Assembly: GCA_963744145.1 (NCBI GenBank)
Contig: CAVUSO010000001.1
Location: 5,600,001 to 5,664,000, forward strand
From: an uncultured cyanobacterium
Lineage (GTDB): Bacteria; Cyanobacteriota; Cyanobacteriia; Cyanobacteriales; CAWUOF01
Length of the DNA stretch: 64,000 nucleotides
Reading direction: 5' to 3'
Position numbers and translations under genes: made by a program. Numbering within the stretch: the stretch's first letter is position 1; each line of letters begins with the position of its first letter. The notes beneath the pieces are model-generated. The model saw nothing but the letters and a program-made list of their open reading frames with translations. It was not told where the DNA came from and did no database searches. Below are positions 1 to 64,000 of this stretch, one piece after another.

Positions 1-473
1 ATTAGTACATCCGGTTGATGTAGTAATCCCGCAGCTAAATCAAGACGTTTACGCAGTCCTCCCGAATAGGTGCCCGTGCGTTGGTTAGCCCACTGCTGAA
101 GATTTAATAAAGATAGAATTTGATCAATTCTTGCTCTTGACAGATGCTTAGGTATATGATATATATCTGCTTGTAATTCTAACAATTCTCGGCCAGTCAG
201 CACTTTGTCTAGAGCAACTTCTTGAGCGACATAACCCAAACGTTGTCTAGCAGCTTTAGGGTTTTTGACCACATCAATTCCAGATACTTGAATTGTACCA
301 GCATCTGGGCTGGTCAGAGTACATATACAGCGGATCGTAGTAGTTTTTCCCGCACCGTTAGGTCCAAGTAATCCAAAAATTTCCCCAGATTGGATCTCAA
401 AGGATATGTCTTTAACTGCTTCTACATTACCGTAACGTTTTTGCAGGTTCTGGACGAAAATAGTAGTTGTCAT
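1..473 (-). CDS. ABC transporter ATP-binding protein (DrrA/multidrug type), runs off the left edge
   Basis: Manual translation from CAT at 471-473 gives MTTTIFVQNLQKRYGNVEAVKDISFEIQSGEIFGLLGPNGAGKTT (Walker A) ... YSGGLRKRLDLAAGLLHQPDVL (ABC signature). Confidence 0.9.
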   Translation of the reverse strand, partial: MTTTIFVQNLQKRYGNVEAVKDISFEIQSGEIFGLLGPNGAGKTTTIRCICTLTSPDAGTIQVSGIDVVKNPKAARQRLGYVAQEVALDKVLTGRELLELQADIYHIPKHLSRARIDQILSLLNLQQWANQRTGTYSGGLRKRLDLAAGLLHQPDVL

Positions 474-668
474 AGTTATATTTATGGCCTCAGATTTGAT
501 ACAAATCTCAACAATCTCTGATTATATATTAGTCCAGATGGAAAATTTGTCCTCGTTCAGGTTATAATCTGTTTTTTCCTAGTCTTCCTTCTGAGAGTTG
601 TCACAGGGACCTGGTGCTAATAAAACTGGGGATTGATCCTAGATCTGATTAAAGAAAAAACAAGCTGC

Positions 669-1034
669 TTAAGTAGTTGGGTGATCACCTTGATCACGCT
701 GATTGAGCAGAATATCAAGAATACGACGATTCTCTAATTGCATTCCGCGAATCTCAGACTGCTGTTGGACGATAATTTCCTGGAGGTGGGTCATTCTTTC
801 CTGATGTTGAGCGATAATTTCCTGGAAGTGGGTCATGCTTTGGAATAACTGCGATCGCTCTTCGTTTGCTTCTGCTGCTACATTAGCTAGAGATTGAATG
901 ACTCGCGCATTACTCTCGATCAGACGATCATGTTTTTCAAACAGACGATTATGATCTTCTATTGCACGAGCATTATTTTCTGTCAAACTTGCTAAACGGT
1001 CTAGTCTTTCATCATCCCAACGTTCTGTACTCAT
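669..1034 (-). CDS. Small coiled-coil hypothetical protein
   Basis: 121-aa ORF with heptad-like composition and an internal 42-bp duplication (MTHFQEII / MTHLQEII; nt 771-794 vs 813-836). Confidence 0.7.
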   Translation of the reverse strand: MSTERWDDERLDRLASLTENNARAIEDHNRLFEKHDRLIESNARVIQSLANVAAEANEERSQLFQSMTHFQEIIAQHQERMTHLQEIIVQQQSEIRGMQLENRRILDILLNQRDQGDHPTT

Positions 1035-1123
1035 ATTTTTTGCTCCTAACTCTAAGTTTAATACTCAATTAAATATTTTATTATATCAAGCCTGACTGAG
1101 CAACTCTAAATTAGTCTAGTTGA

Positions 1124-1248
1124 TCCCAATTTACGGTGAAGTTGCACAGATATAGATCCCCCTTAAAAAGGGGGACTTTGAATTCCGGCTCCCCCTTAAA
1201 AAGGGGGTTGGGGGGATCAATTCTATGCAGCTTCATCAAAAATTGGGA
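1124..1248. mobile_element. MITE with imperfect TIRs, 3-bp TGA TSD and internal CCCCCTTAAAAAGGGGG palindromes
   Basis: tga|tcccaatttacggtgaagttgca ... tgcagcttcatcaaaaattggga|tga; same end motif as the element at 37067-37363. Confidence 0.7.
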
Positions 1249-1609
1249 TGAGTCATAAAATCAATAACATAGTCATAAATAGCACAGTAGAGATCACAAT
1301 ACTATTAACAAATTTTTGAATTGCCAAGATAGAATAATCATGATTAAGTAATTGCTTTCCCATCAAAAATCAAGGGAGTTAAGATCAAATTCTAAAAATG
1401 ATCCTGACGATATATTTTTCATGATCATAATTTTAATTTTATGATAAACTTATATTAATCTAATCATAGGAAAAATTAAATATAATTATGCTTAATCACT
1501 ATTTTAACATTTTATAGAGAAGTTTCCCAGGAGATTAAAGCAAACTTGATCAATGTGTTATAATAGTTTACTGGTTGTCTAAGCAAATATAGCTAATTAG
1601 AAAATATTT

Positions 1610-2563
1610 ATGTCCAAACTATTATTAAGGACAATTAACCCCCGTTTTTATCGAAATCTTTCTTCTTTATTAATCGTTTATAGCATGATTTTTGGTTGCA
1701 CAACGAACATTTCTCAGCCTAATGCTACGGTAAATAGTCATAATTTAACCGGGCAGAGTGAACCAAATTCAGAAGTATTAAAATTAGCAATTATTCCGGC
1801 AATAAGTGCAGATAAACAACAAGAAGAAATGAAAGCTTTATCTAGCTATTTAGAAAAATCTCTAGGAAGAAAAGTGAGCTTTCAGATTACCAAAGATTAT
1901 GATGAAGGAGTTGATTTACTGGTGACAGAAAAAGTTCAAATTGCTTTTTTAGGACCATTAACCTACGTGAAAGCTCGAGCCAGAAATCCTCAATTAGAAG
2001 CGATCGCAGCTCCGATTGATCAAAATACTGGTAGACCTTGGTATACCAGTATAATTGTCGTTGATACTCATAAAAATATCAAAACTTTAGCAGATTTAAA
2101 AGGTAAACGTTTTGGATTTGTGAATAAATCGTCAACATCTGGTTACTTAGTACCAACAGTACATTTAAAAAAGAGCGGGATTGAACCAGAACAAGATTTT
2201 AGCGAAATTAAATATTTTGGTAGTCACGATAAATCAGTTGATGGTTTAGCATCAGGATTAGTCGATGCAATTTCCATTGACTTAGGAGCTTATAATCAGG
2301 GTAAAAAAGATAAAATTAAGTCTGAACAGTACGAGCGGATTTGGGAATCTACACCAATTCCAACATCACCAATTGTTATTTCCACGAAACTTAATCCTCA
2401 GCTAATTTCTGATCTGAAAAAATCATTAATTAATGCACCAGAAGGATTATTAGAGATTGGAGGTACTAAATCAGCAGGATATACATTAGTCCAAGATATG
2501 GATTATGAACCGATTAGACAACTTCAACAGAGTTTTGCAACCACATCCGGTCAAAAAAAATGA
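1610..2563 (+). CDS. Phosphate/phosphite/phosphonate-type (PhnD-like) substrate-binding lipoprotein
   Basis: Lipobox-like IFGC; motifs LADLKGKRFGFVNKSSTSGYLVP, GSHD and WESTPIP typical of the PhnD family. Confidence 0.85.
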   Translation: MSKLLLRTINPRFYRNLSSLLIVYSMIFGCTTNISQPNATVNSHNLTGQSEPNSEVLKLAIIPAISADKQQEEMKALSSYLEKSLGRKVSFQITKDYDEGVDLLVTEKVQIAFLGPLTYVKARARNPQLEAIAAPIDQNTGRPWYTSIIVVDTHKNIKTLADLKGKRFGFVNKSSTSGYLVPTVHLKKSGIEPEQDFSEIKYFGSHDKSVDGLASGLVDAISIDLGAYNQGKKDKIKSEQYERIWESTPIPTSPIVISTKLNPQLISDLKKSLINAPEGLLEIGGTKSAGYTLVQDMDYEPIRQLQQSFATTSGQKK

Positions 2564-4374
2564 AAATTTGGCAAAAATTTATTGGTTCTTCTTTAATCGT
2601 AGCTGGATTAGTATCTGGTCTAATGGGTGGTAGTGCTTTGATCAGCAGACAAGCAGAAAGATCCGCAGAAATTAGTCGAGATCAAACGATTAGAGCGCTG
2701 ACTATTTCCTTAAATTTGCAACTTTACTTAAGAGACCAGACTTTAGCATTAAAAGATTTTATTTTATTAAATCGGAATAGCTTAGATTTAGCAGAGTATG
2801 AAAAATCTCTGTCTAAGTTTATGACTAATATCAATGAACTCAAAGTATTGATACCAGATTCTACTGACTTAGCAATTATTGATAAACGTCATCAATTTTT
2901 AGTCCGGTTAGCTAATGAAATTAGTAATAATCCTACTACTTTAGAAAAATCCCAACAAGACCTCCGGGCGATTAATTCTTTTAATAAGGATATTGATTTT
3001 TATCTAGATTTGCTGACTAAAAATGCTCAAAAACAAGATGAATTAGCTAAAAAACAATTAGAAATAGTTAAACAAAATACTAGCTTTATTAGCCAATTAG
3101 GCTTAATTATTATCCTATTAGTTTTTATCGGTCAGTTTGTGTTTATCTTACTACCAGTTATTAAGTCTATTCAAAAATTATACTTAGGAGCAATCACAAT
3201 TGGAGCCGGTAATTTAGATTATCGTTTCGATATTCATACCAAAGATGAAATTGCTCAACTTGCTGATGAATTCAATCAGATGGCAAAAAAACTATCGGAA
3301 TTTTATCATTCTTTGGAATTAAAGGTAATAGATCGGACTGCTGAACTAGTCCGAGTGAACCAAAATTTAGAAACGGAAATTGCCGAACGTAAGCTAATGG
3401 AAAATGCTCTCCGGGAATCAGAAGAAAGGGAACGTCATAAAAATAAACAGATTGAACAAACTTTGCATGAATTAAAAAAAGCTCAATCCCAATTAATTCA
3501 AACTGAAAAGATGTCTAGTTTGGGGCAATTAGTAGCAGGTATTGCCCATGAAATCAATAATCCAGTTAATTTTATTTATGGCAATCTCAATTATACTAAT
3601 CAATATATTGAAGATTTATTAGCAATGATTGCGCTTTATCAAAAGCACTATCCTCAACCTCCTTTAGAAATTCAGGAGCATACAGAAGAGATCGAATTTA
3701 ACTTTTTACTCGCAGATTTGCCCAAAATGCTAGAATCCATGAAAGGTGGGGCTGAACGTATCCGTCAAATTGTGCTGAGTCTGAGAAATTTTTCTCGTCT
3801 TGATGAATCAGATATGAAATTAGTAGATATCCATACCGGAATAGAGAGTACATTATTAATCTTACAAAGTCGCTTGAAAAATCGACAAGAAGGTAATAAA
3901 ATTAAACTGATTAAAGAATATGGTAATTTACCAGAGGTAGAGTGCTATGCGGGACAACTAAATCAAGTTTTTCTCAATATTCTCAATAATGCAATTGATG
4001 CTTTAGAGAGCGATCGCAGTTTTTCAAAAGCAGAAAACAACTATTCTGGGCAAATTAAAATTCGCACCTTACTGGTAAATTCTACAGAAATTGCTGTGAT
4101 CATTGCAGACAATGGTGCTGGAATGACGGAAGAAGTCAAAAACCGACTATTTGACCCTTTTTTTACTACTAAACCTGTGGGTAAAGGGACAGGATTAGGG
4201 TTATCAATTAGCTATCAGATTATTGTCGAAAAACATGGAGGAATATTACGGTGTGAGTCAGAATTAGGAAAAGGTACAGAATTTTGGCTCCAAATTCCAA
4301 TCAAGCAAACCCAAAAAAGCCCCAGTCATGATGTTGACAATCATCATCAAAAAGAGCTATCTTATTTACATTAA
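2560..4374 (+). CDS. Membrane sensor histidine kinase (periplasmic helical domain, HAMP, HisKA, HATPase)
   Basis: Two TM segments, HAMP (DEIAQLADEFNQM), H-box AHEINNP, N-box NAIDA, G-boxes DNGAG and GTGLGL; ATGA overlap with the upstream gene. Confidence 0.9.
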   Translation: MKIWQKFIGSSLIVAGLVSGLMGGSALISRQAERSAEISRDQTIRALTISLNLQLYLRDQTLALKDFILLNRNSLDLAEYEKSLSKFMTNINELKVLIPDSTDLAIIDKRHQFLVRLANEISNNPTTLEKSQQDLRAINSFNKDIDFYLDLLTKNAQKQDELAKKQLEIVKQNTSFISQLGLIIILLVFIGQFVFILLPVIKSIQKLYLGAITIGAGNLDYRFDIHTKDEIAQLADEFNQMAKKLSEFYHSLELKVIDRTAELVRVNQNLETEIAERKLMENALRESEERERHKNKQIEQTLHELKKAQSQLIQTEKMSSLGQLVAGIAHEINNPVNFIYGNLNYTNQYIEDLLAMIALYQKHYPQPPLEIQEHTEEIEFNFLLADLPKMLESMKGGAERIRQIVLSLRNFSRLDESDMKLVDIHTGIESTLLILQSRLKNRQEGNKIKLIKEYGNLPEVECYAGQLNQVFLNILNNAIDALESDRSFSKAENNYSGQIKIRTLLVNSTEIAVIIADNGAGMTEEVKNRLFDPFFTTKPVGKGTGLGLSISYQIIVEKHGGILRCESELGKGTEFWLQIPIKQTQKSPSHDVDNHHQKELSYLH

Positions 4375-4389
4375 CATTACCACTTTATT

Positions 4390-4830
4390 ATGACTATTTA
4401 TTTCTATAGTACCCGCGATCGCTATGGTTGCTTTTCTAACTTTTCCTCCCACGGATTTGAATTAGATGGACTCTATTGGGTAACGAGTGAACACTATTTT
4501 CAAGCCCAAAAATTTGTGGGAACACCTCATTTGGAAAAAATTCGACAAGCAAAAACCCCTAAAGATGCTGCCCAAATGGGACGCGATCGACAAAGACCTC
4601 TCCGTTCTGATTGGGAAGCAGTAAAAGATCAGATCATGTATCAAGCAGTGCTACGCAAATTTGCAACTCATCCAGATATTAGAGAAATACTGTTATCGAC
4701 AGAAGATGAAGAAATTGTCGAAAATTCTCCCATTGATTATTATTGGGGTTGTGGTGCAGATGGAAGTGGCAAAAATCGGTTAGGAGAAATCTTAATGTCG
4801 GTCAGAAAAACCTTACGTGAACACTTGTGA
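4390..4830 (+). CDS. NADAR (YbiA-like) family protein
   Basis: FSNFS, TSEHYFQAQKF, DYYWGCG and GKNRLGEILM motifs. Confidence 0.9.
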   Translation: MTIYFYSTRDRYGCFSNFSSHGFELDGLYWVTSEHYFQAQKFVGTPHLEKIRQAKTPKDAAQMGRDRQRPLRSDWEAVKDQIMYQAVLRKFATHPDIREILLSTEDEEIVENSPIDYYWGCGADGSGKNRLGEILMSVRKTLREHL

Positions 4831-4981
4831 GTTAGGCAAAAAAATGTTATTTTGTAAAAATAATTCAGTTTTTACCAAATTTATACGGATTAATCTAATT
4901 TCTACTCCAAGTTGTGGTATAGGTAAATAGAATAAGATGGCAAGCTCAATGTTCACGACTTGTAATAGAGATCAATAAATT

Positions 4982-5356
4982 ATGTCAACATTGTTTGAAA
5001 AGCTCGGTGGGTCTAATGCTGTTACCCTAGCAGTAGATAAGTTCTATGAGCGTGTATTGAATGATGAGCGAGTGAAGCACTTTTTTGTAGGGGTAGACAT
5101 GGCTAAACAAAAAGCTCATCAACGGGCTTTTTTGACCTATGCTTTTGGAGGAGCGGGGAAATATGATGGAAATACCATGCGTAAAGCTCATCAAAAGTTA
5201 GTAGAAGAACAAGGTCTAAGTGGAGAACATTTTGATGCGATCGCCGAAGATTTGATCGCAACTCTCCAAGAGTTAGGAATCCCTCAGAATTTAATTGATG
5301 AAGTAGCAGCAATTGCTGGGAGTCCGAGCCATCGTCGGGATGTACTTAATCAGTAA
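4982..5356 (+). CDS. glbN: Group I truncated hemoglobin (cyanoglobin)
   Basis: MSTLFEKLGG...FYERVL.D...QKAHQRAFLTYAFGG...MRKAH...HFDAIAE, closely resembling Synechocystis GlbN. Confidence 0.92.
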   Translation: MSTLFEKLGGSNAVTLAVDKFYERVLNDERVKHFFVGVDMAKQKAHQRAFLTYAFGGAGKYDGNTMRKAHQKLVEEQGLSGEHFDAIAEDLIATLQELGIPQNLIDEVAAIAGSPSHRRDVLNQ

Positions 5357-5442
5357 GTTTGGCTCTTGGTGAGAATGCTCGCGATCGCTCATCATCTTTG
5401 GTAGCGATCGGTATATTACTAAATATTAAAATCTAAAAGTTA

Positions 5443-5838
5443 TTAATTTGATTTACCATCACTACCAAAATACTCCCGATAAGCAGAAACTTGATTACCA
5501 CTAATATCAAAAGAAATAGCAATGCGATTTTTATATAGTTCTCCTCTCATTTTTCCTTCGTCACGAAACTCGAAAACAACTGTAGTCTCATTGCTAGTAA
5601 CTCGGTCTAAAGTTACCGATAGTCCCCCACTAAAAGTTTCCGAAACAAAACCTACAAATTCACGAAATTTATCTTTACCAACGTTTAAACCATGATATTT
5701 ACCCATGGGAAACCAAAAGGTAAAATCTTCAGTGAGCATATCTATAAACAAATTCCAGTTTCCTGTTTCTAACCCATGAGTAAAGTGAGTAAATGCTTGC
5801 TGACCAATTGCTAGGGTCTGCTGTTGTGATCCGGTCAT
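5443..5838 (-). CDS. NTF2/SnoaL-like protein
   Basis: 131 aa with LTEDFTFWFP, VVFEFRDEG, YKNRIAISFD and YREYFG patterns. Confidence 0.75.
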   Translation of the reverse strand: MTGSQQQTLAIGQQAFTHFTHGLETGNWNLFIDMLTEDFTFWFPMGKYHGLNVGKDKFREFVGFVSETFSGGLSVTLDRVTSNETTVVFEFRDEGKMRGELYKNRIAISFDISGNQVSAYREYFGSDGKSN

Positions 5839-6377
5839 GATTTTCTCAGTTTATTATTTTACCTATTTAAAATATCATACATTCTCGCGATCGCCCTTTT
5901 ACTTATTCTCAACTTGATTCTGTCTGGATACATTATGTAAACGCATAAATTTTTTATGAATGCACAAAGTGAGAGTTTTGTCAATTTTTTTTGATCAGCG
6001 TACTCTCGTAAAAATACGGATATATTAAGTTATTTAAATCATGAATAAGAGTCTAGTACCATATTATATTTCAGATCAAGACTAAAATTAGCATAACTTT
6101 AGTTAATGGATCGAAACCAAAAAATTAAATAAAAATTTATAAATTCTGATCGACTTTATTGTAGCAATAATAGCTAAAATAGGGTTATACTTTTGGAAGA
6201 GCAATGAAATTAAAGTCAGGGCTTGCCAAAAATGAAGTTTCGTAAAAGTAAGTTGAGGTAATTTGAAATTTTAAAAAAAAGTTAAATATGATTGCTAATT
6301 ACTTACTTTTGTAAAGAATATTGATGGCAAAAATATTTAATCCAAAAGTAAAGGAATCCGCAAAGCAGGAGATAAAT

Positions 6378-6743
6378 ATGAAACAGATTTTGGTGGTAGA
6401 TGATTCATCGACCATGCGTCGCATGGTGATGGCATCATTGCAAAATTTGCAAGATGTAAAGTTTGATCAAGCTAGCAATGGTTTAGAAGCAGTCGAACAA
6501 TTGGCCATGAAAGTATTCGATTTGATGATTCTCGACTTAAATATGCCGGAGATGCACGGTATGGATGTGCTTAAGTTTGTGCGTGAGCATAATAATTTTA
6601 AGCAAATTCCCATTATTGTACTCAGCACAAAAGGAGATAACTTTACCCAGATCACGGCTATTACTGCGGGGGCATCACACTATATGACTAAACCTTTTGA
6701 GCCACAAATTCTGGCGGAACAGGTCAAGGCTTTATTAGAATAA
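6378..6743 (+). CDS. cheY: Single-domain response regulator CheY
   Basis: ILVVDDS...LDLNMP...YMTKPF; AGGAG RBS precedes ATG 6378; first gene of the che operon. Confidence 0.88.
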   Translation: MKQILVVDDSSTMRRMVMASLQNLQDVKFDQASNGLEAVEQLAMKVFDLMILDLNMPEMHGMDVLKFVREHNNFKQIPIIVLSTKGDNFTQITAITAGASHYMTKPFEPQILAEQVKALLE

Positions 6744-6937
6744 ACAAAATCAATTCAAACATCATCACGCCAATGACCAGCAAGTGAGGTGAAGCGATCG
6801 CAGATAAAAATGCCAAAATCGGTGACTTGAGTTTGGGTAGATCCAAGTTCTTGCTGAATCAAAACAAGGTTGGGAGTGTTCACCAAGTAATTAGACAGCA
6901 AAAACTTGTGGAATGCAGAGGATTTATCGTAGTAGCT

Positions 6938-9118
6938 ATGGCGGAAACAAACAATTTTTTTGCTGAATTTCTTGATGATTACTTTGCGGAATGCGACGAA
7001 CATTTGACCCTAATCCGGCGCAACTTACTTGCTATTGATCACCAACTAGAAAAAGGAGAGATAGAACCACAAACTCTCGAAGAAATGCTGCGAAGCTTTC
7101 ACTCGCTTAAAGGATTATCAGGGATGGTAAGTGTTAAAGAAGCCGAGCAATTATCCCATCAAATCGAAAGCTATTTACGAGGACTGCGATCGCAAGAAAT
7201 CATCGTAAATACTGAGGGAATTAATATTTTAATAGCGGGCATCAAGATGCTAGAATTAGTCATCAATAATCGTCGCGCTAACCAACCTGCTCCCGATATT
7301 AACCCAGTTTTGGTCCAACTAGAAAAACTGTTCCCAAAACCAGCAGAAGAGTCAGGATTGATGCGCTCAGAGCCAATAGCTAGTCATCAATCTGATGCTG
7401 ATGCAATTGGACTCAGGGATGTGCTAACAACTATTACCCCAAAAATCCCAGAAATTGATTTTCAACTTTCCCCCCAAGAAACCCAGAAAATCGAAGCAGC
7501 GATCGCCCTAAAAGAACGAATTTTTCACTTTGAGTTTTCACCAATATCAGAGCGAGTTGAACAAGGGATAAACGTCAACAATATTCGGGCTCGGTTACAG
7601 TCGATCGGCACCATTATTCATGCAGCACCTCGGGTCAAATCTGGGGATGGAATAGTGTTTGATTTTTTAGTAGCAACTTCAGGAGAAGAAACCGATTTTG
7701 CCCATTGGAAACAAGACGGATTACTTTATGAAATTTGGCAAATAGCACCCCAAGCACAGCCCGAAAACATCAGCCAAAACAGCCAAAAAACCACCGGAGA
7801 ATTAGCATCAGAAACAGATTTTACCACCAACACAATTACTACTGAAATTACTAAAAAAACTGCTTCAGTAGCAAGCAACGTAGTTCGAGTAGATTTAGCG
7901 AGACTAGATGAACTCATGCGAATAGTTGGGGAATTAGTAATTAGTCGCGCTCGCTTAGAAGATCACATTAAAAATCTCGCAGCAACTCTCAATGTACCAC
8001 AATTACGACCCTTACGAGAAAGCAACCAAGCCATAGAAAGACAATTGCGAGATTTGCGATCGAGCGTCATGAGAGTACGTCTAGTGCCGATCGGAGAATT
8101 ATTTGCGCGGATGCAATTTGCTGTGCGAGATTTAGCCAGAGAAAATCACAAAAAAGTTGTGGTAGAAGTGAGTGGAGAACAAACAGAAATCGACAAATTT
8201 GTAGTCGAAAGGATGATTGATCCGCTCCTCCATTTAGTGCGAAATGCAGTTGGTCACGGGTTAGAAACAGAAGCAGAAAGGGTGCGTGGTGGTAAATCCC
8301 CCGAAGGGAAACTAACTTTACGAGCTTTAACCGCTGGAGAAACAGTCATAATTCAAGTTGAAGATGATGGTAGAGGAATTGATGCTCAAAAGATCACTGA
8401 ACGTGCGGTGAAATTGGGGTTAATGAATGAAACTGAAAGAAAAGCAGCTCTAACCGTTTTAACTGAAGATGGAAATCAGGAAATTTTAGGAGGATTATTA
8501 CAAACAACCATCCTCGATATTTTGTGCTATCCAGGTTTTTCAATTCGGGAAAAAGCTGATTTAACTAGCGGACGGGGAGTGGGGATGACGATCGTTAAAA
8601 ATACAGTCCAAGAATTAGGAGGAATGATTACTCTCAATACTCATCCCGATCTCGGTACTCGGTTTACCATTCAATTACCTTTAACCTTAGCCATAGCTGA
8701 TGCTTTAATAGTTACTGTTGGTGAACAAACCTTTGCTGTACCTGAATCATTAGTTTTAGAAGTGATCGATATTCGCTCTGAAAAAATTGTGGTTTTAGAA
8801 AATAACGAAATCATTTCCTATCGCCATAGTGTTTTGCCCATAATTAGTCTGAGTAAATTCTTTAACATCAACGCAACTGCCCAAAAACCAGGTTATGTAT
8901 TTGTGGTTGGTACTAGAAACAATAATGATCGTTATTGTCATCATCTGCTGGGAATCGGAGTCGATCGCATTCTCGGAATGCGGGAAATAGTTGTACTTCC
9001 TCTCACCGATCCTCTAGTGCAAGTTCCTGGTATTTCTGGAGCTACTGAATTAGGAGATAGACAGGTAGTTTTAATCCTTGATCCTGGGGCAATTGGCAAA
9101 ATTAAAATCCAAAATTAA
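6938..9118 (+). CDS. cheA: Chemotaxis histidine kinase CheA (no C-terminal receiver domain)
   Basis: Hpt RSFHSLKGLS, dimerisation VRVDLARLDELM, HATPase NAVGHG/DDGRG/SGRGVGM, C-terminal CheW domain; ATG 6938 is the likelier start than the track's 6827. Confidence 0.93.
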   Translation: MAETNNFFAEFLDDYFAECDEHLTLIRRNLLAIDHQLEKGEIEPQTLEEMLRSFHSLKGLSGMVSVKEAEQLSHQIESYLRGLRSQEIIVNTEGINILIAGIKMLELVINNRRANQPAPDINPVLVQLEKLFPKPAEESGLMRSEPIASHQSDADAIGLRDVLTTITPKIPEIDFQLSPQETQKIEAAIALKERIFHFEFSPISERVEQGINVNNIRARLQSIGTIIHAAPRVKSGDGIVFDFLVATSGEETDFAHWKQDGLLYEIWQIAPQAQPENISQNSQKTTGELASETDFTTNTITTEITKKTASVASNVVRVDLARLDELMRIVGELVISRARLEDHIKNLAATLNVPQLRPLRESNQAIERQLRDLRSSVMRVRLVPIGELFARMQFAVRDLARENHKKVVVEVSGEQTEIDKFVVERMIDPLLHLVRNAVGHGLETEAERVRGGKSPEGKLTLRALTAGETVIIQVEDDGRGIDAQKITERAVKLGLMNETERKAALTVLTEDGNQEILGGLLQTTILDILCYPGFSIREKADLTSGRGVGMTIVKNTVQELGGMITLNTHPDLGTRFTIQLPLTLAIADALIVTVGEQTFAVPESLVLEVIDIRSEKIVVLENNEIISYRHSVLPIISLSKFFNINATAQKPGYVFVVGTRNNNDRYCHHLLGIGVDRILGMREIVVLPLTDPLVQVPGISGATELGDRQVVLILDPGAIGKIKIQN

Positions 9119-9196
9119 CTGTGAAAAATCATTTTTGCCTCCGCTTTAATTTTGGATATTTTTATCAAAAGATTGGGTAAATTACGATGAATACAG

Positions 9197-9694
9197 TTGA
9201 GTCAAATTATGTTAAATCCTGACCATGCCCAAACTGAACAAACAACTTTCATTTTATTTGAGCTAGCAGATACCATCTATGGAATTCAGTCCCAAATAGT
9301 CCAACAAATGGAAATGGTAGAGAGAATTACCCCCGTTCCTAATACTCCCGACTTTGTGGAAGGATTAGTTTTTTCTCGCGGTCAAGTAATTCCAGCGATT
9401 GATTTGCGGGTAAGATTTGGATTTAAAAAAATACCTTACGATACCCGATCGCGGTTAATTGTCATTCATACCAGCAACCGGACTGTTGGATTAATCGCCG
9501 ATACAGCTAGAGAATTTGTGACCATTTCTAGTAATATTATTATGCCACCTCCCGAAGGAATTTCTGGATTAAGCAGCAAATATTTAGTCGGAGTAGCTAA
9601 TTTATCTGACCGTCTAATCTTGATTGTCAATCCGGCTGAATTAATCAATATTATAGAGCCAATATCATCAAGCATAAAAATCAGCTCAAACTAA
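9197..9694 (+). CDS. cheW: CheW coupling protein
   Basis: ITPVPNTPDFVEGLVFSRGQVIPAIDLRVRF. Confidence 0.92.
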   Translation: MSQIMLNPDHAQTEQTTFILFELADTIYGIQSQIVQQMEMVERITPVPNTPDFVEGLVFSRGQVIPAIDLRVRFGFKKIPYDTRSRLIVIHTSNRTVGLIADTAREFVTISSNIIMPPPEGISGLSSKYLVGVANLSDRLILIVNPAELINIIEPISSSIKISSN

Positions 9695-9709
9695 GGAGAA
9701 TCATTAACT

Positions 9710-11824
9710 ATGGCCATCATATTTGGAATTTTTTTCATCGCCATTTTAGGAATGGGAATATTTACGGTAGGCAATTTACGCAACAAAGTTAATCAAGAAA
9801 TTTCTCAAATGCGAGAAGAATCAAAACAATTAACTAAAACAGCCCAAGAAATTGCTCGGATTGCTGATGAAGTAAAAGTCGGTGGAGAGTCACAAATTCG
9901 CTCACTAGAAGAAACCGTCAACGGCACTAGCCAAATGACCAAATCCCTGCAAGAAACAGCAGCTCAAGCTGAAACAGTCACCACCTTATCCGAAGAATTA
10001 GTCGCAGCAGTCAACGAAATGGGAGCTTCGATCGAAGAAGTGACCAAAAACACCACCGACTTAGCTATGGGGATCAGTGAAACTGCCACAGCGATCGAAA
10101 CCTCATCATTATCAATTAAATCCTTGGCAATCAGTGCCCAGGAAATGGCAACTTCTTCCACCCAAGTCAGCACTTCCATTAACCAAATTGCTGCATCAAT
10201 TAAAAACCTTAATCGCGATACAGAAACTTTAGCTACTTCCATTAACGAAACAGCAGCTTCCGTAGAAGAAATGACGCGATCGATCCAAGGAGTAGCTAAC
10301 AATGCTGATGATTTAACCTCAGCTTCAGAACAAACAACAGCTTCGATGACAGAAATGGCTACCTCGATCGAAGAAGTATCAGCTACTACCGAAAACTTAG
10401 CTGGGATCGTGCAAGAAGTAGCAGGTTCAATGGAAGAAATGTCTTCCTCCGTCCAGGGGGTAGCGCAAAATGCTGATCGGATTACCAACGCTGCTACTAA
10501 TGCTGCTACTAGTGCTACCCAACTCGATCGCTCGATCCGTTCTGTGACCAATCTGACCAAACAAGCAACAGATATTACCCAGCGAGTCAGACGGGATGCG
10601 GAGGAAGGGGGAGCAACGGTTCAAAAAGCCATTAACGGTTTAGGTCGAGTCCGAGAATCGATGGTTCAATCAGCAGAAGTAATTCGGGAAATGGGTAAGC
10701 GTACCAATGAAATTAGCAGTATCGTCGATGCGATTAACCTAATTTCCGAGCGCACTAATTTATTATCTTTAAATGCTTCGATCGAAGCGGCTCGAGCTGG
10801 AGAAGCTGGACGCGGTTTTGCCGTAGTAGCTGAAGAAATTCGCAACTTAGCAGATCGAGCTGCCCAAGCAACCACAGATATTGCTAGTATTATCAAATCA
10901 TTGCAATCAGTAGTCAATGAAGCGGTATCTACTTCCAATGAAGGTGTGCGCGTAGCAGAAGAAAGCGGTAATTTAGCCGAAGCTGGTGTAAATGGCTTGA
11001 AAAAAATTCTTGATGGGATCGAAGAAACATCGCTATTAGTAGCTCAAATTAACCGTGCTTCTGAAGAACAATTACTCGCGGGTACTAATGTAGTTAATGC
11101 GGTCAATACTACAGCCAATCAGGCCAAAGAAGTAGCATTTGCTACCAATGAACAAGCAAAAACTGCCAACATGATCCTTCAATCGACCTTACAAACCCGG
11201 AAAGTAACCCAGCAAGTAACTATCGCCATGAATGAGCAAGCAAAAGCAGTTCGAGATGTCATGAAAGCCGCCCAAAACACGAACAATTTAGCTGGTCAAG
11301 TTCGCAAAGCTACCACCGAACAAGCTAATGGGATTAACCAAATTATGAAAGCTGTGGAAATTATGCGTAAGGGGGCAAATACTACTAGTCGAGCTTTGGC
11401 AGAACAAACTATAGCTGGAGAACAAATTACTCAAGCAACTAATCAGATGGCTAAGTTAGTTAACAGTGTTAGTAAAGAAATAGACCAACAAGCTGCTAAC
11501 GCTAATCAGATTACTAAATCAGCCGACAATATGCGCCGACAATCACAACAAGTTGCCCGGGCAATGACTGAACAAAGTCGGGCAGTTAAGGATATGTATG
11601 ATGTCGTGCAAAATGTAGCCAAACAAATTTCTTTGATTACTCGTTCTAATCGTGAACACTCTAGTATATCAGCTAAGATACTTAATTCGATCGCCGAGAT
11701 TCGGGTGATCACTGAGCGGAACTTTCAAGGAGTAAAAACCACTTTGCAATATACCGTTGATTTACTAGAACGGGCTCGAGTATTAACAGCAATTACCGAT
11801 CGCTTAAACGGTAACAGGAGCTAA
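9710..11824 (+). CDS. Methyl-accepting chemotaxis protein with one N-terminal TM helix and a very long coiled coil
   Basis: Hairpin tip [31 protein letters not shown]; many EE/EQ methylation-like pairs; no periplasmic sensor domain. Confidence 0.92.
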
Positions 11825-11880
11825 AAAAATTAGGAATGATCTAGCCTAATCGCCAATTAAAACCGATATCATTAATCACC

Positions 11881-14723
11881 ATGACTAACCAACCTGGAAT
11901 ATATATCTTTACAACTGATGCTCATCTCTTCGTATTATCTTGGGATAGCAATCTAGCCCAAGTAACACAAATACCAACTCAGGTCGCCTGTGGTCAACAG
12001 CTAACAGCACTGATTCCCGACTTAGCACAGCGAGGTTTACTGGCAAGATTTGAACGAGTTTTGACCCAAGGGGTCATAGAAACTTTAGCACCAGCATTTC
12101 ATCATTATCTAATTCCCTGTCTCCCACCAACCGGAGCTAAATATTTTGACAAAATGCAACAAAGGGTAACTATTACCCCCCTGCGAGAGGGAAACGATCT
12201 ATTGGATAATTCCAGCAAACGTATTACTGGCATCATTGTTACCATCGAAGATGTCACTGCTCGGTTAGAAAAAGAACGGGATTTAGCCGCACAATTGGCT
12301 AGCCCGAACGAAAGCGATCGAGTCAGAGCCGCTCAGGAACTGGCTAATACCCAAAGCTCAGACCCAATTGAAGTCCCAACAACTCCAGAAAAATCTCCGT
12401 TAATGTTAGCTTTGGGAAACGAAAGTTGGCGAGTGCGTCAGATTGTGGTAGATAACCTAGCAGTCAAAGCCGATCCTAGCACCACGGCAATGTTGCTGCG
12501 AACCCTACGGGAAGAACATCGCAATCTCAGTGTTTTAAATAGCACATTGCAAGTATTAGCCCTGAGTAATATCGATGTAGTCGCACCCTTAATTGAATTT
12601 TTGCAAGATCCCGATGAAGAATTGCGAACTTACGCAGCTTTGGCTTTAGGCGATCGCCAAGATCCCCGGTCGGTTCCTGCTCTGATTGTCGCAGTCCAAT
12701 CCGATCCAGATATAAATGTGCGCTATCACGCGATCGAAGCTTTAGGTAAACTACACCCACCCGAAGCTACGGAAGCTTTACTCGCGATCGCCCTATCCCG
12801 AGATTTTTTCCTGGGCTTTCCGGCGCTAGATGCTTTAAGGCAAATTGGTGATACTAGCATTGCCCCTCGGTTAGTCCCCTTACTCGCAGATCGGTTACTT
12901 TGTTCCCCGACCGCAGTCGCTTTAGGATTACTAGGTGATCAAGAAGTCGTTCAGCCTTTAGTCCAGTTGCTCAATCAAGTCAATGCACCGACCAGAGCGA
13001 TCGCCCAATCCTTAGCTGCTTTATATCACCGCTATGAAAACTTGTACGGAGAAGGGCCTCATATTAGTGATTTATTTCAAGAAAGTGTGACCCTGAATGG
13101 CTGCCAAAATCTCCTAGATAGCCTATCTGTGGCAAATCCAGAAGAACTCAAAAGTCTGGTATTGTTATTGGGCTGGGTAGATAACCAGGAATGTGCCAAA
13201 GCACTCACCCGTTTACTCAGTGAACCCGCCGTTCGTAAAGAAGTAGTAGAAGCTTTAGTACGTTATGGCGAAGGTGTCAGCGAACTATTAATAGAGCAAT
13301 TAGAATCCCAGGATTTAGAAACCAGATCAGCCGCCATCGTTGCCCTGGGACGGATCGGCGATACTCGCTCAGTTGGGATTTTAATCAAATTATTAAAAGT
13401 AGATCCAGAATTATCGATCGCCGCAGCTAATGCTTTAGCCCGGATTGGCGATCGTTCCGCTTTTACCCCCCTCTTAAATTTATTGGGACACCAAGATGCG
13501 GGAGTCCGTCAAGCAGCGATCGCTGCTTTGAATTCTCTCGGGCATCCTGATATGCCCCAACATTTACAGACCCTATTGCGGGATGAAAGTGCTTATGTGC
13601 GCGAGTCAGCGGTGAAAATAGCTGGCTATTTTGCTTTTACAGAATGCTTAGAACTGTTTTTACAATCTTGTCAAGATCCGGATGAACGAGTCCGACGGGC
13701 AGCGATCGAACATTTGCCTTATGTGACTGAAGACGAACAGGAAATTCTCCCGATTTTGGCCGCCGCCCTGGCCAGAGAAACTCCCAACGTGCGAGCCGCC
13801 GCCACCCGAGTTTTAGCTCAGATTAATGCTAATCTGGCTTTTCCCTATCTGAAAACCGCGATCGCCGATGCTGATCCTTGGGTTCGTTATTATGCAGCTC
13901 GTTCCATGGGTATACATGGCTATCCGGAAGCTCTGGAGGATTTGGCGCATCTAGTCCAAAGAGATCCAGCCCATCAAGTCCGAGCCGCTGCTGTGGAAGG
14001 ACTGGGGCGCATTGGGAGTATCCGGGCGGTCACGATTCTGGCTCCATTAGTCCTCGGATTGGCCCAAAGAGGTAGCGATGATGGTGAACTAACTCGGACA
14101 GCAATTCGCGCTCTGGGAAATATCGGACATCCCGATGCGGTGCCATTATTACTGAATGTATTGCGATCACCTCTGGCCCACGCCGCATTGATGCCTGTAT
14201 TGCTTTAGGAGAAAGAGGTGGACAACAAGCTGTGGATGCTTTGCAATGGATCGCCGGCTCTGATCCCGATCCCCAAGTGGTGCAAGCGGCGATCGAAGCG
14301 TTAGCGCAAATGTGTAGTTCCGAGTCGATCGCTGCACTAATCGAACTGATTGCCGATCACCAGCGTGTTAATGCTTGTATTGCTGTGCTGGTGCGTCTCA
14401 ATAGTCAACCTCTTGTGGCTTTGGAACAGCAAATCGAATGGATTGGGCGGGGTTTACATCATCCCCATGCTGGAGTGCGTTGTGGTGTGATCGAAATTCT
14501 CACCCGTCTCAAACATCCCCATGCTTCCGAATTACTGATTTCTGCTCTTGGAGATCAGGATGCTTCTGTACGTCTCTATGCGGTGCGCTCTCTCAAACAC
14601 TTGGGCAATCGTTATGCCCAAGAGCAACTCTCTTCCTTAGCCCGAAATGACCCCGATGCTGCTGTTCGTCGTGCCGCCCAAAAGGTGCTGCAAACGCAAT
14701 TTCTCCCCTTCAATCAATCATAG
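11881..14723 (+). pseudogene. PAS-like plus HEAT-repeat (PBS-lyase-type) protein of about 950 aa, split by one frameshift near 14170-14180
   Basis: ORFs 11881-14208 and 14232-14723 join through the shifted frame PRRIDACIALGERGGQQAVDAL; repeated D.D..VR..A..ALG HEAT units; N-terminal PAS-like segment ending IIVTIEDVT. The frameshift could be a sequencing indel. Confidence 0.8.
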
Positions 14724-15006
14724 CAAATGAGGATTTAGGATTCCTCACTTGTTAACGCTGAATTGATTATATATGAGCAAGAATAAATCGGCAAAGTGCA
14801 ACTCTAGTCAAGAAAATTAAGGATTTTCTTTGGCTACTGATGCTAGTTTGAAAATGCCATATTTCTCTCTTGACTTGATCACTCTGAGTAGTTAGTAAGC
14901 CTGCCGCAATTTTAATGCTCGAATGTTCCCTAATGACTGGTTAATTAATCACTCATTACCCAAAACTAACTTGGATTTCTAAAAACCTTAAAAATGCGAG
15001 TCAAAA

Positions 15007-15846
15007 ATGCGAATTCCGGAACGAATTAATTTATCTGATAATATATTTATGATCTTGCGAGATTTGATTCATGAACGCACAGGAGTATATTATGATAGCA
15101 GCAAGCATGATATTTTAGCAGATCGACTTTCCCCACGTTTATTTGAACAAGGTCTTGATTCTTTTTTAGACTACTACTATTTGCTCAAATACGATTTAAA
15201 AGCTGAAGAAGAATGGAAATATGTAGTCGATGCTCTGGCGGTACTAGAAACTTTTTTTTATCGAGAATTTGATCAAATCCAAGCTCTGGTAGATGTATTA
15301 GTACCAGCATATTTTGCTCGTAACAGTAAAGAAACTTTACGGATTTGGAGTGCTGCTTGTGCGACTGGAGAAGAACCCCTAACGATCGCTATAGCACTGA
15401 ATGAAGCAGGCTATTTTCATCGTTTTCCAATTGAAATTTATGCGACTGATGCTAGTAATAAAGCCATTTTAAAAGCTAAACAAGGAATTTATCGTGAACG
15501 CTCTTTTCGCAATTTTTCGGTGGAATTACGATCAAAATATTTTCAAGAAATTGAACCAGGAAATTGGCAAATATACCCAGAAATATTCAATAAAATTAAA
15601 TGGGGAACAGTGAATTTGATTGTCCCATCTCAAGTTAATCTATTTGCTAATTCATCGATGATATTTTGCCGAAATGTCTTTATCTATTTTTCGGAAAAAG
15701 CCATTCGCCAAACGGTCAAATTATTTGCTGAAAAAATGCCTGTGCCGGGGTATTTATTTGTCGGTGCTTCTGAATCTCTATTAAAATTAAGCAATGATTT
15801 TACCTTACAAGAAATTAATGGAGCATTTGTATATGTAAAAAACTAA
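15007..15846 (+). CDS. cheR: Protein-glutamate O-methyltransferase CheR
   Basis: ETFFYRE, RIWSAACATGEEP and IFCRNVFIYF motifs. Confidence 0.95.
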   Translation: MRIPERINLSDNIFMILRDLIHERTGVYYDSSKHDILADRLSPRLFEQGLDSFLDYYYLLKYDLKAEEEWKYVVDALAVLETFFYREFDQIQALVDVLVPAYFARNSKETLRIWSAACATGEEPLTIAIALNEAGYFHRFPIEIYATDASNKAILKAKQGIYRERSFRNFSVELRSKYFQEIEPGNWQIYPEIFNKIKWGTVNLIVPSQVNLFANSSMIFCRNVFIYFSEKAIRQTVKLFAEKMPVPGYLFVGASESLLKLSNDFTLQEINGAFVYVKN

Positions 15847-16057
15847 AAATGAATTTTTTTCAAAAATTAATGTGAATTTGGTTGACTAATCTGTATAATT
15901 AACTTAGGTAAAGTTTTTTGAGTGACTCTAGTTTATACTAGCTTAACCCAAAACTAAAAATCAACTCTAATATCGCCGCAATGTGGGGTTTAATTTGTTA
16001 GTAAAGTACCCTACAGAATAAGGAAAAAATAAGTAAAAACATAACCAGGATAAAAAA

Positions 16058-17107
16058 ATGGAGCAAGTTTTACGGGTTTTAGTAGTAGATGATTCTGCAT
16101 ATATCCGTAAGGTAGTCAAGCAAATGCTATCTCGTAGTCCTTTTATCGAAGTGGTGGGTACTGCTCGTGATGGGCAGGAAGCATTAGAACTGGTGTCACA
16201 GCTCAAACCGGACGTAGTAACATTAGATTTAATTATGCCCAATATGGATGGGGTGCAGTTTTTGCAGAAGCAGATGGCAGAACAACCAATTCCAGTTGTG
16301 GTAGTAAGTATTGCGAGTGAGGGTGGTGAACAAGCGTTAGCTGCTCTAGACGCAGGAGCAGTTGATTTTGTCCAAAAGCCAACCGCATTAGCAACCGAAA
16401 AGATTTTTGAAATTAGCGATGAATTAATCGAAAAAGTTAAAGCTGCTGCTCAGGTGCCTCTGATGCGTCTACCTACTATGCCCCCACCGGAACCAAAATT
16501 ACCTGCTGCTTTGCTATTTACTAACCGTCCCAAAATCGATCTAGTGGTTTTAGGTATTTCCACAGGAGGTCCCCAAGCCTTGAGTTATCTAATTCCCCAA
16601 TTCCCAGCTAATTTACCGATTCCGATCGCCATAGTTTTACATATGCCGGTGGGCTATACAGAAATGTATGCTCATCGATTAAATGAAATGTCAAATCTGG
16701 AGGTAGTGGAAGCTAGTCAAGGTGATGTACTACGTCCGGGAACGGTATTTATTGCTCCTGCTGGACGACATTTAACTTTTATCCGTCAAGCAAATGGTCA
16801 AGTGATCACTCATCTCGATGCTCGTCCCTTCGATACTCTGCATCGTCCTAGTGTTGATGTCATGTTTCAATCAGCCGCAGAAGTATTCGGCGATCGAGTT
16901 TTAGGTGTAGTGATGACAGGAATGGGATCAGATGGCAAACAGGGTGCGGCTTGGATTAAATCTCATGGTGGTACAATTTTTACCGAAGCTGAGGAAACTT
17001 GTGTGGTCTATGGAATGCCCCGTTGTGTAGTCGAAGCCAATTTGAGTGACAAAATTGTGCCCTTACAAGAAGTCACATCAGCTATTCTCGCCCAATTGTC
17101 ATTGTAG
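16058..17107 (+). CDS. cheB: Protein-glutamate methylesterase CheB (receiver plus esterase)
   Basis: GISTGGP, HMP, RPSVD, MTGMGSDG and VVYGMP motifs. Confidence 0.95.
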   Translation: MEQVLRVLVVDDSAYIRKVVKQMLSRSPFIEVVGTARDGQEALELVSQLKPDVVTLDLIMPNMDGVQFLQKQMAEQPIPVVVVSIASEGGEQALAALDAGAVDFVQKPTALATEKIFEISDELIEKVKAAAQVPLMRLPTMPPPEPKLPAALLFTNRPKIDLVVLGISTGGPQALSYLIPQFPANLPIPIAIVLHMPVGYTEMYAHRLNEMSNLEVVEASQGDVLRPGTVFIAPAGRHLTFIRQANGQVITHLDARPFDTLHRPSVDVMFQSAAEVFGDRVLGVVMTGMGSDGKQGAAWIKSHGGTIFTEAEETCVVYGMPRCVVEANLSDKIVPLQEVTSAILAQLSL

Positions 17108-17235
17108 CAATTTGATCTAGGGATAGTTTCAATAACCAGCTGCCATGGAAAGCATTGCCTGTTGATCTCGAAGATTTGCTAGTGGTGCTTTCTGACAGTT
17201 GTTGTTATTCAAGCTCATGGTAAAAGGAGTTTTTC

Positions 17236-17895
17236 ATGTTAATTAGCGATCGCCAAAAATCTGCTCTTACCCTGCTAATTAAAATGGCATTTTCTCGAGT
17301 TAATGAAACTTCACTGGCTGATTTAGTTGGTGCTCCTATTGTCATTAAAATGTCGGAAATTTCCCTTTGTCCAGTCAGCAGAATGACTGAAGAATTTGCC
17401 CTGTTGTTTCCGGAAGAGATCATTAGTGTCCACCAAAGTTTTACTGGCTATATGTCAGGGGATGCCCTGTTGATATTTGATTATTGTAATGCGCTCAGAC
17501 TGATCAATTTAATTGACAAAAATCATGAGTTACCCCGGAATTATATCGATACAACAGCGCGTGATATGCTGATTGAAATCGGCAATATCTTATTAAATAA
17601 TTATTTGGGTATATTAACTAATTGGTTGCAAATTCAAATGTCTTTTACTGTGCCTTCTTTACAGGTAAATTTATTATCTGAGCTGATCAATTCTTTGATA
17701 GTTGGGAAAAATGAATTGCGCTATTGTTTAGTAACACCAGCAACTTTTTATCTTGATGATCAAGTAATTAATGCTAATCTAAATCTCGTTTCTGGTGTGG
17801 TGTCTCTCCACATTTTAATTAAGGCGATCGAAATCTGGGCTGATCTAACTAATGTTTCTTCTGCCAAAATGAACCAAGAATTTAGATTTGACTAA
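17236..17895 (+). CDS. cheC: CheC-like phosphatase-family protein
   Basis: DMLIEIGNILLN (D-x3-E-x2-N) motif; the first repeat motif is degenerate; lies at the operon end. Confidence 0.65.
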   Translation: MLISDRQKSALTLLIKMAFSRVNETSLADLVGAPIVIKMSEISLCPVSRMTEEFALLFPEEIISVHQSFTGYMSGDALLIFDYCNALRLINLIDKNHELPRNYIDTTARDMLIEIGNILLNNYLGILTNWLQIQMSFTVPSLQVNLLSELINSLIVGKNELRYCLVTPATFYLDDQVINANLNLVSGVVSLHILIKAIEIWADLTNVSSAKMNQEFRFD

Positions 17896-18090
17896 AAATT
17901 AGACCCCTGACCAAAATCACGGTAGATCGAGATCTTGTCTGTCCCACCGCAAGTCTGGGTTGATGGTGGGACAGTGCTACGGTGAACTTTTGCCAGAATT
18001 CTCATGTACATAAAGTGGTAAAGTTGGCGCACAAGCGCTACTACATACCTAGTGCTATTAATTACTGGCGATCGCACCAAAGGAGATGGG

Positions 18091-18750
18091 ATGATTAGCT
18101 TCCCACAAATCTTAATGCGCTTAATGTCTGCGTTCGTGCTGACGGGATTAATTGGGTTAGAGCGTTCCACCCACGATCGCGCTAGTGGTTTTCGGACTCA
18201 CATTCTAGTAGGATTAGGTTCAGCGCTGATTACCTTGACTTCTATCTATGGTTTTCCACCTAATCAGGTTGGTAATGCTGATCCAGCTCGTCTCTCGATT
18301 CAAATTGTCTCGGGCATTGGATTTTTAGGAGCAGGTGCGATTCTACGCTATGGGATGTCAGTTCGAGGACTAACTACAGCCGCGAGTCTCTGGACTTCTG
18401 CTGGACTTGGAATTGCTTGTGGGACTGCTTTTTATTTACCAGCGATCGTGACTACTCTATTAGTCATCATTACTCTCAGACCTTTGGAGAGATTGGAGTC
18501 CCAACTAGAAATCGGATCAGGAGGTCATCGCATTTGGATTTATACCAATCGTCATGAGACGAGCTTAGAAGTAGTCCAAAAGCATTTAGATAAATTTCCT
18601 TTAATCCTCAAAAGAATTGAAGTTACTTTTGATGAAGAGGGAAACCAATTAATCACACTGTCATTGATGAAAAGAATGCCGACGGGGATGTTAATTGTCC
18701 TGCTAGAAGATTTAGCCGCTTTACCTGGGATTAAAAAAGTAGAGGTTTAA
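18091..18750 (+). CDS. MgtC/SapB family membrane protein
   Basis: IGLER...GFRTH...DPARL..QIVSGIGFLGAG...GLTTAASLW; AGGAG RBS before ATG 18091. Confidence 0.9.
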   Translation: MISFPQILMRLMSAFVLTGLIGLERSTHDRASGFRTHILVGLGSALITLTSIYGFPPNQVGNADPARLSIQIVSGIGFLGAGAILRYGMSVRGLTTAASLWTSAGLGIACGTAFYLPAIVTTLLVIITLRPLERLESQLEIGSGGHRIWIYTNRHETSLEVVQKHLDKFPLILKRIEVTFDEEGNQLITLSLMKRMPTGMLIVLLEDLAALPGIKKVEV

Positions 18751-18751
18751 A

Positions 18752-20488
18752 ATGTATCCACCATCTCGAAATTCCAAAGTCAAATTTCGCCCTCAGTGGG
18801 GTGTACCTGATTTGGTTTTTTTGCTGATTTTATTTCTCGTGATCTTGGCAATTATCAAAACTGCTTCTAATTTTGGTGGTCATTATGATACTAATTTAGT
18901 CGAAATTGAAACTACTCCTAATGTCTTACCAGCCTACGCAGCTCAAACTTTGTTGCGGATGGTGAGTGCTTATATAGTATCCTTAGTTTTTACTTTGGTA
19001 TATGCCTATTCAGCTTATCGCTCTCGGGCCGCAGAAATGATTCTAATTCCTTTATTGGATATATTGCAATCAATTCCGGTTTTATCATTTTTACCAGGCG
19101 TAGTTCTAGCTTTAATTGCCTTATTTCCAGGTCAAAGAATCGGGGTAGAATTAGCATCAATTGTGCTAATTTTTACAGGGATGACTTGGAACATGACTTT
19201 TAGTTTTTATCAGTCGCTGCGAAGTATCCCACGCGAATTAAAAGAAGCAGCTAGTATTTATAGACTTAATCTTTGGCAAAGATTTTGGAATTTAGAATTA
19301 CCCGTTGGTGTCATTGGTTTAGTCTGGAATAGTGTCATGTCAGTTGCGGGTGGTTGGTTTTTTTTAATGGCGATCGAATCTTTTACGTTAGGAGAACAGA
19401 AGTTTAATTTACCTGGATTAGGTTCTTATTTAGCTAAAGCGGCTGATAAGGGAGACTATGGAGCAATTGGATGGGGATTAGCAGTTTTAATTGGCATTAT
19501 TATTGCCATTGACTTCTTCATCTGGCGGCCATTGATTAGCTGGGCAGAAAAATTTAAAATGGAAATGGTAGAAGCCCAAAATACTCCCCAATCTTCTGTA
19601 TTAGATTTTCTGCGCCGATCGCCAACTTTAAGAGTTTTGAGTGACAAGCTTTTCAAGCCTTTACAAAAAAATATGGATCATGTTTTTATTGAAGCTTTTC
19701 CCCTCCGAGCTGGATCAACTAAAAGCGCAGAGTTTGAATGGGGAAAATGGTTAACCTATGTGTGCTTATTTGGATTTGGTATTCTCGTTTTTTGGGGAAT
19801 GGGCGAAGCATGGCAAATGCTGCAAACCTTAAACCTCCAAAATTGGCAAACCATAGTATTAAGCGCAATCATCACAGCTTTGCGGGTAATTATTGCCTTA
19901 ATTCTTTCCCTAGCATGGACTGTCCCAGTGGGAGTAAGTATTGGGAGAAATCCGAAATTATCTCAATTATTACAACCGATTGTGCAAATTGCTGCTTCTG
20001 TACCAGCAACTGCCCTATTTCCACCTTTACTATTATTATTAATTAAGGTTGGTGGTGGCTTAGAAATTGGTTCGGTGGCACTAATGATGTTAGGCACAAT
20101 GTGGTATATCCTCTTTAATGTGATTGCTGGTGCCCAATCAATTCCTGAAGATTTGTTAGAAGCTGCTCGGATTTATAAGTTATCTCTATGGCAGCGTTGG
20201 GAAACCATTATTCTCCCTGGAATATTTCCCTATTTAATCACGGGCATAATTACCGCTGTAGGCGGAGCATGGAATGCTAGTATTGTTAGTGAATACGTCA
20301 ATTTTCAAGGACAAACCATTGCTGCACCAGGATTGGGAGCGCTAATTTCTGAAGCAACAGCAAAAGGAAATTTTGATGTCTTATTAGCATCAACAATGGT
20401 CATGTCTTTTTTAGTGGTACTCACGAATCGCTTAGTTTGGCGTCCACTTTACCGATTAGCCCAAGAGAAGTATCAACTGTTACTATAG
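18752..20488 (+). CDS. NitT/TauT-type ABC transporter double permease
   Basis: Two EAA loops (ELKEAASIY, DLLEAARIY), LQSIPVLSFLPG and many TM helices. Confidence 0.88.
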   Translation: MYPPSRNSKVKFRPQWGVPDLVFLLILFLVILAIIKTASNFGGHYDTNLVEIETTPNVLPAYAAQTLLRMVSAYIVSLVFTLVYAYSAYRSRAAEMILIPLLDILQSIPVLSFLPGVVLALIALFPGQRIGVELASIVLIFTGMTWNMTFSFYQSLRSIPRELKEAASIYRLNLWQRFWNLELPVGVIGLVWNSVMSVAGGWFFLMAIESFTLGEQKFNLPGLGSYLAKAADKGDYGAIGWGLAVLIGIIIAIDFFIWRPLISWAEKFKMEMVEAQNTPQSSVLDFLRRSPTLRVLSDKLFKPLQKNMDHVFIEAFPLRAGSTKSAEFEWGKWLTYVCLFGFGILVFWGMGEAWQMLQTLNLQNWQTIVLSAIITALRVIIALILSLAWTVPVGVSIGRNPKLSQLLQPIVQIAASVPATALFPPLLLLLIKVGGGLEIGSVALMMLGTMWYILFNVIAGAQSIPEDLLEAARIYKLSLWQRWETIILPGIFPYLITGIITAVGGAWNASIVSEYVNFQGQTIAAPGLGALISEATAKGNFDVLLASTMVMSFLVVLTNRLVWRPLYRLAQEKYQLLL

Positions 20489-20511
20489 TCTTAGTAGTTA
20501 ATCAGTAGCAT

Positions 20512-22176
20512 TTGACAAAAGAGAGGGATGCCTTTTTGAACCACCGTAATCGGCTAGAAATTGCAGAATACACAGCACTTTTTGGCTCCCTCCTGGGGTC
20601 AATCGCCGCGACTGTTTCGGGACAGATCGCTTATATTGCTATTCCCATGCTGATTGCACTGTGGCTCAATCTGATCAATCGTAAACGTTGGGAAAGACGC
20701 TCTGGGGGAAGAGCGATCGCTTATACTAATAAAATGCGACAGGAATTATTGCAGCAAATTAATTCCGTGCAAACTATCGGTGGATATATTGGACAAACCC
20801 GACCAAATCCGCTGATGAGTACAGAATCATTAGGAGAAATCAAGCGCGTTAAAGATGCGATCGCATCCCTTCAATTACAACTACAAAACCGTCTTTCCCC
20901 ATCGACTCATCAAATTGACCAACCTGCGGTGCAACAGGAACTCTCCCAATTGCAAGATCAATACATCAAATTGCAGGAATCTTTAGAAAATATTATCCAT
21001 TATCTCAATAGTGCTTCTTTACCCGCTCGTGTAGATCGTTTAGAAAAAATTTTCTCCGGTTTACCCAACGAAATTTCTCAATTAGTCCAAAACCAATTAG
21101 ACCAAACCTCGTACATGACCCGATCGCCAAGTGCTGAAACACCAAAAAACCATCATGCTCAATTAAATCCGGATGTTGCTCCCTTACCCAGATCAGTAGC
21201 TGTAGCTGTCACAGAACCCATCAATCAGACCTGGAATTGTGTCTACAATATCGCTGGACATCGGGATTGGGTCAAATCGATCGCCATCAGTCCCCGGGCC
21301 AATATTTTAGCTAGTGGCAGTTTTGATGGTACGATCAAAATTTGGCAAATGACGGTCGATGGACTTCCTCTCCCAGAACCCCTATTTACTTTATCTGGTC
21401 ATAGCAAAGGAGTGTATGCGATCGGGATTAGTCCCGATGGAAACACCTTGGTAAGTGGTAGTTTTGACGAGACCATCAAAATTTGGCAGCTCAATTATGA
21501 TGAAAAAGGTTTAGTTAATCCCTCACCAGTTCATACTCTCACTGGTCATCTTGGTTCAATCAGAGCGATCGCGATTAATCCCAATGGACAAATTCTCGCG
21601 AGTGGTAGCTTTGATGAAACTATCAAAATTTGGCAGTTAGCTACAGGGGAATTAAGTGCTAACATTGTAGATACGGGAGGTCCAGTTTATGCCCTCGCGT
21701 TTAGTCCAGATGGCCAAATCCTGGCTAGTGGTGGTGGTGATGGTACAATTGCTTTATGGCAAATCAATGTCGGACACCCGATCGCCACGATCGCTAGTAG
21801 TTTAGATTCCATCTGTACCCTGAATTTTAGCTCTCAATCCTATACCTTAGCTGCTGGTAGTGGTACTGGAATCATTAAATTTTGGCAGCTCAGTCCAGAT
21901 GAACTCGGACGTCCGATCGTCACCATTTCCCATCATACTCTGAACGGTCATTCTGGTCCGGTATATGCGGTCACGATTAGTCCAGATGGGGATCTACTTG
22001 CTAGTGGTAGTGCTGATGGAACAGTCAAGATTTGGCATTTAGGGACAGAGAAATTGCTAGCTACTCTGGATGAAAATGCAACTAGTTCAGTTTTATCGGT
22101 GGCAATTAGTCCTGATGGCCAGACTCTAGCTTGTGGCAGAGCAGATGGTAATATTAAAATTTGGCAACAGGAATGA
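20512..22176 (+). CDS. WD40-repeat protein with N-terminal membrane anchor and coiled coil
   Basis: About seven GH...SPDG..LASGS.D.TIKIW repeats in the C-terminal half. Confidence 0.9.
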   Translation: MTKERDAFLNHRNRLEIAEYTALFGSLLGSIAATVSGQIAYIAIPMLIALWLNLINRKRWERRSGGRAIAYTNKMRQELLQQINSVQTIGGYIGQTRPNPLMSTESLGEIKRVKDAIASLQLQLQNRLSPSTHQIDQPAVQQELSQLQDQYIKLQESLENIIHYLNSASLPARVDRLEKIFSGLPNEISQLVQNQLDQTSYMTRSPSAETPKNHHAQLNPDVAPLPRSVAVAVTEPINQTWNCVYNIAGHRDWVKSIAISPRANILASGSFDGTIKIWQMTVDGLPLPEPLFTLSGHSKGVYAIGISPDGNTLVSGSFDETIKIWQLNYDEKGLVNPSPVHTLTGHLGSIRAIAINPNGQILASGSFDETIKIWQLATGELSANIVDTGGPVYALAFSPDGQILASGGGDGTIALWQINVGHPIATIASSLDSICTLNFSSQSYTLAAGSGTGIIKFWQLSPDELGRPIVTISHHTLNGHSGPVYAVTISPDGDLLASGSADGTVKIWHLGTEKLLATLDENATSSVLSVAISPDGQTLACGRADGNIKIWQQE

Positions 22177-22796
22177 AATATCAGCGTCGCTGGTTACAAA
22201 TAGCGGAGTATGTATCGGTTTTTAGTGCAGTTGCTGGCTCAATTGCTTCCCTATTATTACAGCAAGCTGCTTATGCTACTATACCAGTTTCCATTTCCTT
22301 GCTGTTGAATTTGCTGAATCGACAGAACTTTGAGAAACAAACCAAAATTAGTGCGACTGAGGCGATCGCTCTAATTGGTGAAGATACCACCGCGATCGCG
22401 AACCAGTTAGAGGGATTAAGAAACCAAATGAACTATTTAACTTTAGAAACTCCAGCTTTAGGTGCTGCGGAGGATCTCAATTTTTTGGTTTCTACGATGA
22501 TGCAATTGCGCCAACATCAAACTGAAATTGAACAATCTTTTCAGCCCTTAAAAATGCAGTTAGATTTGCTCACTGAACAATTTAAAAAACGACCAGAATT
22601 AGGGCAAATTGACAGCTTAATGAGTATTATTATTGATCTCCAACAGTTTATTAATCAGTTACCCCAGTGGGGAAGTTTACAACAAAAACAATTAGTCGAA
22701 ATTCAAGCAAAAATTGACTTAGCGATCGCTGCTATTCCCGCTCAAGTTGAAGCATCGGTGCAAAAACAAATCCAGGAAATTAATCAGCAAAAATAA
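22173..22796 (+). CDS. Membrane-anchored coiled-coil protein, paralogous to the N-terminus of the upstream WD40 protein
   Basis: ATGA overlap at 22173-22176; LQIAEYVSVFSAVAGSIA...AYATIP...LLNLLNR matches LEIAEYTALFGSLLGSIA...AYIAIP...WLNLINR. Confidence 0.75.
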   Translation: MKYQRRWLQIAEYVSVFSAVAGSIASLLLQQAAYATIPVSISLLLNLLNRQNFEKQTKISATEAIALIGEDTTAIANQLEGLRNQMNYLTLETPALGAAEDLNFLVSTMMQLRQHQTEIEQSFQPLKMQLDLLTEQFKKRPELGQIDSLMSIIIDLQQFINQLPQWGSLQQKQLVEIQAKIDLAIAAIPAQVEASVQKQIQEINQQK

Positions 22797-22797
22797 T
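22690..22797 (+). repeat. 108-bp direct repeat, copy 1 (3' end of gene 22173-22796)
   Basis: Identical to 24091-24198 except for 2 substitutions. Confidence 0.95.
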
Positions 22798-22918
22798 ATT
22801 GGTAAGAAGATGCCCCAAAGAACGGCAAAATCAGTTTTTGTCCATTAGTGATAAGTTAAGGTGATAGGTAAATTATCAAGAGCGGTTGAACTAGCTGCAA
22901 ACTTGGAGTGAATTCCAG

Positions 22919-23533
22919 ATGTCAAACAAAATTTTGCGAGAAGGACAATCCTATACCTTTCGCTCCTATTTTGAAATGCCCTACGAAGCGGATGAAATTC
23001 TGGCGGAGTTTGGCTATGAATTACGGCGATCGCGTCTGTTGCTACCTACTGTTCCGACAATTCTAGAGCGATTACCCGAATTAAAACAACGGTTAGAAGA
23101 GACACTGGTGTTAATTAGCCTCAGTAATGAGGCTGCTCGTCGAGAGGCATTGGTATTTCCAGTATTATTGGAAGTAGCCCGGTTCTGTCATTGTCAAATT
23201 CGGATTGAGTATCCTCTCCTGGTCAATGATTGGCTGAAGGGAAATTTGGATTATCTTCTGCGTCGAAATGGAGATTTGTTGGTCATTGAAGCTAAAAATG
23301 CTGATCTGGCGCGGGGATTTACTCAGTTAGCCGTGGAGTTAATTGCTCTGGCGAAAGCAGAAGCTCAGACCGTTCTCTACGGTGCGGTGACGATTGGAGA
23401 CACCTGGCGATTTGGTTATTTGGATACCCAGAGCCATCAAATAACTCAAGATATCGCTCTGTATCGTGTCCCCGATGACCTGGAACAACTCACCCAAATA
23501 CTGATTGGTCTCATTCAAACTCCTTTCTCCTAA
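22919..23533 (+). CDS. PD-(D/E)XK nuclease-fold hypothetical protein common in cyanobacteria
   Basis: LKGNLDYLL...LVIEAK...QLAVEL...YGAVTIGDTWRF. Confidence 0.65.
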   Translation: MSNKILREGQSYTFRSYFEMPYEADEILAEFGYELRRSRLLLPTVPTILERLPELKQRLEETLVLISLSNEAARREALVFPVLLEVARFCHCQIRIEYPLLVNDWLKGNLDYLLRRNGDLLVIEAKNADLARGFTQLAVELIALAKAEAQTVLYGAVTIGDTWRFGYLDTQSHQITQDIALYRVPDDLEQLTQILIGLIQTPFS

Positions 23534-23557
23534 TCCACCATTCACTAACTCTGAGGC

Positions 23558-23728
23558 CAATTGCTCAAGCGTTATGCACCTGATCGCACGCTTCATCTTG
23601 CCGTATCAGAAGACATTCGGAAATCAGTGTTTGAAGAAAAAGCCGGTCAAATTCTGATTGAAGATGGCATTATCCGCCTGGTTACATTTGATCCAGTAAA
23701 GGAGGTGATTGTGAAATGGATACCCTAG
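23558..23728 (+). pseudogene. xisH: 5'-truncated xisH fragment
   Basis: Manual translation QLLKRYAPDRTLHLAVSEDIRKSVFEEKAGQILIEDGIIRLVTFDPVKEVIVKWIP*, overlapping the xisI start as in intact xisHI pairs. Confidence 0.75.
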
Positions 23729-24051
23729 ACTCGAACTATCGCTCAATTGTGGAAAAATTACTCATCAAGTATGCCGAATTTCTTAAGAGCGATGATGCAC
23801 AAATCGAACTGGTGTTTGATCGAGAACGCAATCATTATTTATTGATTGAAATGGGATGGCAGTATGGCTATCGCATTTATGGCACCTTGCTCCATATTGA
23901 CATTGTTCATGACAAAGTTTGGATTCAGCAGGATGGCACAGAAGCAGGAGTCGCAGAAGAACTCGTCTCAGCAGGCATTTCTAAGAACGCGATTGTTTTG
24001 GGATTCAAATCAATGGAACGCCGTAAACTGACAGAGTTTGCGGTTTCCTGA
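23716..24051 (+). CDS. xisI: XisI family protein
   Basis: LVFDRERNHY...GW...HIDI...KVWIQQDGTE.GVAEELV.AGI.K..IVLGF. Confidence 0.9.
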   Translation: MDTLDSNYRSIVEKLLIKYAEFLKSDDAQIELVFDRERNHYLLIEMGWQYGYRIYGTLLHIDIVHDKVWIQQDGTEAGVAEELVSAGISKNAIVLGFKSMERRKLTEFAVS

Positions 24052-24090
24052 GACCATGCTCTATCGATTAGATATTCAAACTGACGTTCT

Positions 24091-24198
24091 AATTAGTCGA
24101 AATTCAAGCAAAAATTGAATTAGCGATCGCTGCTATTCCCGCTCAAGTTGAAGCATCGGTGCAAAAACAAATCCAGGAAGTTAATCAGCAAAAATAAT
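24091..24198 (+). repeat. 108-bp direct repeat, copy 2
   Basis: Copy of 22690-22797; closely preceded by the IS-end-like motif caaactgacgtt. Confidence 0.95.
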
Positions 24199-24429
24199 CT
24201 TCAGCACTACTCGCAACCTAGGGTGTTAATTCTGAACCCTTTATCCCATAAGACTTCATGTCCAAAATATGTCGCATATTTTTATCCCACTTTCCGCATT
24301 TCAAACATACTACACCCAATTTTTTAACGAAGAAAGTGGATTACACGCTTCCTGATTGAGAATAAATATCAAACGGTAGAATAGGGATTTTATAGCCATA
24401 GGGATCTGGATCTCCCAACGAAAAATAAA

Positions 24430-24730
24430 AGGTTTCAGGCTACGATTTAAAAATTGTCCAGACTATTGTAAGAAGAGAAACACTTGAGCATACATTTAGC
24501 GCATTTAGCGCATCGGAAGGTATATTTAGCGAATCGCAAGATTTTGTAAAAGAAAAAAAACTTACACCAGAAAAACAAGATGAAGCTACTAAGGAAGCTA
24601 CTAAAGTACTTGATTGTATGTCTAGCATAAGGGAACTAAGAGAAACCCTTGAGCATACATTTAGCGCATCGGAAGGTATATCTAGCGAATCGCAAGATTT
24701 TGTAAAAGAAGTTTTAAATAAATTAGGATA
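24430..24730 (+). pseudogene. Gene remnant with an internal ~70-bp duplication
   Basis: The plus frame reads RETLEHTFSA(FSA)SEGI(F/S)SESQDFVKE twice (~24475-24553 and ~24640-24710) and ends in TAA; no start codon. Confidence 0.45.
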
Positions 24731-24977
24731 AAGATTTTATCGATTTGGTTAATTTTTTTCAGAATCTGCGGGATGAATATCAGGGCAGCAACACAGAATT
24801 AACTATCCTTTTAAAGAAAGTAATGGATTTACTGAAGCTTGAGGATGAACATCAGGTTATTTTGGCCAATGTGACTTTAGGAAAGAATCTCTCCCATGCT
24901 ATGGGGCTATCAATATACTTCCCCCTGCGTGGTTGTTCTCCGTTTTACGATCACTCGGATTTTGCTAGGTGTGGGTG

Positions 24978-26450
24978 CAATACGGTTCGGTTAAGCTTTA
25001 AGCAGTATTGAGGATAGAAAAATTGAGGGTTTCATGTTTAACTCCCTGACCTCTATGAATTGGTTTCTTGGATGGAAATTTGGCGCGAGTTTTTTTAATA
25101 ACACGAGGGTTACTTCTACCTTCACGTTTGGGAATTGGTTCATCCAAAATTTCCCTGATCAACCAACTAAAAAAAAGGGGAAATTCTTCTGGTTGAAGGC
25201 GCTGAAATTTGGGAATAGCACGACGGACAACATTGAGAGTACCAGTAAAACTCAATCGTAAAGGGGAGATGTGAGCAGAGGTGACCGTCGGTCAACATGA
25301 GAGAACGAACCGCCCAATGTCCGAGGAGCCAACCATAAATTTCCTGAACCACTTCACGGGGATGAAGAGAACGAATCAGAGTTTTACGTCCCAATTGATG
25401 AACCTTCAATTCATCGATAGTATTTTCAACTTCCCAACGACGATGATATTCTGTGGCTAATAATAAAGCTGGAAATAAAGCGATGTCCGTCAAACTGGTA
25501 ATCAGACGGTAAGTTTGTGCTTCGCCATTATCAATAGTGTATTCAATGACTCGAACCATAATTTTGGTCATGCCCTGTTTTTTCGACTTGCCGTCGGGAG
25601 CAATCCAGGAGAGATAGGAACCATCATCCAATACCTGCTCCACAGGAAATTTAACATTTTTGGGGATGCGTCCCAAATAATCACATTTTTGGGACAAGGT
25701 GGCTTGCACCATTGCATAAGAATGCAATCCACGATCCCACATTAATAACATTCCAGTGGTGACTGACCGTAGTAACCTTTTCACTCTGACTCGCTCACCG
25801 ATTCGGTAAGGGCAGATCAAGGCATCTACAATTAAATGTGTTCCTGCTTCAATCAATAGAACCAAACGCACCTTGGGAAACGCGGCTCTAGTTCCAGGAC
25901 GACTAGCTGGATATCCAAATACTCTGGCATTTGTGTCGCTATCTGGCACATCAAACACTGTTCCATCTACAGCCATAATTCGCTTTTCACCTAAAAAAGC
26001 CCCTGGGGTTTCCCTAGTAGCCTGTGGTCTAACTACTATGTGAAACAGATGCCGCATTACCCCTGCACCTACTCGCTGTCTAGCTTCTGTAATTGATGAT
26101 TTACATGGTATTCGCCAATAATAACTAACTCTGACCCATGCTTCATTTAAGCCATCAACCAGATTTTTCAACACTGTCCTCATTGACCCCCTAGACCATA
26201 GACTCATCCCAATGATTAGACAGATAACCAGATGCGTTGGTAATGCTCTTTGTCGTTCCTCTTTTCTATTGGTATCTTCAATGGCTTTTTCAATTGCTGT
26301 CGATGGAATCGCTGTTTCTAACGCTTTGAGGATCATCCCTGATTCGACCACAGGTGATATTACAGTGAATTCTTTGAGCTGCATTCCTACTCATTCCATT
26401 TAGGTGACACTTTCATTTTACCTGATTTTTAGCTTAACCGAACCGTATTG
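24978..26450 (-). mobile_element. IS4-family insertion sequence (1473 bp)
   Basis: TIRs CAATACGGTTCGGTTAAGCT / AGCTTAACCGAACCGTATTG; 10-bp TSD GGTGTGGGTG at 24968-24977 and 26451-26460. Confidence 0.95.
24998..26384 (-). pseudogene. IS4-family transposase, frameshifted near 25260-25290
   Basis: AVDGT, WDRG and Y-x2-R-x3-E-x6-K (YHRRWEVENTIDELK) motifs; the C-terminus (SFTGTL...RSNPRVIKK) is in the other frame, ORF 24998-25255. Confidence 0.88.
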
Positions 26451-26590
26451 GGTGTGGGTGGGGAGAGTTTATTCGAGTTCATAACACTGGGCGCTGTTCT
26501 TAAGAATCAAGTTCGCTACTTTTGGGAGAATTCGAGGATGTAATCCAAACTAGCCCAAGTTTTGACTGGGATGACACTACCGATGAGGTT

Positions 26591-26686
26591 GGGTGCATCT
26601 CATATTTGCAAATTTATCAATCAGGTAACGAAAAACAAGCATTTCAGCCTCCTGTTTCAAGGTTTTTGCAAAACTGAGATGCACCC
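26591..26686. mobile_element. 96-bp MITE
   Basis: TIR GGGTGCATCTCA / TGAGATGCACCC; 9-bp TSD GATGAGGTT at 26582-26590 and 26687-26695. Confidence 0.9.
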
Positions 26687-26791
26687 GATGAGGTTGATTG
26701 TGAGGGGCGATGTAATAAAGAATGCTGAATTACCATAGTAAACACGCAAAACTGCACTACTCTTGCGTAGCAATGTCGATGAGTAGTCAGT

Positions 26792-27385
26792 ATGAAAATT
26801 GTTCAAGAGATTTCTCTGATTAGCATTGGAAATTTTGAAGAATCAAGTGATTGGTCTATTATTCGAGCTGAAATCCGTGAGGCTATTTCCCTGATCGTTT
26901 ATCCTCCTGGGACATCAAACTTTACCATCAACCCAATGAAACACGGCAATGGTGTCAAGCCGATTAAAGAAGCTTGTATGATTGCTTTGAGGGATAGGTT
27001 TAGTTGGAGCTTGGAAACTTCGATTCACTACGCAACTCGATCACCAGGAAAGGTGGATGCAACAAAAGTTGTTGATAACCATCTTTTTGCGCTTGAGTGG
27101 GAGACGGGAAATATCTCCTCAAGTCATCGATCAGTCAATAAGATGGTTCTTGGCTTGTTACGAGGTGTTTTTCTGGGTACTGTTCTAGTACTGCCAAGTA
27201 GAAAACTTTATGCTTATCTAACTGATCGGATTGGCAACTATGAAGAGCTAGAGCCGTATTTTGATGTTTGGCGAGCAGTTCAACTCGTAGAGGGTTTTTT
27301 GGCTATTTTTGTGATTGAACACGATGAAGTAGATAGCAATGTACCAACAATCTCTAAAGGAACAGATGGTCGTGCATTGGTCTAA
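26792..27385 (+). CDS. BamHI-family type II restriction endonuclease
   Basis: FTIN, NGVKPIKE.C, EWETGNISSSHRS.NK, YLTDR.GNYEELEPYF and VP.I.KG.DG match recalled R.BamHI motifs (EFETGNISSAHRSMNK, YLTDRVTNFEELEPYF). Confidence 0.88.
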   Translation: MKIVQEISLISIGNFEESSDWSIIRAEIREAISLIVYPPGTSNFTINPMKHGNGVKPIKEACMIALRDRFSWSLETSIHYATRSPGKVDATKVVDNHLFALEWETGNISSSHRSVNKMVLGLLRGVFLGTVLVLPSRKLYAYLTDRIGNYEELEPYFDVWRAVQLVEGFLAIFVIEHDEVDSNVPTISKGTDGRALV

Positions 27386-27411
27386 ATGTTTATGGATCAA
27401 AACTATGTAGA

Positions 27412-28389
27412 TTAAGGAATGGGAAGTTGTGATGTAGCTGTTTTGCGCTGCTTCAACTTCTTATTTCCTCTTGCTGATTCCCATTGCTCAATGATTCCGT
27501 TAGCTAACTCAGTCAATCGTTCTATTGCTGACTCTGTATCTCCAATTTCTGAACCAATCCAATAACGGTGTAGTTTTTCTGCTGCATAAAATGTAGTACC
27601 CGAACCCCCAAAAGGATCAACTACAATTTGACCTGGATTAGATGCCATAGCGATGATCCTTTCTAGCATAATTGGAGCAAGTTCGTTAGGAACCCGTTTT
27701 TTATGCCGACGATGGCGAACAGGTGGAATATCAGTCCACATTTCCTCAGTTAATGTCCATAACACTTCATTAGAGTCAGCTTCAGGAGTATCTTCCCAAA
27801 CATCCTCTGGCATATCCCAGACATCCATCAAATTGATCCCTTTTTCATTAAGACTTTTGCGATGTCCGCCATAATCACGAATTTCTCCACCACAGTGCCG
27901 ACATACCTGAATGGGTGTATAAATTTTATTAAATACTGTTGGCTCCCCTTTTGTGTAATAGATTAGTCCGTAGTGAGCAGGAGACATCTTTTTGCCTCTG
28001 GGAAAAGCTTTTGGCATCCTGCAAGCAATCCAATGTCGAAACCACATTCCTTTCTGATTAAGATATGCACCATACTCTATGCACCATCTGGGCAAGTTGA
28101 AGACAAATAAACTTCCACCTGGTTTAAGCACTCGAATGCTCTGATCAAGCCAGTGTTTAGACCAACTTAAATACTGATTAACTTCCATCTGATCATTGAC
28201 ACCTTCACCGTATTTCTTACCGAGGTTAAAGGGTGGATCGGCAAATACAAGATCCACAGACTCATTAGGTAAGGCTGATAATAGTTTAAGACAATCTCCT
28301 TGATAGAGGATACCATGCTTACTCATATAAACTTGTTGCAATCCTGGTTGACTTGCAGCATTAGAAGCGATCGCTTGAAACGGGAGCAT
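27412..28389 (-). CDS. Beta-class amino-DNA methyltransferase (probably N4-cytosine), partner of the BamHI-like endonuclease
   Basis: Motif IV DPPF at the N-terminus, motif I DPFGGSGTT at the C-terminus; convergent with the endonuclease. Confidence 0.9.
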   Translation of the reverse strand: MLPFQAIASNAASQPGLQQVYMSKHGILYQGDCLKLLSALPNESVDLVFADPPFNLGKKYGEGVNDQMEVNQYLSWSKHWLDQSIRVLKPGGSLFVFNLPRWCIEYGAYLNQKGMWFRHWIACRMPKAFPRGKKMSPAHYGLIYYTKGEPTVFNKIYTPIQVCRHCGGEIRDYGGHRKSLNEKGINLMDVWDMPEDVWEDTPEADSNEVLWTLTEEMWTDIPPVRHRRHKKRVPNELAPIMLERIIAMASNPGQIVVDPFGGSGTTFYAAEKLHRYWIGSEIGDTESAIERLTELANGIIEQWESARGNKKLKQRKTATSQLPIP

Positions 28390-28423
28390 TTACTTAGCCT
28401 TTAGTACGTTAATATAACTTGAG

Positions 28424-28450
28424 ATTATAAACTCTATTTACATTTGTCAA
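28424..28450 (-). promoter_or_regulatory. Possible sigma70-type promoter for the methyltransferase
   Basis: Minus strand reads TTGACA-15 nt-TATAAT about 35 nt upstream of the MTase ATG; the spacer is shorter than optimal. Confidence 0.35.
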
Positions 28451-28682
28451 TAGAATTTTCTGGAGAACTTGTACTCCTTGGTTGATAAGGTTTTCCAGTA
28501 GGTTGATTCTGATACCTTTCCAACTCAGGGGCTTCGATATAGTAGTAACGTCCAAGTTTACGAGCTACAATCTGACCATTTTTAATTAGATCATGAACCC
28601 GCTGACGAGTTACATCAAGTAGTTTCGCAGTTTGAGCTACAGAGAGTAATTCAGGATTGTCATTTGAACCGGAGTTTGTCAT
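28434..28682 (-). CDS. Excisionase-like helix-turn-helix DNA-binding protein
   Basis: LLSVAQTAKLLDVTRQRVHDLIKNGQIVARKLGRYYYI; the likelier start is ATG at 28682 (82 aa). Confidence 0.8.
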   Translation of the reverse strand: MTNSGSNDNPELLSVAQTAKLLDVTRQRVHDLIKNGQIVARKLGRYYYIEAPELERYQNQPTGKPYQPRSTSSPENSIDKCK

Positions 28683-28857
28683 AGGATGGATATACTTCAG
28701 TCTATGGAAGATATCATAAGGAAAAAAGTCTTGATCGGATCTGCTATGGAGTAAATGAGCGGGTAAACTCAGGGCAAGCATGAGCTGAACCGTATTGGAA
28801 TAAAATGCTCTTAGACTCTACGGAACTACCCAATAACTAAATCATAGAATTTAATTT

Positions 28858-30366
28858 ATGAATTTTTCTCAACAAAGGTTACACAAACTAGAAATAAAAA
28901 AGCTGAAAAATATTCAAGACCTTATTATTTCTTTTGAAAGCAAAAATGTTACAGCAATTCTAGGTCCTAATGGTTCTGGTAAATCAACTATTCTTCATGC
29001 TTTAGCTTGTTGTTTTCAACCACAAATCGGAAGCAAAGAAAAAGCAAACTATAAGTTTACTGATTTTTTTCCGCCACACTCAGAAACGCTATGGCAAGGT
29101 AGTGAGCTGAAAATAGTTCATACTTATCGGGAAAAAATCTCGCTTTACGAAAAGTAAGAGAAAATCTATGAAAAGAAAAGCGATCGCTGGAAGCCGAGGT
29201 ATAATAATAGACCGATCATAAATATTTGTTACATTGGTGTTGATAGTTGCGTCCCACTAATTGAATCAGAAAAACAAACTACAAGAATTCATTATTCAAC
29301 TAGCCAAGTAAGAGAAGACATTATAAATGAAATCCTAGCTCAAGCTTCATATTGCTTAAATAAAGAATATACAGCTTATTATATCAATCATCTAAAAAAT
29401 GGCAAGAAATTTATTGGTATTGAATCCAAAGGTGTCAGATATTCCGCTCTCAGTATGAGTGCAGGTGAACAAAAAGTATTTATGCTACTAGAGAAAATCT
29501 TTAGAGCTGGGAAGTATAGCCTAATACTAATAGAGGAAATTGATCTTCTCTTACATGATTTAGCAATGCGAAATTTACTAAAAATTATTGTGAAGAGATG
29601 CGAAGATAAAAATCTACAAGTAGTATTTACCACTCATAGGGAATCTATACTTGAACTTTCTGATGTAATTAATATCAGGCATATTTGTGCAACACCAGAG
29701 AAAACTCTTTGCTTTAATGAAACAAAACCAGATGCAATAAATCGTCTGACGGGAAAAAAGCTCACACCTATTGAGGTTTTTGTTGAGGACAATCTAGCAG
29801 CAGCAATAGTAAACAAAGTGGCAGGTCAATTAGGTATTTCTAGACATATTGCCATCCAAAGATTTGGAGCAGCTATAAATTGTTTTACAGTCTTAGCTGG
29901 ACTTTTTCTTACTGGTGAGAGTTGTGAAAACAGTATTTTTATTTTAGATGGCGATGTGCATAAAACCAGAGAGGAACAAGAAAAACAATTGAAAAATGTT
30001 TTGACTGGAGATGATGCAAGCGCCAAAGACAAGAGGCAATTAGCAATTGAGAAAATAATAAGTCTAAATCTTCCAGAAAATGTTTCCCCGGAAAAGTATA
30101 TTCATCGTATTATTATTAGTTTACCAAATAATGAAAATCAAGAATATAATGAAATTATTAAAGTAGCAAAAGAGATTGAATCTCCTGAAGATAAACACGA
30201 ATATGTAAACGCGATAATAAGAAAATTCAATTGGGATAGAAAGGTCGGTTTGTCAAAAATTGTTGATTTAATTAGTCTGGCTGAGGAATGGAATGATTAT
30301 GTGGCTAGTGTAAGAGATTGGCTGAGTTCAAAAAAAGACATAGTGGAGGAATCCAGTAATAATTAA
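28858..30366 (+). pseudogene. ABC/AAA ATPase-TOPRIM fusion (OLD/PARIS-like) with an in-frame premature stop
   Basis: Walker A GPNGSGKST; TAA at 29155-29157, after which the same frame continues to signature MSAGEQK, Walker B LIEEID, H-loop TTH and TOPRIM-like VFVED...ILDGD. Confidence 0.8.
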
Positions 30367-30546
30367 CTAAACTTGGTGTATATAATTTTAGTCGCATTGC
30401 GCCAGCTAGCTAACAAGTTACCTCTTCTACCAGCTCTACCTCCTACCATCTTTTAACTAAGTCAAACTGACGTTTAATTAGCTCCTACTTCTGACACAGA
30501 ACCTGCATAAACTCTTTCCCTGACTATCATCCACAAAATTAACACC

Positions 30547-31143
30547 CTACTCGCAACCTCCTTTCCCGTAAAGTTCTGCATGAGGATAAAGCTGATTTAA
30601 ACGACGCAAAACTACTTTAGCCTGGTCATTATGATTGCGATATTCTAAAGCCAGAAATAGATTTTCATACATTTCGACACTGGGTTGGGGATGCAATTGC
30701 TCCAGAGTAGTTAATATCTGATCGAGATGTTTTTGTTGGAAAAGCAGTTTCACCAGACTGTCATAACTCGTATGCTTCATTACATGACAACCAGGTTCAC
30801 TGGGGCAATCGTCCGGGAATTTTTGGATTGCTTGGAGGTAAATTTGCACTGCTTGATCGGGCTGTTGGTTTTTTTCGGATAACCTAGCTAAAGCTAGATA
30901 AGGGTAAGCTTCTCCTGCTCCTTGCTGAATCTCTTGCTGGTAAATTTGCATCGCTTCAGTTTCACGTCCAGCTTCTTCTAGTTTCCCAGCTAGTCCCCAG
31001 GAAAGTCCAGCAAAGGATGATGGGTTTTCTTGAATAATTTGATGATAAGCAGCGCTCGGACTAGGATGAGCGGGAATAGCTAAAATTATGGTGATTGCAG
31101 GGAGCAGCAAGTTAGACCAGTGCAACATCAGGTTCAAGATCAC
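30547..31143 (-). CDS. Secreted TPR-like protein
   Basis: Signal-peptide-like N-terminus and TPR-type helices (AYPYLALARLSEK..QPDQAVQIYLQAIQKFP). Confidence 0.65.
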   Translation of the reverse strand: MILNLMLHWSNLLLPAITIILAIPAHPSPSAAYHQIIQENPSSFAGLSWGLAGKLEEAGRETEAMQIYQQEIQQGAGEAYPYLALARLSEKNQQPDQAVQIYLQAIQKFPDDCPSEPGCHVMKHTSYDSLVKLLFQQKHLDQILTTLEQLHPQPSVEMYENLFLALEYRNHNDQAKVVLRRLNQLYPHAELYGKGGCE

Positions 31144-31720
31144 CCCCGAATCCCTTCCAGATTGTTTTCACAGAGGAAAGAGGTTAAAAACAATATAGCG
31201 CTTCCAAGCGCACCCTTTCAGTAGGACGGCTAAAGGTCTTTATGCCTAAATCCCGTCCTTTTTTTATCACAGATCAGGGATAAGTAGGAAGATTTTGCCC
31301 TAATAATTTAATCTAAGTTAATATGATCATAAGTATTAGTCACTGATTTAGTAAAGTTTAGTATCATTTACTTGCATTTAGAATGAATGCTGTTAAAGTA
31401 ATAGTATGAAGCTTAAAAAGCTTCTTCGACAGATCCACAGCGAAGTTCAAGTTAGTTTTAAAGGAGTAAGAACGCTGTTTAAACTCAAATCTGTCTCATC
31501 CAACAACAGTAACACTCAACCAAAAAGCTGATATTTTTCTCATTTTAGATGGATCGGGAGCTATACCAACTAAATACTTTAATTTAGTGCAACTCCACAT
31601 CAAAGAAATCATTAGAGAAATTCACTCAGCAGATATGGCTTGAGTGTTTCTGTCGTTTTCAAGACTGATCCAAAAAAACCGGGTTTCTCTACAAAATCCC
31701 CGGTTAGTGATGAGATATTT

Positions 31721-31811
31721 GGTGTTGCTGATTTACGGTATGAATAAATAATTTGTAGGGGGGCATGCCATGCGCCCCTACAGAATTTTCATACCCTGAT
31801 TAAGCAACGCC
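31721..31811. mobile_element. ~92-bp MITE carrying a GTAG REP-like palindrome (copy 1)
   Basis: ggtgttgctgat...attaagcaacgcc; near-identical to 35151-35242. Confidence 0.8.
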
Positions 31812-31978
31812 AGTTAATCGATTGGATTCATAATTGGTCGAGGGCTTTACGGAGGTCATAGTCTCTGCGTTTAAGCTATAATTGATCTGCCTCAATGCGA
31901 AAGCCCCTACGAATATGGACAAATTTCTGTTCACGTTTCCTTTAAGTTCAATGAAATCGCTGTGCTTCCTTTAGCTAC

Positions 31979-32098
31979 TAAGTACCTGGACAAAAATAAA
32001 CAGTGCCATACGAGGGTTGCGGAACTACCTCAAAACCTTGCGATTGCTTCGCTTCGCTCGCAATGACATACTTACGTTTATTTATGTCCGACTACTTA
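31979..32098. mobile_element. TA-flanked MITE overlapping the 3' end of the kinase gene
   Basis: Imperfect TIRs taagtacctggacaaaaataaac / gtttatttatgtccgactactta. Confidence 0.7.
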
Positions 32099-34934
32099 TT
32101 TGTTTAATAGGAATTTCAATCCAAAATTCAGTTCCCACTCCAACTTGCGACAAACATTCCAGCTTACCTTTGTGTTTTTCCACGATAATTTGATAGCTAA
32201 TTGATAATCCTAATCCAGTACCTGAACCGACAGGTTTAGTCGTAAAAAATGGATCAAACAGATAAGGGAGAATCTCAGACTTGATTCCTAGACCATTATC
32301 TTTAATGATAATTCTTACTACCTGAGCGTTGATCATTTGGGTACTAATCCAAATTCTTGGTGAAAATTCTGGATTAGTTTTGTTAATATGATCGTGTAAC
32401 GCATCGATCGCATTACTTAAAATATTCATAAATACCTGATTAAGTTGTCCTGCATAACATTCAACTTCTGGTAAATTGCTATATTCTTTAACGATCGCAA
32501 TTGAGGGAAAATCTAGTTTAGCTTTTAAACGATTTTGCAAAATCATCAAAGTGCTATCAATTCCTTCGTGAATATTAACAGGTTTCATTTGCGATTCATC
32601 AAGACGAGAAAAATTCCGTAAGGTTAGCACAATCTGACGAATCCGTTCAGCTCCCACTTTCATCGAAGCGAGAATTTTCGGCAAATCGATCGCGATAAAT
32701 TCAAAATCAATATCAGACATTAAATCTACAATTGCTGGCTCGGGATCAGGATAATATTGTTGATAAATAGCGATTAAAGATAATAAATCTTCAATATAAC
32801 TCTGAGCATGGGAAAGATTACCGTAGATAAAGTTAACCGGATTGTTAATTTCATGGGCAACACCAGCAACTAGCTGTCCCAAACTTGACATTTTCTCGCT
32901 TTGAATTAGCTGTGCTTGAGCTTGTTGGAGATCCGCAACAGTTTGTTTTAATTGTTCAGTTTGTTCAGTTGCTGTCGCTGTCAGTTTTTCTTGGATTTGT
33001 AAAGACTGATAAATTTCTTTTTCCGCCTTTTTTTTGTCAGTAATATCGCGTAAAATTACTACATATTCTTGGCGATCGCGATGAGAAGATGCCGAAATCG
33101 CTACCTCAACAATCCGAGCATCTTGATCAGGTTGATTTAGATTTTGTTCACTACGTCTGGGCCAATTATCCGGCTCACCAGTCAAACCGGAAACTAATTG
33201 ATGGAGATGACGACCAATCAGATACTTAGGCTGGACTTGACAAAGTTGTTCCGTCGCTGGGTTAATTTGACAAATAACACCATTTTCGTCTAAAACCAAA
33301 ATAGCATCAAGGGCGATCATAAATAAATATTCAGCTTGTTCTCTGGCTTCCACGATCGCTGCTACTTGGGGTAAACTTGTCCAACAGGCGATCGCTACTC
33401 CGATAAAAGCCACACTAAAAATTAACACCACCAACAGATCCCCACTGGTAGTGGAATTGAGTTTAACTGAGTTGATTCCCACTAACCAGCCAATCACCAC
33501 AGTAATTGACAACAATACAATTAAAACCCCAACCTGAAGCGCCACAAAATCTTTGACTTGGACTAGCGATCGCCCGCGCTGACGTTGATGCCACCAGGAT
33601 AGGTGAAAAGGTGCCCAGGGAATCCGCCGAATCGCAACATCAGTAGTCCAAACAGCGATCGGTAATAATAGACCGATTAATAAATCTGACCAACCCCAAA
33701 CCAAACCTCCTATTAACAAAACTACTAATTCAACTAAACAAAAACATCCCGACCACCATGGCCATCTGACTTGTGGTTGACCTCGACCCAGCCAAAGTCC
33801 GAAATGAATAGTAATCATGGAGGAAAGATAGCCTGTACCAGTTACCATCACCAGACGAGAAATATCACCCCAAGTCAGACAGAGAAAACTGATCAACAGA
33901 CTAAAAATCAAACTGGGAACAAGGACACCTCGTCGTGAAACCATAGTAAAGACTGGGGCTAGATATCCATCCACCGCCAACTGATATAAAATCCGAGGAG
34001 AATTAGAAACAGCAGTAGCAGAACTAAGCAGACAGCCCGCAGTGATCAAAAATGTGACTAAAAACGAAGCTGAATTACCCCAAAAAGGTGTTGCTGCGGC
34101 TAATAGGTTTAAAAAAGTGTTGTCCCCGAGATGGGGATCAGTAGCCAACCGAATGAGTACCCAAGAACCACCGAGATATACTGGTGGAATTAGCCATGCG
34201 GCGAAACCAAGACATTGCAAAGTTCGATTTGGATTACGACTATCGGCTACAAAAGAGGAAGCTGTTTCGCATCCCAAAACTGCATAAACTGCTAGAAAAT
34301 ACCACTTTGTCCAATTGCCAAAACCCAGAGATGTTAATGTGGGTATTTCTGCCCAACTAGGAGGAAATAGTCCGGGACTAGAAGGTGCAAAAATTAGCCA
34401 GCCCATTCCTTGTAAACAAAAAATGATCAGGAAACCAATGGCTGGAATCACAAAACATAAGTGTAAAATTCCTAAAGCACGGGTGCCACTAAATGCAACT
34501 ATATAACCGATAATGGTAAAACCGATTTTCAGAATTAAATCAGGACAATAAATCCCGACAGGTTCTAAATTAGCCTGGATTAAATCAGATAAAATAATCG
34601 CGTTCATCGGTGGGACTGATACCCAACCCAACCAATAGCCGATCGCACCATAACGAGCCAGACCAGGATAATGTTTCAGTAAGCGAGCGGCATAATTAGG
34701 AGTACCACCAGCTAGATCTGGCCAATATTCACCTAAGCGTTTTACCTGCAAATTGAGGATTATACCAACAATGGTTCCTGGTAGCCAAACTAAAATTGCT
34801 CCTGCTCCCAATTCGGACTGCATTCCTGGTGCTACTCCTAGCCATAAAAGTAACCCGGATAAACCAAATCCCCATGTTTCGATCGTACTCAGGGTTCGCT
34901 GTAAATGGATTGGCTGTTCTGGATTCTGGTGCAT
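32082..34934 (-). CDS. APC-family amino-acid permease domain fused to PAS and a histidine kinase
   Basis: Multi-TM N-terminus with APC hallmarks (AGG, G.E, SNSPRILYQLAVDGYLAPVF); PAS (DAILVLDENG..CQINPA); AHEINNP, NAIDA, GTGLGL. Confidence 0.88.
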   Translation of the reverse strand: MHQNPEQPIHLQRTLSTIETWGFGLSGLLLWLGVAPGMQSELGAGAILVWLPGTIVGIILNLQVKRLGEYWPDLAGGTPNYAARLLKHYPGLARYGAIGYWLGWVSVPPMNAIILSDLIQANLEPVGIYCPDLILKIGFTIIGYIVAFSGTRALGILHLCFVIPAIGFLIIFCLQGMGWLIFAPSSPGLFPPSWAEIPTLTSLGFGNWTKWYFLAVYAVLGCETASSFVADSRNPNRTLQCLGFAAWLIPPVYLGGSWVLIRLATDPHLGDNTFLNLLAAATPFWGNSASFLVTFLITAGCLLSSATAVSNSPRILYQLAVDGYLAPVFTMVSRRGVLVPSLIFSLLISFLCLTWGDISRLVMVTGTGYLSSMITIHFGLWLGRGQPQVRWPWWSGCFCLVELVVLLIGGLVWGWSDLLIGLLLPIAVWTTDVAIRRIPWAPFHLSWWHQRQRGRSLVQVKDFVALQVGVLIVLLSITVVIGWLVGINSVKLNSTTSGDLLVVLIFSVAFIGVAIACWTSLPQVAAIVEAREQAEYLFMIALDAILVLDENGVICQINPATEQLCQVQPKYLIGRHLHQLVSGLTGEPDNWPRRSEQNLNQPDQDARIVEVAISASSHRDRQEYVVILRDITDKKKAEKEIYQSLQIQEKLTATATEQTEQLKQTVADLQQAQAQLIQSEKMSSLGQLVAGVAHEINNPVNFIYGNLSHAQSYIEDLLSLIAIYQQYYPDPEPAIVDLMSDIDFEFIAIDLPKILASMKVGAERIRQIVLTLRNFSRLDESQMKPVNIHEGIDSTLMILQNRLKAKLDFPSIAIVKEYSNLPEVECYAGQLNQVFMNILSNAIDALHDHINKTNPEFSPRIWISTQMINAQVVRIIIKDNGLGIKSEILPYLFDPFFTTKPVGSGTGLGLSISYQIIVEKHKGKLECLSQVGVGTEFWIEIPIKQISSRT

Positions 34935-35150
34935 TGTTTGAGTTTTAAACGGATAATTTGATTATCTTTAGGTTTTTTTTTAGTAATAGTTAGATTAAAT
35001 GATTTTAGCCATAATTGGACAGGCTATATGACCTTTTTTCTAATCTTTGAATTTTTTTTGTCGAAAATTTTTCTTGGTAACCGTTGATCACAGACTGTCA
35101 GACTGCCGATCAACTTTAAACACCCAGATAACTTGTGATTAAATCCCACA

Positions 35151-35242
35151 GGCGTTGCTGATTTACGGTATGAATAAATAATTTGTAGGGGCGCATGGCC
35201 ATGCGCCCCTACAGGATTTTCATACCCTGATTAAGCAACGCC
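35151..35242. mobile_element. 92-bp MITE (copy 2) with 10-bp TSD
   Basis: TSD AAATCCCACA at 35141-35150 and 35243-35252; TIR ggcgttgct / agcaacgcc; internal palindrome gtaggggcgcatggccatgcgcccctac. Confidence 0.9.
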
Positions 35243-35245
35243 AAA

Positions 35246-35790
35246 TCCCACATTCCGCAGCCCAAGTATTAGTAGCAAATCTGCCAGATTCAGAATTTAC
35301 TAGAAGTAAATTATTTGGATATTCATGGGCAGCAAAAGAGCAGACTTACGGTGGAATAAAGCCAAGATGGCTAGTTGTACTCTCGTCAAGAAAGAAGGGA
35401 ATCAGATTTACGGAAGTTATCACAGAAAATTAGTAAATCTGCCACCAAACTGAACAGCGAATTGGGAAAATTATCCCAAGATAGATTTGCCTGTGAAACT
35501 GATGCAATCAAGGCATTAACTAAACTATCTAAATCCTTTAAATATCATCAAATTGAACCAAAAGAAGTCAGGGAAATCACCCCAGATAAATTAGATAAAA
35601 GTCAAAAAAAGTGTGATCAAATTCTCGGCAGTTTTACCGAGGATAAAAGCCAAATTGAGCGAGAAACTAACAGTGCAGGTAGATTCATAATTGCGACGAA
35701 CGTTTTAGCAGAAAGCGAAATTAGTAATGAAGCGATGCTGACTGAGTATAAGTGCAACAGACCGTCCAACAGCCAAATGGATATTTCAAT
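35246..35790 (+). pseudogene. IS1634-family transposase remnant
   Basis: Fragments TYGGIKPRWLVV, FACETDA, AGRFIIATNVL...YK and PTAKWIFQ, with a frameshift and deletions; begins with the end motif cccacattccgcag. Confidence 0.75.
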
Positions 35791-35865
35791 GAGCTGCATT
35801 CCTCTTCAGTCCATTTAGGTGACACTTTCATTTTACCCGGTTTTTAGCTTAACCGAACCGTATTG
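35791..35865 (-). mobile_element. Solitary end of the IS4 element
   Basis: Near-identical to 26376-26450, including TIR agcttaaccgaaccgtattg. Confidence 0.9.
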
Positions 35866-35869
35866 GGTT

Positions 35870-35946
35870 CTAGAGTGCCAGTCCAGTAGAAAGTATTGAC
35901 AAGAAAACAAAGTATGTCAATCGTGATTAATGGACTGACGCTCTAG
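35870..35946. mobile_element. 77-bp CTAG-bounded MITE
   Basis: ctagagtgccagtcca ... tggactgacgctctag inverted ends. Confidence 0.65.
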
Positions 35947-35979
35947 TCCATCAAACTGACATTTGTTTTACAAAGCAAG

Positions 35980-36873
35980 TCAAAGAGATTCAAGGTAGCT
36001 ATAAAGACAGTTTGGCGTATCAGCATATTGAGATAAGTCAGAAATTATATTTCTTTTTGTTAAGGATAATACAACTTTTACCTTACGAGTGAAATATGGA
36101 TAATTACCCTCATTAGCTTCAGTTATCAGTTTTTGAAGGAAATTAAACAAAAATTCAATCTCAAACTTTCCTCTAAAACTTTTCTGTTGTGTGTTAGCCT
36201 TCAACTGAGATTTCTTAGCATCTAATTCCGGCTGCGAGATGACAGGTATACCAGGAAACCTTTCATATAAATCGTCAATTGTATATCTTGCGATCGCTTG
36301 GTTTAAGTCACAATAGACAAAATTAAATACGCTCAAATTTGAAATATTAAGTTTACTAGACTTATCTCGGTGACAGGCGATCCAAGCATTCAATAACTCA
36401 ACGGCATTATGAAATTCTTCTGGTCGTTTTGTATAAAGAGAAATACATCTTTCAAAATTTTCATCTGATTCTGTTAGGTTAAATTCATTTTTTAAAATTT
36501 CAGAAAAGCCCTCAACTGATGTATAAAAATTTTCTACTGAGTAACAAGGAGTTTCATATATTTTAATGATGCCCTTGTTATAAATTGATTCATCAAAATC
36601 TCTATCCACAAAATAAGCTATTCTAGCATTTACATAATGCTGACGTGATGAGAGCATTCTATAAATTCCTAGCACTCCATCTTTACCGCTGCAATCGAGA
36701 TATATATCTTTTTCCGCTCTCGTAATATTCTTTATTCTGATTCCATAATACTTACTATCTTCTCCTTCAAAAAAGCAGTAAAGTGCCGATTCATACTGCT
36801 TATATAACCTAGTAAATTCCGTAAACACAATAACAGCTTGATCACGAGAAGCCCTCAACTTATCTACTGACAT
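35980..36873 (-). CDS. DUF4435-type TOPRIM protein (AriB-like)
   Basis: FFEGED, FVDRDFD, YSVENF and RGKF motifs; directly downstream of an ATPase gene. Confidence 0.75.
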   Translation of the reverse strand: MSVDKLRASRDQAVIVFTEFTRLYKQYESALYCFFEGEDSKYYGIRIKNITRAEKDIYLDCSGKDGVLGIYRMLSSRQHYVNARIAYFVDRDFDESIYNKGIIKIYETPCYSVENFYTSVEGFSEILKNEFNLTESDENFERCISLYTKRPEEFHNAVELLNAWIACHRDKSSKLNISNLSVFNFVYCDLNQAIARYTIDDLYERFPGIPVISQPELDAKKSQLKANTQQKSFRGKFEIEFLFNFLQKLITEANEGNYPYFTRKVKVVLSLTKRNIISDLSQYADTPNCLYSYLESL

Positions 36874-37950
36874 TTATCCCTCTCGCACAAAAATATCCAG
36901 ATCGTTAGCATTCAAATCCAAATCGTTATCAAAGATAAATGGGGAATGAGTGACGGCTAAAAGCAGTTTACACTTTCCTGATTTCAAAATATCAGGGAGT
37001 AAAAGCCTTTGCCATTCAATGGAAAGTGATAATTCTGGCTCATCAAATAAAAGAATAAATTCCTGATACCAATTAACTATGAAATTGCACTTAATCTGAG
37101 GTTGATCTGTTAGGCCAGGGCAGGTTTATAATGGTGATCTGTTGGTGGCAAAATTGACTGGTGAACCTGCCCCTACCAATTTTATCCTCAATTTGCGGAT
37201 TTCTGTAGTAGGGGCGGGTTCGCCCAGATTTTTGAAATTTACCAATTAATTAGAAAAACCCGCCCGGGTTCACCGAGATGTTTGACATTTACCTACTAAT
37301 CATCAAAACCCACCCTCACCCACAGATCAATATACATCAATGTATCTTCATGGTGAATTGGTATGAGATGATTCCAAATAAATACTTGAAAAAAGTGATA
37401 TTATTTGCTTCTCGCCAGATGAGAGATTTCTCAAGTCAATTGTACTATTATTTCTAGTTTGAATTATGGATATATCTACGTTGGCTTCATCATAAATAAT
37501 GTGCTTCTTGTCCAAATATCCATTGCATATTTTAGCAAATTGGTTGATTGAGTTATCTTTCTCCTTTTGCTGTTCATATAAGCCAACCAGTTTCGATAGA
37601 AAATATACTAGTTGATCATTTTGAGGATCATTTATTTTTCCAGAATTCACTAATTCTTCGATCTTTTTCCTGTCAGATTTCGATATATTATTTTCACCAA
37701 CACGACTCAAAACTATATTCAGCGTTTCAGGCTGAATACTATCTCTCATCTCCTGGGTAATTTTAATGCCCTCAATAAATTGAGTTAATATTTCACCCGT
37801 AACCTTTGAAAAAAGATTAAGAGCTGAGTTTTTAATAGCAGTTTTAATATGATCAAGCTTGCCGATAACATCATCCATGCCAAATTGAATAAGTTTACCT
37901 TCTCCATCACCAAAACTGAAACGATCAAATTTATCTTCTTCATAACCCAA
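36874..37950 (-). pseudogene. ABC/AAA ATPase (AriA-like), 5'-truncated and interrupted by a MITE
   Basis: LSSGEKQ signature; after removing the insertion the frame reads ESSQEFILLFDEPELSLSIEWQ...VTHSPF...VREG*; no Walker A present. Confidence 0.8.
37067..37363. mobile_element. 297-bp MITE with 3-bp TGA TSD and REP-like internal repeats
   Basis: tga|taccaattaactatgaa ... ttcatggtgaattggta|tga; removing it restores the ATPase frame. Confidence 0.85.
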
Positions 37951-38080
37951 ATAACTATAAATTCCAGTAGCTAGTGATTAAGATAACCCCAAAATAGACA
38001 AAAGGTATATGGTCGAGGATTTGCCGTTGCACCATCCATTAATGACAAATGAACCAAAACCTTAACTTGTCACTAGTCCA

Positions 38081-38110
38081 AAAAGGGTGGATTTCTAGTT
38101 CCACCCTTTT
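38081..38110 (-). terminator. Rho-independent terminator downstream of apcE
   Basis: aaaagggtgga-loop-tccaccctttt hairpin with A/T tails. Confidence 0.7.
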
Positions 38111-38170
38111 TGTTAAACACCTAAGTTAGAAACCAATTGGTTAACATCCTACAAGTTGCCTAAAAACAAC

Positions 38171-40894
<2,724 letters not shown>

Positions 40895-41168
40895 TCAAAA
40901 GCTCCTTTCAAAATAACGACTGAATTAAACTTGGCCAGAGAACTCCTAGGCAACTGTCTGGAAACAATCCACCCAGTTTCTAAGATTAGAACTTTTTGGC
41001 TCGTGACATTGGTTTATTAAGAATTGTTTAGAGCCTAGCGTAATAGTTCACGGTGAGATCATAGTGGATTGCGGTATCCAATCTGAGAAAAAAGATAAGT
41101 TTTGTTACCTAAAGCGTTGCTATTTTCATTATAATTCATCTAGTTTGCATAAAAATAATAAAATTTTT

Positions 41169-41237
41169 GTTGGTAGTAAGGGCTTTAGCCCTCGGATGAG
41201 ATGATTTAATCAGGGACTTCAGTCCCTACTACAAACA
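41169..41237. repeat. REP-like inverted doublet
   Basis: gtagtaagggctttagccctc ... agggacttcagtccctactac. Confidence 0.55.
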
Positions 41238-41319
41238 AGATTTTTGCCCTTGTCTATTGTGATTAATTACTTGATCTATTTTCGTTGCAAATTAAATGTC
41301 TGAATATTTTTAATAAACC

Positions 41320-43806
41320 GTGGAAGATCGGGCGATCAAAAACCAGATGCGTCATCCTAATTCAGCGTCAATTAGCGTAAAAGGTAAATTTTTGTATCAA
41401 GGAGAAGAAAAATTTTTCCTCAAAGGGATTAGTTATGGTTCCTTTGCTCCTAATGGTCGGGGAGAATATTTTCCCGAACCATCCATGGTTGTTCAAGATT
41501 TGGTCTTGCTCCAAAAACTAGGGGCAAATTGTTTACGAGTTTATACCGTCCCACCCTTATGGTTATTAGATTTGCTGTGGGAATATGGTCTGAGGGTGTT
41601 GATTGGGATTCCTTGGGCTGAAAATATCTGTTTTCTTGACTCTCCGGTTCTGAAACAGCAAATTTGCACTACCATTGCTAATGCAGTAAAGAAAAGCTCT
41701 GGTCATCCAGCGGTATGTGGTTATCTAGTCGGAAATGAAATTTCCCCAGATATTATCCGTTGGTATGGTTCCAAACGAGTTGGTCAGTTTCTGGGTCAAT
41801 TAGTTAAGATCGTTAAATCTATTGCTCCCCGAACGTTAGTCAGTTATGCTAATTTCCCCTCAACTGAATATTTACAAGTAGATTTTATTGATTTTTTGGC
41901 TTTTAATGTTTATTTACAAACACCTGTTGCTTACCACGATTATTTATCCCGGTTGTTAAATCTTGCTCAAGATCAACCTCTGGTGTTAACTGAGTTAGGA
42001 TTAGATTCCCTCAGACATGGAAATGAGTCTCAAGCACAATTACTCCGTACCCAATTACAAGATAGTTGGGAAATGGGTGTGGCTGGTACGGTAGTATTTA
42101 GTTGGACTGATGAATGGTTTAAAGATGGATTACCGATCGCTGATTGGCACTTTGGCTTAGTTGATCGCGATCGCCATCAAAAATTAGCTTTTGCAACTGT
42201 TCAAGATTATTATCAAGGTACTTTACCCCCTCCTCTGCTTGATTATCCCTTAGTTTCTGTGATTATTTGTGCTTATAATGCTGAAGCAACGATTAAAGAT
42301 TGTTTGCGATCTTTAACCAAATTAAATTATCCTAATTATGAAATAATTGTGGTTAATGATGGTAGTCGCGATCGCACTGGGGAAATTGCCAAAGAATTTA
42401 ATAATATTATTTTAATTAACCAAAAAAATCAAGGATTAGCTACAGCTCGAAATGTGGGAATCGCGATCGCAAAAGGTGAAATTATCGCTTTTACTGATTC
42501 TGATTGTATGGTTGACCCCGATTGGTTAACTTATTTAATTGCTAAGTTTATTAATACTGGTTTAGTTGCAATTGGTGGAGTAAATCTACCACCTCTAAAT
42601 GATCAGATTAATTCTATACCTGCTTGTGTCGCAGTATCTCCGGGTAGACCAACCCATGTATTATTAAATGATCAAATTGCGGAACATATTCCTGGTTGTA
42701 ATATGGCATTTCGTCGGGAAGCATTACAAGCAATTGGTGGTTTTGATCCTCAATTTCATGCAGCTGGAGATGATGTTGATATTTGTTGGAGGTTACAAGA
42801 TCAGGGTGAACAAATTGGTTTTGCTCCTGGTGCGTTAGTATGGCATTTTTGTCGAAATACGGTCGGTGCTTATTTAAAACAGCAACGTGGTTATGGTAAA
42901 GCTGAAGCTTTTTTGTTTTTTAAACATCCCCAGCGTTTTAATAGTTTTGGACAAATTAGTTGGTTAGGTAAAATTTATAGTCATACTCCTGTAAAACTTT
43001 CCCTAGGGAAACCTCTGATCTATTTTGGTACTTTTGCGCGGATTTATGAAAATTCTGCCATCGGTTTTTCCTATTTATTATTTTCCTTAGAATGGAATTT
43101 CATTGGAAACGTTTGGTTGGTTTATATGTTGCTACTTGGTCGTGAGCAATGGATCGGATTATTACCATTATTACTTACGTTTGGATGCTGTTTAATTACA
43201 GCAATTAGCGATCCGCGTCGTTTATTGATAGTAGCTGGTTTGAGTTATTTAGGGATTCTTTGTCGTAGTTTTGAACGCGATCGCTGGTTAATTAACCAAC
43301 TTTATGCTGCGAAAACTATACCAGTACCGTGGTTATTTTGGCTGAGAGGAAGTGGCAAAATTAACCGGAAAATGGCTTTTTGGACGAAATCAGGATTAGA
43401 AAAAGAAAAATTTATTAACATCTTACGCACCGAAATGTACCAGCGTCAATATATTCTAGTTGGGGAACATAATTGGGATGATTGGGATCTAGAAATTTAT
43501 TGGGGAATTTGGTCTCAAATGCAAATTCAGGTCTGTATGGAAAATCACGGAGAATCTCAGAGACTGTTTCGAGTCCGGATCAATTTGAAAATACCACAAT
43601 TAACCGCGATCGCGCTTTCTGGAGCTATGGGTTTGGCGATCGCTAGTATGATTTTAGGTAATTTTTATCTAGGAATGGCAATAATATTTATATTGGGAGT
43701 AACTTTAACTTATATCCTGTTGACCCATAGATATTTGAGAATGATGATAGTACAAATATGTCAAGGAGTTGCCGAAAAATTAGAATTAACTACATTGAGT
43801 TACTAA
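41320..43806 (+). CDS. Clan GH-A (GH2-like) TIM barrel fused to a GT2 glycosyltransferase with C-terminal TM helices
   Basis: GH acid/base VGNEI and nucleophile LTELG; GT2 motifs VSVIICAYN, VNDGS, FTDSD, GDDVD and QQRGYG. Confidence 0.85.
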   Translation: MEDRAIKNQMRHPNSASISVKGKFLYQGEEKFFLKGISYGSFAPNGRGEYFPEPSMVVQDLVLLQKLGANCLRVYTVPPLWLLDLLWEYGLRVLIGIPWAENICFLDSPVLKQQICTTIANAVKKSSGHPAVCGYLVGNEISPDIIRWYGSKRVGQFLGQLVKIVKSIAPRTLVSYANFPSTEYLQVDFIDFLAFNVYLQTPVAYHDYLSRLLNLAQDQPLVLTELGLDSLRHGNESQAQLLRTQLQDSWEMGVAGTVVFSWTDEWFKDGLPIADWHFGLVDRDRHQKLAFATVQDYYQGTLPPPLLDYPLVSVIICAYNAEATIKDCLRSLTKLNYPNYEIIVVNDGSRDRTGEIAKEFNNIILINQKNQGLATARNVGIAIAKGEIIAFTDSDCMVDPDWLTYLIAKFINTGLVAIGGVNLPPLNDQINSIPACVAVSPGRPTHVLLNDQIAEHIPGCNMAFRREALQAIGGFDPQFHAAGDDVDICWRLQDQGEQIGFAPGALVWHFCRNTVGAYLKQQRGYGKAEAFLFFKHPQRFNSFGQISWLGKIYSHTPVKLSLGKPLIYFGTFARIYENSAIGFSYLLFSLEWNFIGNVWLVYMLLLGREQWIGLLPLLLTFGCCLITAISDPRRLLIVAGLSYLGILCRSFERDRWLINQLYAAKTIPVPWLFWLRGSGKINRKMAFWTKSGLEKEKFINILRTEMYQRQYILVGEHNWDDWDLEIYWGIWSQMQIQVCMENHGESQRLFRVRINLKIPQLTAIALSGAMGLAIASMILGNFYLGMAIIFILGVTLTYILLTHRYLRMMIVQICQGVAEKLELTTLSY

Positions 43807-43818
43807 TTTTGCATCAGC

Positions 43819-45564
43819 ATGATTTTATCTTATTTTTGGCGATATCGTGGACAATTTTTTTGGATCTTAGGCAATATTATTTTATTAAATGGGTGCGAAT
43901 TACTTAAACCTTGGCCCATGAAGGTAATTATTGATCATATTTTAGGTGGAAAAGTATTAGATTGGGATTTAGTAAATAATTGGTCAACTCAAAATATCCT
44001 GAGCGGTGCTTGTGTGGGATTAGTGTTAATTAATATTATTTCAGGGTTATTATCACTATTATACAATTATCTGACAATTCGGTTAGGTCAAAAAATGGTA
44101 AATGAATTGCGATCGCAACTCTTTCACCATTTACAACATCTTTCTTTAGCAATGCACAATCATTGGTCAATTGGAGATTTAATTTATCGAGTTACTAGCG
44201 ATACCTATACAATTCAAACCCTCACCATGAATAGTTTTCTCCGGATTTTTTCCTCGATCCTATTAGCGATCGGAGTGGTAATAATCATGGTAAGTTTAGA
44301 TCAACAATTAACCTTATTAGCATTAGGAGTTTGTCCAGTATTATTATTTACTGTTTCCTTACTAAAAGAAAAAATTAGAATTGCGGCTCAATATTCTCGT
44401 CAACAAGAAAGTGCAGTTTATTCATTAGTCCAGTTAAATCTATCAGCAATTCCAGTAATTCAAGCATTTACTAAAGAAACAGAAGAACATCAAAGGTTTA
44501 TTTCTGCTAGTCAGAAAAGCTTAGATGCTAGTTTAAGACTATATATCCTCCAAACAATTTATGGAGGAGCGAGTAGTAGTGCGATCGCATTTTCCACAGC
44601 TATTATTATCTGGATCGGGACAAATCACGTTTTAGCTGGGATACTAACGATCGGACAAATGATTGTATTTATTACCTATCTTAGTTTCTTTTATAGCAGA
44701 ATTAATAATATTACGCAAACTTGGGCAACAATTCAAAGTGCCCAAGTAGGAATCAAGCGAGTTTTAGAAATTTTAGAGTTAAAACCAGAAATTCAAGAAG
44801 GTAGTAAAGTTTTTCCCCTAGTTGGTGCTAAAGGAGAAATAGTTTGGGAAGGAGTTAATTTTTCTTATCATCCTGAGCAAACCGTACTGAAAAAAATTAA
44901 CTTGTGTGTCAAACCAGGGGAAAAAGTCGCGATCGTTGGACCGACAGGAGCTGGGAAATCTACTTTAGTGAGTTTATTAGTTCGCTTTTACGATCCCCAA
45001 TCGGGCAAAATCACTATTGATGGAATTAATCTAAAAGATTTACAAATTAAATCTTTGCGACAACAGATTGCGATCGTACTACAACCTCCGCTAATTTTTC
45101 CCATTACCATTCGAGAAAATATTGCCTATAGTCGTACTGATGCTAATTTAGATGATATCATTCAGGCGGCAAAGTTAGCTTGTATCCATGAAGCGATCAT
45201 GAAACTACCCCAGGGATATGATACCTTAATCGGAGCCAGAGGTACAACTTTATCAGAAGGAGAAAAACAACGTTTAACGATCGCAAGAGCAATTTTACGC
45301 AATGCACCAATTTTAATTTTAGATGAACCAACTTCTTCAGTAGACGCATTAACCGAAACTTTAATTATGACAGGATTAGAAAAATTAAAGAACCGACCTA
45401 CTACTTTAATTATCGCGCACCGACTTTCCACAGTGCAGAATGCCGATCGAATTATTGTCATGGAAAATGGACAAATCGTCGAAGAAGGAAACTTTAGTAA
45501 ATTAATTGAGAAAAAAGAAGCTTTTTATCAACTTTATCACAGACAATTACAGGAAAAGCAATAA
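43819..45564 (+). CDS. ABC exporter (fused TMD and NBD)
   Basis: TMD followed by GPTGAGKST, LSEGEKQR, LDEPTS and IAHRLST. Confidence 0.92.
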   Translation: MILSYFWRYRGQFFWILGNIILLNGCELLKPWPMKVIIDHILGGKVLDWDLVNNWSTQNILSGACVGLVLINIISGLLSLLYNYLTIRLGQKMVNELRSQLFHHLQHLSLAMHNHWSIGDLIYRVTSDTYTIQTLTMNSFLRIFSSILLAIGVVIIMVSLDQQLTLLALGVCPVLLFTVSLLKEKIRIAAQYSRQQESAVYSLVQLNLSAIPVIQAFTKETEEHQRFISASQKSLDASLRLYILQTIYGGASSSAIAFSTAIIIWIGTNHVLAGILTIGQMIVFITYLSFFYSRINNITQTWATIQSAQVGIKRVLEILELKPEIQEGSKVFPLVGAKGEIVWEGVNFSYHPEQTVLKKINLCVKPGEKVAIVGPTGAGKSTLVSLLVRFYDPQSGKITIDGINLKDLQIKSLRQQIAIVLQPPLIFPITIRENIAYSRTDANLDDIIQAAKLACIHEAIMKLPQGYDTLIGARGTTLSEGEKQRLTIARAILRNAPILILDEPTSSVDALTETLIMTGLEKLKNRPTTLIIAHRLSTVQNADRIIVMENGQIVEEGNFSKLIEKKEAFYQLYHRQLQEKQ

Positions 45565-45604
45565 TAAGTAATTCGACAAAATTAATTACAAAAATAACAT
45601 AATG

Positions 45605-45645
45605 TGTTTAGTAGGGGCGTATTGCAATACGCCCCTACTAAACAA
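45605..45645. repeat. GTAG REP-like palindrome
   Basis: tgtttagtaggggcgtattgcaatacgcccctactaaaca; a related copy lies at ~60144-60171. Confidence 0.75.
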
Positions 45646-45919
45646 TGATATTTCTGCCAGAAATCAATCCCCTTTCGGCTAAATTACTAAAGCGAATTTA
45701 TCATCAAAGCCGACATCATCAAGTATGGTAGAGTTTCTCCTGATTGGGGCGTCCATCTCCTTGGTCACACTCTTTCCGTCCTTTACGACACCCCAATCCG
45801 AACTATTCCCATTTTTAATATTAATGCAGAATTGTTCGAGATTGGGACAGGCATTTTTGAGCGCTGTTATCCTCAAGCCAAATAGATTCAATACGCGCTC
45901 GGATCAAAGCAACAGGTAT

Positions 45920-48460
45920 TTAACTGTTCATCGACAGAATTTTTAGGGAAGTAATATTGGCAAAGTTATAGGCTCCTGCGCTTCCCCCTACTATAGGGTT
46001 TGCCGGCGTATACTTTTCAAAATGGCTAAAATAAGACATATTGAAAGCATATTCATTTTCGCTAATAACAATTTTGTAGGTTTTCTCTGCCTCCAAATCG
46101 ACCCGTACAAAAGAAGAGTCTCTCAAGTTGTCCCAGGACGTAGTATGAGGCAAAATCAAATATCCACTGCCGACAGAAGTTTCCTTGTGGTTAGCTAGTT
46201 CAAAAACTTCAATGTATTTCACCGCACAGGTCACACCCGTATTCAAGGAACCAGCTCCGTTTGCAGCACGAACTTGGATTAGGTAACGACCCGTTGTTGT
46301 TGGCTTAAACTCTTTAAGAACTAAGGTGTCTTCAGGTTTACCCCAATTTTGGTAATGAGGGTATCCATGGTTGTGAGATTCTTTAACTTCCTTATTGCTA
46401 CCAACATACTGCAAAGCTGTAATAGACTCAAAGACTTGCACTCGTTTACTTTCGGCTCCCCAATAACAAACAGGAGATGACTTTTGGGAGTAATTTTTGA
46501 TAGCTAAACTGTCCTTGCAGTAATAACTCTCCAGAGTGTAGCAATAACTTGGGGAAGACTCGCTCGTGTCCGGATCGACCCACGACTTTGTAGAACCTGA
46601 CAATCCTCCTTGTACCAGTTTATTATCACGATAGATATTAAATTTAATATCCTCATGCTTTTCTCCATTTGAGTCAAAGGTTAGTTCAATTTTGTTTGAT
46701 ACCAACTTAACAGATTTAACGATCGGATGTTTGGGGGCAAACAAGTTCTGCCATTCGTTCGTCGCCGAAATCAAATTAATTGTCCCTTCATTGTTGCTGA
46801 GTTGCGATTGAGAAGGGGCTGACAATTCAATTTCAATTTGATTACTACTCTGAAGTTTATTGCTGTCAATGAAGGCTTTTTGATCTGAAACCAGTTCGTC
46901 ATTCAGTTTGATACTGGAAATACTATATACTCCCCCACTTGCAGGGCGAGTATTAGGCAGTTTCACCCTGACAGAGATAGTTTTTCCTTGGTAGGGAAAG
47001 TTATTTAAAGTGAGTAATTGAGTATCACCAAACATTTCTTTACCTAGCTCGCAGGTGATGTAAGGAAGAAAACGAATGCCCTTATCGTTGGTTTCAAGAC
47101 CAAAAATGATATCGTTCACCATCGAGAGATAGCCGGCGATCGACCAAAGTTGAGCCGGAGAATTTACCTCTGGGCCAGATGTTCCGTTTTCTTTAATGTA
47201 AGTTTCTCCCGACACCATCTCAAAATTTTCCATATTTGAGCGATAGCGGATTACACCCTGCATCAGGGATTTAATGCCATGATTGACTGCATTAACATTC
47301 CCAACTTTGTGGGCGGCTTTGACCCAATAGGCGGTGACAAAAGGCCATATAGAACGATTATGATAGATCTTTGTCTTTTGCTGTTGAGGCCAAATCACTG
47401 AAGGGCCACTAGACAAGACGGGATATTTCTCAATGATTTCTTTTGATTGCTGTGGCGTCGCCACCTCTAACAAAATTGCCAGGCTCAATCCGAGTAGGTC
47501 AAATTGATGGGCCGGATTTTGATCTAGGAACGTGGTGATAAATGTGGAGTAAAGTTTAGTGTCTTCTAAATAAAAGCGATCGCGAATCGCCTGTTTAAGC
47601 GCTTGTGACCACTCCAGATACTGTGTAGACAGATCAGATAGCTCTTTCTTTTGGGACAAATCGGACGGTGCGACCTTCTGGGCTAAGTCAGCGGCTAACT
47701 CTAGAATGCTTAGATGGAGCAGGTTTGTGGATAGGCTCTTAGACATACCCACATGAATAACGTCTTCAGCGACCCAAGCCGGGTAGGTTTGCTCCCGCCA
47801 ATCTAGAAAAGACTGTTCCCCGTAGTATAGACCGTCAATTTTATCAAAAACCACCTGGCGATCGTGGTTAATGGTGTTTTTAATGATTTCAAAGGCTTCC
47901 TGCTGGAAGTTTTGCCTTTCTTCTCCCGATAGATAATGTAGGAGTTTTGCCGCTCCCAAAGCCCACACTACTCGATCCGAAGAAATCGGATAGCTCCCTC
48001 CTGTACCTGTGTCTTGAACGATTTGTTTATTGGTTTTTTTTCCCAACTTGGATCTCAAGTCGGAGGTCTTAAACTTCAGGGATTTGAGGGCAGTTTTAGG
48101 CTTTAGCGCGGCAAATGCCAGGTGAACAGCATAAGAAGTATCGCGAGTCCAGACATAATTCCATTTTGCCCCAGCCTGAAAACAACCATCGGGCCGACAG
48201 TCGATTGGTTGATTATTGTTAAAACTTTGATCCTTAATTTCAGAAACAGCGTCCTCTTCCATTTCAATGACGGCAAGAGCATACAGTACATCAAATATTC
48301 TGTTGTTCGTGGTGATGGAGGGTTGCCCGTCCCGTAGGTACAAGACTCTAGGGTTAGGAAGTGGCGCTGTTTGAGGGTGGTTGTTTTGAGGCTGAAAGTT
48401 TGATTCTAAGCTGGCAGTTTCTTTTGCTTGACGGAGAATTTCTTGGAATGAAAGAGTCAT
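45920..48460 (-). CDS. Six-hairpin (alpha/alpha)6 glycosidase-like protein with Fn3-like and CBM-like C-terminal domains
   Basis: YVWTRDTSYA, GEQSFLDWREQTYP, YHNRSIWPFVTAY, SNMENF and QLWSIAGY; FNIYRD and YCYTLES Fn3-like segment. Confidence 0.7.
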   Translation of the reverse strand: MTLSFQEILRQAKETASLESNFQPQNNHPQTAPLPNPRVLYLRDGQPSITTNNRIFDVLYALAVIEMEEDAVSEIKDQSFNNNQPIDCRPDGCFQAGAKWNYVWTRDTSYAVHLAFAALKPKTALKSLKFKTSDLRSKLGKKTNKQIVQDTGTGGSYPISSDRVVWALGAAKLLHYLSGEERQNFQQEAFEIIKNTINHDRQVVFDKIDGLYYGEQSFLDWREQTYPAWVAEDVIHVGMSKSLSTNLLHLSILELAADLAQKVAPSDLSQKKELSDLSTQYLEWSQALKQAIRDRFYLEDTKLYSTFITTFLDQNPAHQFDLLGLSLAILLEVATPQQSKEIIEKYPVLSSGPSVIWPQQQKTKIYHNRSIWPFVTAYWVKAAHKVGNVNAVNHGIKSLMQGVIRYRSNMENFEMVSGETYIKENGTSGPEVNSPAQLWSIAGYLSMVNDIIFGLETNDKGIRFLPYITCELGKEMFGDTQLLTLNNFPYQGKTISVRVKLPNTRPASGGVYSISSIKLNDELVSDQKAFIDSNKLQSSNQIEIELSAPSQSQLSNNEGTINLISATNEWQNLFAPKHPIVKSVKLVSNKIELTFDSNGEKHEDIKFNIYRDNKLVQGGLSGSTKSWVDPDTSESSPSYCYTLESYYCKDSLAIKNYSQKSSPVCYWGAESKRVQVFESITALQYVGSNKEVKESHNHGYPHYQNWGKPEDTLVLKEFKPTTTGRYLIQVRAANGAGSLNTGVTCAVKYIEVFELANHKETSVGSGYLILPHTTSWDNLRDSSFVRVDLEAEKTYKIVISENEYAFNMSYFSHFEKYTPANPIVGGSAGAYNFANITSLKILSMNS

Positions 48461-49386
48461 ACAGTTACCCTGCGGTTATTTGTTTAGATTTGAGGAAACA
48501 TCCTAACTTAAGTGATTATTTAACTGACCGATCGCCCGCGGCCACATGGCCTTGCCGAAAATTTGTGTGATGAGCGATCGCCCCAGCCTACTCTCTAGGA
48601 CTTACGCATTAACCAAAAATATCATTTATGTCTACAAGTCCGTACCAGGATTGGCAATATTCTCCAAAATATCCACTTTATCAATCCAAATTCTTTTAAA
48701 TGAGTGATTAACCATTACGGGGCAAGGCATTGACAGAAAAATAAAGCCAGTCAGATCAGCGATCTTATTTTATCTAGAATCTGAACCAGCTAGCTTGCAC
48801 AAATTCGGGAATACAAATTTAGCATACTAGATACTTAATAGTCAAAGATATTAACAAAAAACTTTAATTATTTACATTAATTAATTATCACATAAAAAAA
48901 ATTTTCATAAAACATCATTGACAGCTTGTCTGATGGTGCTGTAAGGTGCTGTAAAGTCAAAAAAAAAGTAACAGCCAATAGCCAATACTTGTTAAACAAG
49001 TAGTTAACTAAAAGTTTCGGCCACTCCTCGTGTGTTCGTTTATTACTTAGGCTGTGCTTCACACAAAAGTACATTGAAATAGGTCAAATTTTTGACAGCG
49101 TTAGCATCAATACTGAAATTATTTTTATCGTTTGCTGATTTTCCTTAGAGGAGATCCGTTTCCAAGCTGACTTGGTACTGAGAAAAAGAATATCTACTGT
49201 AATACACAGCAATTTTTTCCCTCTAAAAATTCAGATATTCACTTGGGCAAGCGTCTTAAAGATGTAAAGACAAACCGAACCGTATTATGACTGCAAGTAC
49301 AAACACTAAAGTTAATCAGTACGGATAGCCTGTTGAAGAGACGGAAGTTGTCACACTAACAAGAGCGTTACACAAAGGAAAAAGCT

Positions 49387-52303
49387 ATGACATCAATTCA
49401 AGAAACAGCTGAAGGAAAAAGATTAGCAGAGGATCGGGACAAGATAAAATATTGGAAGCGTTGGGGTTCATATTTAAGCGATCGCCAGTGGGGAACGGTC
49501 AGAGAGGACTATAGCTATGATGGTTCAGCTTGGGGCAATTTTTCCCACGACCAAGCTCGTTCCCGTGCTTATCGGTGGGGCGAAGATGGGATTGCTGGAA
49601 TTTGCGATAATCAGCAGAGAGTTTGTTTCGCGATCGGGCTGTGGAATGAGAAAGACTCGATTCTCAAAGAAAGGCTATTTGGTTTAATTAATAGCGAAGG
49701 AAATCACGGAGAAGATGTCAAAGAATATTACTTCTATACTGATAATACACCGACTCATTCCTACATGAGTTGTCTGTATAAATATCCTCAAAAAGCTTTT
49801 CCTTATAGCGATTTAATTAACACAAATGGACATCGAAAATCGACGAATTCATCAGCTCTTGAATACGAGTTGATAGATACAAAAATTTTTGATGATAATC
49901 GCTACTTTGATGTTTCAATAGAGTACGCCAAAAATTCACCAGAAGATATTCTGATCCGAATTTCTGTAACTAATCGGGGTCCAGAATCAGCCAAACTACA
50001 TCTTTTACCAACGATTTGGTTCCGCAATACTTGGGCTTGGGGATATGAAAATCAGAAGAAAGAAGATAAATACTTAAAGACCGTTAGTGCCACATCTAAT
50101 TTAAGTGTAATAGAAGCTTCGTGTAACGACCAGAAGCATTTAGGAAAAAGATGGCTTTATTGCGAAGCGCCCAAAGAGCTGCTCTACACAGAAAACGAAA
50201 CTAATAAACAAAAATTTGGCTGGGGAGATAATTCATCCAAATACGTCAAAGATGGGATCGATAATTATATTGTGTCCGGTCAAAAAAATGCAGTAAATCC
50301 TGATCAAATAGGAACCAAAGCATCAGCTCATTATGACTTAACGGTTGGTCCTGGGGAAACAAAAATTGTTCGACCTCCGCTTGAGTGATCTAGAGAATTT
50401 AGCGGGGCCATTCGATGCTAATTTTGATAATATCTTCACCCAGCGTCAACAGGAAGCCGATACATTTTATCAGGCTGTTTGTCCCCATCCAATTTCACCA
50501 GATATGCGTTCAGTCCAGCGACAAGCTTTTGCTGGTCTGTTGTGGAGCAAGCAATTTTATCACTATGTAGTATACGACTGGCTCAATGGCGATCCCAACC
50601 CACCGAAGCCACCAGAGCAACGTAAAAGAGGTAGAAACCGTGATTGGCAGCATTTATTTAGTGAAGATATTATCTCCATGCCAGATAAATGGGAATATCC
50701 TTGGTTTGCTGCTTGGGATTTAGCTTTTCATACAATTCCTTTTGCACTGATAGATCCGGAATTTGCCAAGAAGCAACTATATATATTCACGCGGGAATGG
50801 TATCTACATCCTAACGGTCAAATGGCAGCTTATGAGTGGAATTTTGGGGATATAAATCCGCCTGTTCACGCTTGGGCTGCATGGCGCGTCTACGAAATAG
50901 AACAAAAGGTGTACGGTATAACCGATACAAATTTCCTCGAAGATGTTTTTCAAAAGTTATCTCTGTACTTTACTTGGTGGATTAACCGGAAGGATTCAGA
51001 AGGAAACAATATCTTTGAAGGAGGATTCTTAGGATTAGACAATATTGGCGCGATCGATCGCAGTAACATTACTATTCAAGGGGCAGTGATCGAGCAGTCT
51101 GATGGTACTAGCTGGATGGCAATGTTCTGCCTGAATATGCTGAAGATAGCCGCAGAACTAGCCCAGGAAGATCAGAAATTGGCTGAAGCTTACGAACAGC
51201 TGCGTCAAAAATATCAGACCGTTGCCCTTGAACAACAAGATCAACAACTGATCGAAACTTATCAAAAACTAGTCAATCAGTCTAACCGAGTCAACTACGA
51301 AGACATGGCATCCAAATATTTTCAGCATTTCCTGTTGATAGCTGATGCTATGAATAAAGTGGGAGGCCAAAATGTCGATATATGGGACTCCAGTGACAAG
51401 TTTTACTACGACATTTTGAAGGCTCCTCCGGGCCAAGTAGTAGGTGCCGATAACACCGGTGCCTTATCAATGAAAGTGCGATCGATGGTAGGGCTAATTC
51501 CACTATTTGCTGTGGAAACAATTGCACAAGATTTGGTAGGATCTTATTTGAATGACGATTTTATAGACCGGATGAATTGGTTTATTAAGAATCGCCCCCA
51601 ACTGACAGCTCACCAAAATATCCAACTCGTTTCTCCCAGCGAAGGTCAAAAGGGAAAAGGATTGTATTTATCCCTAGTGAATAAAGAGCGGCTTCAAGAT
51701 ATCTTGAAAAGACTACTGTCCACCGAGGAATTTTTGGGCGATTACGGGATTCGGGCTTTGTCAAAATTCCACCACCAGCATCCTTACGAATTGAGATTAA
51801 CAAATGGTCAGGTAAGTCGTGTAGAATACGAACCAGGCGAATCAAAGTATCAATTGTTTGGGGGCAATTCTAATTGGCGCGGCCCGATTTGGATGCCGGT
51901 GAATTTTCTGCTGATTGAGTCTCTCCAAAAGTTCTATTATTACTGGGGAGATGAAATAAAAGTTGACTGTCCTAATGCCCAAGGGCAAATAGTAAAGATG
52001 AACTTGTGGGAAGTATCAATAGAGTTAACTCGCCGGCTGATAAGTATCTTCCTGAAAAAACCTGCTCCCAATCCCTTTCAATCCTCCTCCACAAATGAGT
52101 GGCGACCAGTTTATGGTGGCACGGACAAATTTCAAAACGACCCCCATTGGCGCGACTTGATTCTTTTCTATGAGTATTTTCATGGAGATATTGGTGCTGG
52201 AATTGGTGCCAGCCATCAAACTGGCTGGACTGGAGTAATAGCGACATTAATTCAGACCTGGGGAGAATATCCGGCTCAAAATAAGACACCAGATATGGAA
52301 TAG
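49387..52303 (+). pseudogene. GH63/MGH1-like glucosidase, split by one frameshift near 50370
   Basis: WGSYLSDRQWGTVREDYS, SMPDKWEYPWFAAWDLAFH, GGFLGLDN, NWRGPIW and GASHQTGWTG; ORFs 49387-50388 and 50345-52303 overlap out of frame. Confidence 0.85.
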
Positions 52304-52495
52304 TCGTCGATAGTTTGAATCACACAAATTATCCACTTTAGCTGGAGCGTGCGTCTCGCCAGGGACGCCCCTCATCTAACCGCCAGTTTTAACTGGTGGT
52401 GTGTACCGAGTCTAAAACGGGATGCCCTCCATGAAATAGAAGGGAGATGCTCAAGTCATCCCCCTCATCTTACAAGTAACCAAAAGGAGTAACCA

Positions 52496-54334
52496 ATGAG
52501 TCAAAATCAGATCAGTCCAAATCAGCAAATTAACGCATCTTTTATCAAGTCTGAGACGGTATCTCAAACGACCTATGATGCTGTCATCGTAGGATCGGGA
52601 GTGGCAGGAGCCATTGTTGCCAAAGAATTGAGTCAACAAGGAAAAAAGGTTTTAATCATTGAGGCGACAGAAGGAAAAGGTTTAAATCTGAAGGAATTTC
52701 AAAGTTACATCGACGCATACTACAGTTCGGTAGCTAAAGATGACAACTCCCCGTATCCCAAAAACCCCAATGTTCTAAGCCCCCTTGATTACAATGACTA
52801 TTTTGTCGAGAAGGGTCCTATGCCCCTGGCAGGTTCCTATACGCGGGTCATGGGTGGGACAACCCTCCACTGGGAAGCGAAGACCCCACGGATGCTACCA
52901 GAAGATTTCCAGTTATACACTAAATATAAACAAGGTCGTGACTGGCCAATTGCTTATGACAAGATCATCCCCTACTATAACAAAGCGGAGTATGAAATGG
53001 GGGTTTCTGGGGATGTAGAAGACCAAAAATCACAAGGCATCAAATTTATACCAGAAGACTATGTTTTTCCAATGGAAAAGATGCCTGCCTCTTTCTTGGA
53101 TCAGAAAGTTATTGAAAAAGTTGCTGGGACTGAAGTTAAACTTTATGACGAACCTTATAAATTAAACTTTGGTTCTTTTCCTCAAGCCCGCAACGGCGTA
53201 CCTAATCCTAAGTACGATAAGGGTAACCTCTTTGTTCCCGACGGAGTTACTGGTACTAATCCTGTTCAGTATGGGGAACGTTGCCAAGGAAACAGCAATT
53301 GTGTTCCTATCTGTCCCGTACAAGCCAAATATGATGCTCGTCGAAGTTTAACTAAAGCCTTACACACCGGTCATGTTCATATCCTCGCTAAAGCAGTAGC
53401 TTATCAGATAGAATTCGAGCCTGAAAAAGGTCGAGTCACTGCCATTAAATATAAGCTTTATGAAGACCCTCAATCTCCCAAATACACGACAGGACAAGCC
53501 AAAGGGAAATTATTTGTCTTAGCTAGTGGGGCGATCGAAAACGCTAAGTTGATGCTGGCTTCTGATTTGCCTAACAAAAGCACAATGATCGGGCGGAATT
53601 TAATGGATCACCCTTTCACCTTAGCTTGGGCTTTGATGCCGGAAGTAACTGGCACTCTGCGGGGTCCCCTGGTTACATCAGGAATCACCACATTTCGTGA
53701 CGGTCAATTTCGTAACAAACAATCCGCCTTCGCGGTAGATATTCACAATGATGGTTGGGGATGGGCAACAGGATCGCCTTCCACTAATGAAGTGCTGGAT
53801 GCAGTTGACAAGAAAAATAAATATGGTGCCGATCTGCGCCAGACATTAATTAGTCGGATTTCCCGACAACTACTGCTGGCTTTCATGTGCGAATTACTCC
53901 CCGAACCCAGTAATCGAATAACCATCGATCCAAAGTACAAGGATAAACTGGATAATTATCGTCCTGTTATTAACTTCAACCTACCTGACTACACGATCAG
54001 AACTCTTGCCTACACCAGAAAACTCTCGCGTGTAATCTTTCAGCGTTTGGGAGCGGAAGATTATACCGAATACAGTCCTCAAGACCACGCCTATTTTGAG
54101 TATGAGGGTGAAGGTTATTTTTACCGAGGGGGAAACCACTTTTCCGGAACTCATATCATGGGAACCTCAAGCAGCGACTCAGTTGTTGATGAAAATCTGC
54201 GTTGTTGGGAGCATGATAATCTCTACGCAATTGGCGCGGGGAGTATGCCAAGTATCGGCAGTTCAAATACAACATTGACAATTGCTGCGTTGAGTTTTAA
54301 GGCTGCTGAACATATGCTGAACAGAAAGGATTAA
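52496..54334 (+). CDS. GMC-family FAD sugar dehydrogenase large subunit with a [3Fe-4S] Cys motif
   Basis: DAVIVGSGVAG, GGTTLHW, CQGNSNCVPICP, GRNLMDH, H..GT.IMG and SSNTTLT. Confidence 0.9.
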   Translation: MSQNQISPNQQINASFIKSETVSQTTYDAVIVGSGVAGAIVAKELSQQGKKVLIIEATEGKGLNLKEFQSYIDAYYSSVAKDDNSPYPKNPNVLSPLDYNDYFVEKGPMPLAGSYTRVMGGTTLHWEAKTPRMLPEDFQLYTKYKQGRDWPIAYDKIIPYYNKAEYEMGVSGDVEDQKSQGIKFIPEDYVFPMEKMPASFLDQKVIEKVAGTEVKLYDEPYKLNFGSFPQARNGVPNPKYDKGNLFVPDGVTGTNPVQYGERCQGNSNCVPICPVQAKYDARRSLTKALHTGHVHILAKAVAYQIEFEPEKGRVTAIKYKLYEDPQSPKYTTGQAKGKLFVLASGAIENAKLMLASDLPNKSTMIGRNLMDHPFTLAWALMPEVTGTLRGPLVTSGITTFRDGQFRNKQSAFAVDIHNDGWGWATGSPSTNEVLDAVDKKNKYGADLRQTLISRISRQLLLAFMCELLPEPSNRITIDPKYKDKLDNYRPVINFNLPDYTIRTLAYTRKLSRVIFQRLGAEDYTEYSPQDHAYFEYEGEGYFYRGGNHFSGTHIMGTSSSDSVVDENLRCWEHDNLYAIGAGSMPSIGSSNTTLTIAALSFKAAEHMLNRKD

Positions 54335-54447
54335 CTTAAAAAATAAACTTAAAGAGTTTCACAACTCTTTAAGTTTATAACTCTTTAAGTTGATAACTAC
54401 CGTCATCCACATTAAAGAATTGCCAACACATTACGAGCCAACTTATT

Positions 54448-55536
54448 ATGAGTACAGACGAAAGCTTAAAACTGATTACAACGGTTGAGAAATTGCAGGT
54501 CTATCTCAAAACGGCAATGAAGATAGAACACGCAACTATTCCCCCTTACCTTACAGCTCTTTACTCCCTGAAACCGGGAAAAAATTTAGAGGTTTTTCAT
54601 ATTATCCGGCAGGTGGCTGTAGAAGAAATGCTACACTTGACTCTGGTAGCAAATGTTTTTAATGCCGTGGGAGGAAGTTGGGAAGAAGGGATACTGACGG
54701 CAGATGATTTTATTCCCACATATCCTACCTTTCTCCCTACAGGAGAGACAGACTTTCAAGTAGGTTTATGCAAGTTTTCTAAGGAGACAGTAGCGACTTT
54801 TCGGAAGATTGAACGGTCTGCACATGTTCCCGAACGCAACACATTAGTTGAGTCTCGAGCCAAACAAGAATTTTTGGCTGCTCACGGCTGGGATCAGGTC
54901 AATATCTTCGACACTATTGGCTTATTTTATGCCGAAATAATTCGTGGCCTGTATGCGCTCCATAAAGAAATGGGTGATAAGCTGTTTTGTGGCGAGCGTG
55001 ACCGGCAAATCACCCCGGAATACTACTATAGTGGTGGCGGAGATATCATTACAGTGACGGATATCAATTCAGCCATACGAGCCTTAAAAGTAATTCAAGA
55101 ACAGGGTGAGGGGTCAAGAATCGAAGCGATTTATGACGCAGAACGAGAACTGGGCCATGACTTTCGGTTTGAGCAAATAGAATTAGAGAAATACTATGAA
55201 GTAAATAAGGATGATCCTGAAAAATCCGATCAACCTCATCATCCTACGGGGGAAACATTTACCGTAGATTGGAATGCAGTTTATCCGATCAAAGAGAATG
55301 CCCACCTGCACGATTATCCTGAAGGCTCAGAAGTGTATCAAGCAGCTAAAGATTTCCATGATGGCTACCGTAACTTCCTGCAAGAGATTCAAAACTCTTT
55401 TAATGGAAATCCCCAACTGTTAATTCCCGCGATCGGGGGAATGTTCCGTCTTAAGGAACTAGCCATTTCTCTAATGCGTAATCCTATTCCGGGTAATGAT
55501 GGGCTGAATGCCGCTCCGATCTTCCGTCTAGACTAA
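54448..55536 (+). CDS. Ferritin-like domain protein (VioB/RebD C-terminal type)
   Basis: EHATIPPYLTALYS, EEMLHL, EQGEG and HDFRF motifs. Confidence 0.82.
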   Translation: MSTDESLKLITTVEKLQVYLKTAMKIEHATIPPYLTALYSLKPGKNLEVFHIIRQVAVEEMLHLTLVANVFNAVGGSWEEGILTADDFIPTYPTFLPTGETDFQVGLCKFSKETVATFRKIERSAHVPERNTLVESRAKQEFLAAHGWDQVNIFDTIGLFYAEIIRGLYALHKEMGDKLFCGERDRQITPEYYYSGGGDIITVTDINSAIRALKVIQEQGEGSRIEAIYDAERELGHDFRFEQIELEKYYEVNKDDPEKSDQPHHPTGETFTVDWNAVYPIKENAHLHDYPEGSEVYQAAKDFHDGYRNFLQEIQNSFNGNPQLLIPAIGGMFRLKELAISLMRNPIPGNDGLNAAPIFRLD

Positions 55537-55647
55537 GCAAGATATCGCTCATTAATAGCAAGTATTTGCCTGATGAGCGATGACTTAGTGTTCTAAAACT
55601 GATAATCTACTTGCCGATCTAAATTTATTTATGGAGGTCAACAACGG

Positions 55648-56196
55648 ATGAACACTCAAGCACAGGATACTAAACCAATAGAGCCTATAGATCCTAGAGC
55701 AATGGAGTATTTTCTCGATTTATCAGTGGTCTTAACTGGTTTTTCTAAGTTTCATCTCCAGGGAACCGGACAAGCAGATCTTTACTTTCAAACCATTAAA
55801 GACGTCATTGGTAAAGAGTTGTTTACGGAACTGCTAGAAACCTTTCATAAAATTCATCACCAAGACCAACACACCACCCAAAAACTCAATGAAGAGACGA
55901 TCTTGACTAAAGGACTTCGTTTGGAAATTCTGGGATCTGAAAAATTAGGACCGATCGCCCGCAATATAATCAAGCTTTGGTATCTGGCCACTTGGTTCAA
56001 ACTACCAAAAGATTGGCGAAATGATTTTGGGAATAAAGTAGATGATAAAGACTTTGTTCCCAGTCCAGCAGCCTATCCAGAAGGACTTGTATGGCCGGCG
56101 GTTGGTGTTAGCCCACGAGGCGCGAAACCTTTTGGATATGGGAGTTGGAGCAAAGAACCTTTCAAAGACCCTTTAGTCAGCCTTAATCAAGACTAA
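55648..56196 (+). CDS. FAD sugar/sorbitol dehydrogenase small-subunit-like protein
   Basis: FLDLSVVLTG...IARNIIKLWY...YPEGLVW...GYGSW pattern. Confidence 0.7.
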   Translation: MNTQAQDTKPIEPIDPRAMEYFLDLSVVLTGFSKFHLQGTGQADLYFQTIKDVIGKELFTELLETFHKIHHQDQHTTQKLNEETILTKGLRLEILGSEKLGPIARNIIKLWYLATWFKLPKDWRNDFGNKVDDKDFVPSPAAYPEGLVWPAVGVSPRGAKPFGYGSWSKEPFKDPLVSLNQD

Positions 56197-56270
56197 CACT
56201 GAACTTCTCAACAAAGACCCATTTTTGTTCCTGACCCAATTGCCCAAAATTCCTAATTCTCAGACTGAAT

Positions 56271-56963
56271 ATGAAGATTACATCTTGGTTTCGTAAACTT
56301 TCTACTGTTGCCCTGTCTCTGATCATTAGCTTAACGCTATTTAGTTTGCCCGCTCACGCTTTTGTTACTTCAGATTTGCAGAAGTTGATCGATGCTAATT
56401 TGCAGACGTTGATAAATACTAATGCCTGTAATTCCTGCAATCTATCAGGAGTAAATCTATCTGGGAAAGATTTATATGGCAGCGCACTCAATGATGCCAA
56501 TCTTTCTGGAGCTAATCTTTCCGATGCCCTACTCAATGATGCCAAGCTTAACAGAGCTAATCTGACGGGAGCTAATCTGACGGGAGCTATCTTGATGGGG
56601 ATCAGCTTGTCCGAGGCTGACCTAACGGGGGCTGATCTTTCTAAGGCAAATTTGTATAATGCCTTGATGAGTAAGACCAAGCTGTTAAACACGAATTTTA
56701 ACGGCGCAGATTTAACTAGCGCTATTATCTCTGATGCAGATTTGTCTAATGCTTCGGCGAAAAGTGCCAAATTAAGCGGAGCACGTCTTAATCGTTCCAA
56801 GTTATTGACGGCAGATTTTTCCAATAGTTCCATGAGAAATACCAGGTTGGTAGATGCCAAGCTTGATGGAGCTATTTTCTATGGTGCTGATCTGTTGAAT
56901 TCGACTATGCCTGACGGGACTACTTATAACGGAAAAGTCGTCCAGTTTGGGGCCTATCAGTAA
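56271..56963 (+). CDS. Pentapeptide-repeat protein with signal peptide
   Basis: A(N/D)L(S/T)G repeats; N-terminal signal peptide ending PAHA; CNSCNL motif. Confidence 0.9.
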   Translation: MKITSWFRKLSTVALSLIISLTLFSLPAHAFVTSDLQKLIDANLQTLINTNACNSCNLSGVNLSGKDLYGSALNDANLSGANLSDALLNDAKLNRANLTGANLTGAILMGISLSEADLTGADLSKANLYNALMSKTKLLNTNFNGADLTSAIISDADLSNASAKSAKLSGARLNRSKLLTADFSNSSMRNTRLVDAKLDGAIFYGADLLNSTMPDGTTYNGKVVQFGAYQ

Positions 56964-57133
56964 GAACTGAATCCTTACAGATAATAAAGTTACACGCAGC
57001 GTTAATAAGTTTATGACACCAGCTAGCAATGAGTTTGATGATCAGTTTGATTTAGCTTTTGACTCATTGCTAACTGGTGGATAGTTCTCCTTTGATCACC
57101 GTTCGCTCGATGAGTAATCACTAAGCCATAGCC

Positions 57134-58242
57134 ATGTTGACAAATAATCAGCCCCACATGAATAAATCATCAATTCTCAGGAAAATTAAAGGGATTACTA
57201 TATTATTTCTCTTGGTTTTCCTGGGTATAACTACCTGGGCAGTTCCGGCTACAGACTCAATTCCAATCCCAATTACGATTTAGTACCTTTAGTTTCTTCT
57301 CAACCTACTACTCATAAGTTAAACCCGACATTTAACCAGAAAACAGTCGATTTGGGGATTACACCAACAGGATGGAGCAATGAGGACGATCGCACCATTG
57401 ACCTTAAGCCTCCTATTCCCTATCAACAGATGCTCAGTGAAATGGCTTTAGCTGGATTTGAAGGTTCGCAAAAATCCTATAAGTATCCACAAAACATCAA
57501 GGATTTGAAATACGAGTTAAATCTTCGTAAATTGAGGATTTCTGAACCTTGGGCGAGTACTTATTTCACTTTGCGTGGAAAGGACGATCCAGAGACCTTG
57601 GCAGATTTCCAAAAACAAATGGAATTTATGGAGGCAATGTGTGGGAAAAATATTGTAGTAGCTGAATTGAGTTATGCTGTTCATCAAAAAAACTGGTTAG
57701 ATCCTTTAGTTGCCAGACCAAAGTTTAATGATGCTGAATGGGAAGATTTGCTGGCAGGACTGAACCACCTTGGTCAATTAGCCAAGGACAACAATATGCA
57801 GTTGATTTATCACCCCCATATCGGTACAGGAGTAGAAAATTTAGCTGATATAGATCGCTTGATGAAAGGGACCAACCCGGAATATGTGAATCTGCTTTTG
57901 GATACTGGCCACTTGTACTACGCAGGAGTGGATCCTTTAGAAGTAGCAAAAAAATATTCAGATCGCATCAAGCACGTTCACTTGAAAAATATTCGTCAGT
58001 CAGTTTTAAATGACTCCAAAAAAACTGGTCGTAGCTTTTTAGATTCAATCCGGGCTGGAATATTTACTGTACCGGGAGACCCGGCTGGTGTAATTGATTT
58101 TCACCCGATTCTACAAGAGTTGGCTAACCATGACTATGAGGGATGGTTGATGGTAGAAGCAGAACAAGACCCTAACCAAGGTAATCCTTTACAATACGCT
58201 CTTATAGCTCGTAAATATCTACGAGATGAAATAGGGTTTTAA
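57134..58242 (+). pseudogene. iolE: Myo-inosose-2 dehydratase (IolE)-like enzyme with an out-of-frame N-terminal signal peptide
   Basis: GITPTGWSNED, HPHIGT, DTGH, HVHLK and VEAEQDP; the upstream frame from ATG 57134/57158 reads MNKSSILRKIKGITILFLLVFLGITTWAVPA, then shifts near 57250. Confidence 0.75.
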
Positions 58243-58376
58243 TCCCCTAGTTGGAATTTACTTAAAGACTGAGTAATGAATGGGGAGTAGACGGTATTTA
58301 AAGATAGAAAAGATATCTAGAATTACTGAAAATCTACTTCCCAATTAATTGAGCAATACGCGGAGGTTATCTCAAG

Positions 58377-58772
58377 ATGAGTTACAACGATGAAGATCAA
58401 GAGAAAATTAGAATAGTATTTGAAGAAAAATATTCTAATTGTGTTAGAAACCGCGACCTAGATGGTTACGGAGAACTGTACACAGAAGATGCTCTTTGGA
58501 TGTCACCAAATGTCGCAGATCGGCGCGGAATTCCTGATATCAAAGAAGGCTTTTCATTGCAAATTGCCAATCAAAATATCGATCCAACATTCACTGCTGA
58601 CGAAATCGAAGTTATGGGTGAGACAGGCTATGTTGTTGGTATGTCTGAAGCCAGGATTTCCCCGCTAGATGGCAACCCACCTAAAATTGTCAAATATAGA
58701 GCTTTATGGGTAATGAAAAAAAAGGATGAGACCTGGAAAATAGACCGTCAGATTTGGAATGTAAAACCTTAG
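58377..58772 (+). CDS. NTF2/SnoaL-like (DUF4440-type) protein
   Basis: DLDGYGELYTEDALWM...KYRALWVMKK...WKIDRQIWN; GGAGG RBS. Confidence 0.8.
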   Translation: MSYNDEDQEKIRIVFEEKYSNCVRNRDLDGYGELYTEDALWMSPNVADRRGIPDIKEGFSLQIANQNIDPTFTADEIEVMGETGYVVGMSEARISPLDGNPPKIVKYRALWVMKKKDETWKIDRQIWNVKP

Positions 58773-58850
58773 TCTTACACAAGCAACAAGGATTTTACTT
58801 TCAAACCACCTTGATTATTTAGTCCTAATTATAAACTAAGGAATGGTAAG

Positions 58851-59865
58851 ATGAGCGACCATATGCTCGTTCCTAAAGATATATATCTTAGCTTTTTCAT
58901 GTTCACAACTAATTTGAAACCGGATGACTGTGAGTATAAGAAAGTTGTCATCAAGCACATGAAAGAGCTGAAGAAACTCGGTTATACTGGCTTCGAGTTT
59001 CCGATCGCGCCCCCCGGGATTTACAATTACGCCCAAGAGCTGAAGAATTACATCAAACTGCGTCGTGATATAGACGATGAGGAAGAATTAACTGGTGTAA
59101 AAATTGCGACAAACGTAGGTACAACTCGGACATTAGACCCTAGCTCACCTTACCCAGAGCAAAGACAAGGAGCGTTGGAGTATCTTAAGTCACGGGTTGA
59201 CATCACTGCGGCCCTAGGGGGTGAAATTATGATGGGTCCCCTGATTTTCCCTTACGGTGTTTTTCCAGTTACAGATGGCAATACTCCCATCTGGAGCGAC
59301 GAACTGCAAGACTATCTGGCAGTTCGCTATGAGAATGCTAAACCCATTCTCAATCAGTTAGGTGAATATGCAGAGAGCAAAAAGGTCAAATTGGCGATCG
59401 AACCGATAACTCACTGGGAAACTCCCGGTGTTAATAAGTTATCACAACTACTGGAATTTCTCAAGGGGGTTCACAGTAAACAAGTTGGAGTTGTGATTGA
59501 TAGTGCCCACGAAATCTTGGATGGGGATGGACCGGAAGTTTTTGCTAGACAAGTACAAGAACTTGCCCAGGACGGACGGCTTCATTATGTTCAAGCTTCG
59601 ACCTCCCGATCGCGGTGCCGTTCATACAAGTTGGATTCCTTGGCAGCATATATTTCAACCAATTCTGCAAGTCTATCACGGTCCAATCGCGATCGAGATT
59701 TTCAATGCTATCCCAGCTTTTGCTAACTCCCTTCGTTTGAGTCGCCGTAAGTTTTGGATACCAGGAGAAGATACTCCGAATCAATACCCGAGTGCTTATG
59801 AGATTGCGGAGGAAGCGCTGAAAGTTACTCGTCAAGAATTAAGTCAAATCGCTACCAAACCTTAG
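58851..59865 (+). pseudogene. Sugar isomerase/epimerase (ketose 3-epimerase-like TIM barrel), frameshifted near 59600
   Basis: AIEPITHWET, DSAH and HYVQAS in ORF 58851-59726; continuation PDRGAV...IAIEIF in ORF 59497-59865. Confidence 0.8.
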
Positions 59866-59879
59866 CAATACACATAAAA

Positions 59880-59920
59880 AATAGAACTGTTGTGATAATT
59901 GGAACAGTTCTATTTTTTCT
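59880..59920 (+). terminator. Hairpin/terminator after the epimerase gene
   Basis: atagaactgtt ... aacagttctat followed by a T tract. Confidence 0.6.
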
Positions 59921-59986
59921 GGGCCAAACAGAGCAGGAAATTAATGGCCAGGACGCCGAACTGGAAGTTTCCTCAATCAATATAAG

Positions 59987-60319
59987 TTGATACTCTCAGG
60001 TCTAAAGACCATGAGATTCTTGAATAGTCCAGAGTCTGAACTTCAAAGGCGCGTACAAGACACCTCTACTGATTTCACTTAGGACCAGCCTAAGATCCAC
60101 CGCTACTTTGGTTTTGGATTAACAACTGTCGGGTATTTCGCCAGTACGGGCGTATTGCAATACGCCCCTTCGTTGTTACTCCTATGCTAACGCAACTATT
60201 TCGATAATTAAAGTAATTATCGAAATAATCAGGAAATATTTTCAGGTGGTTAAAACCACTTGGGCCGTTTCCCTCTCAGGTCTAAAGAACCCTAGCTTCG
60301 ACTTACCAGGTTTTTTTTT
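59987..60319 (-). mobile_element. Non-autonomous IS200/IS605 derivative (both ends present, no tnpA or tnpB)
   Basis: Minus strand begins aaaaacctggtaagtc...ctttagacctgagagg and ends aagaatctcatggtctttagacctgagagtatcaa, the typical subterminal hairpin plus TCAA of IS605-type right ends; contains a REP palindrome. Confidence 0.7.
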
Positions 60320-62267
60320 ATGAGCGTCAAAAAACCAATTAGAAATACCATTATATCAGTTTTTTTGATTTTTATCTTAGCTGTAGCTTTTACCCTGTGC
60401 GGGTGGAAATCAGCAATGGCAGATGTCGGGACTCCCGAAACCATGGGAAAATGGGAAACTGTTCCCATCCCTGAATTGCCGTGGATGCAATCAGTTCATA
60501 CCATAGTTTTGCCCGATGGAAAAGTGATGAGTCTTAACGGTAGCAGCTTTCGCAACACCCTAGTTAATGACAATGGGAAAACCTCTTTTGTCGAGGGAGT
60601 TTCAATCGGAAAGTATGAGCTGATTGACAATACTTCACTTTTTGACCCTAAAACTAATAAATTTGAGCGCATTAAGTCTCCACCAGCCATACAAGATGGG
60701 GAGAGCAACGATTTATTTTGCGCTGGTCATTTACAACTAGCCGATGGTAAAATCCTGTTGATCAGTGGAACTGGGCGTTATTATCCCGGGGGAAGATTTA
60801 CAGGTTCCAGGCAAGCCAACCTTTATAATTGGAAAACAGGTAAGTGGTCTGCTTTACCTCAAATGAAGGAGGGACGGTGGTATCCAACTTTAGTGGAACT
60901 ATCTGATGGCAAAATAGTGATTTTTTCGGGTCTAAAAATCAATGCTCCTAACCAAATTAATCCAAGTATTGAAATCTACGACCCTGAAACCGAAAAATTT
61001 CAATATATTGACTTGACAGGAATCGAAGACAGTCCCTTCAATACTAAAATCAGTGATGCCGATGGCTATGATAGTATTGACCTCTATCCTCGGGTCTTCC
61101 CAACTACTGACGGTAGACTTTTGATTACGGGAGATGAAGCGGGAATTGCCAATGTTTTCGTTCAGAATAAAAGCAAGAAAAGCTACTTAATGTCTCTCCA
61201 AAAACAGGCAGATGGTCAATTTTCAGTCAGCTTTGAAGTCGGTCCTGAAAGATTTGAAACTAATAAAGCTTACGGAACTGGTTTACAAGTTCCTAACTCT
61301 GAAGATGTATTATTAATTGGTGGGATGATAGGCACCAATGATATCAACTTTGGTAGAGGGGGTAAGACAGCTAGCTATGCAGAAGGGACTAGGGTATCCC
61401 GTAGTTTACAGCGTTGGGTGGCTCCCAGTCTTAGTAAAGAAAAGAACGGCAAGTGGGAATATGTTCAAACGTTTCTAGACAAACCACGCGCCAATGTTCA
61501 AGCCGTGATTCTGCCGAGTAAAGAAATTTTGGTACTCAATGGTGGTCAATATCCAGAATACCTGCCTGTGTACGAGCCTCTATTGATGACTCCGACTAAA
61601 GATGCGGCGGTTCCAGGAGGCTACAGCACTAAGCCGATGAATCCGGCTAAATTACCTAGACTTTATCATAATGGAGCAGTACCTGCTACCAGATGCTCGT
61701 GTTTTAACGATTGGTGGCAATGGCAATAGAGCGGCAGTGGAAAAAGATGGAAAAATTCGCGTTGATATAGGGCGAGATAATAAAAATAATTTTATCTTAG
61801 CCAAGCTGACGGACAACACAGGCAAGGAGCAGGAATTCTCTCTTCAATCTTATTACGAAGCGCCACAAAGTTATTTCGCTAGGGGCGATAAGGAACCCTT
61901 CGTACCTGCGGAAATTTGGCAACCGGAAATCTTTAGTCCCCCCTATCTATTCAAGCCTGGTGCTCGACCAGAAATTCTCGAGGCTCCTAGCATTATTAAA
62001 TACGGTTTATCGGGCAAGTTATCAGTCAAAGATGCTACTCAAAACGGTTCTTTGGTGCTGGTCAAACCTGGTTCAGTAACACACTCTTTCGATTTTGGAC
62101 AACGCTTGGTTGAATTGAAAATTCAAACTTCAGCCGATCGCGCTGAAATTGAATTTACCGCACCAACCAACGCTAATCTTTACCCACCAGGGTACTACAT
62201 GATGTTCTACCTCAATGACATCGGCAAGCCTTCCCATGCCCAAATGGTGAAGTTAGAAGCTGCTTAA
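60320..62267 (+). pseudogene. Secreted copper-radical oxidase (galactose/glyoxal oxidase, AA5), frameshifted near 61680
   Basis: Signal peptide; cofactor Cys (DLFCAGH), Tyr (RWYPT), Tyr-His (PRLYHNG); the distal His (SVTHSFD) and PPGYYMMF lie in ORF 61671-62267. Confidence 0.85.
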
Positions 62268-62354
62268 AAGTATCATCAAAATTTGTGATCAGTGTTGCTG
62301 AGTAATCCTAACAGCAACACTCTACTTTCAACTATAAAATAAGGACTCAATCCA

Positions 62355-63782
62355 ATGACACTCACAGAAAAAGATTTACAAAACCTACCAGGAGATGGAG
62401 AAGGTATCGATCCCTATAACCCTGGTAAATACGAACAATTGCTTGAAGATTTACAGGGTAATATTCTCAATTCTCACGGACGTGATTATAGCGTCCATCT
62501 ATTTTTGCAATTCAAGGCTGGTAAAGTAGATGATGCCAAAAAATGGATTCAAAATTTTGCCACGCAATATGTAAAATCTGCTAAACAACAGGCTGAAAGC
62601 GCAAGTCTCTACAGAGAAAAACACATTAACGGTGGGGTATTTAGTAACTTTTTTTTAACAGTTAAGGGTTATGAGTATCTCCGCTATTCTCCAGCAAAAA
62701 TCCCCAGCAATCAACCTTTTCGTTTCGGAATGAAAAACCCGACGATCGCCAAATCGTTAGGAGACCCAGAAGTTAAAAAATGGGAGCCCGGTTATCAAGA
62801 AGAAATTCATGCTTTAGTAATAATGGCAGATGATAACTTAGTAGCCTTACTCCAAAAAGTTAACACAATGATGCAACAGATGTACCATGTTGCTGAAGTT
62901 CTTAACCGAGAAGATGGTTTTATTTTGAAAAATTCTCGAGGGCAATTTGTTGAACATTTTGGCTTTGTAGATAATATCAGTCAGCCGCTATTTCTGAAAC
63001 GGGAAATTCAACTAGCCAAAGAAAAAGGTGGTAACTTTAGCAAATGGGACCCTAGGGCTTCTTTAGAAACTATCTTAGCTAAAGATCCCAATGGTAAGAA
63101 AGAAGATAGCTATGGTAGTTATCTAGTTTACCGCAAACTGGAACAAAATGTCAAAGGATTCCGTGAAGACCAGCGCAAACTAGCTGAAGAACTAGGTGTA
63201 ACCGAAGATTTAGCCGGTGCCCTGGTTGTCGGTAGGTTTTTCGATGGAACGCCAGTCACTCTCCAAGATCAACCTCTGTACGCCAACCCGATCCGACCGT
63301 TGGATACGATGAATGAGTTCGATTACAGCGATGATACCGAGGGAACAAAGTGCCCGTTCCATTCTCACCTCCGTAAAACTAACCCTCGAGGAGACACAGG
63401 ACGTGTAGAATCTTCGGTAACTTACGAAGATTCCTTGCAATTAGAAAGACGCCATCGCATCGTTCGTCGCGGTCTTAGTTTTGGAGAAGATGACTTGAAC
63501 CAGGAACCTGAAACTGGCTCAGGATTGCTCTTTTTGTGTTTTCAAGCTGATATTGAAAATCAGTTCAATTTTATCCAAGCAGCATGGTCTAATTCGCCTA
63601 ACTTTGTCAAGATCGATGTTGGACCTGATCCCCTGATTAGTAACCCATCAACTAGCCCTCATAGGTGACCAGTGAAGTGGGGGAAAGCGAAGGTTAAACA
63701 ATGTGCCTTTAGCCTCTGGGTAACCCTCAAAGGTGGTGAATACTTTTTTGCCCCTAGTATCAGCTCTCTCAAAAGCATATAA
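62355..63782 (+). pseudogene. DyP-type peroxidase (AnaPX-like) with a premature TGA at 63666-63668
   Basis: LQGNIL, EHFGFVD, SYLVYRKLEQ, CPFHSHLRKTNPR and HRIVRRG; the frame continues past TGA as PVKWG...GGEYFFAPSIS..* to 63782. Confidence 0.88.
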
Positions 63783-63843
63783 ATGCGGTGAATGCGGTGA
63801 TCGGCATCCGGATCACACAAACGGGATCGCTCTGACATCTGTG

Positions 63844-63891
63844 GGAGCATCCCGTTTTTGTAGATCCGGAGCATCCCGCTTTTGTAGATCC
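63844..63891 (+). repeat. 2 x 24-bp tandem repeat
   Basis: ggagcatcccgtttttgtagatcc followed by ggagcatcccgcttttgtagatcc. Confidence 0.85.
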
Positions 63892-63917
63892 CCCACCCGC
63901 TACAGGTTGAAACCAAT

Positions 63918-64000
63918 GTCGGGGAGAATATTTTCCCGAACCGTTCATGGTTACTCAAGATTGGGTCTTGCTCTAGGAACTAGGGGCAAATTGTTGGCGA
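63918..64000 (+). pseudogene. Degenerate copy of part of the GH-GT2 gene (41456-41538), running off the right edge
   Basis: Ungapped 83-nt alignment with about 10 mismatches, including CAA to TAG. Confidence 0.85.

Follow-up and report, generated by a model that had tools for sequence, protein, structure and literature searches.

A cyanobacterial copy of a multi-phylum chemosensory cassette, genetically coupled to a PAS-HEAT protein as its likely target or scaffold

Among the closest described systems is the Che7 system of Myxococcus xanthus, for which the published gene table lists CheY7 (MXAN_6965), CheA7 without a receiver (6964), CheW7 (6963), Mcp7 without HAMP (6962), a gap at 6961, CheR7 (6960), and CheB7 (6959) (Moine, 2014; PMC3945109). 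The accessible text of a further paper ties a HEAT-repeat protein to this system (PMC9040617), and the title of Darnell (2014), together with the papers citing it, presents the HEAT protein Cpc7 as the regulated party with CheY7. Arthrospira platensis NIES-39 contains an eight-gene cluster (NIES39_A07840-A07910) with cheB, cheC, and cheR and without patA, and HEAT is unmentioned in the accessible part of that report (PMC2853384). The cluster of Limnospira indica PCC 8005 is listed as cheC1, cheB1, cheR1, a 1091-aa HEAT-repeat protein, a chemotaxis-related protein, cheW1, cheA1, and cheY1, with no gene between cheB and cheC in the numbering given; according to the accessible text, it is known from transcript data only, four of its genes being induced by gamma irradiation (PMC8400943). 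Cyanobacterial type IV pilus taxis systems contain PatA-type regulators and a hybrid CheA with a fused receiver and lack CheR and CheB (in part after PMC2853384).

The window (the whole 64,000-nucleotide stretch of DNA that was analysed) contained cheY-cheA-cheW-mcp-HEAT-cheR-cheB-cheC in this order at 6378-17895. All eight genes, which the earlier note had listed, were recovered on the + strand by ORF calls and Pfam and NCBIfam matches (Table 1), and the domain E-values of the cassette genes lie far beyond chance expectation. As judged from the sequence, the signalling core (MCP, CheW, and a receiver-less CheA) is complete and is accompanied by the adaptation enzymes CheR and CheB, by a CheY that stands alone, and by a protein of CheC type. 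The cyanobacterial host given in the earlier note is confirmed by an ApcE-type linker protein encoded in the window (38171-40888), with three PBS-linker domains and a phycobilisome domain in Pfam.

Table 1. Features of the chemosensory cassette, in window coordinates.
Feature	Coordinates	Strand	Evidence
Promoter-like site upstream of cheY	6263..6292	+	TTGAAA-18-TATGAT, 10/12 matches; weak lead only
cheY, single-domain response regulator, 121 aa	6378..6743	+	Pfam Response_reg E 2.3e-27
cheA, Hpt + H-kinase_dim + HATPase_c + CheW domains	6938..9118	+	Pfam
cheW, coupling protein	9197..9694	+	Pfam CheW E 4.1e-28
mcp, 704-aa receptor	9710..11824	+	Pfam MCPsignal E 1.8e-41, residues 288-468
PAS-HEAT gene	11881..14723	+	Two ORFs, 11881-14208 (775 aa) and 14232-14723 (163 aa); HEAT_2 E 2.9e-81 in the first
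cheR, receptor methyltransferase, 279 aa	15007..15846	+	Pfam CheR E 9.5e-45, CheR_N E 8.2e-8
cheB, receiver + methylesterase, 349 aa	16058..17107	+	CheB_methylest E 9.6e-60, Response_reg E 1.7e-24
cheC-like gene, 219 aa	17236..17895	+	NCBIfam CheC E 2.8e-12, under the cutoff of the model

The ATG of cheY is preceded by an AGGAG motif, and residues D8, D9, D53, T84, and K105 of its product are conserved among orthologues. The cheA frame (6827-9118) is open from a TTG at 6827, but the true start is probably the ATG at 6938 (M38, beginning 'MAETNNFFAEFLDDYF'), because homologues align only from residue 40-47 of the TTG-start product onward. The mcp gene has an AAGGAG motif 11 nt upstream of its ATG. 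Residues 285-455 of the receptor align gap-free to Thermotoga maritima TM1143 (2ch7), with the hairpin tip near residue 359, and 28 E/Q pairs were counted. The domain scan detected no recognised sensor domain or HAMP in the receptor, and its N-terminus, on which the earlier note was silent, forms a hydrophobic anchor (mean hydropathy 2.62 in a 19-residue window at residue 2) that is absent in 8/8 relatives of other phyla (maxima 0.80-1.41 by the same measure). The NCBIfam score of CheB was 384.9 bits, above the model cutoff of 293.

The cheC-like gene, which the earlier note had called cheC, encodes a protein with the fold and family profile of CheC, although one of its catalytic motifs, overlooked there, is degenerate. 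The motif that Park et al. in 2004 reportedly gave for the CheC active site is D/S-x3-E-x2-N-x22-P. Motif 2 is intact (D110-x3-E114-x2-N117-x22-P140), whereas in motif 1, L13 and K16 replace E and N; both motifs are kept in 6/6 relatives, and motif 1 is degenerate in the window protein only. The structural model (pLDDT 82) had CheC 1xkr as its top fold match (E 4.6e-14, TM 0.77/0.81), with CheX lower (TM 0.48), and the family profile matched T. maritima CheC (1xkr/2f9z) with E 3.1e-19. The protein thus has fold, profile, and one complete motif in common with the CheC/FliY/CheX family, but differs from T. maritima-type CheC in its first motif and in a Pfam CheC match (E 0.11) below threshold. 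It would probably dephosphorylate CheY-P through the one active-site motif that is intact. No CheD gene was linked to the cassette in the window. The cassette also had no desaturase gene, which presumably follows che7 in M. xanthus.

Both M. xanthus Che7 (MXAN_6959-6965) and the window cassette have the same gene order and a receiver-less CheA built from Hpt, dimerisation, ATPase, and CheW-like domains, and both receptors lack HAMP and have the signalling domain in mid-protein. The tabulated M. xanthus lengths are close to those of the window (CheY 125/121, CheA 683/726, CheW 148/165, CheR 273/279, CheB 348/349; PMC3945109, gene table). The putative orthology with Che7 is based on gene order, domain make-up, and these tabulated lengths, and the Che7-like architecture proposed in the earlier note held on all of them. 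Unlike Che7, the window cassette adds the CheC-like phosphatase, and its receptor is anchored, whereas Mcp7 is listed without transmembrane segments (PMC3945109, gene table). The Limnospira cluster, as listed, contains the same eight genes as the window, including the HEAT gene (PMC8400943), and its CheA (P0049) falls in the same cyanobacterial clade as the window CheA with about 49% identity. The HEAT protein of Limnospira and Arthrospira (about 1100 aa) is a longer form with extra N-terminal sequence.

Cassettes of Acidobacteriota, Chloroflexota, and Gemmatimonadota (L001, L002, L005, L008, L010, and L081) have a cheY-to-cheC order identical to that of the window, with identities of 49-56% for MCP, 41-51% for HEAT, 61-66% for CheB, and 31-41% for the CheC-like protein; the CheY proteins of other phyla are 50-59% identical to the window CheY. 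In contrast to the window, these six loci contain a second CheY (CheY2) between cheB and cheC, a CheC with both motifs, and a soluble receptor, and they often end in a PAS-HisKA-HATPase-REC kinase; CheY2 and the PAS kinase were both absent from the window. A CheY2-like gene was found in 8/8 relatives whose DNA extends past cheB, in one case weakly and at an upstream position. In Limnospira, too, the published gene numbering leaves no place for a gene between cheB and cheC (PMC8400943), so the absence of CheY2 is probably characteristic of the lineage.

Same-class CheA occurred in 17 named cyanobacterial records, and CheA and HEAT homologues were common in many filamentous cyanobacteria. Seven CheA/HEAT protein pairs each came from contigs of equal size in bp, three of them under cyanobacterial names: Oscillatoriaceae SKW80 (24,480 bp), Hormoscilla (57,045 bp), and Planktothrix serta (360,395 bp, named from the HEAT record). 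Closely related CheA genes marked 11 loci, nine of which include DNA after mcp; the HEAT gene lies directly 3' of mcp in eight of the nine (Acidobacteriota L001, L002, L008, and L010; Chloroflexota L004, L005, and L009; Gemmatirosa L081), with L007 as the exception. Only three of the other 70 loci had a HEAT match. The cassette is therefore nothing out of the ordinary: it belongs to a type that is already in print, though still poorly understood, and that occurs widely among filamentous cyanobacteria and soil bacteria. The rarity among cyanobacteria implied by the earlier note is not supported, in view of these homologues and of the A. platensis and L. indica clusters as published (PMC2853384, PMC8400943). 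Phylogenetic analysis, proposed there as a check, placed the cassette CheA in a HEAT-linked clade (support 100), with PixL-named and cyanobacterial hybrid kinases far outside. Within it, the cyanobacterial CheAs formed one clade (SH-aLRT 98), and an AU test did not reject reciprocal monophyly of cyanobacterial and other-phyla CheAs (p 0.083), so that an ancient transfer may have occurred, in either direction. The recent horizontal acquisition suggested in the earlier note is not supported on compositional grounds, because the GC3 of the cassette genes (0.225-0.44) falls inside the span seen for the remaining genes of the window (0.20-0.42) or slightly exceeds it.

The HEAT repeats named in the earlier note were present, but it had missed that they belong to a PAS-HEAT gene and that this gene is split by a one-base frameshift at about 14175-14178. 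Alignment to P0274, a homologue of 939 aa (84% identical), covers its residues 1-766 in one reading frame and then switches to a different one for residues 766-939, and the second frame, when read upstream of 14232, carries on a HEAT repeat; unbroken homologues are 890-940 aa or about 1100 aa long. The first 135 residues adopt a PAS fold (model pLDDT 89.8; PAS matches with E 3.8e-6).

CheY was predicted to dock on residues 183-343 of the HEAT protein with a score of 0.80 (best of three controls, 0.00), which is the model's own confidence; the presence of designed alphaRep binders in the PDB might bias docking toward HEAT surfaces. The threshold was passed by 116/157 solved complexes and 2/215 mismatched pairs, a rough calibration in which own alignments were used. 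The three runs shared at least 87% of contacts, with a pLDDT of at least 85 for the HEAT partner. Predicted contacts on CheY (residues 10-22, 54-63, 84-90, and 105-109) lie around D53, T84, and K105, and those on the HEAT side include W183 and F313, two invariant residues of the family. This controlled prediction supports a CheY-HEAT contact. Among 39 relatives of the HEAT part in the PDB, there is none for which a receiver domain is named as partner. In Halobacterium salinarum, a HEAT_PBS protein was reportedly found with CheY, CheC, and CheD interactors; it is likewise a PBS-lyase-type HEAT protein with Che proteins, but in an archaeal, flagellar (archaellum) taxis system.

These results suggest, with a probability of roughly 60%, that the locus is a cyanobacterial copy of a multi-phylum chemosensory cassette whose core is genetically coupled to the PAS-HEAT protein as likely target or scaffold and not to a motor. 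The membrane-anchored, sensor-less receptor would form a very long coiled-coil hairpin and, with CheW, control CheA, which would pass phosphate to D53 of CheY and to CheB. CheR and CheB would reset the receptor by methylation of many E/Q pairs, and the CheC-like protein would strip the CheY phosphate via its single intact motif. The phosphorylation-site face of CheY would dock on the first HEAT repeats, and this docking would make the PAS-HEAT protein the target or scaffold of the pathway. The prediction matches, by analogy, the M. xanthus CheY7-Cpc7 report as conveyed by the title of Darnell (2014) and its citing papers. A non-motility output is plausible, with a response to stress or in development more probable than the steering of motility.

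A true taxis function, in which the cassette would steer filament gliding or type IV pilus motility with a methylation memory, CheY acting on the motility machinery and the HEAT protein being accessory, appears unlikely. In its favour, temporal gradient sensing in motile cells is typically marked by CheR, CheB, and a phosphatase of CheC type, and the named carriers of the cassette are mostly gliding filamentous cyanobacteria. Chemotaxis was suggested for the Arthrospira clusters (Fujisawa, 2010; PMC2853384, accessible part), induction of the Limnospira cluster was interpreted by its authors as an escape response (PMC8400943, accessible part), and a review excerpt describes a Nostoc punctiforme cheR mutant with lost motility and poor Blasia colonisation (PMC10095879), although that gene may not be of the same cassette. 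In contrast, deletion of an N. punctiforme cheB/cheR/cheA/cheW/MCP locus, which also may not be the same cassette, left hormogonia, motility, and phototaxis unaffected according to the available text (Warshan, 2018; PMC5913679). Both the type IV pilus systems Pix/Tax1, Hmp, and Ptx and the window combine CheY, CheW, MCP, and a CheA-family kinase in a non-flagellated phototroph; however, the hybrid CheA of those systems has a fused receiver, whereas no Response_reg domain was found by Pfam in the window CheA, as the earlier note had claimed. All 52 longer CheA relatives contained a fused receiver and were at most 35% identical, and the cassette CheA is far from PixL (P0399, so named, lies on a distant branch) and from ChpA-type kinases. 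Furthermore, the Pfam scan of window ORFs yielded no PatA, PilZ, or pilus gene linked to the cassette, and the absence of a PATAN/PatA-type regulator, already noted, held among the 48 ORFs scanned (16 of at least 80 aa and 32 of at least 100 aa; outside this set are five ORFs of 100 aa or more that are nested in or overlap others, at 9964-10560(-), 19738-20046(+), 51972-52289(-), 56354-56860(-), and 59497-59865(+)). The gene conserved next to the Che core across phyla is the PAS-HEAT gene, on whose product CheY is predicted to dock.

Given its PAS domain, the HEAT protein might instead sense something: the PAS domain would perceive a cytoplasmic signal, the HEAT solenoid would feed the receptor array or tune CheY phosphorylation, and the true target of CheY would lie elsewhere in the genome. 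The lack of a sensor domain in the receptor and the good conservation of the PAS domain favour this role, as does a PAS-containing histidine kinase that ends the cassette in 4/8 relatives with DNA beyond cheB (L001, L002, L007, and L010 by Pfam; L081 would be a fifth by a tblastn match only); the kinase PAS of L001 and L002 shares about 30% identity with that of the window HEAT protein. Phosphatases and CheA P1 engage CheY by its active-site face. Because the predicted contact is on this face, the HEAT protein could modulate CheY phosphorylation and not serve as a downstream effector. On the other hand, L009 keeps the HEAT gene without the PAS part, and both the title of Darnell (2014) and citing papers cast the M. 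xanthus HEAT protein as the one that is regulated; we consider an input role decidedly improbable.

The pathway may be impaired in the window genome by the HEAT frameshift, the loss of CheC motif 1, and the absence of CheY2 and the PAS kinase, and two intergenic gaps (283 and 211 nt) are unusually long where the genes of relatives abut, but outright decay is very unlikely: 7/8 genes are intact with conserved catalytic residues, the 775-aa product retains the PAS domain and the repeats of the predicted CheY contact, the frameshift, which is in a short C run of a single 7.63-Mb contig, may stem from misassembly, out-of-frame overlaps recur elsewhere in the window, and the missing CheY2 is probably shared with Limnospira as listed (PMC8400943).

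The promoter-like match upstream of cheY is no evidence of function, since the region contained 19 such sites against a mean of 28.3 in shuffled sequence. Out-of-frame overlaps were seen in two further ORF pairs of the window, and for one of these pairs Pfam domains suggest a single split gene.

The segment 6378-17895 contained, on the + strand, all eight genes of the order cheY-cheA-cheW-mcp-HEAT-cheR-cheB-cheC that the earlier note had read from it (see table). The start of cheA was probably the second of the two positions listed, because homologues align from residue 40-47 only. Pfam assigned only Hpt, H-kinase_dim, HATPase_c, and CheW domains to CheA, which confirmed that it has no fused receiver. 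Likewise, no PatA-type regulator or other PATAN-type protein was found among 48 window ORFs scanned by Pfam (five nested or overlapping ORFs of >=100 aa were left out). In contrast, the Pix, Hmp, and Ptx loci combine a PATAN-receiver regulator of the PatA type with a hybrid CheA whose C-terminus carries a receiver, and neither was seen among the scanned ORFs. The gene order of the window is the same as that of Myxococcus xanthus Che7 along the numbering MXAN_6965 to MXAN_6959, compared here by tabulated description, and the domains tabulated for CheA7 are those of the window CheA, again without a receiver (PMC3945109, in part).

Positions of the cassette genes, of the cassette extension in related loci, and of other features
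Feature	Position	Strand	Remark
cheY	6378-6743	+	AGGAG motif 5' of ATG
cheA	ORF open from TTG 6827; probable start ATG 6938	+	homologue alignment
cheW	9197-9694	+	
mcp	9710-11824	+	
HEAT-repeat gene	from 11881	+	
cheR	15007-15846	+	
cheB	16058-17107	+	
219-aa cheC-like gene	17236-17895	+	
Second CheY, CheC-like gene, PAS kinase (L001)	17499-20178		
Same extension (L002)	19292-21896		
Same extension (L010)	19209-21799		
Same extension (L007)	16322-19115		
Same extension (L081)	21158-23312		
Receiver + CheC/CheX-like fusion, 320 aa (L005, Anaerolineae)	9888-10850		
HEAT-repeat gene (L012, Thermodesulfovibrionales)	15852-17855		HEAT gene just 5' of cheR
HEAT-repeat gene (L027, Acidobacteria bin)	12943-15293		HEAT gene just 5' of cheR
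IS4-family transposase	25167-26384	-	
BamHI-family restriction endonuclease	26792-27385		
N6/N4 DNA methylase	27412-28389	-	
Small HTH protein	28434-28781	-	
ApcE-type phycobilisome core-membrane linker	38171-40888	-	three PBS-linker domains + phycobilisome domain

Phylogenetic analysis of CheA was based on a FastTree tree of 97 rows and a quick IQ-TREE tree (LG+C20) of 52 rows, neither of which included an M. xanthus sequence, and 10 of 81 CheA sequences were excluded as fragments of <500 aa. The window CheA was located inside the clade of all HEAT-linked CheAs in both trees (support 100), and the cyanobacterial rows formed one group inside this clade (support 98-99). A PixL-named CheA (P0399) and a cyanobacterial hybrid CheA (P0404) were placed together outside it on a branch of length 2.23, and all 52 longer CheA relatives carried a fused receiver and were <=35% identical. 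Given this distance and low identity, the window CheA does not group with the cyanobacterial type IV pilus systems, a placement that the earlier note had named as speaking against its reading.

In the unconstrained tree, the cyanobacteria were nested among Acidobacteriota, Chloroflexota, and Gemmatimonadota with supports of 90-98. Forcing the 10 non-cyanobacterial rows, a group chosen post hoc, to be monophyletic cost 30.3 log-likelihood units and was not rejected (p-AU 0.083). The GC3 of the cassette was ordinary for the window, which rules out composition as a signal of recent transfer; the HEAT gene owes its high GC to first codon positions. Horizontal acquisition by this organism, as proposed earlier, is thus not supported as a recent event. 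An ancient transfer between phyla, in one direction or the other, is likely.

A search with CheA returned 120 listed matches, of which 20 were organism-labelled proteins, 17 cyanobacterial and three from Acidobacteriota. The cyanobacterial carriers included Crinalium, Scytonema, Aulosira, Planktothrix, Limnospira, Phormidium, Hormoscilla, Stenomitos, Aphanothece, and others, and the listed matches were ~46-54% identical to the window CheA, except one at 74%. The HEAT protein search yielded the same mixture of taxa plus Chloroflexi, and seven CheA/HEAT protein pairs were found on contigs of equal size, down to 12.7-24.5 kb. The genome scan revealed no cyanobacterial locus among the best 80 loci listed and no M. 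xanthus locus among the matches listed; synteny in cyanobacteria therefore rests on the equal-sized contigs and on two publications. Che clusters without patA and with cheB, cheC, and cheR were described for Arthrospira platensis (PMC2853384, in part), and all eight genes, including the HEAT-repeat protein, were listed for Limnospira indica (PMC8400943, in part). The cassette is thus widespread in cyanobacteria and was noted there earlier, and the rarity implied by the earlier note is not supported.

Eleven loci with a closely related CheA were available for comparison, namely 10 among the best 80 genome-scan loci and a Gemmatirosa locus (L081) from a plasmid search with CheA, which yielded no cyanobacterial plasmid. 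The PAS-HEAT gene was located directly 3' of mcp in 8 of the 9 related loci with DNA past mcp, and the order cheY-cheA-cheW-mcp-HEAT-cheR-cheB was likewise shared by 8 of 9. Any HEAT match occurred in only three of the other 70 loci among the best 80 listed. A second CheY was carried by all eight relatives with enough DNA (one weak, upstream pair counted), normally 3' of cheB and 5' of the cheC-like gene. In at least four relatives (L001, L002, L007, and L010), the next gene after the cheC-like one encoded a histidine kinase with a PAS domain. A receiver was fused to this kinase in L001, L002, and L010; the L007 kinase contained GAF and no receiver, and the L081 kinase was detected by tblastn only. 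The kinase PAS domain was ~30% identical to that of the window PAS-HEAT protein (L001 and L002 compared). Neither the second CheY nor the PAS kinase was found in the window, and by gene numbering cheB adjoins cheC in Limnospira too (PMC8400943, in part). In L005, a fusion protein stood where the PAS kinase is found elsewhere. Two further loci, L012 and L027, had a HEAT-repeat gene next to cheR and a CheA outside the main clade, and HEAT-Che coupling may therefore extend beyond this family.

The HEAT-repeat gene was interrupted in the window. Its closest homologue (P0274; 939 aa, 84% identical) aligned with residues 1-766 to 11881-14178 and with residues 766-939 to 14175-14696 in a different frame, and the second frame, read 5' of its first start codon, extended a HEAT repeat. 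Compared with intact homologues, one base was missing in a short C run (14175-14178), leaving ORFs of 775 and 163 aa. Both HEAT halves shared one reading frame in all five related loci where both were detected, and intact homologues have 890-940 aa, or ~1100 aa in some Oscillatoriales. PAS-HEAT is, by these alignments, one gene that is split in the window. The break could reflect either a true mutation or a fault of the assembly; the 775-aa form is on record as such, on a 7.63-Mb contig. Two other pairs of window ORFs overlap in different frames. By their Pfam domains, a Kelch/glyoxal-oxidase N part followed by a GO-like E-set C part, ORFs 60320-61729 and 61671-62267 seem to belong to a single gene, and ORFs 49387-50388 and 50345-52303 have a Pfam match in the downstream ORF only. 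Both pairs may be further frameshifts with the same origin as the PAS-HEAT break.

The first 135 residues of PAS-HEAT were predicted to form a PAS fold (pLDDT 89.8; PAS, LOV, and FixL-type matches from E 3.8e-6), which was kept in 20 of 21 aligned HEAT homologues. No cofactor could be assigned to this domain, as the motif FHHYLIPC was not invariant and the fold matches covered many PAS types. The Gemmatirosa locus was excluded from the alignments for fold and complex prediction.

Complex prediction for CheY and the 775-aa PAS-HEAT protein, with one alignment for each and three controls, gave a score of 0.80, compared with 0.00 for the best control. At least 87% of contacts were shared between the runs, with a partner pLDDT of at least 85. 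Of the solved complexes, 116 of 157 score at or above the pass mark, as do 2 of 215 mismatched pairs; both counts are only rough here because user-made alignments were employed. In the predicted complex, CheY touches HEAT residues 183-343 with its surface around D53, T84, and K105. Designed alphaRep binders might have biased the model towards HEAT docking. A pass from model memory is unlikely, since no receiver is named as a partner for any of 39 PDB structures related to the HEAT part. The prediction supports, short of proof, binding of CheY to PAS-HEAT. Che7 of M. xanthus is likewise said to be coupled to a HEAT-repeat protein, reportedly in work by Darnell in 2014. The predicted contact agrees with such a coupling as described for Che7 elsewhere (PMC9040617, in part). 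The Che7-like reading of the earlier note has support from the architecture and from the predicted contact; the rarity of such a locus in cyanobacteria is not supported.

The 219-aa protein at the end of the cassette was not called CheC by Pfam alone (E 0.11), and the NCBIfam CheC model matched it with E 2.8e-12, under the model cutoff. A profile of seven family members matched T. maritima CheC (E 3.1e-19), and the best PDB match to the AlphaFold model (pLDDT 82, pTM 0.81) was CheC 1xkr (E 4.6e-14, TM 0.77/0.81), with CheX clearly lower. The gene product is, by these NCBIfam, profile, and structure matches, CheC-like, and its model has the pseudo-twofold alpha/beta sandwich of the CheC fold. 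Proteins of the CheC/FliY type carry two copies of the motif D/S-x3-E-x2-N-x22-P. The second copy was complete in the window protein (D110, E114, N117, and P140); the first was degenerate, with L13 and K16 in place of E and N and the proline absent. Both copies were present in all six relatives. With only motif 2 intact, the window protein is a single-site CheC-like protein.

No HAMP and no sensor domain were detected by Pfam in the receptor, the mcp start codon of which is preceded by a good AAGGAG motif. The hairpin tip was located near residue 359, with arms of ~340 residues and 28 E/Q pairs. Around the tip, 170 residues align gap-free to T. maritima TM1143, an alignment that does not fix the receptor class; pathways of the ACF class have been detected in Cyanobacteria and Chloroflexi (PMC3447774, in part). 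The N-terminus was strongly hydrophobic, with a mean hydropathy of 2.62 versus maxima of 0.80-1.41 in eight relatives from other phyla (L010, with a fragmented receptor, was excluded).

Because the predicted contact is on the active-site face of CheY, the HEAT protein may be either an effector that reads phosphorylation or a modulator of phosphorylation. A fuller reading, which as a whole has a probability of roughly one in five, would make PAS-HEAT the conserved effector dedicated to an adaptation-competent module common to Cyanobacteria, Acidobacteriota, Chloroflexota, Gemmatimonadota, and Myxococcota. CheY would dock by the face around its phosphorylation site, so that the HEAT solenoid would read the phosphorylation state directly and might also shield it. 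Cyanobacteria would have rebuilt this module, with the receptor anchored in the membrane, a CheC of one site, and the second CheY missing, for the control of stress or differentiation and not of movement; one candidate output would be remodelling of light harvesting by a NblB/CpcE-like HEAT protein.

In Limnospira indica, gamma irradiation induced cheA1, cheB1, cheC1, and cheW1 (PMC8400943, in part). Deletion of a cheB/cheR-containing locus in Nostoc punctiforme left motility and phototaxis intact (PMC5913679, in part), and a cheR mutant of this species, according to a review, lost motility and showed less colonisation of Blasia (PMC10095879, in part); either Nostoc locus may or may not correspond to this cassette. 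Beyond these cited works, no study addressing the function of the cassette in a cyanobacterium was found, most subscription journals being outside the coverage. The locus represents a further copy of a cassette that is widespread and already noticed, and it has lineage-specific features in its anchored receptor, single-site CheC, missing second CheY, and split, possibly broken, HEAT gene. The gain from this window alone is modest. Chemosensory pathways independent of a motor are frequent in genomes and poorly understood, and to our knowledge Myxococcus Che7 is the only HEAT-coupled one studied genetically. If CheY acts on PAS-HEAT, the cassette would provide a conserved, simple example of a repeat-protein scaffold under the control of a single-domain response regulator, and cyanobacteria would gain a methylation-adapting sensory pathway.

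The gaps before cheR (14724-15006, 283 nt) and cheB (15847-16057, 211 nt) were unusually long, whereas both genes abut or overlap the preceding genes in relatives. No RNA family and no convincing signal were found in these gaps; an Rfam scan of the window gave no match, and promoter and terminator scans did not yield more than chance. Upstream of the cassette (1610-5838), genes for a phosphonate-type binding protein, a HAMP histidine kinase, a NADAR protein, a truncated-globin family protein, and a SnoaL-like protein were located. The host is a cyanobacterium, as the window encodes an ApcE-type linker, and the closest named relatives of the cassette genes were Oscillatoriales-like. Elsewhere in the window (25167-28781), a BamHI-family endonuclease was clustered with a DNA methylase and a small HTH protein, and an IS4-family transposase adjoined these genes.
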